Virus genome (UHGV): UHGV-0140151 | Reading direction: 5' to 3' (one strand) | From: a virus | Length of the DNA: 16,798 nt | In this document: positions 1-16,798 of the stretch, one piece after another | Numbering within the stretch: position 1 is the first letter of the stretch | Layout: each line of letters starts with the position of its first letter | The notes under the pieces: model-generated | The model's database searches: none | Seen by the model: the letters and a program-made list of their open reading frames with translations, nothing else | Told to the model about the DNA's origin: nothing | Translations under genes and position numbers: made by a program

Positions 1-41
1 CTGTCCTTCCCTGATTTTTTTTACCGCCTGCATGATGTCCA

Positions 42-749
42 TCACTCGCCTCCCCAACCGATTACCTGGAATTGTCCCATCCTTGGGTGATACCAGCGTT
101 TTCCTCGGTGTTCAGCCTCCGACATCATCAGGGTAAAGGCATTCATGAAGGGAGATAAGGCCACAATAGTACGACGCGACAATACCCCCTCTGGCGTCAA
201 AAACTCATGCGTATCAGTGGGTATCCGGTAAGCGTTGACCAGGTTACGGCATTTGGCTTCAGTCAGGCCGCATTTCGCCGCTAACTGGCGGTAGCCAATG
301 TAGCCTTCTGGTATGTTGCCTTTCTTGATCTGCTCGACGGTTTCAGCGACCTGGCTAACCTTTGACTCAACAGCATGAAGCCGCTTTTGCTGCTGAACTG
401 CATTCGCAGCCATTGCAGCGATCATCTCTATTTCGGTCAACGGCTGGCGTACTTGTTCTTCCAGTTCGCGCCAGCGGTCCACCAGCCGGGCGGTGAATTC
501 GGGAGAGAGCTGCGCAACGACAATGATACTGTCACGTTTGCCTTGCTCGCCTTCAAAGACGTAGTGTGAATTTTTAACTTTAAATCCTAAGTTATTGATA
601 TTTTCGGAAACCTCCATTGGAGGAAGTGGAATAACACCTGATTTACTCAAGCGTTCAATAGTGCGTTTAACGTTATCCGGGCGACTTCCCACCAGCTCCG
701 CGATCTCAATGCTGGTCATTGATGGCTTTTCAAGAATGCAGATATCCAT
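42..749 (-). CDS. Rha-family phage regulatory protein / antirepressor-like
   Basis: 235-aa ORF. N-terminal segment (TSIEIAELVGSRPDNVKRTIERL) resembles the Phage_pRha DNA-binding domain. GAGG Shine-Dalgarno 7 nt upstream of ATG at 749; start overlaps the stop of the upstream small ORF (TGATG). Confidence 0.6.
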   Translation of the reverse strand: MDICILEKPSMTSIEIAELVGSRPDNVKRTIERLSKSGVIPLPPMEVSENINNLGFKVKNSHYVFEGEQGKRDSIIVVAQLSPEFTARLVDRWRELEEQVRQPLTEIEMIAAMAANAVQQQKRLHAVESKVSQVAETVEQIKKGNIPEGYIGYRQLAAKCGLTEAKCRNLVNAYRIPTDTHEFLTPEGVLSRRTIVALSPFMNAFTLMMSEAEHRGKRWYHPRMGQFQVIGWGGE

Positions 750-973
750 CAGTGTGCCTCCGCAATTCCGGGATTGGTAATATTGCGATACCAGGGATTA
801 GTGTTTGGTTGTGGGGAAGTAGAGAAACGACCAGTAAGAACACCATACTGATCAGGGATCAGAGAACGGGCTTCTTTTTCGGTTGCGGCAATTGCGAAGT
901 GATCGCAATGTTTTTGCAGGGAGTGGAAACGCCAGATGAATTCTGGACGTGAGCAAGGATTGGCATTAACCAT
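749..973 (-). CDS. hypothetical small phage protein
   Basis: 74-aa ORF whose stop overlaps the start of the Rha-like gene by 1 nt (translational coupling); GAGG about 9 nt upstream of ATG at 973. No recognisable domain. Confidence 0.35.
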   Translation of the reverse strand: MVNANPCSRPEFIWRFHSLQKHCDHFAIAATEKEARSLIPDQYGVLTGRFSTSPQPNTNPWYRNITNPGIAEAH

Positions 974-1388
974 AGTTACGGCCTCACAATCAGGTTTAAC
1001 AACCTGCTACCCGCTGTCAAACAGGTGGCAGGACGTGACAGGGTTGACAGACTGGCGATTGTGAAACCAGCAGGCCGAAGCCTCCCCATCACGCCCCACC
1101 ATAATTTGGGCGTAACGCGGTTTAACGGACACAAAAATACCGCAATATCGGAAATCTGCGGTTGTCCGCACAATCATTCAGGCTGTCAAACCTGGTCGCA
1201 GAATTTGCTACGACGGCATGAATATAAGCCTGAACATTAGAAAGATCAACAGAATTTTTATCAGATGCTGTTTTTTGTGACGATGTAGATCATACATTCC
1301 CGATTAGAAACATCAATTTAATTTTCTAACACATAATTACGAGCGATGATTTTTCCGCCGCACAGTTATTGTACAGTCAATCGCAACA

Positions 1389-2348
1389 TCATCCCCGAAA
1401 GCCCTCCGGAATTGACCAGTCTTCCCGGTCAAATTCAGACCGATAGCCACGCTGTTTCATCAGGTCAAATGCTTCATTGATGGTTGCACATCCCTGGGAA
1501 CCAGAATAATCCATAGAGAAATCCAGGGCGCTGGATCGTTTGGGCTTATTCACCGTGGTAGCACTACGTATCCATGCAAATTTTTTTGCCAGTTTTTCAG
1601 CGGTACGATACAGAGCCTGCCGTTTTGCATACCCCTCGTCTGAACGACGCTTTGCAGCTCTCGCTTTTGCCGCCGCCAAACAGTGGTTGGTATGTTCTTC
1701 CCTGATTACTGTTTTTTTATCCAGCAAGCCATTATCCGCTTGAGAACTATCTGCTGGTGAAGCCTTTGGCTGAACCGCGCATGATCTTTCTCTTCTTTTG
1801 GCTATAGAGTGACTCTTATTTTCTATTGGCTGTTCATTTTGAACATGGGGGGGCTTGTTCAATTTGAACAGGGGGTGCCCAGTTTCAAAAAAATGACGAA
1901 CCTTTGAAATCAACTGCTTAACCAGTTTTGTGGCGTTGGCAAATTTGATGCCCTGCTTACTCCCTATCTCCATTGCTACATGAATGAAGTGGAGAAATTG
2001 TGTTGTAAACCGGTACACGTTACACACCTGAGCATTGTTATTCGCTACCTGATGCTGCTTAACAAGCATTCCGCACTTCGTCGCTTCAGTAAATGCCCGG
2101 CGCACAGTAGAAATACTGCGTCCTGTAATCTCGGACATATCAGCATATGAGCGACGGATCATGTATTCATCGGTAGCTCCTGCCAGGTTGGCGAACTCGG
2201 CAATAATGGCGCTATGTGAAGGGGAAAGAAAACCGCTATGACGAGCAAAAAAACTCAACTGATGACCTTTGATTTTTTTGTGGTATTCAGTGTTGTTTTT
2301 ATACTCAGAAGTGTTGAAAGTCACTGAAACTGAATTTAAAATACTCAC
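1389..2348 (-). CDS. hypothetical DNA-binding protein (helix-turn-helix-like segment, basic C-terminal half)
   Basis: 319-aa ORF with apparent GTG start. HTH-like stretch (MSEITGRSISTVRRAFTEATKCGMLV) and lysine/arginine-rich region. Function not recognised; a replication-initiator or regulator role is speculative. Confidence 0.5.
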   Translation of the reverse strand: MSILNSVSVTFNTSEYKNNTEYHKKIKGHQLSFFARHSGFLSPSHSAIIAEFANLAGATDEYMIRRSYADMSEITGRSISTVRRAFTEATKCGMLVKQHQVANNNAQVCNVYRFTTQFLHFIHVAMEIGSKQGIKFANATKLVKQLISKVRHFFETGHPLFKLNKPPHVQNEQPIENKSHSIAKRRERSCAVQPKASPADSSQADNGLLDKKTVIREEHTNHCLAAAKARAAKRRSDEGYAKRQALYRTAEKLAKKFAWIRSATTVNKPKRSSALDFSMDYSGSQGCATINEAFDLMKQRGYRSEFDREDWSIPEGFRG

Positions 2349-2410
2349 CAGATAGTACCGTGAAAAATCTATCTACCGTATAAATCTATGTCCGGAGATT
2401 TATACACCCA

Positions 2411-2441
2411 AAAGCCGCTTCTCAGCGGCTTTTGCTTTTTT
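2411..2441. terminator. putative intrinsic terminator (possibly bidirectional)
   Basis: Stem aaagccgc / gcggcttt with a 6-nt loop, followed by ttgctttttt on the plus strand and by a 4-U run on the minus strand. Lies between two minus-strand genes. Confidence 0.4.
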
Positions 2442-2546
2442 GGCAGTCGCTACCGGAGCAGTGACCGCGATCCTACTCGATCACGTGCTGCCGGATCAAC
2501 AGTGTATAAAAACACACTGTGTTAGAAAATTAAGCTAGAGTTTTAA

Positions 2547-3545
2547 TCACATCCTCTTAGACACAAAGAACAGCGGAGTCACCGTCTTGTTCTCTTTGAC
2601 CGGTATTTCTTGTTGTTTATTGGCTGATATTGGCAGACCATAAGTGGCATTAGCCCCCAGGGATTCAAGCATCGCTGCGACAATGCGGGCATCATCCTCT
2701 GACTGCATACGGCAGAGCGCCCGGCGCTGTTCTGCGCTGATAAAAACAGGCATTTCCTGGATAGCATCACGCAAAATACGGCGGCATTTCTTCGCGTTCT
2801 CCCCCTGGCTTTCCATCATCGCGGCCTGGTCGCGTAGTTTGTCGCGAAGCTGCATATTTTCCACTTCAAGATGTATCAGTTCCGACTCCAGAACTTCACG
2901 TTGTGCTGATTCGAGTATGGCTTGCTGACTCCTCATTGCTGAAAAGTGGTGAACCAGATCCGTAGCAGCATTATCGGTAAAACCTTGTTCGATAAGTGCC
3001 GCATGAATCGCCGCGTCGCGTTCTTCTGCTGATTCAAGCATCAGGCTTTTCTTGTCGAGGCTGATATAGTTAGGCACAGTTACGTAATCAAAACCGTGAA
3101 AAGACTTTACCAGGGATACAGAGTAATCTGGACCAGATGTAGCCCATGACCAACCGCCTGCGCCAGAATTAATCATACCCTGAACAATACGTCCGGTGTC
3201 CGTATCCAGTATTTCCTGTGTATGGGTAACAATGCCGTTGTCGTCAATTGAAATATCAATAGTCCTGTTTGACGGCACGTTCTCCAATACAACAGGCTTC
3301 CCATCTACCATCACAACAGAGACTTCCGGCAAGTCCAGGCTTTTCGTTTTGTTATAGTGCATCGCCCGGCGACCATGACCGTAATAACCATACATCTCAC
3401 CCAGCGCGATACGCTCTTTTGTTTCTGGCGAGTTGAATGTGTCTCGTACCGACTGGATAACGTAATTGCGATTGTTCTGAGGTGTGTGTTTGCGGATTTT
3501 CTCTACCAGGGAGAAGCGATCCGTAACGGTATTCAGTGATTGCAT
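2547..3545 (-). CDS. putative prohead protease / scaffold-like head morphogenesis protein
   Basis: 332-aa ORF directly downstream of the putative portal gene, with GGAGGG Shine-Dalgarno and a 13-bp gap. N-terminal globular part followed by a long charged coiled-coil-like C-terminal region, an architecture typical of protease-scaffold proteins. Inferred from gene order; not verified. Confidence 0.4.
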   Translation of the reverse strand: MQSLNTVTDRFSLVEKIRKHTPQNNRNYVIQSVRDTFNSPETKERIALGEMYGYYGHGRRAMHYNKTKSLDLPEVSVVMVDGKPVVLENVPSNRTIDISIDDNGIVTHTQEILDTDTGRIVQGMINSGAGGWSWATSGPDYSVSLVKSFHGFDYVTVPNYISLDKKSLMLESAEERDAAIHAALIEQGFTDNAATDLVHHFSAMRSQQAILESAQREVLESELIHLEVENMQLRDKLRDQAAMMESQGENAKKCRRILRDAIQEMPVFISAEQRRALCRMQSEDDARIVAAMLESLGANATYGLPISANKQQEIPVKENKTVTPLFFVSKRM

Positions 3546-3558
3546 TATTTCCCTCCGG

Positions 3559-5244
3559 TTAATTATTGCTCATCACAAATTTTGCAAAGTTGATTAATTG
3601 TTCTTGCGTCCAGTTTTCCGGATCGTCACCGGACGACAACGGCGCGGATTCGTACATACCATGCTCGTTGTTTTGCTCTGATTCATTCGCCTTAAACTCT
3701 TTGATCATTGTGTTGAGAGTGTCATCGTCGATACGAAGCTGTTCGTTGAACAGATAACGCATAAACGCGTCGCTACCCGCCAGTTTCGGGTTGTTCTGGA
3801 TCTGGTCCATTATTTGCGAGATGACAGCTACGAAGTTGGCGCGCGCATCCAGCTCTCGGTTTTCCTCTTCCTGGATAGCTGTGTTCATTGAGTTGAATTG
3901 CACGTCATAAGGACGGTTTTTTTCGGTGTAAACCTTCCCGTATTTATAAGCGAGGTGAATGTCATGAAGCCGATAAATAGTCCGCTGGGCGGCCTGTCTG
4001 ATCCAGTTCGCGCGTAATGCGGCCTGGATAGCTGTTTGCTGCCAACCGCCTTCTCCAAGTCCACCACTCATCTGATCAGCCCAGCCAAGCATTGTTGCGT
4101 CAATACCGAGGCTTGCCGCGAGCTGTCGGAGATGAAACATAACGTCTTCGATACCACTGATATCTGCGGGTATAGATTGCGTATCAATGGTGATCCCGTT
4201 CTTCCCATCCCCCATGACAGGTATCAGATGGTTAAGTACAGACGGGAGAGCATTAGAATTAATCGACCGTTGCGCTACGAGGTCGCTATGACGCTTCAGT
4301 GCCTGGCTGACCCCGCGCGTATAATTCGCCGCGTTTACCGGATCTATCGTGTTCGTTGTGAGTGCAATCAGGCGATCAATTTTTGCAGCGTTGTTTCGCG
4401 TTGCTTTCAGCGCAGCAAGCGCGGCACATAAATTCAGGTAGGGTTCATAACTGTATTCAAGAAACGACGTACCGTAGTTCTGCGTCTCCATTAACGGCTT
4501 GTCCTGCTGTTCACTAAGCAAGGAATAGCCTTTAGTGCCGTAAGTTACTGGCATTACTTTATGCTGAGGCGTCCAGTACGGGTTTTTCATGGAAACCAGA
4601 TTCCACGGTTCGGTTATAACCCTGCGCAAAGTATGCGTATCCAGAATGTAATCACCGCTGAATCCGACAAGTTGGCTGCCGCGATAAAACTCCTGAACGA
4701 AATGAGGGAGCGTGTAATAGCTCGACTCAATTCCAGTTATCCCCTTCCCTTGCTCTGCATATGGACGGATATACGACACACCGAAAATAGCCATGATCAT
4801 GGCCCACGATGGCAGGCCATCATTAATCATTGAGCTTAAATCAGCGGTCAATTCCTCACATCGACTTACAGCCTCCTTATCCGCCCCATTTTTCGGAGCG
4901 AGAATAAATGCGAGGCCTGTTTTTTTTGATGGAGCCAGAGAATGCGCAATGTGAATGTTTAATGCTGTGGAGATTGTCGGGCTTTTCGCCATCGTCTCCA
5001 GTATGTTGTATTTTTGCAGGCGGTCACTCGGTAATTCTGCCGATATAGATACTGTATCCGCCGCGCTTGTCATGCCATCGCTATTGCTCCCCAGGATGCC
5101 AGGACGCAAGGCGGACAGGCCAGAACGAGCAACGACGCTATGCCCGCTCGTAAATACGACCGGATCGGCAGGCGTAACATCACCACCGCTGAAGGCTTTC
5201 TTCAATGCCGACAGAAAGCCCTTGTTTTTGTCTTTCGTTGCCAT
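3559..5244 (-). CDS. putative phage portal protein (or other large head protein)
   Basis: 561-aa ORF first in a tightly packed minus-strand pair; size and position consistent with a portal protein. Assignment is by context only. Confidence 0.4.
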   Translation of the reverse strand: MATKDKNKGFLSALKKAFSGGDVTPADPVVFTSGHSVVARSGLSALRPGILGSNSDGMTSAADTVSISAELPSDRLQKYNILETMAKSPTISTALNIHIAHSLAPSKKTGLAFILAPKNGADKEAVSRCEELTADLSSMINDGLPSWAMIMAIFGVSYIRPYAEQGKGITGIESSYYTLPHFVQEFYRGSQLVGFSGDYILDTHTLRRVITEPWNLVSMKNPYWTPQHKVMPVTYGTKGYSLLSEQQDKPLMETQNYGTSFLEYSYEPYLNLCAALAALKATRNNAAKIDRLIALTTNTIDPVNAANYTRGVSQALKRHSDLVAQRSINSNALPSVLNHLIPVMGDGKNGITIDTQSIPADISGIEDVMFHLRQLAASLGIDATMLGWADQMSGGLGEGGWQQTAIQAALRANWIRQAAQRTIYRLHDIHLAYKYGKVYTEKNRPYDVQFNSMNTAIQEEENRELDARANFVAVISQIMDQIQNNPKLAGSDAFMRYLFNEQLRIDDDTLNTMIKEFKANESEQNNEHGMYESAPLSSGDDPENWTQEQLINFAKFVMSNN

Positions 5245-5476
5245 GATTCACCGCAAAAGGTTTCCGATTTCGTGGCAGCTTATCCAGTGTGTGATTTCAT
5301 CAGTAATTTTTCGTTGTTTTCACCATATGCTGATGTTTTTTCATATGCGGAAATGCTTTTCCAAAAACGCAACAACCAAACAAAAAAGTCATGTTTATAA
5401 ACATTTTTGTTGTGTTTTATATCTTTTGTGTTACCATTCTTGCCGCCCATGATGGATAAATTGCATAAGGAAACTT

Positions 5477-5659
5477 GTGAAGTATTCAGAGTTCAAACGC
5501 TGGTTAATCCAGCAAGGGGCAGAGTTCAGGAAAGCGCCTGGTGGCGGCAGTCATCAGAAAGTGAACCTGAACGGAAAGCGGTCGGTTTTCCCGGACCACG
5601 GTTCAAAGGAAATGCCTGAACCGCTACGCAAGAAAATAATGAAGGACCTGGGGCTTTAA
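5477..5659 (+). CDS. hicA: HicA-family mRNA interferase toxin
   Basis: 60-aa ORF with GTG start preceded by AAGGA. Sequence (GSHQK...GKRSVFPDHGSKEMPEPLRKKIMKDLGL) recalls E. coli HicA; immediately followed by hicB. Confidence 0.85.
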   Translation: MKYSEFKRWLIQQGAEFRKAPGGGSHQKVNLNGKRSVFPDHGSKEMPEPLRKKIMKDLGL

Positions 5660-5689
5660 GCCCCAGCCTTTTTCACTAGGAGCTTCTCT

Positions 5690-6121
5690 ATGTTTAACTA
5701 TCCGGTAAAACTGGAGCGCGACGACAAAACCGGCGCGTATGTCGTATCATGCCGCGACCTACCATTGTTTAATTCCGTGGGTGACTCAGTTGAAGAAGCG
5801 TTGCTTGAGGCTGGTTATGGATTGGTCGCAGCGGTTGCGATTGAGATTGAAGAACGCCGACCTGTTCCCACTGGTAGCGAGCCAAAAGAAGGTGAGTACG
5901 TTGTCTCTTTGCCAGTGCTACCAGCAATGAAGGCTGCACTCCACAACGCGATGATAGAAACCGGCACACGCAAAGCAGAGTTGGCGCGCAAACTCGGCAA
6001 AAATGGAACACAGATTGATCGGCTTCTCGACGTCGAACATTCATCGAAAGTTGAAACTGTCGAGCTGGCACTGCATCAACTGAATAAAAATATCGCCGTA
6101 TCTGTCACACCAATGCGGTGA
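5690..6121 (+). CDS. hicB: HicB-family antitoxin
   Basis: 143-aa ORF with AGGAG Shine-Dalgarno. HicB-like N-terminal domain and C-terminal HTH (RKAELARKLGKNGTQIDRLL). Its stop codon TGA (6119..6121) lies inside the IS-end-like repeat copy. Confidence 0.85.
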   Translation: MFNYPVKLERDDKTGAYVVSCRDLPLFNSVGDSVEEALLEAGYGLVAAVAIEIEERRPVPTGSEPKEGEYVVSLPVLPAMKAALHNAMIETGTRKAELARKLGKNGTQIDRLLDVEHSSKVETVELALHQLNKNIAVSVTPMR

Positions 6122-6147
6122 CTGCTCCCCGCCCTGGCTGGGCGAGG
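6118..6147 (+). repeat. solo copy of the IS200/IS605-type subterminal hairpin (gtgactgctccccgccctg...ggcgagg)
   Basis: 19-nt exact match to 7717..7735 (the end of the tnpB element), followed by the same imperfect palindrome ccccgccc-N-gggcgagg. Confidence 0.55.
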
Positions 6148-6293
6148 ATTTACGGGGTATTTGTTAAAAACGCTCTATTCAAAGAAGAAATACCGAATCC
6201 CCCGGAGGTTATCCGGGGTGTCCGGTCGCCAGGTCAGGTTTCCAGCCCAAAATCGCTTTGTTCTGTTTTGGCTTCGAACATCGTGAAGTTAAG

Positions 6294-6310
6294 CCCTCCC
6301 TCCCCCCCCC
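6294..6310. repeat. homopolymeric C tract (ccctccct + 9 C)
   Basis: Directly visible: ccctccctccccccccc. Lies about 85 bp upstream of the putative -35 of the cargo operon. Confidence 0.9.
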
Positions 6311-6391
6311 ATTTTTACAGGATAAATATCAACCGAATTTATCTCATCGACATCTCTAATCGAAATCAGTGCTACGCCCAGTTTACTAAAC

Positions 6392-6419
6392 TTGCAGTTT
6401 AATAAAAAATTAGTATCAT
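6392..6419 (+). promoter_or_regulatory. candidate sigma70-type promoter for the XRE / 252-aa operon
   Basis: TTGCAG (6392..6397), 16-nt AT-rich spacer, TATCAT (6414..6419); GGAGGG Shine-Dalgarno at 6430..6435 precedes ATG 6441. The -35 match is weak. Confidence 0.3.
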
Positions 6420-6440
6420 GGTGGATATCGGAGGGTGGTG

Positions 6441-6896
6441 ATGAAAACATCTTATTTGACAATTTTAGCATTTCATATTCGAGACCTTCGCGAGGAGAAA
6501 GGAATCACCCAATTAGACATAGCGAACAAGCTAGGTATGACAAGTGCTGGTTGGGGGAAAATTGAAAATGGCAAATCGGCTCTCTCAGTAGAGAATATGT
6601 TAAAATTTTGCAAGATTATGGATATAGATCCATGCGTCCTACTTAACATATCTACAGAGTCCGCACGGATGTTAATTGAAAAAGGCTGGGTAGTATCTTA
6701 TTCACCTGTTGAGCGTGATAATCTTATAGATGGGAAAAATATATATACCAAGCTACATACAATGAATAATATTATGAGGAAATTTGTTGGTGAGCATTTG
6801 GAGGAAATATTAACAAGAGAATATAAAGACAGCATAACAAAATGCTCAACAATTTATATGGTTATTGTCAATAAGTTAGGTGTAAACATTATTTAA
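6441..6896 (+). CDS. XRE-family helix-turn-helix protein with a C-terminal domain of unknown function
   Basis: The ORF track starts at GTG 6435; ATG 6441 is preferred because of the Shine-Dalgarno spacing. HTH motif (ITQLDIANKLGMTSAGWGKIENGKSALSVENMLKFCKIMDID). AT-rich codon usage unlike the flanking genes. Confidence 0.75.
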   Translation: MKTSYLTILAFHIRDLREEKGITQLDIANKLGMTSAGWGKIENGKSALSVENMLKFCKIMDIDPCVLLNISTESARMLIEKGWVVSYSPVERDNLIDGKNIYTKLHTMNNIMRKFVGEHLEEILTREYKDSITKCSTIYMVIVNKLGVNII

Positions 6897-6913
6897 GCAA
6901 GTGGAGTGTGGAT

Positions 6914-7666
6914 ATGGCTTATCGCGCAGATAGAGATTTAACATTTTTATCGCAGTGCAGCGATTGTGATCTTGATGATCTGGTCAATCTGTTGATTTAT
7001 GACAACGATGGAAAAAAACGCTGGACTGAAGAGTTATCAAACAACCCACTATATAAGCAATTTAGACCTCAACATAGCTTATACTGGCGTGAAATTGCAG
7101 CCGAAATCCAATGCTATGGTGGAAATACATTTGCAACATTGTTGCGTGGTGGAAAAGGAGTTTACTATAAAGAAATTCTTATTGATGTGTGTAAAAGGCT
7201 AAAAGTAAACTTTAATTCTGAAAGCGAAGTGGATGTGATTGAGAGAAATCTTCTTATGAAGATTTTAAGTGATGCTTTAGATAAAATGCCGCAGCAAGAC
7301 ATAAAAGAACTTGCTTTAGAGTTTGGTTTAGTAAACTTAAAAACATTCAATCGTGAAGCGATGCTGGCTGCAATACAATATATTTTTAATAGTGGCGGAT
7401 TTCGATCATATCAAATTACAGTTATGTTAGCCAATGTTATACTAAAGGCATTGATCGGTCGTGGTTTAACAATTGCAGCAAATGCGACTTTAGTTAGAAT
7501 AGTAAGCCTTTTAGCCGGTCCAATTGGATGGGCAATAACGGCCGCATGGACATTAGTTGACATTGGGGGCGCAGCTTATCGCGTTACAATACCTGCAGTG
7601 ATCCAACTAGCCGTTCTCAGAAGTAAAATAAACAATAATATAAAAGTTGATGACATTATTTTCTGA
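6914..7666 (+). CDS. hypothetical protein with a C-terminal glycine-rich hydrophobic (membrane-associating) region; possibly YaaW/UPF0174-like
   Basis: The ORF track starts at GTG 6908; ATG 6914 is preferred (GGAG 7 nt upstream). Sits 18 bp after the XRE gene. C-terminal segment GRGLTIAANATLVRIVSLLAGPIGWAITAAWTLVDIGGAAYRVTIPAVIQLAVL is hydrophobic and Gly/Ala-rich. Family resemblance is from memory only. Confidence 0.7.
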   Translation: MAYRADRDLTFLSQCSDCDLDDLVNLLIYDNDGKKRWTEELSNNPLYKQFRPQHSLYWREIAAEIQCYGGNTFATLLRGGKGVYYKEILIDVCKRLKVNFNSESEVDVIERNLLMKILSDALDKMPQQDIKELALEFGLVNLKTFNREAMLAAIQYIFNSGGFRSYQITVMLANVILKALIGRGLTIAANATLVRIVSLLAGPIGWAITAAWTLVDIGGAAYRVTIPAVIQLAVLRSKINNNIKVDDIIF

Positions 7667-7674
7667 TTAAAAAT

Positions 7675-7698
7675 GGGGCATTGCTGCCCCTTTCTTTC
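7675..7698 (+). terminator. intrinsic terminator of the cargo operon
   Basis: Stem ggggca / tgcccc with loop ttgc, followed by tttcttt; located 9 nt after the stop codon at 7666. Confidence 0.55.
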
Positions 7699-7700
7699 AC

Positions 7701-7900
7701 GCTGCATACCCGTTAGGTGACTGCTCCCCGCCCTGTCGGGCGAGGCTTCCCACTTCTCAGGCCGCAACCGTCTGTGTGACGGATTTACGCTGGCCTCCAT
7801 GGGCAGAAACGACGAGTCCCGCCGCTTGTAATTCCAGTATGCCCTTGCGTTTGATGTTGAGCGCCGCGTTGATATCGCGGTCATGTTCAACTCCACACTC
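7701..7900 (-). ncRNA. putative TnpB-associated omega RNA (reRNA) spanning the tnpB 3' end and right-end hairpin
   Basis: In characterised TnpB elements the guide RNA is made from the 3' end of tnpB plus the right end, with the guide read from flanking DNA. A strong hairpin is present at 7726..7745. Extent is inferred, not observed. Confidence 0.3.
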
Positions 7901-9045
7901 TGGACACTGCCAGATGCGCTTATGTAATGGCATCTCCGACATTTTGTGACCGCAGCAGTGGCAGGTTTTCGAACTGGCGAACCATTGATCCAGTTTCAAC
8001 AGATGCACACCTTTCTCTGCTGCTTTGTATTCCAGTTTTGTGATGAATCCAGACCATCCAGCATCGCCTATCGCACGAGCCAGATGGTGATTTTTCGTCA
8101 TATTTGCCGTTTTCAATGTCTCGACAATTACCGCTTGGTTTTCGTCAACAATTGCACGAGAGAGCTTGTGTTGAAAATCAGCACGGGCATTCGTCACCCG
8201 TTCATGTAAGGCCGCAAGACGGATTCTGGCCTTTTTACGGTTCGCGCTTCCCTTTTGTTTACGGGATAGCGCTTTTTGTTTGCGTCGCAGATTACGGCTG
8301 GCATTGATGAGATGGCGGGGATTCGCAATTTTTGCTCCGTCAGACCTGATGGCGTAGTGCTCAAGCCCCATATCCAGGCCAGTAACTGTTGATATCAACG
8401 TGGGTTTTGCCGGAGCTTCCAGACCATCATCGCAAAGTAGCGACGCATAATATTTACCCGTTTCTGAACGGGTGATAGTAATGCTTTTCAGCTTTCCATG
8501 AAGTTCACGATGAAGGCGTGCTTCTATCGGGGCCAGTTTGGGGATTTTGATGGCATTATCCAGCACCTTAATCCCGACACAGTGGTAGCTCGATTGTTTT
8601 CCGTGTTTACGTTTAAACGTCGGGAACTGCGCTTTCAGCTTCGGATTAAAAAAGTTGGAAAATGCCACATCAAGATTGATTACCGCCTGTTGCAATGCCA
8701 TTGAGTCAAATTCTTTGAGCCAGGCATATTTACGGGACTTTTTGGCCACAGACAACAACGGTTTCAGATCGTTACGCGGACTTAAATTTACTCCGTGTCT
8801 CTGGTAAGCGTGTTTTTTGATGTGAAGAGCTTTATTGTACGCAAAGCGTACCGCGCCGAACTGGGCATTGAGATACTTTGCCTGTTCCGGTGTTGGATAG
8901 ATGCGTACTTTTGTTGCTCTTAACATAGTCACTGCTCATTGGTACAGGTTTTTATGCTAACACCGTAATAATATTTTTAAAGCCCTATGGGCTTTTCCGC
9001 CTTTCCTCCCCGCCCGCATTGGGCGAGGGTTCTCGGCGGTTTTTC
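7717..9045 (-). mobile_element. IS200/IS605-family insertion sequence carrying tnpB only (no tnpA)
   Basis: TnpB ORF flanked by subterminal imperfect palindromes (7726..7745 and 9006..9028, both ctccccgccc-N-gggcgagg). The left boundary is set by the point where identity with the 6118 copy begins; the right boundary is approximate. Confidence 0.7.
7757..8932 (-). CDS. tnpB: TnpB (IS200/IS605 OrfB-family, RNA-guided nuclease-type transposase accessory protein)
   Basis: 391-aa ORF with N-terminal MTMLRATKVRIYPTPEQ, RuvC-like motifs (GLDMGLEHYA; EYKAAEKG) and a C-terminal zinc finger (CHCCGHK...CPECG). Confidence 0.9.
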   Translation of the reverse strand: MTMLRATKVRIYPTPEQAKYLNAQFGAVRFAYNKALHIKKHAYQRHGVNLSPRNDLKPLLSVAKKSRKYAWLKEFDSMALQQAVINLDVAFSNFFNPKLKAQFPTFKRKHGKQSSYHCVGIKVLDNAIKIPKLAPIEARLHRELHGKLKSITITRSETGKYYASLLCDDGLEAPAKPTLISTVTGLDMGLEHYAIRSDGAKIANPRHLINASRNLRRKQKALSRKQKGSANRKKARIRLAALHERVTNARADFQHKLSRAIVDENQAVIVETLKTANMTKNHHLARAIGDAGWSGFITKLEYKAAEKGVHLLKLDQWFASSKTCHCCGHKMSEMPLHKRIWQCPECGVEHDRDINAALNIKRKGILELQAAGLVVSAHGGQRKSVTQTVAA

Positions 9046-9398
9046 GCTGAAACCCAGTTTACGGTCTGTTCTTTGGCCTGGTCGAGTGTCAAAAATTCAC
9101 CAATATATTGAGATATGCCTCTCAAAGCATCGATGAACTCCATTTGTGATGATTTAGTAAATGCACCACTAAGGAAGTCAACAACAATTTTAGGCGTTTC
9201 TTGTGCCGCCGGTTGCACTTCCTCTTCTTGCTGTTGCGCTGGATTATTCGATGAACCAAGCCCCAGCTTCATCATCACTTCAACGATCCGCACGCCAATA
9301 GTGACACGTTGTACCGCAGTCGCGCTTTTTTGCGCTGACATCAGCTCAGACAGTTCTTTGCCTAAGCTAAGGCGCTCCGTTACTGATATTTTCACCAC
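8985..9398 (-). CDS. hypothetical phage protein whose 3' end is encoded by the IS left-end hairpin (chimeric or truncated)
   Basis: 137-aa ORF overlapping the upstream gene by 7 nt. Its last 16 codons (REPSPNAGGEERRKSP) and stop are encoded by 8985..9035, which lies within the IS end. Confidence 0.5.
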   Translation of the reverse strand: MVKISVTERLSLGKELSELMSAQKSATAVQRVTIGVRIVEVMMKLGLGSSNNPAQQQEEEVQPAAQETPKIVVDFLSGAFTKSSQMEFIDALRGISQYIGEFLTLDQAKEQTVNWVSAKNRREPSPNAGGEERRKSP

Positions 9399-11356
9399 AC
9401 GCCCCCTTGTTGTATCTCTGCCAAAATGTTGATCAGGTGATCGGCTGCCGCACCAACAAGTGACTCGTTCTCATCATATCGACCTGCGTTGATAAGAACA
9501 TTAGCTGCCTCCTGAATGCGATCAAACTCCGCTCTAATCACCGTCAAATCACGGGACGTAAACTGCAACGGCACGGATTTCAGATATTCCAGCGCACTGT
9601 CCGCCTCCTGATCAGCCTCACTAACGACTGGCCCATCTGAACCTGTATCAGACTCTTGGGGGGATTCAGGTTCAGACTCAGGTACTGGTTCTGGTACTGG
9701 TTCTGGTACTGCTTCCGGTGCCTGATCTAATGTCTGTTCAGCTTCGACTACTTCTGATTGATTCTGAAGCGCGTCATAGATATCCATTATAAAAAGGTTC
9801 TCCCCATCTCCAAGTGGATAAGCGACGTTAGGAAATGCTTTGCGGAAGAGGATTTTTATCTGCGCCTTAAAGGTTTTCAAGTCGCTTCCAAACAGATCAA
9901 CATAGCCATCAATATGGTTCGACATACTGGACGCAACCAATTCGCCTGCAATCTCTTTCAATTCATCGTCACCAGGGAGATATAGCAACTCGTACTGACT
10001 GACTTCTTCGTCTGTCAGTTTGCGGTCATACGTAATGATTCCGTGACGAGCATATTCGTAATACGGATCAGCCTGATCAGGACGGTCAAGTACAGCTTTA
10101 TTTCCTTCAGGAACCGCACCAACACCCGCTGGGCGAGATTGGAGCGCATAGCGATATTTACCAACCTCCAGGGGATCAGGATGTGATTCTGGTTGTGGTT
10201 CCTGTTCAGGCTGCTGCTGATCAGTTGGCTCAGGCTGGCCCGGCAACACATCCACTTTGTATTGATCAGCATTATGTTCACGATAGGCTTTAAGTAATTT
10301 GGTTGCAGCATCCGCTGAACTCCCACCTTTAACAGCACTGACATCAATACTGAAATTGCCTTCTGGTGCCTCAATCGTGACAAAGCTATCACTGCCTGAC
10401 GTGACATACTTAACTACAGCACCATTATCCAGCGTTGTTTGGCCTTCTGTAGCAAGATTATGTTTTATGTGTCGCAGTTGATCATTGAAGGCACGCTCTT
10501 TAGTTCCTTGGCTCTTAGCTGACAATAAATTATCGCGTTTAGCCTGCAATTCCGCGTTAAGGGCTTTTTGTACGTCTAATTTATTCTGCATATCATTGAG
10601 TGTTGAGCGTTTCTCTGCCAGCCCCCGCTGTGCGTCTTCAACCTGCTCAATCAGCACAGAACGTTCTTCTGCCAGCTTGTCGGCTTCATTGAGATACCCC
10701 TCAATATCAGCCTTCATTTTGTCCTGGCGCTCCTTTGCTTTTTTGAATTTTGCACTATTACGCTCAATGAGGTTAGAAAGCGCCTGGCATACCTGGCTCA
10801 GAGATACATCACGCCCACCGATTGGCGCAACAACATGCGTAACGTTTCTTTTGTTAAGAAGAAACTGAAACGCAACCAGCTCGTCATCCCCTTTAATTCT
10901 TGTGCCGTCTGCGGTTGGAGAATGGAAAATTATGCTTGTCGTTTGCCCATCGGTTAGAGGTATTTGTGCTGTTACAACAGGGATATTTGCAACCCGGCGC
11001 ACGCGCCCAATGATTGCCCCACCGATACTATTACGTCCGTCTTCATATTCTCCTGCCTCATCCGTACCCGCAGCAATGTCAGTGCCATTCAGGCCGCGAT
11101 TAAGCGCCCGGACGAATGCTCGCATTGTTTGCGCTAACCGCAATTTTGTTGTGGTTATAGCTTCGAACATTGCCTCATTGGTAGTTACCAAAATTTCGTT
11201 GCCCATATAGGCCAGCTCGATATCTTCCAGCGTCGCAGGCTCGATAAGTAAATCATCCTCGGTGATATCTTCCGCCACCCAACGATTAGGCGTATATCCA
11301 GTGAGCGTATCTGCAAAAGTGGACTGGATATTTATTCGAATAGGTTTCTTTATCAT
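9392..11356 (-). CDS. large acidic phage protein with coiled-coil and Pro/Glu-rich repeats (possibly a virion internal or Dar-like protein)
   Basis: 654-aa ORF whose start overlaps the upstream stop (ATGA). Contains PEPVPEPVPESEPE and PEQEPQPE low-complexity segments and a central coiled-coil. A DarA-like role is a guess from the operon context (holin-like gene upstream). Confidence 0.6.
   Translation of the reverse strand: MIKKPIRINIQSTFADTLTGYTPNRWVAEDITEDDLLIEPATLEDIELAYMGNEILVTTNEAMFEAITTTKLRLAQTMRAFVRALNRGLNGTDIAAGTDEAGEYEDGRNSIGGAIIGRVRRVANIPVVTAQIPLTDGQTTSIIFHSPTADGTRIKGDDELVAFQFLLNKRNVTHVVAPIGGRDVSLSQVCQALSNLIERNSAKFKKAKERQDKMKADIEGYLNEADKLAEERSVLIEQVEDAQRGLAEKRSTLNDMQNKLDVQKALNAELQAKRDNLLSAKSQGTKERAFNDQLRHIKHNLATEGQTTLDNGAVVKYVTSGSDSFVTIEAPEGNFSIDVSAVKGGSSADAATKLLKAYREHNADQYKVDVLPGQPEPTDQQQPEQEPQPESHPDPLEVGKYRYALQSRPAGVGAVPEGNKAVLDRPDQADPYYEYARHGIITYDRKLTDEEVSQYELLYLPGDDELKEIAGELVASSMSNHIDGYVDLFGSDLKTFKAQIKILFRKAFPNVAYPLGDGENLFIMDIYDALQNQSEVVEAEQTLDQAPEAVPEPVPEPVPESEPESPQESDTGSDGPVVSEADQEADSALEYLKSVPLQFTSRDLTVIRAEFDRIQEAANVLINAGRYDENESLVGAAADHLINILAEIQQGGVW
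9680..9715. repeat. three tandem 12-bp units (ggtactggttct) inside the 654-aa gene
   Basis: Directly visible; encodes in-frame PEPV repeats on the minus strand. Confidence 0.85.
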
Positions 11357-11970
11357 GCATCTTCCTCCAGGCGCGCTATTTCTTCTTTCAATACGCGAGT
11401 TTTCGCCAGTTCCTGCGCCATCTCGGTTCTAATGATTTCAGTTTCTCTTGTTGCGCGGTCTGAATTACCTTGCACCTGATTTAATTTTTCTTTGGCCCTT
11501 TCAATATCCTCGCGGATCGCATCGCGAGATTCCTTTGCCTCTGCTAGTTTCTGCGCATTGGACTTAACGCCTTTTATTTTCTTATTCCCATCATCAATAT
11601 CTTTCGCCGCACGAGCTAACTTACGCGCCAATGATTTCTGAAATGATGATGCGCCTTTATTAAATAAAGCAGCCAGTGATTGCCCTAAAGCCGTCAGCGT
11701 TTTAACAGGCTTGAAAGGAACAATTTTTCCGTTCAGTTTTACACCAGAAATATCACCAGTATCATTAACCTGAACGTCCATCGTCTGCTCATCGATTCCG
11801 ATAAGGGTAAACGTGCGCGTCATGATCCCGTCTTTCTTCCTGCCATTACTTGCAGGGATCACCCTCGCTATCTTGTAGCCTCCTTTACCGATTTCTTTGA
11901 CGAGTTTTGCCAGCCCCTTTTCGTTTAACTCATCATAATTAAGAAGAACATAATTAGACTTATTTGACAT
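11353..11970 (-). CDS. hypothetical coiled-coil phage protein
   Basis: ORF track gives 11353..11994; start at ATG 11970 is preferred (AGGAG 7 nt upstream). C-terminal half is strongly charged coiled-coil. Confidence 0.55.
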   Translation of the reverse strand: MSNKSNYVLLNYDELNEKGLAKLVKEIGKGGYKIARVIPASNGRKKDGIMTRTFTLIGIDEQTMDVQVNDTGDISGVKLNGKIVPFKPVKTLTALGQSLAALFNKGASSFQKSLARKLARAAKDIDDGNKKIKGVKSNAQKLAEAKESRDAIREDIERAKEKLNQVQGNSDRATRETEIIRTEMAQELAKTRVLKEEIARLEEDA

Positions 11971-12406
11971 TCCAGTCTCCTTCACACTTTTCAATCATAA
12001 ACTGGCGTTCTATGCAGTCATTGATAGGGAAAATGCGATAAAGCGGATTCAGGCGGCAATTACCGTTAGTCAATGTGACCTTTAGATCCCACTTCGCTGG
12101 CTCAAGATATTTCGTGTCGATGAGCAAATATTCTTCTCTCTCACCGCGTTTTGATGCGTCAACTGGTCTTGTTTTCCCCGAAATAACCACAGATGGATTT
12201 TTCAAGTCCTGCAACCAATATTCGATTTGTGCATTGCTTACCCAGCTTCGCTTAACGCGAAGCGACACAGGAAACGCTATAGCAGACTCTTTCACTACAG
12301 CTTCGCCAATGCTCAAAATATCAACGCTCTTGCGACGAAATAAGAAACGGTCAATAACGGCAACAAATGCCATGATAAAAATGAAATAATTTCCAAAGTC
12401 ACCCAT
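11960..12406 (-). CDS. hypothetical protein with an N-terminal transmembrane helix (antiholin- or spanin-like by position)
   Basis: 148-aa ORF with hydrophobic N-terminus (YFIFIMAFVAVIDRFLF); start overlaps the stop of the holin-like gene (TAATG). Confidence 0.5.
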   Translation of the reverse strand: MGDFGNYFIFIMAFVAVIDRFLFRRKSVDILSIGEAVVKESAIAFPVSLRVKRSWVSNAQIEYWLQDLKNPSVVISGKTRPVDASKRGEREEYLLIDTKYLEPAKWDLKVTLTNGNCRLNPLYRIFPINDCIERQFMIEKCEGDWNVK

Positions 12407-12732
12407 TACTTCTCTCCACCTTTTCCCCCACTCGCTATTACGCTTAAGAGATTCAAGACGTTACTAGCTCTGGACTTCAAGCCCTGTAAAATTTCACTTC
12501 CGTTGTTACTTGCAATCAGAACAACGCAGTAAATGATGCCTTCCGGCCATTCATAGCTATCAGCCACCCAAAACCCCGCAAGCCCGGCAGTTACCGCAGT
12601 AAACAATTCACTCGCGAGGTTGAGCAGTGACGCAGAAATGCGCCCGTCTCTAACTCCGAGAAGGAATACGCCGGTTCCACTCAGCAGGGATGTTATGACT
12701 GCTACAGCCAGATTTTCATAATCTGCAAACAT
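12406..12732 (-). CDS. putative holin (three predicted transmembrane segments, charged C-terminus)
   Basis: 108-aa ORF with GGAGG Shine-Dalgarno. Hydrophobic segments LAVAVITSLLSGTGVFLLGV, LLNLASELFTAVTAGLAGFWV and GIIYCVVLIASNN; C-terminal GGKGGEK. Confidence 0.55.
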   Translation of the reverse strand: MFADYENLAVAVITSLLSGTGVFLLGVRDGRISASLLNLASELFTAVTAGLAGFWVADSYEWPEGIIYCVVLIASNNGSEILQGLKSRASNVLNLLSVIASGGKGGEK

Positions 12733-12835
12733 ACCCCTCCAGAAATGACGTTTAACGCGGTTTCAACTTATCCAGTTTGTTATTTCCTTACAGGACATCT
12801 TCTAGAATCGTATCCTTAGCATACAAGGGTGACAT

Positions 12836-13020
12836 ATGCTTATTGGATACATTCGCATATCAACAAATGACCAAAACACCGCTTTGCAACGCTCCCCCTG
12901 AAAGCGCAGGATGTGAGCTAATTTTTGAGGGCAAAGCGAGTGGCAAAAAGGCTGAATGCCAAGGGTTAAAAAAGGTTCTGCGTATGTTTTCCAGAGATGA
13001 AGAATTGGTCGTATAGCAGT
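12836..13020 (+). pseudogene. remnant of a second serine DNA invertase gene (frameshifted N-terminal fragment)
   Basis: ATG at 12836 with upstream AAGGGTGA encodes MLIGYIRISTNDQNTALQRSP then a stop. A shifted frame continues AGCELIFEGKASGKK...LVV. Nucleotide-level similarity to the 5' part of the intact invertase, in opposite orientation. Confidence 0.6.
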
Positions 13021-13268
13021 TAGAGCGGCTTGAGGGCAATTTAGTTGTGCTGCTGTAATCGCTGCGTGCCAGATGAATAAACCTTCTAAATCCCACTAAT
13101 TCTATCGGCATCTGTACACCAATGCAGCGCTCACGATGCAATTAAGATCAACATTACAAGGATAGTTTTCATTAGTGGTCGGTCCGACACAAGATGCATC
13201 GAATTGATGCGCCGCGCGATACGTGTATCTATTCCCTCGAGATAAATTACATCGACGCGGCATTTGTA

Positions 13269-13841
13269 TTACAACTCAGTTTGAGTTTGGCGCTTCTCTA
13301 CAGGGTGATAACGATAAATCGTCGATACACCGATATCGTAAATAATTGCCAACTGTTTCCTGCTGTAGCCATTTTCGATCAACCTCGCTATTTGCTCATG
13401 TTGTTCTTTTGTCAACTTCGGGCGACGTCCGCCAATGCGTCCCTGTTCGCGTGCAGCTGCCAGTCCGGCCAGGGTTCTCTCAACAATTAATTCACGTTCC
13501 ATTTCTGCCAAAGCCCCCATGACGTGAAAAAAGAAACGCCCCATGGGTGTTGAGGTGTCAATGCTGTCTGTCAGACTACGGAAATTAACACCTTTTTCCC
13601 GCAGCTCCTCAATAAGCGTGATCAGGTGTTTCATACTTCTGCCGAGCCTGTCCAGCTTCCAGACAACCAGCGTATCTCCTTCTGATAACGTTCTGAGCAG
13701 CTTTTTCAATCCTGGTCTGGCTGACTTTGTTCCGCTGATTTTATCTTCAAAAATTAGTTCACATCCTGCGCAGTTCAGTGCATTTCTTTGTAAATCTGTG
13801 TTTTGGTCATTTGTTGACACACGAATGTAGCCAATTTGCAT
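13269..13841 (-). CDS. serine DNA invertase (Gin/Cin/Pin/Hin/Min family)
   Basis: ORF track gives 13269..13850; ATG 13841 is preferred (GAGG 9 nt upstream), giving MQIGYIRVSTNDQNTDLQRNAL... Catalytic-serine motif (VSTNDQ), central WKLDRLGRS and C-terminal HTH are typical of Pin/Cin. Confidence 0.9.
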   Translation of the reverse strand: MQIGYIRVSTNDQNTDLQRNALNCAGCELIFEDKISGTKSARPGLKKLLRTLSEGDTLVVWKLDRLGRSMKHLITLIEELREKGVNFRSLTDSIDTSTPMGRFFFHVMGALAEMERELIVERTLAGLAAAREQGRIGGRRPKLTKEQHEQIARLIENGYSRKQLAIIYDIGVSTIYRYHPVEKRQTQTEL

Positions 13842-13894
13842 GAAAAACATCCTCTTGTTTAGTTAAAAATACATAGTTGGTATAGGTAGGGATT

Positions 13895-13920
13895 AAGACT
13901 AAAACGTTGGTTTGGGGGAA
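13895..13920 (+). other. putative invertase crossover site 1 (gix/hix-like)
   Basis: aagactaaaacgTTggtttgggggaa; core AAAACG-TT-GGTTT resembles hix/gix (AAAACC-AA-GGTTT). About 50 bp from the invertase start, at the 5' edge of cassette 1. Confidence 0.45.
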
Positions 13921-14373
13921 GGCTCAGCATTGCCCGTTGGCGTGCCCGTTCCGTGGCCCTTAGAAACACCACCAACGGGCTGGCTGAAATGCAATGGTGC
14001 AGCATTTTCTTCTGAAAAGTACCCAAAACTGGCAAAGGCTTACCCGACAAATAAATTGCCTGATTTACGCGGTGAATTTATTCGTGGCTGGGATGATGGG
14101 CGTGGTGTGGATGCCGGGCGACAATTATTATCTTCACAGGGGGATGCAATAAGAAATATTGAGGGGTTCGCAGATGGCGGGATCGGCATGTCTTTTGATG
14201 CAATCAGAGGGGCTTTTTATGATGCAGGAACACGATCTGCGAGAATGCCGAATAACACAACTGATATAGGCAAAACCGATGACCTTGGATTCGACGCCTC
14301 TCGTGTCGTGCCAACAGCTAATGAAAACCGTCCTCGTAATATTGCCTTTAATTATATCGTAAGGGCGGCATAA
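13912..14373 (+). CDS. tail-fibre C-terminal variable cassette 1 (promoterless, silent orientation)
   Basis: Collar-type motif (PVPWP...TGWLKCNGAAFS...YP..LAKAYPTNKLPDLRGEFIRGWDDGRG), unique middle, shared ending RPRNIAFNYIVRAA. No ATG; the frame is open upstream through the crossover site. Confidence 0.7.
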   Translation: MGEGSALPVGVPVPWPLETPPTGWLKCNGAAFSSEKYPKLAKAYPTNKLPDLRGEFIRGWDDGRGVDAGRQLLSSQGDAIRNIEGFADGGIGMSFDAIRGAFYDAGTRSARMPNNTTDIGKTDDLGFDASRVVPTANENRPRNIAFNYIVRAA

Positions 14374-14392
14374 AAACGTTGGTTTGGGGGAA
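14367..14392 (+). other. putative invertase crossover site 2
   Basis: ggcataaaaacgTTggtttgggggaa; same core as site 1; overlaps the stop of cassette 1. Confidence 0.45.
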
Positions 14393-14890
14393 GGCTCTGC
14401 GCTGCCCGTTGGTGTACCTGTTCCATGGCCATCAGCCACACCGCCAACGGGGTGGCTGAAATGTAACGGAGCAGCATTTTCTTCTGAAAAGTACCCAAAT
14501 CTGGCAAAGGTTTACCCCACCAATAAATTGCCGGATCTACGGGGCGAATTTATTCGTGGCTGGGATGACGGACGTGGTATGGATACGGGGAGGGCAATAT
14601 TATCCGCTCAGGGCGATGCCATACGTAATATCTATGGTGAGTTCAAGACTGTAAACACCGAAAATTATTCAATATGGGAATCAGTAGGCTCGTTTAAGGG
14701 GGCAGTAGTGCCTTTGAGCCCCTCAACGAACAATAGTTATTTCTCCTTAGTCAGAAGTATGGTGACAGAAAGAACAGATGGCGCTGTTTACCCAAAAGTG
14801 ATTGGCCTTGATGCTTCAAGAATTGTTCCAACTGCAAACGAAAACCGTCCTCGTAACATTGCGTTTAATTACATCGTAAGAGCCGCATGA
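14384..14890 (+). CDS. tail-fibre C-terminal variable cassette 2 (silent)
   Basis: Same conserved 5' collar-type segment and 3' RPRNIAFNYIVRAA as cassette 1, with a different middle (...EFKTVNTENYSIWESVGSFKG...). Confidence 0.7.
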   Translation: MGEGSALPVGVPVPWPSATPPTGWLKCNGAAFSSEKYPNLAKVYPTNKLPDLRGEFIRGWDDGRGMDTGRAILSAQGDAIRNIYGEFKTVNTENYSIWESVGSFKGAVVPLSPSTNNSYFSLVRSMVTERTDGAVYPKVIGLDASRIVPTANENRPRNIAFNYIVRAA

Positions 14891-14909
14891 AAACGTTGGT
14901 TTGGGGGAA
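14884..14909 (+). other. putative invertase crossover site 3
   Basis: cgcatgaaaacgTTggtttgggggaa; same core as sites 1 and 2. Confidence 0.45.
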
Positions 14910-15362
14910 GGCTCTGCGCTGCCCGTTGGTGTACCTGTTCCGTGGCCCTCAGCCACACCACCAACGGGCTGGCTAAAATGTAACGGTGCGGCATTTTCTG
15001 CTGAAGAATACCCGGAATTGGCAAAGGCTTATCCGACAAATAAATTGCCTGATTTACGTGGTGAGTTTATGCGTGGCTGGGATGATGGAAGAGGCGTTGA
15101 TAGTGGCAGGGAGATTCTCACTGCGCAATCTCATGGTATGCCGTCTATTTCAGGAACGTTTAATGGTCTTTTTGCTGTTAAACAAACAAATGGTTTAGGT
15201 GGTGTTTCTGTAGTAAAAAGTAAAAATGCTGAAACTTTATCTACTTCATCTGGATCAGGTTCCGTGTTTGATTACACGTTTAATGTCAGCGGCTCGACTC
15301 CGGTATCACCAGAACTTCGTCCGCGTAATATTGCATTTAATTACATCGTAAGAGCGGCATAG
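14901..15362 (+). CDS. tail-fibre C-terminal variable cassette 3 (silent)
   Basis: Conserved ends as in cassettes 1 and 2; Gly/Ser-rich unique middle. Confidence 0.7.
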   Translation: MGEGSALPVGVPVPWPSATPPTGWLKCNGAAFSAEEYPELAKAYPTNKLPDLRGEFMRGWDDGRGVDSGREILTAQSHGMPSISGTFNGLFAVKQTNGLGGVSVVKSKNAETLSTSSGSGSVFDYTFNVSGSTPVSPELRPRNIAFNYIVRAA

Positions 15363-15381
15363 AAACGTTGGTTTAGGGGAA
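15356..15381 (+). other. putative invertase crossover site 4
   Basis: gcatagaaacgTTggtttaggggaag; same central AAACGTTGGTTT. Confidence 0.4.
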
Positions 15382-15402
15382 GGTTCGGCGCTGCCCGTTG
15401 GC

Positions 15403-15831
15403 GTGCCCGTTCCATGGCCCTCAGCCACACCGCCAACGGGGTGGCTAAAATGTAACGGAGCAGCATTTTCTTCTGAAAAGTACCCCAAGCTGGCAAAGGT
15501 TTACCCAACGTTAAAATTACCTGATTTACGCGGTGAGTTTATCCGTGGTTGGGATGATGGGCGAGGTGTGGATGCGGGAAGGGGCATCTTAAGCATACAG
15601 GGGTGGTTAACAGGAAGTCATTATCATAATATTCGGTCATGGGACGCGTGGGATAACACGGTATTGGTGCCAAATGACAGAGGGGGGGATAGTCTGTTGT
15701 CGACAGATAACGCCGTCCGAGAAGGAGCGATTAATGGTAAATTTACCAGTCAATACAGAACGGAGTTATCTGGGGGGGATGAAACCCGCCCACGTAACAT
15801 TGCCTTCAATTATATTGTGAGAGCAGCATAA
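15403..15831 (+). CDS. tail-fibre C-terminal variable cassette 4 (silent), translationally coupled to tfa
   Basis: Frame is open from site 4 (about 15361). Unique middle with HYH (GSHYHNIRSWD). Stop TAA overlaps the tfa ATG (TAATG). Confidence 0.7.
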   Translation: MPVPWPSATPPTGWLKCNGAAFSSEKYPKLAKVYPTLKLPDLRGEFIRGWDDGRGVDAGRGILSIQGWLTGSHYHNIRSWDAWDNTVLVPNDRGGDSLLSTDNAVREGAINGKFTSQYRTELSGGDETRPRNIAFNYIVRAA

Positions 15832-16442
15832 TGAATAATGCGATATTAAATAGCGAACTTATAGCCATACAGGCAGGAAACATTATCGTTTATAACTATG
15901 ATGGTGAGACACGGGAATATATTTCAGAGTCAACTGAATATCTTGCTGTGGGTGTTGGTATTCCGGCTAATTCCTGTTTAGATGCCCCAGGCGCACATAA
16001 ATCGGGCTATGCTATCCGCCGTTCGGAGGATTTAAATTCATGGGAGTATGCGCCAGACCATCGTGGTGAAACCGTCTATAGCACTGAAACGAGAAACTCC
16101 GAAGAAATAACGGCGCTGGGTGAATACCCGGAAAATACAACTACTCTCGCCCCGCTAACACCATACGACAAATGGGATGGAGATAAATGGGTGGTTGATA
16201 CTGAGGCTCAACATAGTGCAGCTGTAGAGGCAGCAGAAACAAAACGTCAGTCATTGATTGATACTGCGATGGCTTCCATTAGTCTGATTCAGTTGAAATT
16301 ACGGGCTGGACGGAAGTTGACGCAGGCAGAAACCACACAGCTTAACTCTGTGCTAGATTATATAGACGAGCTGAACGCGATGGATTTAACCACGGCACCA
16401 GATCTCAACTGGCCTGAAAAACAACTTTCTGCAGCCAGTTGA
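15831..16442 (+). CDS. tfa: tail-fibre assembly protein (Tfa/U-like chaperone)
   Basis: 203-aa ORF with features typical of Tfa proteins (DKWDGDKWVVD..., C-terminal LNSVLDYIDELNAMDLTTAPDLNWPE). Confidence 0.85.
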   Translation: MNNAILNSELIAIQAGNIIVYNYDGETREYISESTEYLAVGVGIPANSCLDAPGAHKSGYAIRRSEDLNSWEYAPDHRGETVYSTETRNSEEITALGEYPENTTTLAPLTPYDKWDGDKWVVDTEAQHSAAVEAAETKRQSLIDTAMASISLIQLKLRAGRKLTQAETTQLNSVLDYIDELNAMDLTTAPDLNWPEKQLSAAS

Positions 16443-16447
16443 TATAA

Positions 16448-16798
16448 TTAAGCCGCTCTCACAATATAATTAAATGCAATATTACGAGGGCGGGTTTCTA
16501 AGCCAGCAGTACCTAAATTAGCTACGGACTGTTTATATGTTTTAAAGGTTCCATAATTAGGGGCTGGCAATCCTGCATCGCTTGTGTTCCCCCATCTGAT
16601 AACTCCCGTATTACCACTAGTAGCCCATGCCTCGTCAAAGTAGAAATTAATTGAGCTGTCAGTTGCTACGGTTGATTTTGACGGTAATCCGTGAGCATGA
16701 TCCTCCGTTGCATATCCTTGCCCGCTTAAAATAGAGCGACCAGAGTCAATCCCTCGCCCATCATCCCAACCACGGATAAACTCACCGCGTAAATCAGG
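16448..16798 (-). CDS. tail-fibre C-terminal cassette 5, inverted orientation (partial; 5' end beyond the window)
   Basis: Minus-strand translation gives ...LPDLRGEFIRGWDDGRGIDSGR...HAH...ETRPRNIAFNYIVRAA then stop (16448..16450). No start codon inside the window. Confidence 0.7.
   Translation of the reverse strand, partial: PDLRGEFIRGWDDGRGIDSGRSILSGQGYATEDHAHGLPSKSTVATDSSINFYFDEAWATSGNTGVIRWGNTSDAGLPAPNYGTFKTYKQSVANLGTAGLETRPRNIAFNYIVRAA

Follow-up and report, generated by a model that had tools for sequence, protein, structure and literature searches.

Hotspots for morons and defence genes between conserved core genes are known from prophages, including those of P2/P4-like and other temperate phages. 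In P1, the late darA operon has the gene order lydA-lydB-hdf-darA-ddrA, and the region behind ddrA/ddrB (ddrB-hxr-isaB-IS1-isaA) contains an XRE homologue and an IS along with accessory genes. Elements of the IS605 family that carry only tnpB insert 3' of a pentanucleotide TAM, do so without target duplication and possess subterminal hairpins. Among defence operons, the Escherichia operon Jo6 ('jukA;HTH-XRE'; immune: 'Yes') of the Juk (jumbo phage killer) system, with WP_121372120 as its JukA, blocks PhiKZ-like jumbo phages, and single-gene deletions were tested, as stated in the preprint by Li et al. (2022, bioRxiv 10.1101/2022.09.17.508391). According to the same source, JukA of Jo6 is sufficient for immunity in P. 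aeruginosa and moves to the site where nucleus-forming jumbo phages enter, leading to early arrest; immunity was measured only in P. aeruginosa, with PhiKZ-like phages and from a heterologous promoter.

The window, that is the entire stretch of 16,798 nt analysed here (UHGV-0140151), is one metagenomic contig, complete in itself, and belongs to a phage-plasmid of the D6-like, P1-related type. Its backbone is 87% identical to phage D6 and 97% identical to non-mobilizable 94-kb plasmids of Escherichia marmotae/E. coli. The segment between positions 5245 and 9045 proves to be a genuine accessory-gene slot of a D6/P1-type phage-plasmid, though an ordinary one, and all its parts are already known: a hicAB pair, an XRE-JukA cassette and a tnpB-only IS, representing separate acquisitions. 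The reading as a whole, a D6-like cargo slot with three separately acquired modules, is one we hold with high confidence.

On the left, the minus-strand backbone begins with prt (3559-5244), a 561-aa ORF annotated in D6 and the plasmid relatives as 'portal protein / similar to P1 prt', which is followed further left by pro, repL, icd and ant. The right flank (8985-12732, minus strand) carries ddrA, darA, hdf, lydB and lydA. Its part at 9392-12732 is the Dar/lysis late operon with darA (9392-11356; Pfam DarA_N/DarA_C), hdf (11353-11994), lydB (11960-12406; LydB Pfam) and lydA (12406-12732), all assigned according to the D6 and P1 annotations and arranged in the gene order of P1. The slot lies in the gap between the end of this operon, where lydA-lydB-hdf-darA-ddrA normally has ddrB behind it, and the probable late promoter in front of prt-pro, the far boundary in D6-like elements, whereas P1 keeps prt-pro elsewhere. 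Comparison with relatives reveals that backbone conservation stops at ~5299 and resumes at ~7669. The 55 nt upstream of prt (5245-5299, minus strand) are conserved in all relatives irrespective of their cargo and have the motif ACTGGATAAG in common with the sequence that precedes lydA; judged from these features, they probably constitute the prt late promoter. The stretch 7669-7716 is likewise backbone. It consists of a GC-rich hairpin (7675-7690), which is terminator-like on both strands and has a related counterpart 3' of ddrA in relatives without this cargo, and of the five terminal ddrA codons with their stop, now orphaned (7699-7716, minus strand), which became apparent upon comparison with the empty sites of relatives L002 and L004.

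The gene layout confirms the view of the earlier note that minus-strand flanks enclose plus-strand cargo, and the right border it had set at 9045 lies within 1 nt of the outer IS end at 9046. Its claim that everything in between is plus-strand cargo or mobile element applies to four cargo genes, i.e. hicA, hicB, the XRE-HTH gene and the 250/252-aa gene jukA, but not to the two backbone pieces at 5245-5299 and 7669-7716, nor to a minus-strand ddrB remnant (6234-6304); tnpB, which had been counted with the opposite-strand island, in fact has the orientation of the backbone. As to promoters and a terminator of the cargo's own, XRE-jukA has a promoter/operator (6388-6419, plus strand) with the block AAACTTGCAGTTT-N-ATAAA-N5-AGTATCAT, which is invariant in four genera, Escherichia, Enterobacter, Pectobacterium and Serratia; a generic promoter scan yielded no more hits than in shuffled sequence, and the terminator-like hairpin belongs to the backbone.

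The XRE-jukA cassette (6305-7668, plus strand, 1.36 kb) has a GC content of 36% as compared to 46-48% in the backbone. It encodes an XRE protein (6441-6896; Pfam HTH_3; alternative GTG starts at 6435/6438) and a 250/252-aa protein (6914-7666; alternative GTG start at 6908), which matches PADLOC JukA over its full length (E = 5.6e-70) and contains the Pfam domains DUF3944 and Ubiq_cyt_C_chap. Jo6, which originates from the closest plasmid relatives of the window, is the same two-gene operon with the same order, XRE then JukA, and the same domain architecture (DUF3944 plus Cbp3-like domain). JukA of the window and WP_121372120 share 246 of 250 residues (98%), and 146 of 152 residues (96%) are identical between the XRE proteins, leaving four and six substitutions, respectively. 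Because its JukA is 98% identical to the tested Jo6 protein, the pair, previously regarded as a candidate new module, is a known Juk variant; lacking the JukB effector, it is not a canonical JukAB system. Its natural context is a phage-plasmid, where it sits in place of ddrB, a context without mention in the passages of Li et al. (2022) considered here.

Homologues of the XRE protein are always directly followed by JukA. In the homologues from Enterobacter, Pectobacterium and Serratia (~50% identity), JukA is encoded 12-15 nt downstream, in unrelated chromosomal contexts with no phage genes around, and in an IncY P1-like plasmid a 72%-identical pair is located at the position of res-mod. The N-terminal domain of the XRE protein resembles C.BclI/C.AhdI and matches PADLOC 'Control_protein'; its C-terminal half is poorly modelled (pLDDT <65), so it may have a role beyond regulation. 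The cassette is a self-contained, low-GC unit that brings along a sigma-70 promoter, with which a palindromic operator overlaps, and the XRE protein, being similar to restriction-modification controller (C) proteins, most likely autoregulates the operon. By analogy with the near-identical Jo6 protein, JukA would act as sensor and executor also in its native host, going to the entry site of jumbo phages and arresting them early, provided that the cargo is expressed in the lysogen, as we assume.

The cassette replaced ddrB, an anti-restriction gene of the Dar operon. The last 23 codons and stop of ddrB remain as a 71-nt minus-strand remnant (6234-6304), detected by tblastn with residues 438-461 of DdrB from relative L004 (96% identity), and homology to L004 ends at ~6304. 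In an ancestor of the type prt|hicAB|ddrB|ddrA, the cassette would have taken the place of ddrB codons 1-438. DdrB comprises ~460 aa (short) or ~1013 aa (long) in relatives, and its deletion sets the window apart from the P1 layout.

Between prt and the ddrB remnant lies the hicAB cassette (5404-6121, plus strand, including ~73 nt of upstream sequence) with hicA (5477-5659; Pfam HicA_toxin, 1.3e-9; E. coli HicA 6HPB, 1e-12) and hicB (5690-6121; Pfam HicB-like_2, 6e-13; 6HPB_B/6U0I, 2e-15, including the C-terminal HTH). It is a type II toxin-antitoxin pair, as correctly named before. Gene order is that of E. coli HicAB (PDB 6HPB), the 60-aa HicA aligns to its E. coli counterpart over the full length, and HicB combines a HicB-like N-terminal domain with a C-terminal HTH, as in E. 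coli. Unlike E. coli HicAB, the pair is phage-plasmid-borne, and a related cassette is carried by an Enterobacter phage and by Yersinia phage PY54; positions 5404-6117 are 86% identical to the otherwise unrelated Enterobacter phage DNA, and NZ_CP104667 encodes HicA and HicB proteins with 100% identity to those of the window. HicA would act as an mRNA interferase neutralised by HicB, which also provides the DNA-binding HTH, and the most likely role of the pair is either stabilisation of the plasmid prophage or that of an abortive-infection module. In Juk-carrying relatives, hicA is broken by an IS at codon 4, whereas it is intact in the window. The hicB stop codon is overlapped by an IS-end remnant of ~46 nt (6118-6163, minus strand), which resembles fused LE and RE of the same IS family, as its direct repeats D1 and D2 match both IS ends, and which is also present in relatives L002-L005.

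The third module is a 1330-bp, ISEc46-like, tnpB-only element of the IS200/IS605 family (7717-9046, minus strand; LE at 9046, RE at 7717), whose ends were derived from empty sites. The name ISEc46 was taken from the record of phage RCS47. The tnpB gene (7757-8926, minus strand; Pfam HTH_OrfB_IS605, OrfB_IS605 and Cas12f1-like_TNB) encodes a full-length homologue of ISDra2 TnpB (PDB 8BF8/8EXA; 4e-78 to 8BF8) with conserved RuvC D/E/D and zinc-finger motifs, in agreement with the earlier designation as an RNA-guided nuclease element. In contrast to ISDra2, there is no tnpA in 7717-9046, nor room for it. Eight occupied junctions with seven distinct left flanks have identical IS ends, and the TAM abutting LE (9047-9051, minus strand, in the window) reads TTCAG at five and ATCAG at two of these flanks, as compared to TTGAT for ISDra2. 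The junctions are precise and lack target duplications, and the 3' end of tnpB runs into RE, the putative omega-RNA site, features shared, like the subterminal hairpins, with other tnpB-only elements. No Rfam family matches the putative omega-RNA, another difference to ISDra2; its fold is modestly more stable than shuffled sequences (z = -2.4).

The IS inserted after TTCAG in the last codons of ddrA, and therefore the '137-aa gene' (8985-9398, minus strand), previously taken for a plain flank gene, is indeed a minus-strand flank ORF but a ddrA-IS fusion. Its native part spans 9047-9398, and the last five codons of ddrA, which encodes 122 aa in L002 and L004, are replaced by 20 codons plus stop derived from the left end of the IS (...NWVSA|NGYAA* in L002/L004 versus ...NWVSA|KNRREPSPNAGGEERRKSP* in the window). 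By analogy with the established TnpB mechanism, the 16 nt next to RE (7701-7716, minus strand), CTAACGGGTATGCAGC, are the predicted omega-RNA guide; they match the empty site of L004 at 16/16 positions. The IS is non-autonomous, and the intact TnpB, if active, together with the RE-derived guide RNA would recognise TTCAG plus this guide sequence. This target corresponds to the ddrA end of sibling elements in which the site is still empty, and the situation would parallel canonical TnpB homing. Copies of related IS at other places in the slot would also provide mobile stretches of homology through which elements exchange cargo: in L003, the left junction lies in the ddrB-ddrA hairpin loop and the right junction at hicA codon 5, and in L005 an IS-adjacent deletion removes hicA and the 5' part of hicB. 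Both the displacement of ddrB from the Dar anti-restriction operon and the truncation of ddrA by the IS had been missed in the earlier note.

Relatives compared at this site (loci L001-L008 and an IMG/VR survey of ~24 D6-clade loci) exhibit nine or more layouts in the interval from ddrA to prt; the site is variable and not core. Observed were ddrB alone, which is commonest (13 IMG/VR loci), long ddrB with small genes (4), Shedu plus ssb (2), the D6 type with orf23, DUF4145 and ddrB (1), hicAB plus ddrB (1), a 211-aa ORF of unknown function plus ddrB (1), ddrB with an unrelated tnpB element, and Juk types with differently placed IS copies (1 IMG/VR locus of the Juk type). D6-like prt was found in 99 complete E. 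coli genomes, always plasmid-borne, and is accompanied by hicAB in 15 and by XRE-jukA in 5 of them. Hence, the hotspot reading stands. As in moron hotspots of prophages, there is a fixed site between core operons, with variable content, deviant GC and opposite-strand cargo with its own promoter.

That the genes between prt and ddrA are instead conserved core of the phage lineage has next to no probability: the four cargo genes recur at 97% identity in a few relatives (L002, L003, L005, L051, L102), but in D6 itself and the majority of relatives other genes stand at this place, the frequencies in E. coli are low, and the cassette deviates in GC and occurs in unrelated chromosomal contexts. We consider it highly improbable that XRE-JukA represents an undescribed toxin-antitoxin or defence module. 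Standard annotation offers merely 'helix-turn-helix regulator' and 'DUF3944 protein', and with JukB lacking, no complete Juk system would be reported by defence-finder tools; these points are outweighed by the full-length JukA match and by the 98% and 96% identity to the Jo6 pair, which comes from the nearest relatives and was tested experimentally. It is very unlikely that the pair serves the phage-plasmid life cycle, with an Hxr-like regulator and a Cbp3-like protein that chaperones Dar or head proteins. Such a role would fit hxr directly downstream of ddrB in P1, the proximity of XRE-JukA to Dar genes in two phage-plasmid lineages and the chaperone-like Cbp3 domain; yet the cassette is absent from ~95% of D6-like elements, resides in chromosomes away from phage genes, and the sibling JukA of Jo6 confers phage immunity on its own in a heterologous host.

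Decay would be another explanation, in which the island is junk without current function in a degenerating plasmid prophage. The ddrB and IS remnants, the exchanged DdrA C-terminus, the non-autonomous IS and the disruption of hicA by the same IS family in relatives are compatible with it, but we judge it unlikely, as all five cargo ORFs (hicA, hicB, XRE, jukA, tnpB) are intact and of full length with catalytic and motif residues kept, the XRE-jukA promoter block is invariant, ORF inspection found the backbone genes intact, and a sibling JukA with only four differences is functional. Finally, the combination of an IS in ddrA with an intact hicA might reflect chimeric assembly. Coverage is a low 4.5x, IS copies, being repeats, can mislead assemblers, and neither PLSDB nor the complete E. 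coli genomes contain this exact layout. Such an origin has very little to commend it, since both IS junctions are precise, abut the TAM and upon excision restore the uninterrupted empty site of relatives, and a Logan contig of independent origin (SRR1761716) matches with 100% identity across 6395-7772, including jukA, the hairpin and the RE junction. The arrangement is not an assembly artefact.

Taken together, the segment is a D6-like cargo slot, for which the name 'defence/moron hotspot' is fair, given that besides Juk a bona fide Shedu system is among the occupants. Unlike moron hotspots of prophages, it is modestly filled, about half of the D6-clade loci having ddrB only; with ddrB as the sole gene here in most D6-clade elements, it is better described as 'sometimes occupied' than as a dense defence island. 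A further difference is that it also houses ddrB, a counter-defence gene, so that genes for defence and genes for anti-defence are in competition for one position.

According to megablast searches, the window belongs to the P1-like phage-plasmids, namely to their D6 branch, its backbone being 87% identical to that of phage D6. Non-mobilizable plasmids of ~94 kb from Escherichia marmotae and E. coli are 95–98% identical to the window. The window represents an entire metagenome contig (ENA ERZ1749178 NODE_1168; 16,798 bp, 4.5x coverage), whose backbone genes come on the minus strand in the order ant, icd, repL, pro and prt (3559–5244) and, past the island, ddrA, darA, hdf, lydB and lydA. In ORF and domain checks, all four plus-strand island genes as well as the tnpB element proved to be at the positions claimed in the earlier note, but tnpB, which had been counted among the plus-strand cargo, is on the minus strand. 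Segment-wise comparison with eight relatives revealed that conservation of the left backbone reaches ~5299, i.e. 55 nt upstream of prt. These 55 nt share a motif (ACTGGATAAG) with the region upstream of lydA and therefore probably correspond to the prt late promoter. To the right, the backbone restarts at ~7669 with a GC-rich hairpin (7675–7690) and the final ddrA codons. Thus, the cargo is flanked by the terminator of a late operon on one side and by the promoter of the following late operon on the other. The island had also been credited with its own promoters and terminator. The terminator hairpin is indeed present, but it is part of the conserved backbone, and a -35/-10 block conserved in four genera precedes XRE-jukA, whereas the only candidate signal upstream of hicAB is a palindrome. 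Scanning for consensus promoters and terminators yielded the same counts as in shuffled sequences.

Elsewhere in the window, a C4 antisense RNA scoring 68 bits and its a1/b1 target sites, which score 54 bits, lie at 1021–1106 and 1175–1227 on the minus strand, upstream of icd (749–973) and ant (42–749), and constitute a P1-type immI region (c4-icd-ant); these were the only matches in the whole window at the Rfam gathering threshold. A cin-like invertase gene (13269–13850, minus strand) is inverted as compared to D6. It shares only 70–74% identity with cin of D6 and of the plasmid relative L002, and ~78% with the invertases found in P2-like prophages. The adjoining tail-fibre segment (13900–16798) gives 83–92% matches to several unrelated phages, and together with the invertase gene it forms a second mosaic region.

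The central pair of genes had been regarded as a candidate new module, but turned out to be near-identical to an operon already tested. The 252-aa protein carries the Pfam domains PF13099 (DUF3944; 1.4e-12) and PF03981 (Cbp3/Ubiq_cyt_C_chap-like; 4.7e-12) and matches the PADLOC JukA profile PDLC04113 over residues 1–244 (E = 5.6e-70). Judged by these matches, the 'DUF3944' annotation is JukA here. No PADLOC match to JukB was obtained among the island ORFs and the neighbour of jukA encodes an XRE-HTH protein (6441–6896), which identifies the module as a JukA-XRE variant rather than canonical JukAB. Among the 17 jukA operons tested by Li et al. (2022; bioRxiv 10.1101/2022.09.17.508391), Jo6 ('jukA;HTH-XRE, Escherichia') is listed with immunity 'Yes' in this preprint. 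According to the same study, Jo6 provides P. aeruginosa PAO1 with specific immunity to PhiKZ-like nucleus-forming jumbo phages, JukA by itself being enough and causing an early arrest that leaves phage DNA undegraded, and Jo6 JukA moves to the infection site in this host. The window proteins are identical to those of Jo6 at 246 of 250 (JukA) and 146 of 152 (XRE) positions, and Jo6 JukA (WP_121372120) is the very JukA of the nearest plasmid relatives of the window, L002 and L003 (NZ_CP085065). Of the Jo6 construct, a 369-nt stretch has been published; it is matched at all 369 positions in both plasmids and at 360 positions in the window. Juk is regarded as an established system in a 2026 review, and JukA is nearly absent among 50,697 GenBank phage records. 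A distant JukA-like ORF (29% identity) is found on non-mobilizable Klebsiella plasmids of ~110 kb, namely L099 (NZ_CP044046, 4857–6469) and ~30 similar ones, and is followed with a 4-nt overlap by a 315-aa ORF; the two may represent a further pair of JukA and effector carried by a plasmid or phage-plasmid.

The XRE protein is a member of a small enterobacterial family comprising 18 clusters. On Enterobacter, Pectobacterium and Serratia chromosomes, homologues with ~50% identity are followed after 12–15 nt by a JukA of 250–254 aa, in unrelated surroundings. The upstream DNA is unalignable across these genera save for an invariant block, AAACTTGCAGTTT-N-ATAAA-N5-AGTATCAT, which contains a -35 element (TTGCAG, 6392–6397) overlaid by a palindrome (AAACT-TGC-AGTTT) and a -10 element (TATCAT, 6414–6419). 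Phylogenetic footprinting across the four genera, used instead of a generic promoter scan, thus provides good evidence that this block is the promoter and operator belonging to the cassette itself. In the AlphaFold model of XRE, the N-terminal HTH domain is confident and closest to controller (C) proteins of restriction-modification systems, while the C-terminal 60 residues are of low confidence. As the PADLOC 'Control_protein' profile also matches XRE, autoregulation is its most likely role, in agreement with the statement of Li et al. (2022; 10.1101/2022.09.17.508391) that XRE is not needed for immunity under artificial expression. XRE would then hold the expression of jukA at a fixed level. 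An XRE-JukA cassette with 72% identity is present on the IncY, P1-like plasmid L098 (NZ_LC511659, 5530–6753), where it occupies the place of the P1 restriction genes res-mod and has lxc-ulx-darB, IS1 and Tn3 as neighbours.

The P1-type Dar set hdf-darA-ddrA-ddrB is incomplete in the window. While darA, hdf and ddrA are there, all that is left of ddrB (Pfam ddrB-ParB in relatives) is a 71-nt remnant comprising the final 23 codons and the stop (6234–6304). NZ_CP104667, with the order prt-hicAB-ddrB-ddrA, is collinear with positions 1–6315 of the window, and the XRE-jukA cassette (6305–7668; 36% GC) stands where the rest of ddrB was, up to the backbone hairpin. Taken together, these observations indicate that hicAB was already in place in the ancestor in which XRE-jukA replaced ddrB. 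In addition, the C-terminus of DdrA is swapped from native NWVSA-NGYAA to NWVSA-KNRREPSPNAGGEERRKSP, each directly before the stop, turning a protein of 122 aa into one of 137 aa (8985–9398, minus strand). Dar proteins are internal head proteins that are ejected and counter type I restriction; loss of ddrB and the changed DdrA tail would be the price paid by the phage. One preprint reports ddrB as 'missing' from most D6 sequences and complete defence systems as rare in D6-like elements. Mutual exclusivity of JukA and ddrB was considered and rejected, because L003-type plasmids, found in five complete E. coli genomes, have both.

The known toxin-antitoxin system named in the earlier note is hicAB (5404–6121), with both domains matched. 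HicA (PF07927, 1.3e-9) aligns over its full length with 6HPB_A, placing GGSHQK opposite GSNHLK, the histidine of which we take to be catalytic. HicB (PF15970, 6e-13), encoded downstream of hicA after a 30-nt gap, aligns with residues 2–135 of E. coli HicB including the HTH. The stretch 5404–6117 is 86% identical to DNA of an unrelated Enterobacter phage and has a relative in the hicAB genes of Yersinia phage PY54. At the hicA-hicB junction, a terminator-like hairpin (5648–5666; 8 bp and T-run) extends across the hicA stop and might modulate the toxin:antitoxin transcript ratio. Overlapping the hicB stop, ~46 nt (6118–6163) present in all hicAB-carrying relatives resemble fused left and right ends of the IS family to which the tnpB element belongs (GTGACTGCT-CCCCGCCC-TGGCT-GGGCGAGG-ATTTACGGGGTATTTG), and may represent a miniature derivative or else a scar left by an earlier IS. 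In every other Juk-carrying relative found, i.e. three PLSDB plasmids, five complete E. coli genomes, the IMG/VR locus L051 and the ENA locus L102, hicA is split at codon 4 by a 92%-identical IS copy, and in one of them (L005) hicA and the 5' part of hicB are missing as well. Among the relatives found, the window is therefore the sole layout combining Juk with intact hicA. An assembly chimera was rejected as explanation, since the IS junctions are precise and a contig from an independent read set supports the jukA-hairpin-IS junction.

Alignment to the unoccupied sites of L002 and of the hicAB-ddrB relative L004, both uninterrupted, delimits the IS to 7717–9046 (1330 bp), inside ddrA. Read in its own orientation (minus strand), it starts with CGAAAAACCGCCGAGAACCC right after TTCAG and ends with GCAGTCAC; all copies start with C(A/G)AAAAACCGCCGAGAACCC and share the same end. 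At seven distinct left flanks the target-adjacent motif (TAM) is TTCAG (five) or ATCAG (two), without target duplication. The contexts comprise the window, hicA codon 4 (L002/L005), the ddrB-ddrA hairpin loop of L003, the spacer between repL and icd in a further D6-like plasmid, and IncF/IncI1 plasmid leading regions. The identity of the element as a tnpB IS was confirmed: TnpB has three Pfam domains (HTH, OrfB_IS605 (RuvC) and zinc-ribbon), aligns in full length with ISDra2 TnpB (4e-78, residues 4–380) and keeps the GLDMG, VETL and HDRDINAA motifs as well as the CxxC...CxxC zinc finger. A tnpA gene (Y1 transposase) is not contained in the element, in which the tnpB start is 120 nt from the left and the stop 39 nt from the right end; the IS is non-autonomous. 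The 16 nt past the right end (CTAACGGGTATGCAGC), when placed after TTCAG, rebuild the empty site of siblings (16/16 in L004), as would be predicted by the established TnpB homing mechanism. Searching Rfam for an omega-RNA gave no match, whether the gathering threshold or E ≤ 1 was applied, a permissive search of 7600–9150 returning nothing credible, and the 260-nt right-end region folds with modest stability (z = -2.4 versus shuffles).

L003 (region 6311–9112) carries a full ddrB together with the Juk cassette. The left half is of D6 type (prt-ddrB-TTCAG-IS), with its junction at TTCAG in the ddrB-ddrA hairpin loop, and the right half reads IS-'hicA-hicB-XRE-jukA, with its junction at hicA codon 5. 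L003 is thus an IS-mediated recombinant, which points to an exchange between two IS copies in different elements. The copy closest to that of the window (94.8%) lies between repL and icd of a D6-like plasmid (L010; NZ_CP029365, 2501–3829), which means that the family moves repeatedly within this phage-plasmid group. Members of the same tnpB-only family with 88–90% identity (L011, L012 (ColIb-P9) and L013) are common in IncI1/IncF leading regions, adjoining ardA/klcA-type anti-restriction genes, psiA/psiB and parB-like genes, and the copy in the window likewise lies within an anti-restriction gene, ddrA. This proximity probably reflects a preference for single-stranded DNA or the TAM and not a functional link.

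Most likely, the IS is a selfish passenger, whose TnpB would be transcribed with, or by read-through from, the late Dar operon. Alternatively, phages may use the element against other phages, as a homing or exclusion device. It is on the same strand as the late Dar operon and directly downstream of it, the backbone terminator hairpin is 10 nt past the predicted 16-nt guide, and the intact 3' end of ddrA in D6-like siblings that lack the IS is an exact match to this guide plus the TTCAG TAM. TnpB could accordingly cut rival IS-free genomes during lytic growth or co-infection, and would then either copy itself into rivals by recombination or exclude them. Nevertheless, we consider such an active role improbable. 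Still more speculative is the idea that JukA responds specifically to internal head proteins ejected by rival phages, such as the Dar proteins, a reading weakened by the co-occurrence of ddrB and JukA in L003-type plasmids.

That the site is variable, as the earlier note had supposed, was borne out by comparison with relatives, which do not all carry the same genes at this position. At least nine layouts occur between prt and ddrA among D6-like relatives: ddrB-short only (L006); orf23, DUF4145 and ddrB (D6); hicAB and ddrB (L004, L020); long ddrB with a 97-aa gene, a small XRE gene and a 100-aa gene (L008); ssb, Shedu (SduA), a 100-aa gene and long ddrB (L040, L042); a 211-aa ORF and ddrB (L041); ddrB with an unrelated tnpB IS (L007); and four Juk layouts (window, L002, L003, L005). 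In L040/L042, more distant D6-type elements with a portal of 77% identity, the ddrA-ddrB interval (4417–5886) holds ssb and an opposite-strand pair of the 100-aa ORF and full-length SduA (PADLOC E = 5.3e-81). This Shedu was the only one of the other occupants scored by PADLOC; D6 orf23 and DUF4145, short and long DdrB, the small ORFs of L008 and the 211-aa ORF of L041 gave no match. In IMG/VR, ddrB is alone in 13 of ~24 D6-clade loci with both flanks. A D6-like prt is present in 99 of 5,426 complete E. coli genomes, always on a plasmid, accompanied by hicAB in 15 and by XRE-jukA in five of the 99. The prt-ddrA interval is thus a moderately used hotspot, of which our literature search found no earlier description in D6-like elements. 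P1 and its closer kin differ in synteny, yet they also have a variable stretch after ddrB (hxr, isaB, IS1 and isaA in P1; 3.4–8.3 kb in its IMG/VR relatives). Acquisition of the island as one block was rejected, because hicAB is found in elements lacking Juk (L004, L020), XRE-jukA is found in places lacking hicAB (chromosomal loci, IncY plasmid) and the IS position differs among relatives.

From these identities, boundaries and comparisons we infer how the element may function. Both neighbouring late operons are presumably silent while the element is a plasmid prophage, and the plus-strand cargo would run from its own promoters, converging on the backbone hairpin. JukA would protect the lysogen from nucleus-forming jumbo phages, and the role of HicAB would be to stabilise the element or to abort infections. 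Every part of the island comes from a known family. Current concepts remain unchanged, and the gain is mainly in annotation (DUF3944 as JukA; the 137-aa ORF as a ddrA::IS fusion). New are the cassette promoter/operator, the TAM (TTCAG) and ends now defined for a widespread enterobacterial tnpB-only IS, the reshuffling of cargo between phage-plasmids by its copies, and the presence of Juk on a phage-plasmid in place of ddrB. A tested Escherichia JukA-XRE anti-jumbo-phage system is naturally carried by a D6-like temperate phage-plasmid, which provides a concrete case of a prophage swapping its own anti-restriction gene for a defence that would shield its host from other phages.

Follow-up and report, generated by a model that had tools for sequence, protein, structure and literature searches.

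A two-gene operon in a phage-plasmid genome is flanked by two direct copies of a sequence that resembles the end of an IS200/IS605 element. This raises the question of whether the simplest known transposons have captured and spread a defence operon, as the bracket seemed to suggest, or whether the two repeats have separate histories. The window analysed here is the whole 16,798-nt stretch of the virus genome UHGV-0140151. The first-pass annotation had read its bracket either as a remnant of an earlier element or as a composite structure in which an extra end hairpin carries adjacent cargo. Our comparisons favour separate histories. We put a probability of about 85% on the explanation as a whole, in which the window is a P1-like phage-plasmid, the repeats are products of separate events, and the cargo is bracketed by coincidence, the events having fallen close together in a variable region.

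The repeat and its three hairpins

There are exactly two occurrences of the 19-mer GTGACTGCTCCCCGCCCTG in the window (6118-6136 and 7717-7735), and they share the plus strand. Each copy is continued by the second arm of the palindrome, GGGCGAGG, which extends the copies to 6118-6147 and 7717-7745 in direct orientation, as the first-pass annotation had described. No match to the 19-mer was found in 200 dinucleotide-preserving shuffles of the window (0/200), which rules out a chance origin of the repeat. The loop is 5 nt long in the left copy (TGGCT) and 4 nt long in the right copy (TGTC). A third hairpin in the same orientation, at 9006-9028, forms the opposite end of the tnpB element. All three hairpins (6125-6147, 7724-7745 and 9006-9028) fold as predicted when modelled as single-stranded DNA.

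On the right side of its hairpin, the left copy is similar to the left end, and not to the right end, of the IS family, and 6125-6162 is 74% identical to 9006-9043. An alignment of 6090-6420 with 7689-8020 found no homology outside the hairpin. The left copy is therefore neither the 3' end of a diverged tnpB nor a scaffold for guide RNA. The conserved stretch downstream of the left copy is the stump of a ddrB-like gene. The flanks to the left of both copies are similar (CACACCAATGCG and CATACCCGTTAG), and this signal was taken as chance because it is not conserved at the flanks of seven other right ends. An Rfam scan of the window at the gathering threshold gave nothing at the IS ends. The only hits of that scan were a C4 antisense RNA and its targets at 1021-1227.

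The resident IS200/IS605 element

The right copy is the right end of an intact ISEc46-like IS200/IS605 element of 1330 bp on the minus strand (7717-9046). The element comprises the right end (7717-7745), tnpB (7757-8926), the left-end hairpin (9006-9028) and a left-end outer segment (9029-9046). Its boundaries are set by a clean empty site, ...CCCGTTAG|CTGAAACCC..., in four sibling plasmids (L001, L002, L011 and L021), and its termini are common to five further copies at other loci. Comparison with the empty site shows that insertion took place 3' of TTCAG without target-site duplication. This single target, or TAM, lies at 9047-9051 on the minus strand (CTGAA on the plus strand), and CTGA(A/T) adjoins the left end in all six copies examined. 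Both ends have subterminal imperfect palindromes on the same strand, there are no terminal inverted repeats, and the two termini differ from each other.

TnpB has 389 aa and matches ISDra2 TnpB (E 4e-78), with the GLDMG, VETL and HDRD motifs aligned and the RuvC motifs retained. Pfam domains HTH_OrfB_IS605, OrfB_IS605 and Cas12f1-like_TNB were found, and the NCBIfam model guided_TnpB scored 350 bits. No tnpA was found in the element or elsewhere in the window, and the element is considered non-autonomous because only tnpB lies between its ends. The insertion also altered a neighbouring gene. In the minus-strand gene downstream of darA (8985-9398), protein alignment showed that the last 5 residues are rewritten and 14 are added, so that the product has 137 aa compared with 122 aa in siblings.

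ISEc46 of Escherichia phage RCS47, which is also P1-like, is 85% identical to 7717-9046 over the full length and shares its termini and TTCAG-type target. The best matches to the resident element are 85-95% identical, the 94.7% match being a copy in another P1-like plasmid, and the resident element is a diverged member of this group at a new site. It shares with IS608 and ISDra2 the hairpins located subterminally on one strand, an insertion site 3' of a short target that is not duplicated, and cleavage sites that match 4 nt 5' of each hairpin; its TnpB is homologous to ISDra2 TnpB over the full length. It differs from them in lacking tnpA, in its target (TTCAG, not TTAC or TTGAT) and in its shorter distances, the left cleavage site being 18 nt from the hairpin and the right-end tail 7 nt long.

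In IS608, the cleavage site and guide pairs are TCAA/GAAT and TTAC/AAAG. By inspection of the sequence, the pairs of the resident element follow the same pattern, with TCAC/GAAG at the right end and TCAG/GAAC at the left end. The pair is TTAG/AAAC in the tnpA-bearing parent type described below and TTAA/AAAT in the left copy. The ISEc46 family and this parent thus provide clean natural guide and target pairs that extend the IS608 rule.

The left copy on the hicB stop codon

The left copy has a different composition. Sequence comparison, folding and the same architecture at independent loci define a unit of 46 nt (6118-6163, active strand minus), made up of a right-end tail GTGACTG, the hairpin at 6125-6147 and an outer segment of the left-end type, ATTTACGGGGTATTTG. 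The comparisons identify the left copy as a one-hairpin relic that derives from a sister IS200/IS605 element, one with both tnpA and tnpB, probably by collapse. The first-pass idea of a remnant is thus correct for this copy. The finding that it had named as a refutation, a palindrome at 6118 unrelated to IS ends, is not borne out, as this palindrome is related to them. The relic is not the circle junction of an excised element. If right and left ends had abutted, two hairpins would be present and nothing would separate the right-end tail from the left-end outer segment, whereas the order of parts here is left-end outer segment, hairpin and right-end tail.

The relic lies on the stop codon of the antitoxin gene hicB (5690-6121, plus strand; Pfam HicB-like_2), and the TGA stop (6119-6121) comes from the relic tail. 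In silico removal of 6118-6163 restores ...ATG CGT TAA, and the protein still ends in ...TPMR*; MR* is the terminus of all HicB homologues compared. The TTAA at 6164-6167 (minus strand) was taken from the guide and target table as the probable target of the parent insertion, because the guide of the relic is AAAT and the IS608 rule would make TTAA its cognate. On this reconstruction, the true empty site would read hicB followed by ...ATGCGTTAAAAACGC... without the hairpin. No relic-free hicB site with homologous downstream DNA was found among the siblings, and similarity to the hicB homologues of Enterobacter, Klebsiella and Citrobacter is lost directly after the stop codon, so the empty site is given by reconstruction only. 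At two loci (L025 and L030), the hicB stop reads cgg/cgc-TGA-C and no hairpin is present, and part of the relic tail could therefore be native sequence. The left-end outer segment has diverged, with about 10 of 16 positions matching the parent consensus, and the loop TGGCT is unlike either end of the known full-length copies.

The relic is found at the hicB stop of every sibling with an identical sequence whether the cargo or a ddrB-like gene follows, and it was assigned to the plasmid backbone for this reason. It is 100% conserved in 8 of 15 E. coli siblings. Together with its position directly on the stop codon, the stability of its stem (-9.4 kcal/mol as DNA) and the location of other relics just downstream of genes, this might suggest that the left copy has been co-opted by the locus that hosts it, perhaps to stabilise the hicAB transcript at its 3' end or to terminate it. 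Such a role could be added to an origin as a relic. We regard it as unlikely: the terminator scan did not call the hairpin and no T-run follows the stem, the conservation may reflect the recent common ancestry of the plasmids alone, and hicB homologues manage without the left copy.

The relic is probably also inactive as a right end. Its tail presents TCAC, and its only guide is AAAT, so that two of three pairing positions are mismatched. In IS608, removal or mismatch of the right-end guide abolishes the synaptic complex.

One-hairpin relics at other loci

The one-hairpin architecture recurs at independent loci (L008, L012-L016, L018, L033-L036, L042 and L043), with independent copies in Phaseolibacter, Aliidiomarina, Serratia, a gammaproteobacterial MAG, Providencia, a lambdoid prophage and IncI/K/FIB plasmids. 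A Phaseolibacter prophage has two identical copies 6.4 kb apart and one Providencia plasmid has three. No full-length parent was found near these and the other relics in the 8-11.5 kb covered per locus or in the scanned part of the Providencia plasmid. Both right-end loops (TGTC) and left-end loops (GCATT) occur among the relics. The number of copies per genome is very low, with two or three of differing loop types in one prophage or one plasmid and one in the window.

A parent-type element is intact at an E. coli locus (L037), which was found through the plasmid collection within a mislabelled E. coli chromosome. It carries tnpA and tnpB and has exactly the ends of the relic, and its TnpA of 141 aa matches NF033573 (E 1e-41). 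TnpA of this family scores 142 bits against transpos_IS200 and 39 bits against REP_Tyr_transpos, for which the cut-off is 80. This score and the low copy number rule out that the repeats are REP/RAYT sequences. A search of IMG/VR for a full-length left end with 'GTTTACGG' returned one-hairpin relics only.

The collapse of such elements can be followed in hicA. This toxin gene is intact in the window (5477-5659, plus strand; Pfam HicA_toxin, E 1.3e-9), and in three siblings (L010, L011 and L020) it contains an insertion of the same IS family after TTCAG (5485-5489). L011 has the clean insertion, L020 has the same insertion with a 40-nt deletion, and L025 has a one-hairpin relic at the same hicA flanks with the same rare left-end variant, GGTTGTTTG. 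This series shows collapse in place directly, and the relic at hicB probably formed by the same mechanism.

Two other origins of the one-hairpin units were considered. They might be a recurrent product of TnpA synapsis, for example of a polymerase template switch between dimer-held hairpins, or the smallest mobilisable derivative of IS200/IS605 elements. This is speculative and rather unlikely, but it would explain one-hairpin units at many loci in several gammaproteobacterial genera, with matched guide and target and often no parent nearby. Alternatively, the 46-nt unit could be a minimal mobile single-hairpin PATE or MITE that was moved in trans by the TnpA of its parent and reached hicB as such. 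The presence of the same architecture and a matching target at many unrelated loci in several genera would agree with this, as would the two identical copies in Phaseolibacter and the three in Providencia with no parent found nearby. We consider it improbable, because the mixture of loops fits independent crossovers in either arm better than a single master, and because the hicA series shows collapse in place. The very low copy numbers also speak against a mobile unit, as do the binding of two hairpins by a TnpA dimer and the mismatch between the relic's tail and its guide.

Like PATEs and MITEs, the relic is non-coding, is found in many genomes and has kept sequences of the IS ends. PATEs are similar to minimal IS elements that are non-autonomous; they often encode guide RNAs and keep both end hairpins. 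The relic differs in having a single hairpin with one tail from each end and not two hairpins around a short interior, and a solo LTR is closer to it in origin. A limited literature search found no description of one-hairpin relics of this kind. They seem to be a common and largely unannotated end state of the ISEc46-type IS family, and in annotation they are open to confusion with functional ends, REP-like repeats or terminators.

The cargo cassette and its boundaries

The first-pass annotation had placed the operon exactly between the two copies. The cargo extends from about 6316 to about 7668, as judged from the homology breakpoints relative to three siblings (L002, L017 and L021), and its edges are set in from the left copy by about 170 nt and from the right copy by about 50 nt. 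The interval between the copies also holds a GC-rich hairpin at 6193-6218, an 80-nt stump at 6235-6315 and a terminator-like hairpin of cassette and backbone at 7675-7690 (plus strand; terminator scan). The stump is the 3' end of a minus-strand gene with a ddrB-ParB domain, identified by BLAST against L002, in which this gene is intact (461 aa, L002 2335-3720). The window at 5200-6315 is 98.7% identical to L002 1301-2414 by BLAST. The hairpin at 6193-6218 is terminator-like on the minus strand in the terminator scan and is conserved in L002, and it probably terminated the replaced ddrB-like gene.

The swapped-in cassette (6316-7668, plus strand) contains xre (6435-6896) and jukA/DUF3944 (6908-7666), with the Pfam domains HTH_3, DUF3944 and Ubiq_cyt_C_chap. 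The 252-aa protein matches PADLOC JukA (E 5.6e-70, residues 1-244 of 252) and has DUF3944 and a Cbp3-like chaperone domain. Profile searches with the upstream gene, which encodes an Xre HTH protein, gave no match to JukB. The absence of JukB agrees with the published single-protein Xre-JukA variant. An Escherichia Xre-JukA operon in which Xre is paired with jukA has been tested (Li et al., bioRxiv 10.1101/2022.09.17.508391), and the cassette resembles it in the full-length match of JukA and in the Xre regulator upstream. By homology, the cargo is thus a Juk anti-jumbo-phage cassette of the Xre-JukA type, with putative activity for this allele. Points of difference are the absence of JukB and the location in the antirestriction (dar) region of a phage-plasmid, where the cassette replaces a ddrB-like gene. 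In P1-like phage-plasmids, the stretch between hicAB and the darA operon is a well-resolved variable slot, in which a ddrB-like gene of the antirestriction region is exchanged for an Xre-JukA anti-jumbo-phage cassette.

Independence of the left copy, the cargo and the IS

Four siblings (L001, L010, L011 and L020) have the same cargo and left copy with an empty site at the IS position, and three others (L002, L017 and L021) retain the left copy but have another gene where the cargo would be. The left copy, the cargo and the IS thus vary independently among siblings and are not one indel. Homologous Xre-JukA cassettes at other loci have no hairpins of this kind.

A composite transposon is highly improbable in the light of these comparisons. 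In such a structure, the ends at 9006-9046 and 6118-6147 would allow TnpA to move the IS and the cargo as one piece of single-stranded DNA of about 2.9 kb. The orientation would suit this, with all three hairpins on one strand; the distal copy retains a 7-nt tail with the cleavage motif TCAC, and in the IS608 literature anything between two ends is mobilised. However, at this same locus some siblings have the cargo and no IS, and others have the distal copy and no cargo; the first-pass annotation had itself named cargo without the pair of repeats as evidence against a composite. The edges of the cassette lie inside both copies. The composite junction was absent from 5,426 E. coli genomes, 72,556 plasmids, 50,697 phages and IMG/VR, and a search of IMG/VR for the junction between cargo and right end gave no match. 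The distal copy also lacks the guide tetranucleotide of a functional right end: its guide is AAAT, whereas GAAG is needed to present TCAC, and a missing or mismatched guide would be expected to prevent synapsis as in IS608. The locus is a caution against over-reading direct repeats of IS ends.

Proposed order of events

Three separate events account for the present arrangement, and the order given here for the first two is inferred. In an old event, an autonomous L037-type IS200/IS605 element that encoded both tnpA and tnpB probably entered the minus strand 3' of a TTAA that overlapped the original stop codon of hicB. A deletion between its two near-identical end hairpins would then have collapsed it to the 46-nt relic. 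The relic tail would have supplied the new TGA stop with HicB unchanged, and the relic would have become fixed in the plasmid lineage. In a second event, the Xre-JukA cassette replaced most of the ddrB-like gene by recombination at about 6316 and about 7668.

In a third and recent event, a tnpA-less, ISEc46-like element entered on the 3' side of TTCAG (9047-9051), left the target unduplicated and clipped the end of the gene downstream of darA. This presumably took place by single-strand 'peel-and-paste' transposition with TnpA supplied in trans. From published TnpB biology, the minus-strand flank just 3' of the right end (7701-7716, CTAACGGGTATGCAGC) is predicted to serve as the guide portion of the TnpB guide RNA, and TnpB with this RNA should recognise the empty allele. 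All 16 positions of the flank are identical to those that adjoin TTCAG at the empty site of L002 and L021.

The repeated hairpins and their phage-plasmid context

The direct repeat is real, and the bracketing of the cargo by its two copies is coincidental, the outcome of three separate events in a variable phage-plasmid region. These events are an old IS insertion that then collapsed to a relic, a cassette swap that brought in the Xre-JukA genes, and the recent arrival of a related IS. All components of the bracket are of known kinds. The 19-mer GTGACTGCTCCCCGCCCTG occurs on the plus strand at 6118-6136 and 7717-7735 and nowhere else in the window, and a match to it was found in 0 of 200 dinucleotide-preserving shuffles of the window. 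The repeat of the 19-mer plus palindrome arm reported in the first-pass annotation therefore stands. The complementary arm GGGCGAGG continues both copies, giving imperfect hairpins at 6125-6147 (5-nt loop) and 7724-7745 (4-nt loop). A third hairpin lies in the same orientation at 9006-9028, and single-stranded DNA folding formed all three.

The phage-plasmid in the window is P1-like, as confirmed by Rfam matches to C4 antisense RNA and the a1/b1 targets of this RNA (1021-1227, minus strand), which represent the P1-type immunity region. The gene order is the portal gene, hicA (5477-5659), hicB (5690-6121), an Xre HTH gene (6435-6896), a DUF3944 gene (6908-7666), tnpB (7757-8926, minus strand), a small gene (8985-9398, minus strand) and a darA-like head protein gene. 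The collections searched contained no record of the complete 5400-9400 segment; several sibling plasmids carried informative parts of it. In the sibling L001 (NZ_CP165739), the DNA upstream (80-300) of an IS inserted in hicA is unlike that of other siblings and has a 1386-nt hypothetical gene in place of the portal gene, pointing to a rearrangement associated with the IS.

The right copy is the end of an intact IS

The right copy belongs to an ordinary, intact IS, of which it forms the right end. The siblings L001, L011, L002 and L021 have the empty site ...CCCGTTAG/CTGAAACCC..., and the window is longer there by 1330 bases; the IS therefore extends from 7717 to 9046 (the boundary is ambiguous by one nt, a G). 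Five further copies were found at unrelated loci, in two P1-like plasmids (one of them phage RCS47, whose copy is annotated ISEc46) and in F-like and I-like plasmids. All five share termini beginning with GTGACTGCTCCCCGCCCTGTCGGGCGAGGCTTCCCAC and ending with GGGCGAGGGTTCTCGGCGGTTTTT(C/T)G, and CTGA(A/T) adjoins their left-end side. Viewed on the tnpB strand, the IS was inserted 3' of TTCAG without duplication, which is the signature of the IS200/IS605 family. The full-length TnpB (389 aa) matches ISDra2 TnpB (E 4e-78), and all three RuvC motifs align between the two. The resident IS has no tnpA, and the element is therefore non-autonomous. Beyond the right end, the next 16 nt of the tnpB strand, CTAACGGGTATGCAGC, match the empty allele beside TTCAG in L002 and L021 at every position, as the published TnpB retention model would lead one to expect. 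Downstream of darA, the IS rewrote the end of a conserved 122-aa gene: the five C-terminal residues, NGYAA, are replaced by 19 from the IS left end, and the product is now 137 aa long.

The left copy is a one-hairpin relic

The left copy (6118-6163) is like the family left end and unlike the right end in the sequence to the right of the hairpin, reading GGGCGAGG-ATTTACGGGGTATTTG compared with GGGCGAGG-GTTCTCGGCGGTTTTTCG in the family left end. Its architecture is a right-end tail GTGACTG, one hairpin, a 16-18-nt left-end outer segment and a short conserved motif. Pattern scans and BLAST located independent loci of this type in an E. coli lambdoid prophage (L008), at two sites in a Phaseolibacter prophage, in Aliidiomarina, Serratia and a gammaproteobacterial MAG, at three sites in one Providencia plasmid, and beside yacAB in IncI/K/FIB plasmids. 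Most of them have GTTTACGGCGTTTTTCG/CTAAG, the exact left end of an autonomous E. coli relative, L037. This relative has a divergent 141-aa TnpA (NF033573, E 1e-41), a TnpB 88% identical to that of the window, and the same right end as the window IS. Both right-end (TGTC) and left-end (GCATT) loop types were found among one-hairpin units, the pattern expected from deletions with crossover in either end-hairpin arm.

Collapse to one hairpin is shown directly by a lineage at hicA. L011 has a clean insertion after TTCAG (target at window 5485-5489), L020 has this insertion with a 40-nt adjacent deletion, and in L025 a one-hairpin unit has exactly the flanks seen in L020 and keeps the rare GGTTGTTTG left-end variant of the lineage. 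Because of this series, the left-end-like flank and the mixed loops elsewhere, we interpret 6118-6163 as a relic of one hairpin, a 'solo hairpin' comparable to a solo LTR, which supports the earlier suggestion of a remnant of an earlier element. The wide recurrence of such relics of this IS family is only a mildly new point. Their frequency leaves room for formation by a TnpA-dependent route, or for relics that are themselves mobile, which we consider improbable.

Removal of 6118-6163 gives ...CCA ATG CGT TAA AAA..., with the same protein end, ...TPMR*, as the present hicB; MR* is the C-terminal end in all hicB homologues examined. The parent IS would have inserted on the minus strand 3' of a TTAA overlapping the original hicB stop, and the TGA stop of the present hicB would be supplied by the relic tail. 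The site is a reconstruction, as no true relic-free empty site was found. At the stop, two hicB homologues have TGAC and no hairpin, and part of the relic tail may therefore be native sequence.

The cargo is an independently swapped Xre-JukA cassette

The first-pass annotation placed the cargo exactly between the two copies and proposed that it might move with the IS as a composite. From hicB to about 6315, left copy included, the window is 98.7% identical to L002, L017 and L021, which have a 461-aa ddrB-ParB-domain gene on the minus strand in place of the Xre/DUF3944 pair. The last 80 nt of that gene are kept in the window (6235-6315). Since homology with these siblings stops at about 6315 and restarts at about 7669, the swapped cassette is 6316-7668; it stops short of the left copy by about 170 nt and of the right copy by about 50 nt, and so does not fit the repeats exactly. 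The IS at 7717 is missing from L001, L010, L011 and L020, each of which has both the cassette and the left copy. The siblings carry left copy, cassette and IS in differing combinations, and the three therefore vary independently, an outcome that the first-pass annotation itself named as refuting the composite. The left copy is backbone sequence, not a cargo boundary. At the left breakpoint of the cassette is a poly-C/CT tract, CCCTCCCTCCCCCCCCC (6296-6313), that varies between siblings in length and sequence (cf. L001) and may be a hotspot of recombination or slippage.

The PADLOC JukA profile (E 5.6e-70) matches the full length of the 252-aa cargo protein, which has DUF3944 and Cbp3-like domains, and the gene upstream encodes an Xre HTH regulator. 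Li et al. (bioRxiv 10.1101/2022.09.17.508391) reported protection against phiKZ-like jumbo phages by an Escherichia jukA that is paired with an Xre regulator, with JukA alone being sufficient. Diverged Xre-JukA cassettes occur in another P1-like lineage, after icd/antirepressor genes, and on an E. coli chromosome, and neither has IS-end hairpins nearby.

The published mechanism of IS608 also bears on the composite. In IS608, the four bases 5' of each hairpin pair with the cleavage sites and thereby present them (C_L TTAC with G_L AAAG; C_R TCAA with G_R GAAT), A+16 pairs with T-3 and A+17 with T-4, and guide loss abolishes the synaptic complex. On inspection, this positional rule gave perfect matches in the ISEc46/L037 family: cleavage site TCAC with guide GAAG at the right end of both branches, TCAG with GAAC at the ISEc46-like left end, and TTAG with AAAC at the parent (L037-type) left end. 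The left-end side of the window relic also matches; compared with the parent, position 4 has undergone a compensatory change, to TTAA with AAAT. The sole guide of the relic, AAAT, mismatches the relic tail TCAC at two of three pairing positions, so the relic is predicted not to serve as an extra right end and the composite to be immobile.

Related hairpins in other replicons

Three relics of the tnpA+tnpB-parent type, L042 (about 1519-1560), L043 (about 36330-36375) and L036 (1501-1551), lie in one 103-kb Providencia plasmid (CP096299.1). No full-length parent was seen in record positions 1-102738, and about 250 nt from one of the relics is a full-length tnpB element that is only distantly related (41% aa identity). 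The L008 relic (2501-2546) lies between the Q antiterminator gene and tRNA genes, approximately where lambdoid late-operon terminators lie, and is also present in many IMG/VR contigs. The 4.9-Mb L037 record NZ_CP141089.1, labelled 'plasmid unnamed1' in the plasmid collection, is evidently an E. coli chromosome, and its tnpA+tnpB relative adjoins a 686-aa ORF. Parent-type left-end hairpins persist in Salmonella virulence and large IncFIB plasmids, for example in L038 (2494-2550; pSLT, beside spvD), where tnpB is truncated, and in L039, where no tnpB was detected. A 52-nt query gave 618 Salmonella matches, mostly to these hairpins.

Comparison of L011, L020, L025 and L010 over window 5485-5790 placed the IS family of 7717-9046 in hicA of cargo-carrying siblings, after TTCAG 5485-5489. 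Deletions beside the right end of this IS stop exactly 3' of another TCAG, at TTCAG 5525-5529 in L020 and L025 and at CTCAG 5785-5789 in L010, and look as if TnpA had joined the right end to a matching target close by.

Follow-up and report, generated by a model that had tools for sequence, protein, structure and literature searches.

The stretch of DNA analyzed here (the window; 16,798 nt of UHGV virus genome UHGV-0140151) belongs to a P1-like phage-plasmid, and the mobile-element context of the locus includes a C4 antisense RNA, Rha, Icd, RepL, a portal protein and DarA. An open reading frame (ORF) check confirmed two co-directional plus-strand genes, the first encoding an XRE-family helix-turn-helix (HTH) protein and the second a protein of the JukA/YaaW family. 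The features of the locus are listed below, with the basis of each assignment in parentheses. L001 and L002 are related plasmids with and without the cargo, respectively.

6118..6150, no strand assigned: solo IS200/IS605 end-like hairpin, the left "IS-end repeat" (repeat families D1 and D2)
6235..6297, minus strand: 63-nt remnant, the 3' end of a displaced ddrB-like gene (L002 alignment)
6298..7672, plus strand: AT-rich cargo block (alignment to L001 and L002)
6389..6419, plus strand: conserved putative promoter/candidate operator, AACTTGCAGTTTAATAAAAAATTAGTATCAT (cross-locus conservation)
6430..6434, plus strand: Shine-Dalgarno sequence GGAGG of gene 1, 6 nt 5' of the ATG (direct reading)
6441..6896, plus strand: gene 1, XRE-family HTH protein, 151 aa (Pfam HTH_3, family alignment)
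6903..6906, plus strand: Shine-Dalgarno sequence GGAG of gene 2 (direct reading)
6914..7666, plus strand: gene 2, jukA (JukA/YaaW family), 250 aa (Pfam, PADLOC, near-identical homologue)
7675..7698, bidirectional: intrinsic terminator, GGGGCAttgcTGCCCC plus a T-run (terminator scan of both strands)
7717..9046, minus strand: complete tnpB-only IS200/IS605-family element, 1330 bp (uninterrupted site in L001 and L002; Pfam)

The two genes make up an AT-rich block, as a sequence-only reading of the window had recognized: the cargo is 36.1% GC, against 48.4% in the left flank, 48.9% in the adjacent insertion sequence (IS) and 46.0% in the right flank of the surrounding P1-like phage-plasmid. We set the cargo limits by comparison with related plasmids, and the alignments with L001 and L002 put the junctions at ~6298 and ~7674. 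In related plasmids the same place is filled by a 461-aa ddrB-like gene, which the cargo replaces here. The L002 copy of this gene (6135..7520, minus strand), the product of which matches Pfam ddrB-ParB (E=2.5e-40), aligns to the window only as far as 6297, and a poly-C tract lies at the junction of its remnant with the cargo. Directly adjoining upstream are hicA (5477..5659) and hicB (5690..6121), a proximity that had also been read correctly. Most sister plasmids lack the XRE-jukA pair. An Rfam scan gave no match within or beside the operon. An ORF at 6118..6402 (94 aa) was not accepted as a gene: it runs across both the IS relic and what is left of the ddrB-like gene, is absent from the annotated coding sequences of L001 and L002, and has no PADLOC match.

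The cargo had been described as ending in a clean terminator and as being bracketed by IS-end repeats. Both structures exist, but neither is a border of the cargo. The hairpin (7675-7690) is indeed followed by a T-run, but it belongs to the plasmid backbone: a homologous hairpin is found in cargo-free L002 at 7592-7606. Direct repeats are present at 6106-6141 and 7705-7740. The left solo hairpin overlaps the hicB stop codon, and the left repeat is identical in sequence in L001 and L002, so that it is conserved whether or not a relative carries the cargo. The right repeat is the end of the tnpB element at 7717-9046, which is missing from the other cargo-bearing plasmids. This element has end hairpins at 7724-7747 and 9006-9029 and carries tnpB at 7757..8932 (Pfam OrfB_IS605 and Cas12f1-like_TNB), and L001 and L002 show the uninterrupted site, ccgttag|ctgaaaccc. 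It therefore follows that the repeats do not delimit the cargo, and we rejected them as the borders of a mobilized unit: the left copy also occurs where there is no cargo, and the right copy belongs to a later IS insertion. The tnpB element is a lineage-specific insertion that lies just beyond the cargo, part of its context rather than of the operon.

A promoter-like region and a Shine-Dalgarno sequence had been noted for the two genes. Shine-Dalgarno sequences precede both genes, but a sigma-70 consensus scan returned no promoter upstream of gene 1, and it is instead a conserved motif that supports the presence of a promoter. This motif comprises a −35-like TTGCAG (6392-6397), which fits the consensus at only 3 of 6 positions, a 16-nt spacer and a −10-like TATCAT (6414-6419). 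Across homologous loci, 22 of its columns are invariant in surroundings that cannot be aligned. The window contains a single copy of the pattern AACTTGNAGTTTNNNAAANNNNNAGTATCAT, against 0 expected by chance; of the 15 loci compared, 12 have one copy each, and its distance from the XRE gene downstream is constant. In all loci the palindrome AAACTtgcAGTTT overlaps the −35-like hexamer, and a third AAACT half-site is degenerate in both the window and L001. The conservation of the motif suggests that it acts as a promoter/operator, and the combination of an HTH protein with a palindrome over the −35-like hexamer is consistent with controller-like autoregulation by gene 1.

The gene 1 product carries an HTH_3 domain at aa 13-65 (nt 6477-6635; Pfam E=4.9e-10), followed by 86 more residues, in agreement with the XRE-type HTH and ~90 extra C-terminal residues first noted. 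Its ATG at 6441 is the conserved start, at which homologues open with MKTS... In the family alignment the HTH region is nearly invariant, and the C-terminal ~86 aa include the conserved motif GW.VSYS..V..D.L as well as a helical tail that varies; the AF2 model (pLDDT 67) is too weak in this domain for interpretation. The best named matches are to controller proteins (PADLOC Control_protein, 1.3e-6; C.AhdI, PDB 1y7y, 2.7e-4). Gene 1 resembles controller (C) proteins of restriction-modification systems, such as C.AhdI, in encoding a small XRE HTH protein placed first in a defense operon, with inverted repeats overlapping the −35 element; it differs in having double the length and an additional conserved domain at its C terminus, and its role as autoregulator of the operon is presumed. 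There was no match to the PADLOC JukB models even at E<=1. Matches to NCBIfam antitoxin models were below threshold and covered the HTH only: TIGR03070 (HipB-like) scored 34.5 bits against a cutoff of 71.65, HipB 17.6 against 79 and HigA 17.1 against 47.7.

Gene 2 had been described as encoding a 252-aa protein with a Gly/Ala-rich hydrophobic C terminus, perhaps YaaW/UPF0174-like. The family guess proved right and the C terminus is as described, but the length is 250 aa from the ATG at 6914, the conserved start, at which homologues open with MAYR...; 252 aa is obtained only by counting from a GTG at 6908. The gap between the two genes is 17 nt. The protein has an N-terminal DUF3944 (PF13099; aa 3-37, nt 6920-7024, E=1.4e-12) and a Cbp3-like Ubiq_cyt_C_chap domain (PF03981; aa 56-227, nt 7079-7594, E=4.6e-12, 46.6 bits against a cutoff of 21.5), and it matches PADLOC JukA model PDLC04113 from end to end (E=4.3e-69; residues 2-242 of the protein, 4-241 of the 245 positions of the profile) as well as PDLC04111 (E=3.6e-63). 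PHROG 13238 also matches over the full length, and the phage collection searched contained no close copy of either gene. The conserved hydrophobic region spans aa 156-236 (nt 7379-7621; 62% A/I/L/G/V, 8.6% charged), and C-terminal Kyte-Doolittle windows of 19 residues reach values of 1.5-1.64, at the borderline for a transmembrane segment. We drew no structural inference from the AF2 model, in which mean pLDDT is 64.8 and falls below 50 for aa 161-219; a Foldseek search of the PDB with this model gave nothing below E=0.7, and a sequence search of the PDB gave no match. Chromosomal YaaW of Escherichia coli K-12 (UPF0174; NCBIfam NF007593/PRK10236) shares the family, the length and a collinear alignment (~30% identity), whereas the gene in the window lies on a mobile element with an XRE partner. 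JukA scores 114.3 bits against the NF007593 equivalog cutoff of 395 and is therefore a paralogue of YaaW, not an orthologue.

A synteny search had been suggested as a check on the pair. An XRE gene (~150 aa) lies immediately upstream of jukA, in the same direction and with gaps of 8-17 nt, in the window, L001, L003 and all seven further Enterobacterales clusters that we looked up (Rahnella, Enterobacter, Pectobacterium, Klebsiella oxytoca, Klebsiella pneumoniae and two Serratia clusters; gaps of 8-16 nt), the surroundings of which are otherwise unrelated. In E. coli, another P1-like lineage has its pair, 65%/72% identical, at a different locus. JukA homologues with ~60% identity are solitary beside housekeeping genes in Proteus, with no XRE gene, and those in Haemophilus and Aliarcobacter have only a short divergent HTH as a partner.

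An operon of this type has been tested before, as "Jo6" (jukA;HTH-XRE, Escherichia; JukA WP_121372120.1), which is marked active (Li et al., bioRxiv 10.1101/2022.09.17.508391; Cell 2025;188:2127). The window JukA is identical at 246 of 250 residues to WP_121372120.1, which is the L001 JukA according to RefSeq and the JukA of Jo6, and the window XRE protein is identical at 146 of 151 residues to that of L001/Jo6. A 369-nt part of the Jo6 synthetic sequence matches L001 at 369 of 369 positions and the window at 360 of 369 (97.6%). The four JukA substitutions (window residue first, D107G, P126S, A220T and L232I) and the five in XRE all lie outside invariant columns. Both genes and their order, the promoter motif, the ~94-kb P1-like phage-plasmid type and the slot from hicB to the darA side are shared with Jo6. 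The window differs in having the tnpB insertion sequence directly downstream, in that its ddrB-like gene is absent and not relocated, and in its substitutions, activity being known from the Jo6 allele alone. Judged by this degree of identity, the operon is an allele of one already cloned and found to block jumbo phages, not a new defense or toxin-antitoxin system.

The Jo6 operon protected Pseudomonas aeruginosa PAO1 against PhiKZ-like nucleus-forming jumbo phages, and Escherichia JukA was sufficient alone: a strain with XRE deleted was viable and still immune (Li et al., bioRxiv 10.1101/2022.09.17.508391). According to the same preprint, JukA has a diffuse distribution until cells are infected, when it gathers at the ejection site within minutes; arrest by the single protein precedes nucleus assembly and leaves phage DNA undegraded, unlike arrest by JukAB. 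The authors reported Cbp3-like homology of JukA (HHpred 98.6%) and left trans-acting host factors possible. Their activity data are for PAO1, PhiKZ-like phages and the L001-type allele only. We regard the locus, with a probability of roughly 0.85, as a single-effector Juk ("jumbo phage killer") defense operon that a P1-like phage-plasmid carries as a moron. The phage-exclusion module suspected from the sequence is thus supported by a 98%-identical allele that, with the same XRE partner, gave published immunity, whereas the view that it was uncharacterized and matched no named defense system did not survive.

Another close system is JukAB of P. aeruginosa PA14 (PADLOC/DefenseFinder "JukAB"), which shares the JukA sensor family with its DUF3944 plus Cbp3-like layout, the PhiKZ-like nucleus-forming class of targets and the relocalization of JukA to the ejection site (reported for Jo6-type JukA). 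It differs in its partner. JukB reportedly forms tetrameric pores on the early-infection vesicle and has no counterpart here, where the partner is the upstream XRE gene, dispensable for immunity in the 98%-identical allele; Jo6-type JukA, moreover, arrests infection without degrading the phage genome. The PADLOC JukB models matched neither gene 1 nor any of the eight neighboring ORFs of the window, and the locus therefore lies outside two-component JukAB; by gene content it is best classed as "JukA plus XRE/JukA sufficient." It is unlikely that the system is nonetheless a canonical two-component Juk in which JukA is only the sensor and the gene for the effector, JukB or another, lies at some other place in the host or plasmid. 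Such an arrangement would suit a JukA in which Pfam finds no recognizable enzymatic domain, but Escherichia JukA was active alone in PAO1, a host so distant that it is unlikely to provide a cognate partner, and arrest without DNA degradation differs from the JukAB phenotype.

The sequence-only reading had favored something TA-like or an abortive-infection moron, in which XRE would neutralize or repress a membrane-disrupting gene 2 toxin that is released on infection or plasmid loss and kills the cell. The HTH-first order, the tight linkage, the plasmid position beside hicAB, the hydrophobic C terminus with its borderline transmembrane scores and the weak, subthreshold antitoxin matches of gene 1 all fit a type II toxin-antitoxin pair. 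Against this, the operon without XRE gives a viable, immune strain, JukA homologues occur in Proteus with no XRE gene and in Haemophilus and Aliarcobacter with only a short divergent HTH, and the antitoxin scores are far under their cutoffs. JukAB immunity is also nonabortive, protected cells continuing to divide (shown for JukAB; Li et al., bioRxiv 10.1101/2022.09.17.508391). We consider such a pair very improbable. That the genes serve the phage-plasmid's own biology, gene 2 acting as a Cbp3-like chaperone of some membrane or virion protein or as a factor excluding superinfecting P1-like relatives, is scarcely credible: gene 2 is homologous to a cytochrome b assembly chaperone domain and the pair occupies the slot of a ddrB-like virion/antirestriction gene beside the darA operon, but it is also found in chromosomes, integrative elements and other loci that have no P1 genes around them, most sister plasmids do without it, and a defense phenotype has been measured (98%-identical allele, PAO1). 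With Cbp3 (ubiquinol-cytochrome c chaperone, PF03981) itself, JukA shares domain-level homology over aa 56-227, whereas it adds the N-terminal DUF3944, its reported function is phage defense, and a link to cytochrome b assembly would be unexpected on a phage-plasmid.

If the locus is a single-effector Juk operon, a sigma-70-type promoter at ~6392-6419 would drive a short transcript encoding the repressor-like XRE protein and, 17 nt further on, JukA, with transcription ending at the backbone terminator. XRE may bind the invariant AAACT/AGTTT repeats over the −35 element and so set the level of JukA in the lysogen, a role like that of the controller proteins of restriction-modification systems and neither antitoxin nor effector. 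The hydrophobic C-terminal helices of JukA, to judge by their composition and high conservation, may engage the membrane-derived early-infection vesicle, which could explain why a separate effector is not needed. Counting against membrane engagement are the pLDDT of <50 at aa 161-219 and the diffuse JukA seen before infection in the preprint. The phage-plasmid may gain by shielding its host from competing enterobacterial phages of the Chimalliviridae. A fuller account, which we put forward tentatively and would not call probable, is that JukA combines the roles of sensor and effector, the invariant, hydrophobic helices of its Gly/Pro/Trp-rich C terminus (aa 160-236) inserting into or clamping the vesicle membrane so that the genome is not passed on to the phage nucleus; that XRE, tightly coinherited and with a conserved C-terminal domain and an invariant operator, goes beyond passive repression and could be an infection- or dosage-responsive switch that keeps JukA, as a protein with potential membrane activity, at a level safe for the lysogen; and that a ddrB-like virion antirestriction gene was swapped for protection of the host against enterobacterial nucleus-forming phages.

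What is new here is the conservation of the pair, the invariant promoter/operator-like motif, the replacement of the ddrB-like gene, and the finding that the terminator and IS repeats are not borders of the cargo. The locus exemplifies an accessory-gene slot of P1-like elements, from hicAB to the darA side, which here holds a defense operon in place of a ddrB-like virion gene. The invariant motif and the conserved C-terminal domain of XRE offer a handle on the strict coinheritance of a regulator that is dispensable for immunity, and they bear on how JukA acts without an effector. The locus would probably be missed by tools whose rules demand both JukA and JukB, and JukA-plus-XRE pairs on phage-plasmids may therefore be undercounted.

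The AT-rich cargo block (6298-7672) carries two co-directional plus-strand ORFs, as the sequence-only reading had claimed. We took ATG 6441 and ATG 6914 as their start codons because homologues of the two proteins open with MKTS... and MAYR..., respectively. The features of this part of the window are as follows.

5477..5659: HicA, directly upstream of the cargo
5690..6121: HicB, directly upstream of the cargo
6118-6150: solo IS-end-like hairpin, the left-hand repeat, kept in relatives whether they carry the cargo or lack it
6430-6434, plus strand: GGAGG, well-positioned Shine-Dalgarno of gene 1
6441..6896, plus strand: gene 1 (XRE family), 151 aa
6903-6906, plus strand: GGAG, well-positioned Shine-Dalgarno of gene 2
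6914..7666, plus strand: gene 2 (jukA), 250 aa
7717-9046, minus strand: complete tnpB-only IS200/IS605-family element, 1330 bp, with tnpB at 7757..8932

The other structural claims also held: both ribosome-binding sites are suitably spaced, and the cargo (36.1% GC) is more AT-rich than the left flank (48.4%), the right flank (46.0%) and the adjoining insertion sequence (48.9%). A terminator scan called the expected GC-rich hairpin and T-run at 7675-7698 on both strands. The position beside hicAB was likewise correct, and the hicAB-cargo block is flanked on both sides by minus-strand phage genes (head-processing protein, portal, DarA and DarA-related).

In the gene 1 product, 86 residues, close to the ~90 anticipated, follow an XRE-type HTH (Pfam HTH_3, aa 13-65, E=4.9e-10); the best named matches of the protein include controller proteins of restriction-modification systems. 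Gene 2 encodes DUF3944 (aa 3-37) and Ubiq_cyt_C_chap/Cbp3 (aa 56-227) Pfam domains, and its match to the PADLOC JukA models is full-length (PDLC04113, E=4.3e-69). The guess that it was YaaW/UPF0174-like was therefore right, YaaW being the former name of JukA, which serves as sensor in the "jumbo phage killer" system. With the equivalog model of E. coli YaaW its score was 114 bits, short of the cut-off of 395, and we therefore regard gene 2 as a paralogue of the chromosomal YaaW.

Megablast located the cargo block, 97% identical, in a small number of ~94 kb plasmids. One of these, NZ_CP173545.1 (L001), encodes a DUF3944 protein annotated by RefSeq as WP_121372120.1, the JukA of the published Escherichia operon Jo6. 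The window JukA is identical to this protein at 246/250 residues, and the window XRE protein is identical to its XRE neighbour in L001 at 146/151. The synthetic Jo6 insert begins at the XRE ATG (Li et al., Supplementary Table 4, bioRxiv 10.1101/2022.09.17.508391); over the 369 nt compared, it is identical to L001 throughout (369/369) and to the window at 360 positions. The locus is real, and by these comparisons the operon is an allele of an already characterised defence system. The Escherichia and Janthinobacterium operons, each pairing jukA with an Xre regulator, specifically protected PAO1 from PhiKZ-related phages; deletion of either gene showed that JukA is sufficient; and both JukAs were diffuse before infection, then concentrated at the infection site, and arrested infection early without degradation of the phage genome (Li et al., bioRxiv 10.1101/2022.09.17.508391). 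Immunity by JukAB is described in the literature as non-abortive. A defence-related module had thus been correctly sensed, a 98%-identical JukA with an XRE partner having given immunity in PAO1, but given the near identity of both proteins to those of the tested Jo6 operon, "uncharacterised" does not apply.

XRE homologues of about 150 aa (46-65% identity) were found by protein search in Enterobacterales only, and in all six clusters looked up (Rahnella, Enterobacter, Pectobacterium, K. oxytoca, S. marcescens and one named S. plymuthica) a 250-254-aa DUF3944+Cbp3 protein is encoded 8-14 nt downstream. The surroundings of these clusters differ, comprising integrases, resolvases, a restriction-modification system, a prophage tape-measure gene or core genes. 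The same arrangement occurs in K. pneumoniae and in a second E. coli P1-like lineage (L003), where the pair (65%/72% identical) occupies another locus, between antirepressor and large N-6 DNA methylase genes. JukA homologues of about 60% identity in Proteus lack an XRE partner, and those of Haemophilus and Aliarcobacter adjoin a short, divergently transcribed HTH. Going by gene neighbourhoods, the HTH partner of JukA is recurrent yet replaceable, which fits a regulator and not an obligatory antitoxin or effector. The lone Proteus homologues, together with the sufficiency of JukA after partner deletion (Li et al.), argue against a TA-like module.

In K. pneumoniae, many plasmids (about 105-117 kb) carry a distant JukA-like ORF annotated as hypothetical (about 29% identity over aa 60-237; for example, NZ_CP044030.1 96213-96695, from the ~110 kb plasmids), and other large plasmids or phage-plasmids may commonly carry JukA relatives. 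A further JukA homologue (56% identity) lies beside Tn3-family genes on a plasmid of Methylomonas sp. DH-1 (3076-4756) and is preceded by a 274-aa protein that is not XRE and had no match in Pfam or PADLOC; it may represent another type of JukA partner.

Of the upstream regions of nine XRE genes (180 nt each), the sole alignable part was a 31-nt block, AACTTGNAGTTTNNNAAANNNNNAGTATCAT, in which 22 columns are invariant. The window has a single copy (6389-6419; 0 expected by chance), and 12 of the 15 loci compared likewise have one copy, equally far from the start codon; L003, though it bears the pair, appears to be one base off the exact pattern. Within the block, a −35-like TTGCAG and a −10-like TATCAT are separated by 16 nt; a palindrome, AAACTtgcAGTTT, lies over the −35 and in most loci is followed by a third AAACT half-site. 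The HTH region of the XRE family is likewise almost invariant. We infer, by analogy with restriction-modification controller proteins, that the operon has its own dedicated, autoregulated promoter.

The hydrophobic C-terminus proposed for gene 2 was confirmed in composition (residues 156-236 are 62% A/I/L/G/V and 8.6% charged), but its hydropathy is borderline for a transmembrane segment. The tail holds many family-invariant residues (G182, G184, G202, P203, G205, W212, D216, R223 and T225-P227). An AF2 model placed four helices there at pLDDT <50, with the N-terminal 160 residues at higher confidence, and searches of the PDB with JukA by sequence and by fold gave no match. Hypothetically, the tail could make conditional contact with the EPI vesicle membrane; the published JukAs are diffuse before infection (bioRxiv 10.1101/2022.09.17.508391).

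Cargo borders were mapped by comparing the window with L001 and with a cargo-less plasmid, NZ_CP104667.1 (L002). Homology to L002 ends at about 6297 and restarts at about 7675. The slot in L002 holds a 461-aa minus-strand gene (6135-7520) with a ddrB-like ParB domain (Pfam PF18763, E=2.5e-40), which the cargo replaces, leaving its last 63 nt at window 6235-6297. L001 has a gene that matches it in length (1386 bp, 461 aa) between the portal gene and a tnpB gene. The poly-C tract at the left junction is not equally long in the window and in L001. Window 6200-6297 is identical to L002, and L001 differs there at several positions; this L002-like left flank, despite the 97% cargo identity with L001, suggests that homologous recombination in the flanks carried the cargo from one related plasmid to another. 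The terminator hairpin belongs to the backbone, with a counterpart at L002 7592-7606. It directly follows the stop codon of the adjacent minus-strand gene, and the operon thus relies on a borrowed bidirectional terminator.

The repeats said to bracket the cargo as IS ends are real, but they delimit no mobile unit, and we rejected them as borders: the right-hand copy is an end of the tnpB element, and the left-hand copy is present without the cargo. The element has similar end hairpins (7724-7747 and 9006-9029) and its insertion site, ccgttag|ctgaaaccc, is uninterrupted in L001 and L002. None of the related plasmids found carries the element, whose insertion replaces the final codons of the gene upstream of darA (122 aa) and results in an ORF of 137 aa (8985..9398). 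The solo hairpin shares its terminus, ...GGGGAGCAGTCAC, with the IS right end and provides the hicB stop codon.

From its gene content and best matches, the window most likely belongs to a ~94 kb P1-like phage-plasmid of E. coli/E. marmotae. Two Rfam matches make up a P1/P7-type immI immunity region beside Icd-like and Rha-family genes.

1021-1106, minus strand: P1-type C4 antisense RNA (68.4 bits)
1175-1227, minus strand: a1/b1 target sites of the C4 antisense RNA (54.4 bits)

A serine invertase gene (13269..13850, minus) adjoins four tandem ORFs (13912..14373, 14384..14890, 14901..15362 and 15403..15831) with common ends (N-terminal PVGVPVPWP..., C-terminal RPRNIAFNYIVRAA) and different middles, followed by a tail-fibre assembly gene; 13269-15831 resembles an invertible tail-fibre host-range region with multiple cassettes.

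The system being known already, the novelty of the locus is low; it has some modest use in illustrating an accessory slot of a phage-plasmid and for its conserved candidate operator.

Follow-up and report, generated by a model that had tools for sequence, protein, structure and literature searches.

A probable tnpA-less, ISEc46-like IS200/IS605 element with an intact tnpB gene and a predicted omega RNA in a D6-like phage-plasmid

Introduction

In IS608, an insertion sequence of Helicobacter pylori, the cleavage site is reportedly specified by a pairing rule that involves the tetranucleotide 5′ of each hairpin. In ISDra2 of Deinococcus radiodurans, TnpB is accompanied by an omega RNA with a scaffold of ~116 nt, which spans the 3′ end of tnpB together with the right end (RE), folds into four stems, and is followed by a 16-nt guide derived from the flank (PMC10097598, Nakagawa et al. 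2023). Within this RNA, a 3-bp pseudoknot joins the stem-1 loop to positions -5 to -3 (PMC10097598). Short IS1341-type elements span 1,252-1,393 bp, and copies are assigned to the same insertion sequence when they share ≥90% nucleotide identity together with conserved ends and cleavage sites (PMC9956272).

Here, we describe positions 7717-9046 of UHGV virus genome UHGV-0140151; the window, meaning the whole stretch of DNA that was analysed, is 16,798 nt long. This interval is very probably a non-autonomous IS200/IS605 element of the ISEc46-like kind, which lost tnpA and kept both ends, an intact tnpB, and a predicted omega RNA.

Results

Element boundaries and host locus

By comparing the filled site with the empty site in sibling plasmids, we mapped an element of 1,330 bp, which comprises the left end (LE, 120 bp), tnpB (1,170 bp), and RE (40 bp). 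The empty site consists of ...CCCGTTAG joined directly to CTGAAACCC... and is contiguous in six plasmids; aligned to the filled site, this joint (...TTTCAG/CTAACGG...) revealed no target-site duplication at the insertion. A shared G leaves a 1-nt ambiguity, such that the element spans either 7717-9046 or 7716-9045. BLAST alignments with other copies stop at 7716/7717 and at 9050-9054, and across ~60 related elements, similarity ends exactly at ...AGCAGTCAC (equivalent to window position 7717), with unrelated flanks beyond. Related copies with the same ends are present in 848 E. coli records and 552 plasmid records, which argues that the element is no chance feature.

7717..9046, minus strand: whole element, 1,330 bp (±1 nt), from empty-site comparison with L003, L004, and six plasmids
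8927..9046, minus strand: LE, from an LE alignment across 50 distinct elements; 85% identity to the ISEc46 LE
7757..8926, minus strand: tnpB coding sequence, 389 aa plus stop (ATG at 8926, stop at 7759-7757)
7717..7756, minus strand: RE, 3′ of the tnpB stop, with a boundary common to ~60 elements
8985..9398, minus strand: ddrA-like gene with its 3′ end hit by the insertion, 136-137 aa depending on the start codon vs 122 aa when uninserted

The initial annotation had described positions 7701-9045 as a tnpB-only IS200/IS605 element; this interval corresponds to the mapped element plus the 16 flanking bases proposed as guide. The family assignment agrees with the subterminal imperfect hairpins in both LE and RE, the absence of terminal inverted repeats, and the mode of insertion, which took place without duplication and 3′ of a fixed motif that is retained at the LE flank.

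The host is a D6-like (P1-related) phage-plasmid, with 87% identity to phage D6 and 97% identity to E. marmotae plasmid pRHBSTW-00605_3; based on these values, P1 itself was ruled out as the identity of the window. The element inserted 3′ of TCAG and within the final codons of a ddrA-like anti-restriction gene, at the end of a lydA-lydB-hdf-darA-ddrA block. An earlier placement in the phage late region was approximately right, except that the element lies inside this gene rather than between late genes. In the ddrA-like gene, a 19-residue tail encoded by LE takes the place of the last five codons, and the insertion explains the aberrant, extended ddrA-like open reading frame (ORF) in the annotation. 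The tnpB gene is co-oriented with the dar-type operon. Elsewhere in the window, we observed a degenerate 48-nt LE/RE footprint, showing that such elements decay in this plasmid lineage.

TnpB protein

The tnpB gene encodes a 389-aa protein from the ATG at 8926, or a 391-aa protein from an alternative in-frame GTG at 8932. The protein matched all three Pfam domains (HTH_OrfB_IS605, OrfB_IS605, and Cas12f1-like_TNB) and scored 350 bits against NCBIfam guided_TnpB (cut-off 100). It aligned to ISDra2 TnpB (PDB 8bf8/8exa/8h1j) over residues 4-380 with an E-value of 4e-78. In this alignment, the RuvC triad is kept, as D185, E269, and D351 correspond to ISDra2 D191, E278, and D361, and the four cysteines C322, C325, C341, and C344 (CCCC) align with those of the ISDra2 zinc finger. 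Together, the domain matches and the ISDra2 alignment outline the WED/REC-RuvC-TNB architecture expected of RNA-guided endonucleases. The protein had been called intact, with mutated catalytic residues named as grounds for doubt; the full-length ORF and the conserved D/E/D and zinc-finger residues uphold that call.

Within tnpB, a nearly invariant 21-nt block (8148-8128) displays synonymous-site conservation, which may mark a signal, so far undescribed, that acts at the RNA or DNA level in this TnpB family. A simple scan of 7600-9450 detected no sigma-70 consensus promoter. The identical TnpB protein was found at only this one site, on three contigs representing two or more samples; this copy may thus not have moved recently.

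Transposon ends and target motif

Both ends carry the arrangement of hairpins and tetranucleotides listed below, which was read from the sequence and, for LE, from the LE alignment.

9047..9051, minus strand: 5′ flanking motif TTCAG with core TCAG, the TnpA target/cleavage tetranucleotide and presumed TAM for TnpB
9046-9029, minus strand: LE leader of 18 nt, CGAAAAACCGCCGAGAAC
9032-9029, minus strand: LE guide tetranucleotide GAAC, the last four bases of the leader
9028-9008, minus strand: LE hairpin, CCTCGCCC (9028-9021), loop AATGC, GGGCGGGG (9015-9008)
within 8927..9046, minus strand: second LE hairpin AAAGCCCATAGGGCTTT, 3′ of the first
within LE after the second hairpin, minus strand: tnpB 5′ UTR with conserved box CAATGAGC(A/G)(G/C)TGA
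7749-7746, minus strand: RE guide tetranucleotide GAAG
7745-7726, minus strand: RE hairpin, CCTCGCCC-GACA-GGGCGGGG
7720-7717, minus strand: cleavage tetranucleotide TCAC, within the RE tail AGCAGTCAC

The RE hairpin is located exactly where it had been proposed, and the LE and RE hairpins are near-identical, with CCTCGCCC/GGGCGGGG stems in the same orientation. Paired with their guides, the cleavage sites (TCAG with GAAC at LE, TCAC with GAAG at RE) fit the IS608 rule. Judged by their sequence, both ends keep the hairpins and tetranucleotide pairs that a cognate TnpA would read, and they would be mobilisable.

Across the family, cleavage site and LE guide co-vary: TCAG goes with GAAC, and the remaining members combine TTAG with AAAC. 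The 5′ flanks of the TCAG-group copies recovered are TTCAG at four insertion sites and ATCAG at a fifth.

Loss of tnpA and kinship with ISEc46

We used TBLASTN to search the window with TnpA sequences from five relatives, and this analysis identified no tnpA (best E-value 0.055); a Pfam search of neighbouring ORFs also found none. A 444-bp tnpA segment is present in full-length ISEc46 (L093), is kept in many relatives, and is precisely missing here. In full-length relatives, TnpA is a Y1_Tnp protein (E-value 1.6e-35), and this copy lacks the Y1 (HUH) transposase that is a criterion of IS200/IS605. Because the family admits tnpB-only members (the IS1341 group), the absence of tnpA makes this copy non-autonomous rather than excluding it, in line with its first description.

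The element shares 84-85% nucleotide identity with two ISEc46 copies, below the naming threshold, and has TCAG in place of TTAG as its left cleavage site; on these sequence comparisons, it would best be called ISEc46-like. The best database copy is 94.7% identical and occupies another site in another D6-like plasmid. Three further sites in D6/P1-like phage-plasmids carry related tnpA-less copies (L003, L090, and phage RCS47, in which the copy is annotated as ISEc46). Counting viral contigs as well as related phage-plasmids, the tnpA-less lineage has settled in at least five different sites and has relatives in many plasmids, which indicates that it kept moving after the loss of tnpA.

Predicted omega RNA

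We used RNAalifold and pair counts on 67 family sequences to predict the structure of an omega RNA at the tnpB 3′ end; the candidate pseudoknot is ISDra2-like.

7717..7834, minus strand: predicted omega RNA scaffold, 118 nt, covering the last ~25 tnpB codons plus RE
7827-7820 with 7814-7807, minus strand: predicted stem 1
7803-7799 with 7753-7749, minus strand: predicted stem 2
7795-7792 with 7763-7760, plus 7788-7787 with 7765-7764, minus strand: predicted stem 3a
7782-7778 with 7772-7768, minus strand: predicted stem 3b
7745-7738 with 7733-7726, minus strand: predicted stem 4
GAC 7818-7816 with GUC 7721-7719, minus strand: candidate pseudoknot

Among the 67 sequences, 97.4% of 1,932 cells pair, vs 33-56% when the partners are slid, and compensatory double changes affect 18 of 29 pairs, vs 4-7 when slid. 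The covariation score was 0.457, vs 0.05-0.13 for slid partners, and none of 500 shuffles reached it. Across 7830-7760, the synonymous-difference fraction drops from ~0.5 to 0.21-0.26. Family-wide conservation ends at the transposon boundary, with a variable flank beyond. We also built a covariance model from 53 relatives, leaving out this sequence and its close kin; it matched over its full length with 136.6 bits (E-value 4.8e-31), and all helices are intact here. The helices lie at nearly the same positions as stems 1-4 of ISDra2, and the candidate pseudoknot would correspond to that of ISDra2.

The candidate pseudoknot is 96.5% paired; both sides are nearly invariant without covariation, and the middle pair is broken in 7 of 67 sequences. 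RNAalifold itself proposed an outer helix that pairs the catalytic Asp codon (columns 19-21) with the RE-tip GUC. Neither this helix nor the pseudoknot covaries, and we set the helix aside for the ISDra2-like pseudoknot.

At the gathering threshold, an Rfam search of the whole window identified only C4 and its a1/b1 targets, and no Rfam 15 family reached threshold at the predicted omega RNA. At a permissive E-value within 7600-9150, only sub-threshold matches appeared, to HgcC at 7704-7816 on the minus strand (15.4 bits, E-value 1.1) and to sot0042 on the two hairpins (E-values 4-7); neither was significant, and we set both aside. HgcC and sot0042 are tnpB-3′-end RNAs in archaea.

The initial annotation had predicted an omega RNA at the tnpB 3′ end, to be abandoned if no conserved structured RNA was found there; the covariation, the constrained synonymous sites, and the independent model match all point to such a structure. 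It had also proposed a covariance-model search, for which Rfam offered no matching family and the dedicated model succeeded.

Guide, target, and proposed mechanism

7701..7716, minus strand: predicted 16-nt guide CUAACGGGUAUGCAGC, adjoining the mapped RE and supplied by the phage-plasmid DNA next to the insertion
7675..7690, bidirectional: hairpin of an intrinsic terminator that belongs to the host locus, 10 nt past the guide, also in the uninterrupted L003 locus

The guide had been proposed at 7701-7716, and these are exactly the 16 nt that adjoin the mapped right end; its length follows that of the ISDra2 guide. In sibling empty sites, TTCAG is followed by the guide 16-mer with 16 of 16 matches in L004 and 15 of 16 in L003. 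The terminator at 7675..7690 probably ends read-through transcripts that contain the omega RNA.

By homology with the ISDra2 and Geobacillus TnpB systems, we infer the following steps of transcription, processing, and cleavage. Transcription of tnpB would start in the region upstream of the gene or read through from the dar-type operon, which has the same orientation, and the 3′ part of the transcript would yield a scaffold of ~116-118 nt with four stems and a pseudoknot, followed by the 16-nt flank-derived guide. TnpB would then bind the omega RNA and cut DNA in which TTCAG precedes CTAACGGGTATGCAGC; this target would be the empty joint at the donor site or a sibling plasmid that lacks the insertion. 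The element would be restored by recombination from the inserted copy, or empty copies would be eliminated. To move to a new site, the element would depend on a cognate TnpA provided in trans, such as that of a full ISEc46.

Discussion

Alternative explanations

It is rather improbable that TnpB and its omega RNA have been exapted and are retained to destroy co-resident or superinfecting siblings with an uninserted ddrA allele, a form of competition or exclusion that would go further than the self-maintenance of a transposon. Such a role would be consistent with the perfect TAM and 16-nt target in circulating sibling plasmids, the tnpA-less relatives at three other D6/P1-like sites, and the possible co-expression of tnpB with the dar-type operon. 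However, this targeting follows automatically from standard TnpB homing, so exaptation is unneeded, and conjugative plasmids and chromosomes carry the family at least as often.

We give little credence to the element being a dead remnant that has drifted since tnpA was lost, with TnpB and its RNA no longer made or active. The missing tnpA, the lack of a consensus promoter in the scan, the single site of the exact protein, and the decay evident in the 48-nt footprint would all be expected of a fossil; the full-length ORF with every catalytic and zinc residue, the two intact ends with matched cleavage and guide tetranucleotides, and the RNA scaffold with each helix preserved would not. The spread of the tnpA-less lineage to at least five sites and the related copies in many plasmids also argue against a fossil, as they imply mobility after the loss.

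Covariation is blind to the difference between RNA and single-stranded DNA, and the terminal hairpin at 7745-7726 is of the type bound by Y1 transposases and has a near-identical counterpart in LE. It is nevertheless very improbable that the covarying helices are purely DNA hairpins read by TnpA at excision and integration, with no RNA. Six of the seven helices are contained in or overlap the coding region, in which TnpA requires no structure, and five or six helices besides the terminal one reach 60-110 nt into the tnpB coding sequence with no LE counterpart. G-U predominates at two positions of helix 2 (stem 1), which may be counted in favour of the DNA reading, but the frequent toleration of G-U pairs (columns 70-86, 73-83, 99-145, and 111-133) fits RNA, as does the stem-for-stem agreement with the ISDra2 omega RNA determined by cryo-EM.

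RNA-guided repressors are reported to have arisen several times by domestication of TnpB relatives, but we rejected a nuclease-dead, TldR-type repressor whose RNA regulates a host or phage gene as scarcely credible, based on the intact RuvC triad, the position of the gene between functional-looking transposon ends, and a guide that is simply the insertion flank.

Significance

The preferred reading remains that of a non-autonomous ISEc46-like element, and as such it is mostly a clean worked example that leaves current understanding in place. A bolder interpretation, which we consider unlikely, is that a tnpA-less ISEc46 lineage, retargeted from TTAG to TCAG by a compensatory left-end change, spreads among P1/D6-like phage-plasmids and uses TnpB-omega RNA as a gene drive or exclusion weapon that cuts the uninserted allele of siblings entering the same cell; if true, a transposon would shape competition among phage-plasmids beyond its own retention.

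The switch from TTAG/AAAC to TCAG/GAAC represents a natural case of target re-specification via the left-end guide tetranucleotide, and it raises the question of whether the TAM preference of TnpB moved too (TTCAG vs ancestral TTAG). Rfam does not model the omega RNA of this clade of TnpB proteins, which is widespread in gamma-proteobacteria; the analysis supports its structure by comparison and supplies a working covariance model. As a 389-aa protein that is closely related to ISDra2 TnpB but has another motif (TTCAG or TTAG), TnpB of this clade may also interest those mining for compact editors.

Comparison with known systems

As in IS608, the target tetranucleotide precedes the LE hairpin by ~18 nt, the cleavage site follows the RE hairpin at a distance of 9 nt, and the same positional pairing rule applies. 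The tetranucleotides of IS608 differ in sequence (TTAC and TCAA), and IS608 has tnpA upstream of tnpB in the same orientation, whereas the element here has none.

Like members of the IS1341 group, the element carries a single tnpB between LE and RE, and its 1,330 bp fall within the range for short IS1341-type elements. Because close relatives keep tnpA, however, it is a deletion derivative of an IS605-type element rather than a member of an independent tnpB-only lineage. We saw no tnpA-derived sequence >20 bp between LE and tnpB, so the criterion in PMC9956272 still files it under IS1341.

TnpB belongs to the same protein fold family as ISDra2 TnpB and has the same catalytic and zinc residues. 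The predicted RNA layout is shared as well, with four stems at nearly the same offsets; the pseudoknot is a candidate here. In contrast, the stem sequences differ, the motif is TTCAG rather than TTGAT, and ISDra2 retains tnpA.

The closest system is ISEc46, an IS605-group element of E. coli with divergent tnpA and tnpB (e.g., in plasmid NZ_CP063488.1). The two share the LE and RE architecture and the RE terminus ...GGGGAGCAGTCAC, with 89% aa identity in TnpB and nucleotide identities of 85% in LE and 84% in tnpB plus RE. They differ in the 444-bp tnpA segment, which ISEc46 has, and in the target, which is TTAG with LE guide AAAC in ISEc46 and TCAG with GAAC here. Elements with TnpB and an omega RNA have been described before, enterobacterial plasmids commonly carry ISEc46-like copies, and the element is a further example of this known kind.

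Identity of the element and loss of tnpA

Using BLAST, we found related copies with the same ends in 848 E. coli records and 552 plasmid records; the copy in phage RCS47 is annotated as ISEc46. A full-length ISEc46 in plasmid NZ_CP063488.1 consists of a left end (LE), a divergent tnpA, tnpB, and a right end (RE). The element in the window aligned to it with 85% nucleotide identity at LE and 84% across tnpB and RE (89% aa identity for TnpB), but it lacks the 444 bp that hold tnpA. The divergent tnpA is retained in many other relatives, and its product is a Y1_Tnp protein (E = 1.6e-35). TBLASTN with the TnpA proteins of five relatives identified no tnpA in the window, and based on Pfam the neighboring ORFs are only phage and toxin-antitoxin genes. 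From the missing segment and this search, we therefore identify the element, with high confidence, as an ISEc46-like member of the IS200/IS605 family that is non-autonomous through deletion of tnpA, in agreement with the initial annotation of a tnpB-only, non-autonomous element.

The closest database copy (94.7% identical) is inserted elsewhere, in the repL-icd interval of another D6-like plasmid. Copies of the ISEc46-like element without tnpA are found in P1/D6-like phage-plasmids and viral contigs: E. marmotae plasmid pRHBSTW-00605_3 (L003, 6467-7801), L090 (3001-4337), L001 (6001-7343), and L085-L089. Their sites include portal/hicA in the E. marmotae plasmid, repL/icd in E. coli p1_035148, and a position downstream of repL in phage RCS47; because these sites differ, P1/D6-like phage-plasmids have been hit repeatedly by this lineage.

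Insertion site and host phage-plasmid

The window, a 16,798-bp metagenome contig (ENA ERZ1749178 NODE_1168), belongs to a D6-like, P1-related phage-plasmid. Phage D6 shares 87% identity with it across shared genes, and ~90-kb non-mobilisable plasmids of E. marmotae and E. coli share 95-98% identity over shared segments. The window carries a P1-type C4 antisense RNA with its a1/b1 targets, and this immunity-I module lies upstream of icd and the ant/Rha gene. On the minus strand, the gene order is ant/rha, icd, repL, pro, and portal, followed by a variable plus-strand block (hicA, hicB, an ORF without assigned function, an HTH gene, and a DUF3944 gene), after which the minus strand resumes with ddrA-like, darA, hdf, lydB, and lydA; a Cin-type invertase and tail-fibre cassettes follow.

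Features of the window
1021-1106 and 1175-1227, minus: C4 antisense RNA and a1/b1 target sites (68.4 bits for C4, 54.4 bits for a1/b1)
5477-6121, plus: hicA (60 aa) and hicB-like (143 aa) toxin-antitoxin pair, in the variable block from the portal gene to the dar-type operon
6908-7666, plus: DUF3944 protein gene, immediately upstream of the insertion site
7675-7690, bidirectional: terminator hairpin of the host locus, 10 nt past the predicted guide
8926 (ATG) to 7759-7757 (stop), minus: tnpB ORF, 389 aa
13269-16442: Cin-type serine invertase region (invertase domains Resolvase and HTH_7)

A second match of the DUF3944 protein, to Ubiq_cyt_C_chap (E = 5e-12), is unusual for an accessory gene of a phage-plasmid. 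Several short plus-strand ORFs beside the invertase match tail-fibre and tail-fibre-assembly genes of many phages; together with the invertase they form a P1/Mu-style invertible host-range segment (13269-16442), and the invertase is oriented in reverse of that in D6.

In sibling plasmids, the empty site reads ...CCCGTTAG/CTGAAACCC..., and six plasmid records contain this junction without interruption. The comparison therefore delimits the inserted DNA to 7717-9046 (1,330 bp, ±1 nt owing to a shared G), with no target duplication. Similarity among ~60 related elements from Photorhabdus, Serratia, Aeromonas, Vibrio, Idiomarina, Halomonas, and others stops exactly at ...GGGGAGCAGTCAC (= 7717), and their flanks are unrelated. 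The element had been placed at 7701-9045: the 9045 end falls within 1 nt of the true left boundary, but the 7701 start lies 16 nt outside RE and so takes in the flanking bases proposed as guide. The insertion sits within the ddrA-like gene, whose protein does not differ from the uninserted homologue until after ...TVNWVSA (residue 117 of 122); the last five residues are replaced by an LE-encoded tail, giving a product of 136-137 aa. The tnpB gene and the dar-type block are co-oriented. Because the homologous dar operon of P1 is late-expressed, the earlier placement in a phage late region is approximately right.

Transposon ends and targeting

In a comparison of 50 distinct left ends, the tetranucleotide flanking the element covaries with the four bases immediately 5' of its LE hairpin: TTAG occurs with AAAC in at least 38 of the 50, ISEc46 included, and TCAG with GAAC in 6/6 of the window's group. 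According to the IS608 rule reportedly established by Barabas 2008 and Guynet 2009, the second base of the cleavage site is paired with the first base of an internal guide tetranucleotide, which makes the T-A to C-G difference compensatory. On this basis the window's lineage has re-specified its target from TTAG to TCAG, phylogenetically a single event. The RE pair, TCAC with GAAG, obeys the rule too. Both ends therefore seem fully usable by a Y1 TnpA provided in trans, which would mobilise the element.

A second IS200/IS605 element has left a 48-nt solo footprint, AAATACCCCGTAAATCCTCGCCC-AGCC-AGGGCGGGGAGCAGTCAC, at 6118-6165 on the minus strand. It comprises an LE-type leader, one hairpin, and an RE-type tail, and is preceded by TTAA (possibly a mutated TTAG). 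The hicB stop codon is overlapped by its GTCAC tip, and the whole footprint is kept at the same place in L003 and L087. The match of the omega RNA covariance model (24.8 bits) is confined to its hairpin and tail. The footprint could be a miniature element or the product of a deletion between the LE and RE hairpins.

Predicted guide and its natural target

The 16 nt directly beyond the mapped RE, CTAACGGGTATGCAGC (7716-7701), coincide with the guide position previously predicted. The 5' flank of LE is TTCAG (9051-9047); the TCAG-group copies recovered, at five insertion sites, are flanked by TTCAG at four and ATCAG at one. Because both flanks adjoin in the uninserted allele, TTCAG plus guide is present there, matching at 16/16 positions in NZ_CP104667.1 and 15/16 in pRHBSTW-00605_3. 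This is the arrangement that the TnpB homing/retention model, reportedly due to Karvelis 2021 and Meers 2023, would lead one to expect; cleavage by TnpB would depend on TTCAG. Exaptation as an inter-plasmid weapon is unlikely and is not needed as an explanation. A dead fossil is quite unlikely, as the element is completely intact and tnpA-less copies occupy several sites. That the window copy is active is somewhat less certain than its identity; the account as a whole, identity and proposed activity together, is very probably correct.

A conserved structured RNA at the 3' end of tnpB

The right-end hairpin was found at exactly the positions first reported, 7726-7745. An alignment was made of the 3'-terminal 175 nt from 67 distinct family members; on it, RNAalifold predicted 32 pairs, 18 with compensatory double changes. 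Among 29 retained pairs, pairing was standard in 97.4% of 1,932 cells, versus 33-56% when 3' partners were slid by 1-3 columns; double changes occurred in 18 of the 29 (4-7 when slid), and the covariation score was 0.457 (0.05-0.13 when slid). The observed values were reached by 0/500 shuffles. The synonymous-difference fraction at identical-amino-acid codons falls from ~0.5 along tnpB to 0.21-0.26 over 7830-7760. An independent covariance model, built from 53 relatives excluding the window and its E. coli-group kin, matched 7834-7717(-) over its full length with filters off (136.6 bits, E = 4.8e-31). Covariation, synonymous constraint, and this match together establish the structured RNA anticipated at this position. 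The single-sequence fold has -61.1 kcal/mol (z = -2.66), and no Rfam 15 family reached threshold at the element. The region would be transcribed and then processed to a ~130-nt omega RNA; read-through transcripts would stop at the host-locus terminator and would then have to be trimmed.

The cryo-EM structure of the omega RNA of ISDra2, the Deinococcus radiodurans system, has a 116-nt scaffold (PMC10097598). Numbered backwards from the RE tip, the helices have essentially the same offsets.

Helix positions in the window RNA and in ISDra2 omega RNA
Stem 1: here -111..-104 with -98..-91; ISDra2 -116..-111 with -91..-86
Stem 2: here -87..-83 with -37..-33; ISDra2 -84..-81 with -35..-32
Stem 3a: here -79..-76 with -47..-44; ISDra2 -77..-71 with -48..-42
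Stem 3b: here -66..-62 with -56..-52; ISDra2 -70..-49
Stem 4: here -29..-22 with -17..-10; ISDra2 tetraloop at -20..-17

In ISDra2, -5..-3 pairs with the stem-1 loop as a pseudoknot (PMC10097598); the candidate counterpart here, GUC (7721-7719) with GAC (7818-7816), is 96.5% paired and, because it is nearly invariant among aligned members, is compatible with such pairing as a candidate only. That the conserved structure serves as DNA only is very unlikely. The last helix alone is the RE hairpin, the one TnpA would need as DNA, but the other six lie 60-110 nt inside the tnpB frame or across its end and are without an LE counterpart. Such helices deep in coding sequence, frequent G-U pairs, and a layout matching ISDra2 omega RNA argue for an RNA.

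TnpB and comparison with known systems

The tnpB product has three Pfam TnpB domains and matches NCBIfam guided_TnpB at 350 bits. Its residues 4-380 align with ISDra2 TnpB (PDB 8bf8, 8exa, 8h1j; E = 3.9e-78), in which the residue roles are known (PMC10097598). Counted along the alignment, ISDra2 D191, E278, and D361 correspond to D185, E269, and D351, and zinc cysteines C331, C334, C351, and C354 to C322, C325, C341, and C344. TnpB is thus intact, as initially described, and this protein alignment shows no sign of inactivation. A TldR-type repressor is most improbable with the RuvC triad intact.

Within tnpB, a block, (A/G)TTGACGAAAACCAAGCGGT (8128-8148, minus strand), hardly varies at synonymous sites across 45 family members, which range from E. 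coli to Halomonas (synonymous-difference fraction 0.26-0.31 vs about 0.5). It lies ~410-430 nt upstream of RE, outside the omega scaffold; it may serve as a promoter within the gene, as a site of RNA processing, or as a partner in long-range pairing. Another conserved sequence, the box CAATGAGC(G/A)(C/G)TGA (8935-8947, minus strand), sits 3-6 nt upstream of the tnpB ATG. Nearly every family member has this box, whether tnpA is present or not; it could function in translation or regulation, or constitute a very short upstream ORF (ATG AGC GCT GA).

Elements of this kind are already familiar, and their family is common and has been catalogued. The window copy adds a diverged sequence and comparative support for the omega RNA; it also has a variant target, TCAG, and lies in a phage-plasmid. 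Two copies are assigned to the same IS at 90% identity (PMC9956272); at 84-85% nucleotide identity to ISEc46, the window element falls below that threshold.

Follow-up and report, generated by a model that had tools for sequence, protein, structure and literature searches.

A short tandem array lies inside a large reading frame of the virus genome UHGV-0140151, and it raises the question of whether the copy number of such repeats really varies among related genes and, if it does, what the variation means for the encoded protein. We analysed the array within the whole available stretch of 16,798 nucleotides, hereafter the window, and compared it with the corresponding genes in public sequence collections.

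The repeat array and its reading frame

The array is real and is unlikely to be a product of chance. On the plus strand, positions 9680-9715 read a GGTACTGGTTCT GGTACTGGTTCT GGTACTGCTTC, and positions 9681-9719 read GGTACTGGTTCT GGTACTGGTTCT GGTACTGCTTCC GGT. TRF reports 9681-9719 as a repeat of period 12 with 3.2 copies, 92% matches and a score of 64, and the same stretch also as a repeat of period 6 with 5.2 copies. Two perfect 12-mers are followed by a third with two mismatches. When the window was shuffled 200 times with its dinucleotides preserved, a TRF score of 64 or higher was reached only once, and the mean best score was 34. The TRF result and the shuffle control together confirm the in-frame 12-bp tandem repeats that a sequence-only reading had reported at 9680-9715.

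The full TRF array (9681..9719) is read on the minus strand and includes the degenerate third unit GGTACTGCTTCC, which gives the PEAV part. The minus-strand frame is CCG GAA GCA GTA / CCA GAA CCA GTA / CCA GAA CCA GTA / CCT GAG TCT, translated as PEAV-PEPV-PEPV-PES at residues 547-561 of the protein, with PEAV-PEPV-PEPV occupying 547-558; the description of these repeats as PEPV was correct. Within this stretch lies a core array of five hexamers (9681..9710, minus strand), which are GGTACT GGTTCT GGTACT GGTTCT GGTACT on the plus strand and GTACCA GAACCA GTACCA GAACCA GTACCT on the coding strand, and code for VP-EP-VP-EP-VP. The elementary unit is hence a 6-bp hexamer, G(A/T)ACC(A/T), that encodes (E/V)P and is present five times in the window, and the 12-bp period reflects the alternation of VP with EP units. 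An E unit differs from a V unit by a single A/T transversion within the hexamer. The units are arranged head to tail, and the unit length is divisible by three.

The host gene and its product

Judged from its sequence, the protein that carries the array is a member of the DarA family, the antirestriction head proteins of the P1 type. Its gene, darA, occupies 9392..11356 on the minus strand (654 aa and a stop codon) and encodes both Pfam domains of the family: DarA_N (PF18788; aa 62-201, 10754..11173, minus strand) scores 135.9 bits against a gathering cut-off of 27 with an E-value of 7.9e-40, and DarA_C (PF18789; aa 399-461, 9974..10162, minus strand) scores 69.2 bits against the same cut-off of 27 with an E-value of 4.3e-19. 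The reading frame matches phrog_1926 from end to end. P1 DarA (PDB 9ukm chain I, 9ukm_I) is matched by phmmer with an E-value of 3.2e-123 over residues 36-653 of the window protein, and by Foldseek, using our structural model, with an E-value of 4e-18. A gene of 98.5% identity on the E. coli plasmid NZ_CP104667.1 carries the RefSeq label 'darA: antirestriction phage head protein DarA'. With a pI of 4.6 and a net charge of -45, the product is acidic, in agreement with the large acidic protein that had been proposed as the host of the repeats.

The neighbouring genes on the same strand are those of a Dar operon. Directly upstream of darA is hdf (11353..11970, minus strand), the gene of a DarA-related partner protein, and lydB and a gene for a LydA-type holin are also found upstream; directly downstream is a ddrA-like gene (8985..9398, minus strand; phrog_1855). 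ddrB is not in the window. All of the E. coli genome matches are on plasmids of ~90 kb, which identifies the window as a piece of a D6/P1-like phage-plasmid. Among named phages D6 comes closest, with 78.7% nucleotide identity over 82% of darA; it was the only phage matched in the megablast search against phages, in an alignment that does not span the linker and so carries no allele information.

In P1, DarA is packaged into the head, processed at its N-terminus by the protease Pro and needed for protection against type I restriction (PMC12810830). By cryo-EM, the inside of the capsid carries 55 DarA-Hdf pairs, located where pentons and hexons meet, and the packaging of the other Dar proteins into the P1 head requires both DarA and Hdf (PMC12810830).

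Position of the array within the protein

The array falls in a linker that is predicted to be disordered. We modelled DarA with AlphaFold2 from a 66-sequence alignment (mean pLDDT 69), and the model has pLDDT below 50 at residues 1-68, 374-394 and 542-577. The last of these gaps is linker 2 (TLDQAPEAVPEPVPEPVPESEPESPQESDTGSDGPV; 9626..9733, minus strand), which has a net charge of -10 and nine prolines in 36 residues, and the array at 547-561 lies within it. A run of alternating X-Pro dipeptides would be expected to behave as an acidic spacer that is extended and fairly stiff. On either side of the linker the pLDDT is about 81-90, and the confidently folded parts of the model are residues 395-541 and a three-helix bundle (aa 578-651). 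This agrees with the linker location that had been suggested from the DNA letters.

The C-terminal bundle, delimited by the AlphaFold2 helices and by invariant residues, takes up residues 578-654 (9395..9625, minus strand), with helices at 580-598, 604-624 and 627-650 (pLDDT about 81-87) and invariant residues D582, A588, A617, L621, A624, N630, E631, L641 and Q649. The spacing between L530 and D582, both invariant, ranges from 19 to 253 residues among the 66 homologues, and the intervening segment is rich in X-Pro in nearly all of them.

The C-terminal half of DarA extends beyond the known structure. The P1 cryo-EM model contains DarA residues 70-382, while residues 383-639 are missing, 'possibly due to its flexibility' (PMC12810830), and in our Foldseek search of the DarA model against the PDB the match covered P1 DarA residues 70-382 only, with no significant match for the C-terminal half. 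The array marks the boundary of a flexible tether in this half, and it could guide the design of constructs of the C-terminal bundle. At the other end, residues 1-68 of the window protein are predicted to be disordered, like the cleaved residues 1-69 of P1 DarA, whose processing removes ~9 kDa from the N-terminus (PMC12810830). We considered the repeat as a cleavage mark for the Pro protease and rejected this, since the P1 processing is N-terminal and far from residues 547-561.

Another disordered segment is predicted between the two Pfam domains. This linker 1 (aa 372-397; 10166..10243, minus strand) is rich in P, Q and E and includes the low-pLDDT residues 374-394. It reads DQQQPEQ in the window and DQPQPEQ in close relatives, and in the Citrobacter homologues (P0029-P0034) it is a PPEQ/PPEL repeat.

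By megablast, the match of most D6-like plasmids to the window's darA covers only the part from position 9755 (query position 364 of the darA region) to the 5' end of the gene, and so does that of three records with 96-97% identity over the rest of darA. The linker and the C-terminal bundle therefore form a module of their own in divergence or recombination.

Copy number in the lineage of the window

Copy number, unit composition and unit order all vary among near-identical darA genes. Across window positions 9560-9830, the 14 complete E. coli genomes and six plasmid records that match (~95% identity) all span the region in 259 bases instead of 271, a difference of exactly 12 bp from the window. 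We collected 16 darA genes by scanning public collections for the conserved flanks, with the distance between them allowed to vary, and by adding members of differing lengths from the protein cluster; ~16 alleles of this lineage were compared as DNA, and the 90%-identity protein cluster has 341 members. The same scan of genome contigs with one genome per species gave no match.

The 16 genes carry eight array haplotypes with two to five units. Two units (VP-EP) are found in L014 and L015, whose proteins have 648 residues. Three units give 650 residues and occur as VP-EP-EP in L002 and, in an interrupted form, as VQ-EP-EP in seven genes (L001, L004, L005, L006, L008, L010 and L011). The four-unit alleles, with 652 residues, are VP-EP-VP-VP (L007 and L009), VP-VP-VP-VP (L016) and VP-EP-EP-VP (L017). 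Five units and 654 residues are seen in L013, as VP-EP-EP-EP-EP, and in the window, as VP-EP-VP-EP-VP. The same four length classes (648, 650, 652 and 654 aa) are present in the 341-member cluster. The commonest three-unit allele, VQ-EP-EP, is interrupted by a change of CCA to CAA; interruptions of this kind generally tend to stabilise microsatellites.

The rest of the gene is nearly constant. Outside the array the 14 full-length genes have 0-23 differences per ~2,000 bases (at least 98.8% identity), and the 2037-column darA alignment has no indels apart from 18 gap columns, all within the array. The nearest backbones to the window, L016 and L017 with nine differences each and L009 with ten, all carry an array that differs from that of the window (VPVPVPVP, VPEPEPVP and VPEPVPVP, respectively). 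The length polymorphism that the sequence-only reading predicted is borne out by these counts of two, three, four and five hexamers in 16 near-identical genes, and the repeat number is not identical in all homologues. The predicted in-frame change holds as well; the step of four residues does not hold as the only one, because steps of 6 bp and two residues also occur.

Could the extra 12 bp of the window be a miscount of repeats in a low-coverage metagenome assembly? The window is indeed a metagenome contig (ERZ1749178 NODE_1168, ENA) with a coverage of ~4.5x, and its VP-EP-VP-EP-VP allele is in no other DNA record that we surveyed. However, an array of 30-39 bp is far below the ordinary read length, which makes collapse or expansion during assembly unlikely. 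In addition, the exact 654-aa protein is encoded on three contigs of the collection, an independent isolate assembly (L013) has another five-unit allele, and alleles of two, three and four units are present in finished genomes and isolate assemblies. We therefore consider an assembly or sequencing artefact to be highly improbable.

Repeats at the same site in sister lineages

A different repeat unit varies at the same position in related lineages. In a Salmonella/E. coli lineage of 77% identity, the corresponding position of darA holds (CAACCA)n, encoding (QP)n. The Salmonella plasmids CP123682.1, NZ_CP032492.1 and CP082672.1 (L018, L019 and L020) have seven, eight and nine perfect CAACCA units, respectively, and zero differences in darA outside the array, so recombination between diverged alleles does not explain the variation among these three. 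Two further plasmids of the lineage have five and six QP units. The comparison points to a copy number that changes faster than point substitutions accumulate in this sister lineage and does so independently of recombination with diverged alleles. In other lineages (P0006, P0007 and P0026), (AP)n of differing length is found at the same site.

These data also bear on whether the repeat might act at the DNA level or on the other strand, as a binding-site array, a regulatory signal or part of a plus-strand gene. Tandem repeats can serve as arrays of binding sites, and this general precedent is what speaks for such an element here. Against it, the array is deep within a conserved 654-aa reading frame, the darA frame is kept by every length change in all alleles, and the DNA of the unit differs between lineages yet always encodes X-Pro. 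In 9300-10100, promoter- and terminator-like matches stay within what shuffled sequence yields, and none is over the array. We give this explanation almost no credence.

Interpretation of the variation

Our analysis favours, with a probability of roughly 85%, an in-frame hexanucleotide VNTR (a coding microsatellite) in a disordered, length-tolerant linker of DarA, with copy number varied by slippage. The (E/V)-P dipeptides form part of an acidic, proline-rich linker, predicted to be disordered, that joins residues 395-541 to the three-helix bundle, and the number and order of the units would change by slipped-strand mispairing at replication or by unequal exchange over short homology. Slipped-strand mispairing is an established cause of length change in short tandem repeats. 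Because the unit length is divisible by three and the linker lacks a fixed fold, the addition or loss of two or four residues would be tolerated and would persist as polymorphism; a flexible X-Pro spacer would probably cope with two to six extra residues. We infer that slippage is the mutational mechanism and that the variation is neutral or nearly so. The alternation of E and V alters the net charge of the linker, and selection could act on this. Because the frame is always kept, the array does not switch darA on and off. What we describe is an ordinary, routine repeat polymorphism in the disordered linker of a known and annotated protein, and to our knowledge it has not been described before in DarA.

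An adaptive explanation would hold that the number of XP units and their E/V composition determine how far the tether reaches and how stiff and charged it is, as in a contingency-like locus, and that selection favours different lengths with different sets of Dar cargo or in different hosts. XP repeats recur at the linker site across DarA lineages (EP/VP, QP, AP and PEPQ), the head packaging of other Dar proteins needs DarA and Hdf (PMC12810830), and the array of the window is the longest seen in its lineage (five units) in a window where ddrB is absent too. However, a mutational bias in any proline-rich low-complexity linker predicts parallel repeats equally well, the link with the loss of ddrB is a single case, and the changes are small, two to six residues in a disordered segment of 36. 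We regard adaptive tuning as unlikely.

Even more doubtful is the idea that the XP array is a rapidly mutable dial of tether length, through which slippage changes the reach and charge of the linker. If it were true, slippage would alter the identity or amount of the packaged Dar cargo (DdrA, DdrB, DarB and Ulx) or shift the balance between normal and small heads, and would produce heritable, reversible variation in the antirestriction capacity of P1/D6-like phage-plasmids.

For the neutral or nearly neutral polymorphism that we favour, the practical value is small, and alone it bears on no open question. The array does provide a cheap, high-resolution typing marker for near-identical D6/P1-like phage-plasmids, and in the three Salmonella plasmids it could serve as a marker for strain typing.

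Other features of the window

The region downstream of the Dar genes differs from that of the closest relative, NZ_CP104667.1. A 2.7-kb segment (6298-9042) has no counterpart there, and the relative has a ddrB homologue at this place. The segment encodes an HTH_3 protein (6435-6896, plus strand), a 252-aa protein (6908-7666, plus strand) and a TnpB of the IS200/IS605 type (7757-8932, minus strand). The 252-aa protein matches the JukA defence model of PADLOC with an E-value of 5.6e-70 and Pfam DUF3944; no JukB was seen. A candidate defence gene and a TnpB thus appear to have taken the place of an antirestriction cargo gene. The right-hand breakpoint of the replacement is at 9042/9043, inside ddrA, and the DdrA reading frame of the window (3' end 8985-9042) has 137 aa with an altered C-terminal tail, compared with 122 aa in relatives. 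A HicA/HicB toxin-antitoxin pair lies at ~5470-6121, with the portal gene on one side and the Dar region on the other, an arrangement shared with the closest relative.

The homology with NZ_CP104667.1 stops at 12787. A serine invertase of the Cin/Min type (13269-13850, minus strand) is followed by four tandem cassettes for the C-terminus of a tail fibre (13912-14373, 14384-14890, 14901-15362 and 15403-15831) and then by a tail-fibre assembly gene (15831-16442). Three of the cassettes start with MGEGSALPVGVPVPWP and the fourth with MPVPWP, and all four have in common the PPTGWLKCNGAAFS stretch that comes next and the ending RPRNIAFNYIVRAA. The region 13269-15831 has the appearance of an invertible host-range switch with several cassettes, of the p15B/D6 type.

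TRF also found a 25-bp repeat (GTTCAATTTGAACAGGGGGGGCCCA) at 1832-1884, with 2.1 copies and a score of 64. It is located in the reading frame 1389-2348, a lytic replication protein according to the annotation of the relative, and could be an origin or iteron-like element.

Comparison with known systems

The window protein shares with P1 DarA the domain order and the operon context (lydA-lydB-hdf-darA-ddrA), and differs from it in being only ~40% identical and belonging to a D6-like lineage. P1 DarA has a short P/E-rich segment, QPEPVPAQPDE, at the same place, ahead of the conserved SEAD motif, whereas the window protein has a true tandem array; the segment between the L530 and D582 anchors has 53 residues in the window protein and 26 in P1.

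The array resembles the TonB spacer, (Glu-Pro)n/(Lys-Pro)n, and the EP repeats of trypanosome procyclin in composition and probably in physical behaviour only. A match of residues 543-598 to the procyclin/PARP EP-repeat family (PF05887), at 21 bits against a cut-off of 100, shows no homology and was rejected as compositional only.

In-frame coding microsatellites or VNTRs are a general phenomenon of disordered linkers and surface proteins. The darA array resembles them in its unit length, a multiple of three, in a copy number that differs between near-identical alleles, and in its low-complexity, proline-rich setting. It differs in being very short, with two to five units and up to nine in the sister lineage, and in that its host DarA is an internal head protein and not a surface antigen.

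Follow-up and report, generated by a model that had tools for sequence, protein, structure and literature searches.

Invertase-proximal part of a probable Min-type DNA-inversion system for tail-fibre tips in a P1-like phage-plasmid

The tail-fibre locus described here, carried by a P1-like phage-plasmid, is very probably the invertase-proximal portion of a multiple DNA-inversion system of the Min type, by which the phage exchanges the receptor-binding tip of its tail fibre. Systems of this kind are already known, having been described since 1990 (p15B Min), and are common in E. coli plasmids; the present one is real but ordinary. The sequence analysed, referred to as the window, is the whole of a 16.8-kb contig (16,798 nucleotides; NODE_1168 of the short-read metagenome assembly ERZ1749178, 4.5x coverage). 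Since the contig was built from short reads at this coverage and the cassettes are rich in repeats, their order is one assembled path, and since the window is the entire contig, the constant fibre gene lies outside its view. The element carrying the locus is a P1-like phage-plasmid, with P1-like neighbouring genes (darA, lydB, the lydA holin, portal, pro and repL) and a backbone of a diverged P1-like lineage, whose nearest relative is an E. marmotae plasmid (97% identity across 70% of the window).

Promoterless tail-fibre cassettes

From left to right, the locus comprises the following features.

12836..13131, plus strand: remnant of a dead cin-like invertase gene (its 5' ~300 nt, with the frame shifted by the loss of 2 nt)
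13122..13204, minus strand: degenerate relic of a cassette 3' end (...FDASCVGPTTNENYPCNVDLNCIVSAA), inverted repeat I1
13269..13841, minus strand: serine DNA invertase, 190 aa (MQIGYIRVSTNDQ...), Resolvase and HTH_7 domains
13752..13823, no strand assigned: presumed Fis-dependent recombinational enhancer, within the invertase gene (nt 19-90), ~85-155 bp from site 1
13895..13920, plus strand: crossover site 1, invertase-proximal, AAGACTAAAACG-TT-GGTTTGGGGGAA
13906..14373, plus strand: cassette 1, a tail-fibre 3' segment without promoter, made up of collar, unique tip and RPRNIAFNYIVRAA
14367..14392, plus strand: crossover site 2, GGCATAAAAACG-TT-GGTTTGGGGGAA
14378..14890, plus strand: cassette 2
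14884..14909, plus strand: crossover site 3, CGCATGAAAACG-TT-GGTTTGGGGGAA
14895..15362, plus strand: cassette 3
15356..15381, plus strand: crossover site 4, GGCATAGAAACG-TT-GGTTTAGGGGAA
15367..15831, plus strand: cassette 4, left half of the "double-headed" central segment, with a stop codon overlapping the tfa start (TAATG)
15831..16442, plus strand: tail-fibre assembly (chaperone) gene tfa, sole copy (Caudo_TAP, E 6e-31)
16448..16798, minus strand: cassette 5, inverted, right half of the central segment; the contig ends within its conserved N-terminal part

The initial annotation had described four direct cassettes and an inverted one, built from a conserved collar-type N-terminal part, a unique middle and a shared ending, and all of these were recovered. 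The Phage Tail Collar domain (PF07484) is matched in each of the four plus-strand cassettes with E values of 1e-15 to 1e-14; they hardly vary over the first ~78 residues, each has a middle of its own, and they end in the invariant RPRNIAFNYIVRAA, as does cassette 5. The cassettes match full-length fibre families over their C-terminal ~160 positions only (479-638 of 673 in phrog_523, 210-382 of 382 in phrog_3100). There is also an alignment with the T4 gp37 tip (2XGF, ending NIAFNYIVRLA), with gp12 and with 9cuy, in which the N-terminal part of the cassette corresponds to the collar region of the T4 proteins and the C-terminal NIAFNYIVR(A/L)A is common almost letter for letter, whereas the T4 fibre genes are fixed and unshuffled and the variable middle of the cassette falls far short of the needle and head of gp37 in length. 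As in the gp37 tip, a cassette would consist of a collar domain with a variable tip inserted, the invariant C-terminal ending returning to complete the collar, which would account for the conservation at either end of each cassette.

That the cassettes lack start codons of their own was borne out, as a stop codon closes each frame 0-4 codons upstream of the site, no ATG occurs before codon 63 in any cassette and cassette 4 is without ATG throughout. ORF finders and PGAP nevertheless call separate coding sequences of 140-170 aa ("phage tail protein"), which would fit independent small genes, each translated from a TTG or GTG start to give several co-expressed tip proteins. However, the sole early start-like codon is a TTG within the crossover site, without a Shine-Dalgarno sequence and replaced by TTA in cassette 4, and promoter-like motifs are not enriched (5 found vs 7.0 +/- 2.6 expected). 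Together with the closed frames, the alignment solely with C-terminal ends of long fibre proteins and the in-frame fusion seen in relatives (below), this leaves independent translation with a negligible probability. Despite their closed frames without a start codon, the cassettes have dN/dS values of 0.03-0.15 (0.03-0.07 for cassette 1, 0.05-0.10 for cassette 2), and these substitution patterns show the silent cassettes to be under selection.

The variable part of cassette 1 is 99.5% identical to cassettes, in either orientation, of four relatives (L004, L008, L009 and L020), and orthologues of cassette 2 lie on the minus strand in L004 and on the plus strand in L021. None of the fetched P1-like relatives contained the variable part of cassette 3; five IMG/VR viral contigs have it at 97.6-98.5% identity, with a tfa gene immediately behind it. 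The tfa product matches phrog_105 (tail fiber assembly, E 2e-92), with a dN/dS of about 0.2, and in all relatives cassette 4, tfa and cassette 5 keep the same relative arrangement and are never separated. In the window-like arrangement the only tfa lies antisense to the S operon and no promoter for it was found in the window; therefore, not every isomer need be productive.

Crossover sites, invertase and neighbouring relics

The four direct 26-bp crossover sites follow the consensus nnnnnnAAAACG-TT-GGTTTrGGGGAA. Their 21-nt core AAACGTTGGTTTNGGGGAAGG occurs four times on the plus strand of the window (13902, 14374, 14891 and 15363) vs not once in 200 dinucleotide-preserving shuffles. The initial annotation had likened these sites to those of the Gin family, in agreement with an alignment in which the core TT and the half-site GGTTTnnnGGAA/GAGAA are common to the window sites, P1 cixL and cixR, and Mu gix; judged by their sequence, they are true Gin/Cin-type 26-bp sites.

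The serine invertase gene, placed 50 bp from the first site in the initial annotation, has its start codon 44-53 bp from site 1; an alternative upstream ATG is present at 13850. The protein contains the Resolvase (PF00239, E 2e-51) and HTH_7 (PF02796) domains and the catalytic serine motif RVSTNDQ, and it is matched by the Gin structures 4m6f and 3uj3 (E 4e-92), with ~80% identity to crystallised Gin. In four relatives (L001, L004, L008 and L009) 189-190 of the 190 residues are identical to those of the window's enzyme, and dN/dS is 0-0.02. By its domains and substitution pattern the invertase is an intact Gin-family serine enzyme under strong purifying selection. The stretch 13752..13823 at the 5' end of its gene is presumed to be a Fis-dependent enhancer, sharing 59 of 72 nt with the annotated enhancer of P1 cin (NC_005856 31678-31749), compared with 69% identity for the whole gene, and 54 of 72 with the same stretch of Mu gin.

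Two degenerate features adjoin the invertase gene. The cin-like remnant is 77% identical to nt 1-307 of P1 cin, with the 2-nt gap visible in the alignment; the annotations of relatives L004 and L005 include this pseudogene too, whereas the E. marmotae plasmid has an intact recombinase gene in its place. An enhancer-like stretch is retained in the remnant. The cassette relic matches 14289-14371 at 76%, and the homology ends where the stop codon and site would stand, with no crossover site following it in the alignment.

Complete relatives and natural isomers

The constant fibre part and inverted partner site that had been placed to the right are indeed present in every complete multi-site relative, in the form of a constant S gene with an inverted partner site on the right side; complete relatives also share their invertase and crossover sites with the window. 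The S gene ends in a hix/cix-like Sc junction site (TTCTTGATTACC-TT-GGTTTrGGGGAA), and its constant part reads in frame across the site into the cassette, ...IQSVLDY being followed by LGLGEGSALPVG. The window breaks off inside cassette 5, at an assembly break within an exact 47-nt inverted repeat (16752-16798 is the reverse complement of 15520-15566), and the S gene and partner site of its own element would lie beyond this end.

Structural isomers, also anticipated by the initial annotation, occur naturally among the relatives. MF510496 and NZ_MG288678 each comprise 97,393 bp and are 100% identical in the 3-kb flanks on both sides, and the 4,924 bp between the flanks fall into eight segments, bounded exactly at TT cores, that match at 100% identity; the plasmids differ only in that these segments are permuted and inverted. 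The enzyme and its sites are therefore active under natural conditions. The two are at least four inversions apart if moves are made between inverted sites only. In a third plasmid, L020, seven of the eight segments recur with 100% identity, and the central segment has the opposite orientation. General homologous recombination between the ~200-nt conserved inverted N-terminal parts could be invoked instead of a site-specific invertase, as long, nearly identical inverted repeats exist, but it would scatter over the 200-nt repeats and give mosaic N-terminal parts. All eight segment boundaries between L008 and L009 lie at TT cores, the exchange can be narrowed to the 7-nt TTGGTTT wherever the flanks are polymorphic (C/G one base to the left of TT, A/G six bases to the right), and an intact Gin-family invertase adjoins its cognate sites, all of which makes homologous recombination a very improbable source of the rearrangements.

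All seven complete multi-site relatives have only the site pattern "+...+ -...-", with the switch at the tfa segment, a strand pattern for which a head/tail model of the sites accounts. The number of sites among relatives is 4 to 13, with 13 in L004 and up to eight consecutive direct sites in L021. A different state is found in L005 and L006, which keep the invertase and two direct sites, have a different, gp53-like fibre gene and lack an inverted partner; their annotation is unchanged among isolates of one strain series from different time points, and their arrays look locked. The window could likewise be a frozen array that has lost its partner site or matching S part, leaving the cassettes as silent fossils, and all four sites seen within it are indeed direct repeats, with no inverted one. 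Unlike L005, however, it has the inverted cassette 5 with a conserved N-terminal part, and the 99.7%-identical contig L016 contains the full cassette 5 with an inverted site upstream. As all four window sites are also perfect or nearly so, and the invertase is intact and, like the cassettes, under strong purifying selection, loss of switching is improbable here.

Somewhat less improbable, though still unlikely, is that the order or number of cassettes reflects a chimeric repeat path or a blend of co-existing isomers rather than one molecule. The low coverage would allow this, the conserved N-terminal parts are 79-83% identical over 300 nt, with exact stretches, and three independent assemblies of this element break in that of cassette 5 (the window at 16798, L017 and L018 at 16781), while in L016 the end of cassette 3 runs into cassette 5, either as a real isomer or by a fold-back through the identical N-terminal part. 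Against this, the same architecture is found in complete plasmid assemblies, among them L004 and L021 with their long site arrays, and exact identity among the window cassettes is mostly shorter than usual assembly k-mers, except in the cassette 4/5 inverted repeat. Such an artefact would touch the order of the cassettes only, not the nature of the system.

Known systems and proposed mechanism

The comparison with p15B Min made in the initial annotation is apt. This system of E. coli 15T-, described by Sandmeier, Iida, Arber and colleagues in 1990-1992, reportedly has six sites and 240 isomers, the figure that the head/tail model yields for six sites. Both belong to P1-related plasmid prophages, and in both a Din/Gin-family serine invertase adjoins a cluster of invertible segments that overlap and have at least three crossover sites; a single constant 5' part of the tail fibre is combined with several 3' parts that lack promoters. 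According to notes in the P1 GenBank record, p15B has, next to lydA, a cin 5' remnant (nt 7147-7408) and a stretch resembling the cin enhancer (nt 6463-6533), which fits the window's layout of lydA, dead cin remnant, oppositely oriented invertase and sites. The likeness is one of described organisation, and the six sites of p15B compare with four plus at least one inferred in the window.

The two-state systems of P1 (Cin, C segment) and Mu (Gin, G segment) use invertases of the same family, the enzyme here being 74.5% identical in amino acids to a P1-like Cin and about 80% identical to Gin. Their sites follow the same 26-bp design, the core TT and the head half GGTTTAAGAGAA recurring in P1 cix; an enhancer, presumed in the window, likewise lies at the 5' end of the invertase gene, and the target is again the 3' part of tail-fibre gene S. 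In contrast, P1 and Mu switch between two states by means of two sites, each alternative having its own tfa (U, U'), whereas the present system has many sites, many ~150-aa cassettes and a single tfa. Its invertase gene is oriented away from the invertible DNA, like that of Mu, while that of P1 points towards it. Of the label "Min/shufflon-like", the first half stands and the second holds by analogy only. The R64 shufflon (Rci, pilV) also joins a constant 5' gene part to invertible 3' cassettes between short repeats to give alternative adhesin tips, but with the tyrosine recombinase Rci, 19-bp sfx repeats and a pilus adhesin rather than a serine invertase, 26-bp hix-like sites and a tail fibre; it is an analogue, not a system of the same class. 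In Enterobacter prophage FRphi, long reads, a gin deletion and locked variants revealed a Gin-driven three-cassette tail-fibre "shufflon", of which one isoform uses FhuA as receptor (Nat Microbiol 2026; PMC13418256). There too a Gin-type invertase swaps alternative C-terminal tail-fibre segments, although FRphi has three cassettes and is an integrated prophage; the comparison with the window is one of organisation.

In the proposed mechanism, the invertase would recombine the 26-bp sites at the central TT, probably assisted by Fis bound to the enhancer in its own gene. Serine invertases join inverted sites only and do not recombine direct repeats, so that recombination would always pair a plus site on the invertase side with a minus site on the S side. 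The conserved "head" half of each site (GGTTTrGGGGAA) would supply the first cassette codons, and the variable "tail" half the preceding cassette end or flank. Inversion of the DNA between paired sites would place a different cassette in frame behind the constant part, single cassettes crossing the central "double-headed" segment, in which cassettes 4 and 5 converge on tfa, and changing strand, while the single tfa would flip with every inversion. Translation would be limited to the cassette fused to S, the others being silent because they have no promoter, ribosome-binding site or start codon. With n sites, the number of arrangements would be (n-2)! x (n-1) x 2 and that of alternative fibre tips n, the tips presumably differing in receptor specificity. 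With its invertase beside a row of promoterless alternative tail-fibre tips, the system would thus be a host-range shuffler.

Components of the inversion module

The analysis supports the initial annotation of the locus as a multi-cassette tail-fibre inversion system and places it on a P1-like phage-plasmid as a Min-type multiple-inversion tail-fibre switch. The invertase, sites and cassettes are as it described them: an invertase gene, four direct crossover sites and five frames with conserved ends. The tail-fibre assembly gene tfa and remnants of a second module were found as well. Searches against NCBIfam left the invertase, tfa and the cassettes without a specific name.

Features of the inversion module in the window (coordinates, strand, description)
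12836-13131, +, frameshifted 5' remnant of a cin-like invertase gene, enhancer-like stretch retained
13122-13204, -, degenerate relic of a cassette 3' end, no site after it, abuts the cin remnant
13269-13841, -, serine recombinase, 190 aa, Resolvase and HTH_7 domains (193 aa from an upstream ATG at 13850)
After the first site, +, four open frames (cassettes 1-4) of 142-168 codons
15831-16442, +, tail-fibre assembly gene tfa, 203 aa, Caudo_TAP
Running off the contig end, -, fifth frame (cassette 5)

The domain search assigns the invertase a catalytic N-terminus (PF00239, E 2e-51) and a C-terminal HTH (PF02796, E 4e-15), and crystallised Gin (4m6f/3uj3) aligns along its full length (E 4e-92), including the active-site motif RVSTNDQ, which is present in 3uj3 in the mutated form RVATNDQ. 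By these features the protein belongs to the small serine recombinases of the Gin/Hin/Cin/Pin/Min (Din) systems; its identity to a P1-type Cin is 74.5%. Nucleotides 19-90 of the gene share 59 of 72 positions with the enhancer that is annotated within P1 cin, compared with 69% identity for the whole gene, which points to a putative conserved Fis enhancer located ~85-155 bp from the first site, as in Mu.

The first of the four directly repeated sites lies ~50 bp from the invertase start codon, confirming the spacing noted initially. A 21-nt core of the sites, AAACGTTGGTTTNGGGGAAGG, is found in four copies in the window and in none of 200 shuffles. Written in 12-2-12 form, the window sites read nnnnnnAAAACG-TT-GGTTTrGGGGAA and follow the 26-bp design in which two 12-bp half-sites, imperfect inverted repeats of each other, flank an asymmetric 2-bp core. 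Judged from the alignment below, the TT core and the right ('head') half are of the cix/gix type, in agreement with the Gin-family resemblance seen in the initial annotation. The internal sites have poor left halves with a G instead of a C beside the core, the left ('tail') half of each site being merely the end of whatever precedes it.

Crossover sites in 12-2-12 form
Window site, first listed: AAGACTAAAACG-TT-GGTTTGGGGGAA
Window site, second listed: GGCATAAAAACG-TT-GGTTTGGGGGAA
Window site, third listed: CGCATGAAAACG-TT-GGTTTGGGGGAA
Window site, fourth listed: GGCATAGAAACG-TT-GGTTTAGGGGAA
P1 cixL (annotated, for comparison): CAATCCTAAACC-TT-GGTTTAAGAGAA
P1 cixR (annotated, for comparison): TTATCCAATACC-TT-GGTTTAAGAGAA
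Mu gix (for comparison): TTATCCAAAACC-TC-GGTTTACAGGAA
Junction site ending the constant part of the tail-fibre gene S, after ...SVLDY (expected for the right flank of the window): TTCTTGATTACC-TT-GGTTT

Silent cassettes as exchangeable fibre tips

All five frames share a near-invariant stretch of ~78 residues at their beginning (VGLGEGSALPVGVPVPWP...DDGRG, Pfam Collar), whose coding sequence at the conserved 5' end of the cassette doubles as the carrier of the crossover site, followed by 60-90 middle residues that are unique to each frame and the invariant C-terminus RPRNIAFNYIVRAA. That the cassettes are without start codons of their own is borne out: in the unfused window cassettes a stop 0-4 codons ahead of the site closes each frame, no ATG occurs before codon 63 (none at all in cassette 4), no Shine-Dalgarno sequence was found, and the sole early start-like codon is the TTG within the crossover site itself. 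Sigma-70-like motifs that could serve as promoters for the silent cassettes or tfa are not enriched (5 versus 7.0 +/- 2.6 expected), and a search of the inversion region for a P1 late-promoter-like box found none. The dN/dS of the cassettes compared with their orthologues in relatives is 0.03-0.15, indicating strong purifying selection, which is to be expected for unfused cassettes if each of them is translated whenever it becomes fused to S.

Full-length fibre families are matched by the cassettes only over the last ~160 positions. Among solved structures the best match is the 554-aa short tail fibre 9cuy (E 6e-31), followed by the receptor-binding tip of T4 gp37 (2XGF, E 2e-16, chain end ...NIAFNYIVRLA), and T4 gp12 matches as well. 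In gp37 and gp12 the chain exits the collar, builds the receptor-binding tip and comes back, and the C-terminal strand completes the collar. Following this chain path, each cassette is a collar that carries its variable tip as an insertion.

An exact 42-mer of cassette 3 matched five IMG/VR contigs, which derive from different phages (93-97% identity), and gave no match in genome_contigs. The variable part of cassette 3 (14895-15362) is 97.6-98.5% identical in five IMG/VR viral contigs (L010-L014), where a tfa gene ~80% identical to that of the window directly follows the cassette 3 counterpart; it was not found among the P1-like plasmids compared. These matches point to an exchange of tip cassettes between different phage types.

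Natural isomers and permitted arrangements

That this enzyme and its sites invert DNA in nature is directly evident from two mcr plasmids, pMCR_SCKP-LL83 (MF510496) and p160070-MCR (NZ_MG288678), both of 97,393 bp and with 3-kb flanks that are 100% identical on each side. Their 4,924-bp inversion regions are built from one set of eight segments, every one of them 100% identical between the plasmids and cut precisely at the TT cores, and differ in the order and orientation of these segments. A breadth-first search over arrangements, in which sites could recombine only when oppositely oriented, needed no fewer than four inversions to get from MF510496 to NZ_MG288678. A third isomer, NZ_CP141766 (L020), has seven of these segments, again 100% identical, in another order and with the central, tfa-bearing segment flipped. 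General homologous recombination within the ~200-nt conserved N-parts of the cassettes was considered as a source of these rearrangements and is excluded, since a C/G difference one base left of the core and an A/G difference six bases right of it limit the exchange to TTGGTTT. Conservative inversion with breakpoints in the core is observed in these relatives, which possess the same enzyme (189 of 190 residues identical).

The arrangements can be described by a head/tail model, in which ordinary segments run head to tail and carry one cassette each, the central segment, comprising cassette 4, tfa and the inverted cassette 5, is head to head, and both flanks end in tail halves. Under this model the cassettes on the invertase side should all lie on one strand and those on the S side all on the other, and no inversion should be possible that leaves out the central segment. 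These two expectations held in all seven complete multi-site relatives, where only '+...+ -...-' patterns with the switch at tfa occur (4-13 sites), cassette 4, tfa and cassette 5 are never apart, and single cassettes are found on either strand across plasmids. The number of arrangements amounts to (n-2)! x (n-1) x 2, which makes 240 with six sites, 80,640 with nine and ~1e9 with thirteen; 240 is also the number of isomers that Sandmeier et al. reportedly gave for p15B Min in 1990. The sites inside the window are all direct, and the contig stops within the inverted cassette 5. An inverted site upstream of cassette 5 is present in L016, a metagenome contig 99.7% identical to the window, and in seven of seven complete multi-site relatives. 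The window pattern of '++++' followed by the central segment implies no fewer than five cassettes and five sites.

The invertase of the seven complete plasmids deviates from that of the window by 0-1 residue (measured for four of the seven), and all seven share a layout of invertase, + sites and cassettes, a single tfa, - sites and cassettes and the S constant part, downstream of which R, baseplate and sit genes follow as in P1. In these relatives a site whose tail half is good and hix-like, TTCTT(G/A)ATTACC-TT-GGTTTrGGGGAA, closes the S constant part, and the S frame continues across this site into the cassette, reading ...IQSVLDY up to the junction and LGLGEGSALPVGVPVPWP beyond it. The S constant part and the in-frame junction are seen in the relatives only; in the window they would fall beyond the contig end. 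The largest array, in the E. coli plasmid NZ_CP196102 (L004; 8207-15101), comprises 13 crossover sites and 13 cassettes in 6.9 kb, and its cassettes are partly duplicated (WP_072756900.1 occurs twice). In two further plasmids, NZ_CP086513 and NZ_CP086483, the region 7568-11784 retains the invertase, two direct sites with cassettes and tfa, but its fibre gene is another, gp53-like one that has a separate tfa, and an inverted partner site is absent. These are apparently locked derivatives. Within-host isomers were sought in the Ec-050 strain series, where the annotation tables are identical across time points; the unchanged arrangement is consistent with a locus that has direct sites only.

An exact-protein look-up showed that the window is the entire ENA metagenome contig ERZ1749178 NODE_1168 (16,798 bp, coverage 4.5), and its right end is therefore an assembly break. 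The last 47 nt (16752-16798) are an exact inverted copy of 15520-15566 in the conserved N-part of cassette 4, and L017 and L018, two further metagenome contigs of this element, also stop within this conserved part, 17 nt before the point at which the window ends. Such ends are typical where an assembly graph branches at an invertible segment bounded by repeats, and the cassette order given here is that of one low-coverage short-read assembly of a possibly heterogeneous region. In L016, which comes from another sample, the end of cassette 3 and its site are joined to cassette 5. This junction is the one that inversion at site 4 and the site preceding cassette 5 is predicted to produce; because cassettes 4 and 5 have the same N-part, however, a fold-back during assembly could just as well account for it.

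A single tfa serves all cassettes and sits within the central segment. Since every permitted inversion spans cassette 4, tfa and cassette 5, each event reverses the orientation of this sole tfa with respect to the S operon. In the window-like arrangement, and in six of the seven complete relatives (L001, L002, L004, L008, L009 and L021), tfa runs antisense to S; L020 alone has it in sense orientation. The promoter searches described above found none for tfa. It is conceivable, and in our estimation improbable, that the supply of this chaperone depends on inversion parity, which would constitute a second, hidden layer of phase variation above the choice of tip. If this were true, about half of the isomers, including the window-like one, would make no fibres or different ones unless an orientation-independent promoter drives tfa. 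No description of phase variation by tfa parity was found for Min-type systems.

Relation to known systems and implications

The mechanism of inversion has been understood for decades from p15B, P1 and Mu. The characteristic of p15B Min, more than two sites forming overlapping invertible segments beside an invertase on a P1-related plasmid, is shared by the locus, with four sites in the window; p15B Min has six sites, the window locus at least five and NZ_CP196102 13. The similarity extends to the surroundings. According to the P1 GenBank record, p15B nt 7147-7408 are 89% identical to the cin promoter and the first ~170 nt of the gene, nt 6463-6533 are 83% identical to the cin enhancer, and lydA is located at nt 7728-8294. 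In the window, lydA is followed by the cin remnant, the cassette-end relic and the live, oppositely oriented invertase gene with its enhancer end beside the sites. The layout beside lydA is the same as in p15B, and by our own arithmetic the spacings correspond if the greater length of the cin remnant in the window is taken into account. The cin remnant and the relic look like the scar of a P1-type cin module that was replaced by an oppositely oriented Gin/Pin-type module. Where the window has the cin remnant, its closest backbone relative carries an intact recombinase gene.

The initial description as 'Min/shufflon-like' holds in its first part, given the more than two sites and the P1-like plasmid, whereas the likeness to the R64 shufflon is functional only. 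In R64 the tyrosine recombinase Rci acts on 19-bp sfx repeats, whereas the window has a serine invertase only and 26-bp hix-like sites; a tyrosine-recombinase shufflon was accordingly rejected. A DGR-type reading was likewise rejected, as no reverse transcriptase is present. The invertase of pJIE250-3 (MN510445) has been reported to be 98.5% identical to Min, and a Gin-driven three-cassette locus was recently shown experimentally with long reads (PMC13418256).

The left part of the window has the gene context of a P1-like phage-plasmid (repL, pro, portal, darA with DarA_N/DarA_C, lydB and the lydA holin), and its closest relative, an Escherichia marmotae plasmid (L003), is 97% identical to its left 13 kb. 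A TnpB/IS605-family gene (7757-8932, -, 391 aa; OrfB_IS605 and Cas12f1-like_TNB domains, phrog_506 transposase) lies between a DUF3944 gene and the darA operon in the window. The E. marmotae plasmid has a TnpB gene at another place, between the portal gene and hicA, so the element appears to have moved or to have been gained independently. A HicB-like antitoxin gene and an HTH regulator (5690-6121, +, and neighbours) between the portal gene and the darA operon are accessory cargo shared with the E. marmotae relative. The inversion module itself is 92-94% identical in ~245 non-mobilisable plasmids, mostly of ~90-100 kb, from E. coli, Klebsiella and Salmonella, and about half of the complete E. 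coli genomes contain parts of it.

Taken together, the locus belongs to a kind of system that has been known since 1990 and is abundant in Enterobacteriaceae plasmids and prophages, and it is nothing new in kind. For annotation, the many small 'phage tail protein' CDSs that in plasmids and prophages of E. coli accompany a 'recombinase family protein' represent silent 3' cassettes of a single gene, and assemblies of such inversion regions are snapshots of a mixed population. Biologically, the locus determines the bacteria open to adsorption by the phage-plasmid. Resistance genes such as mcr-1 and blaCTX-M are carried by P1-like phage-plasmids, so having 5-13 interchangeable fibre tips bears on how far these phage-plasmids spread.
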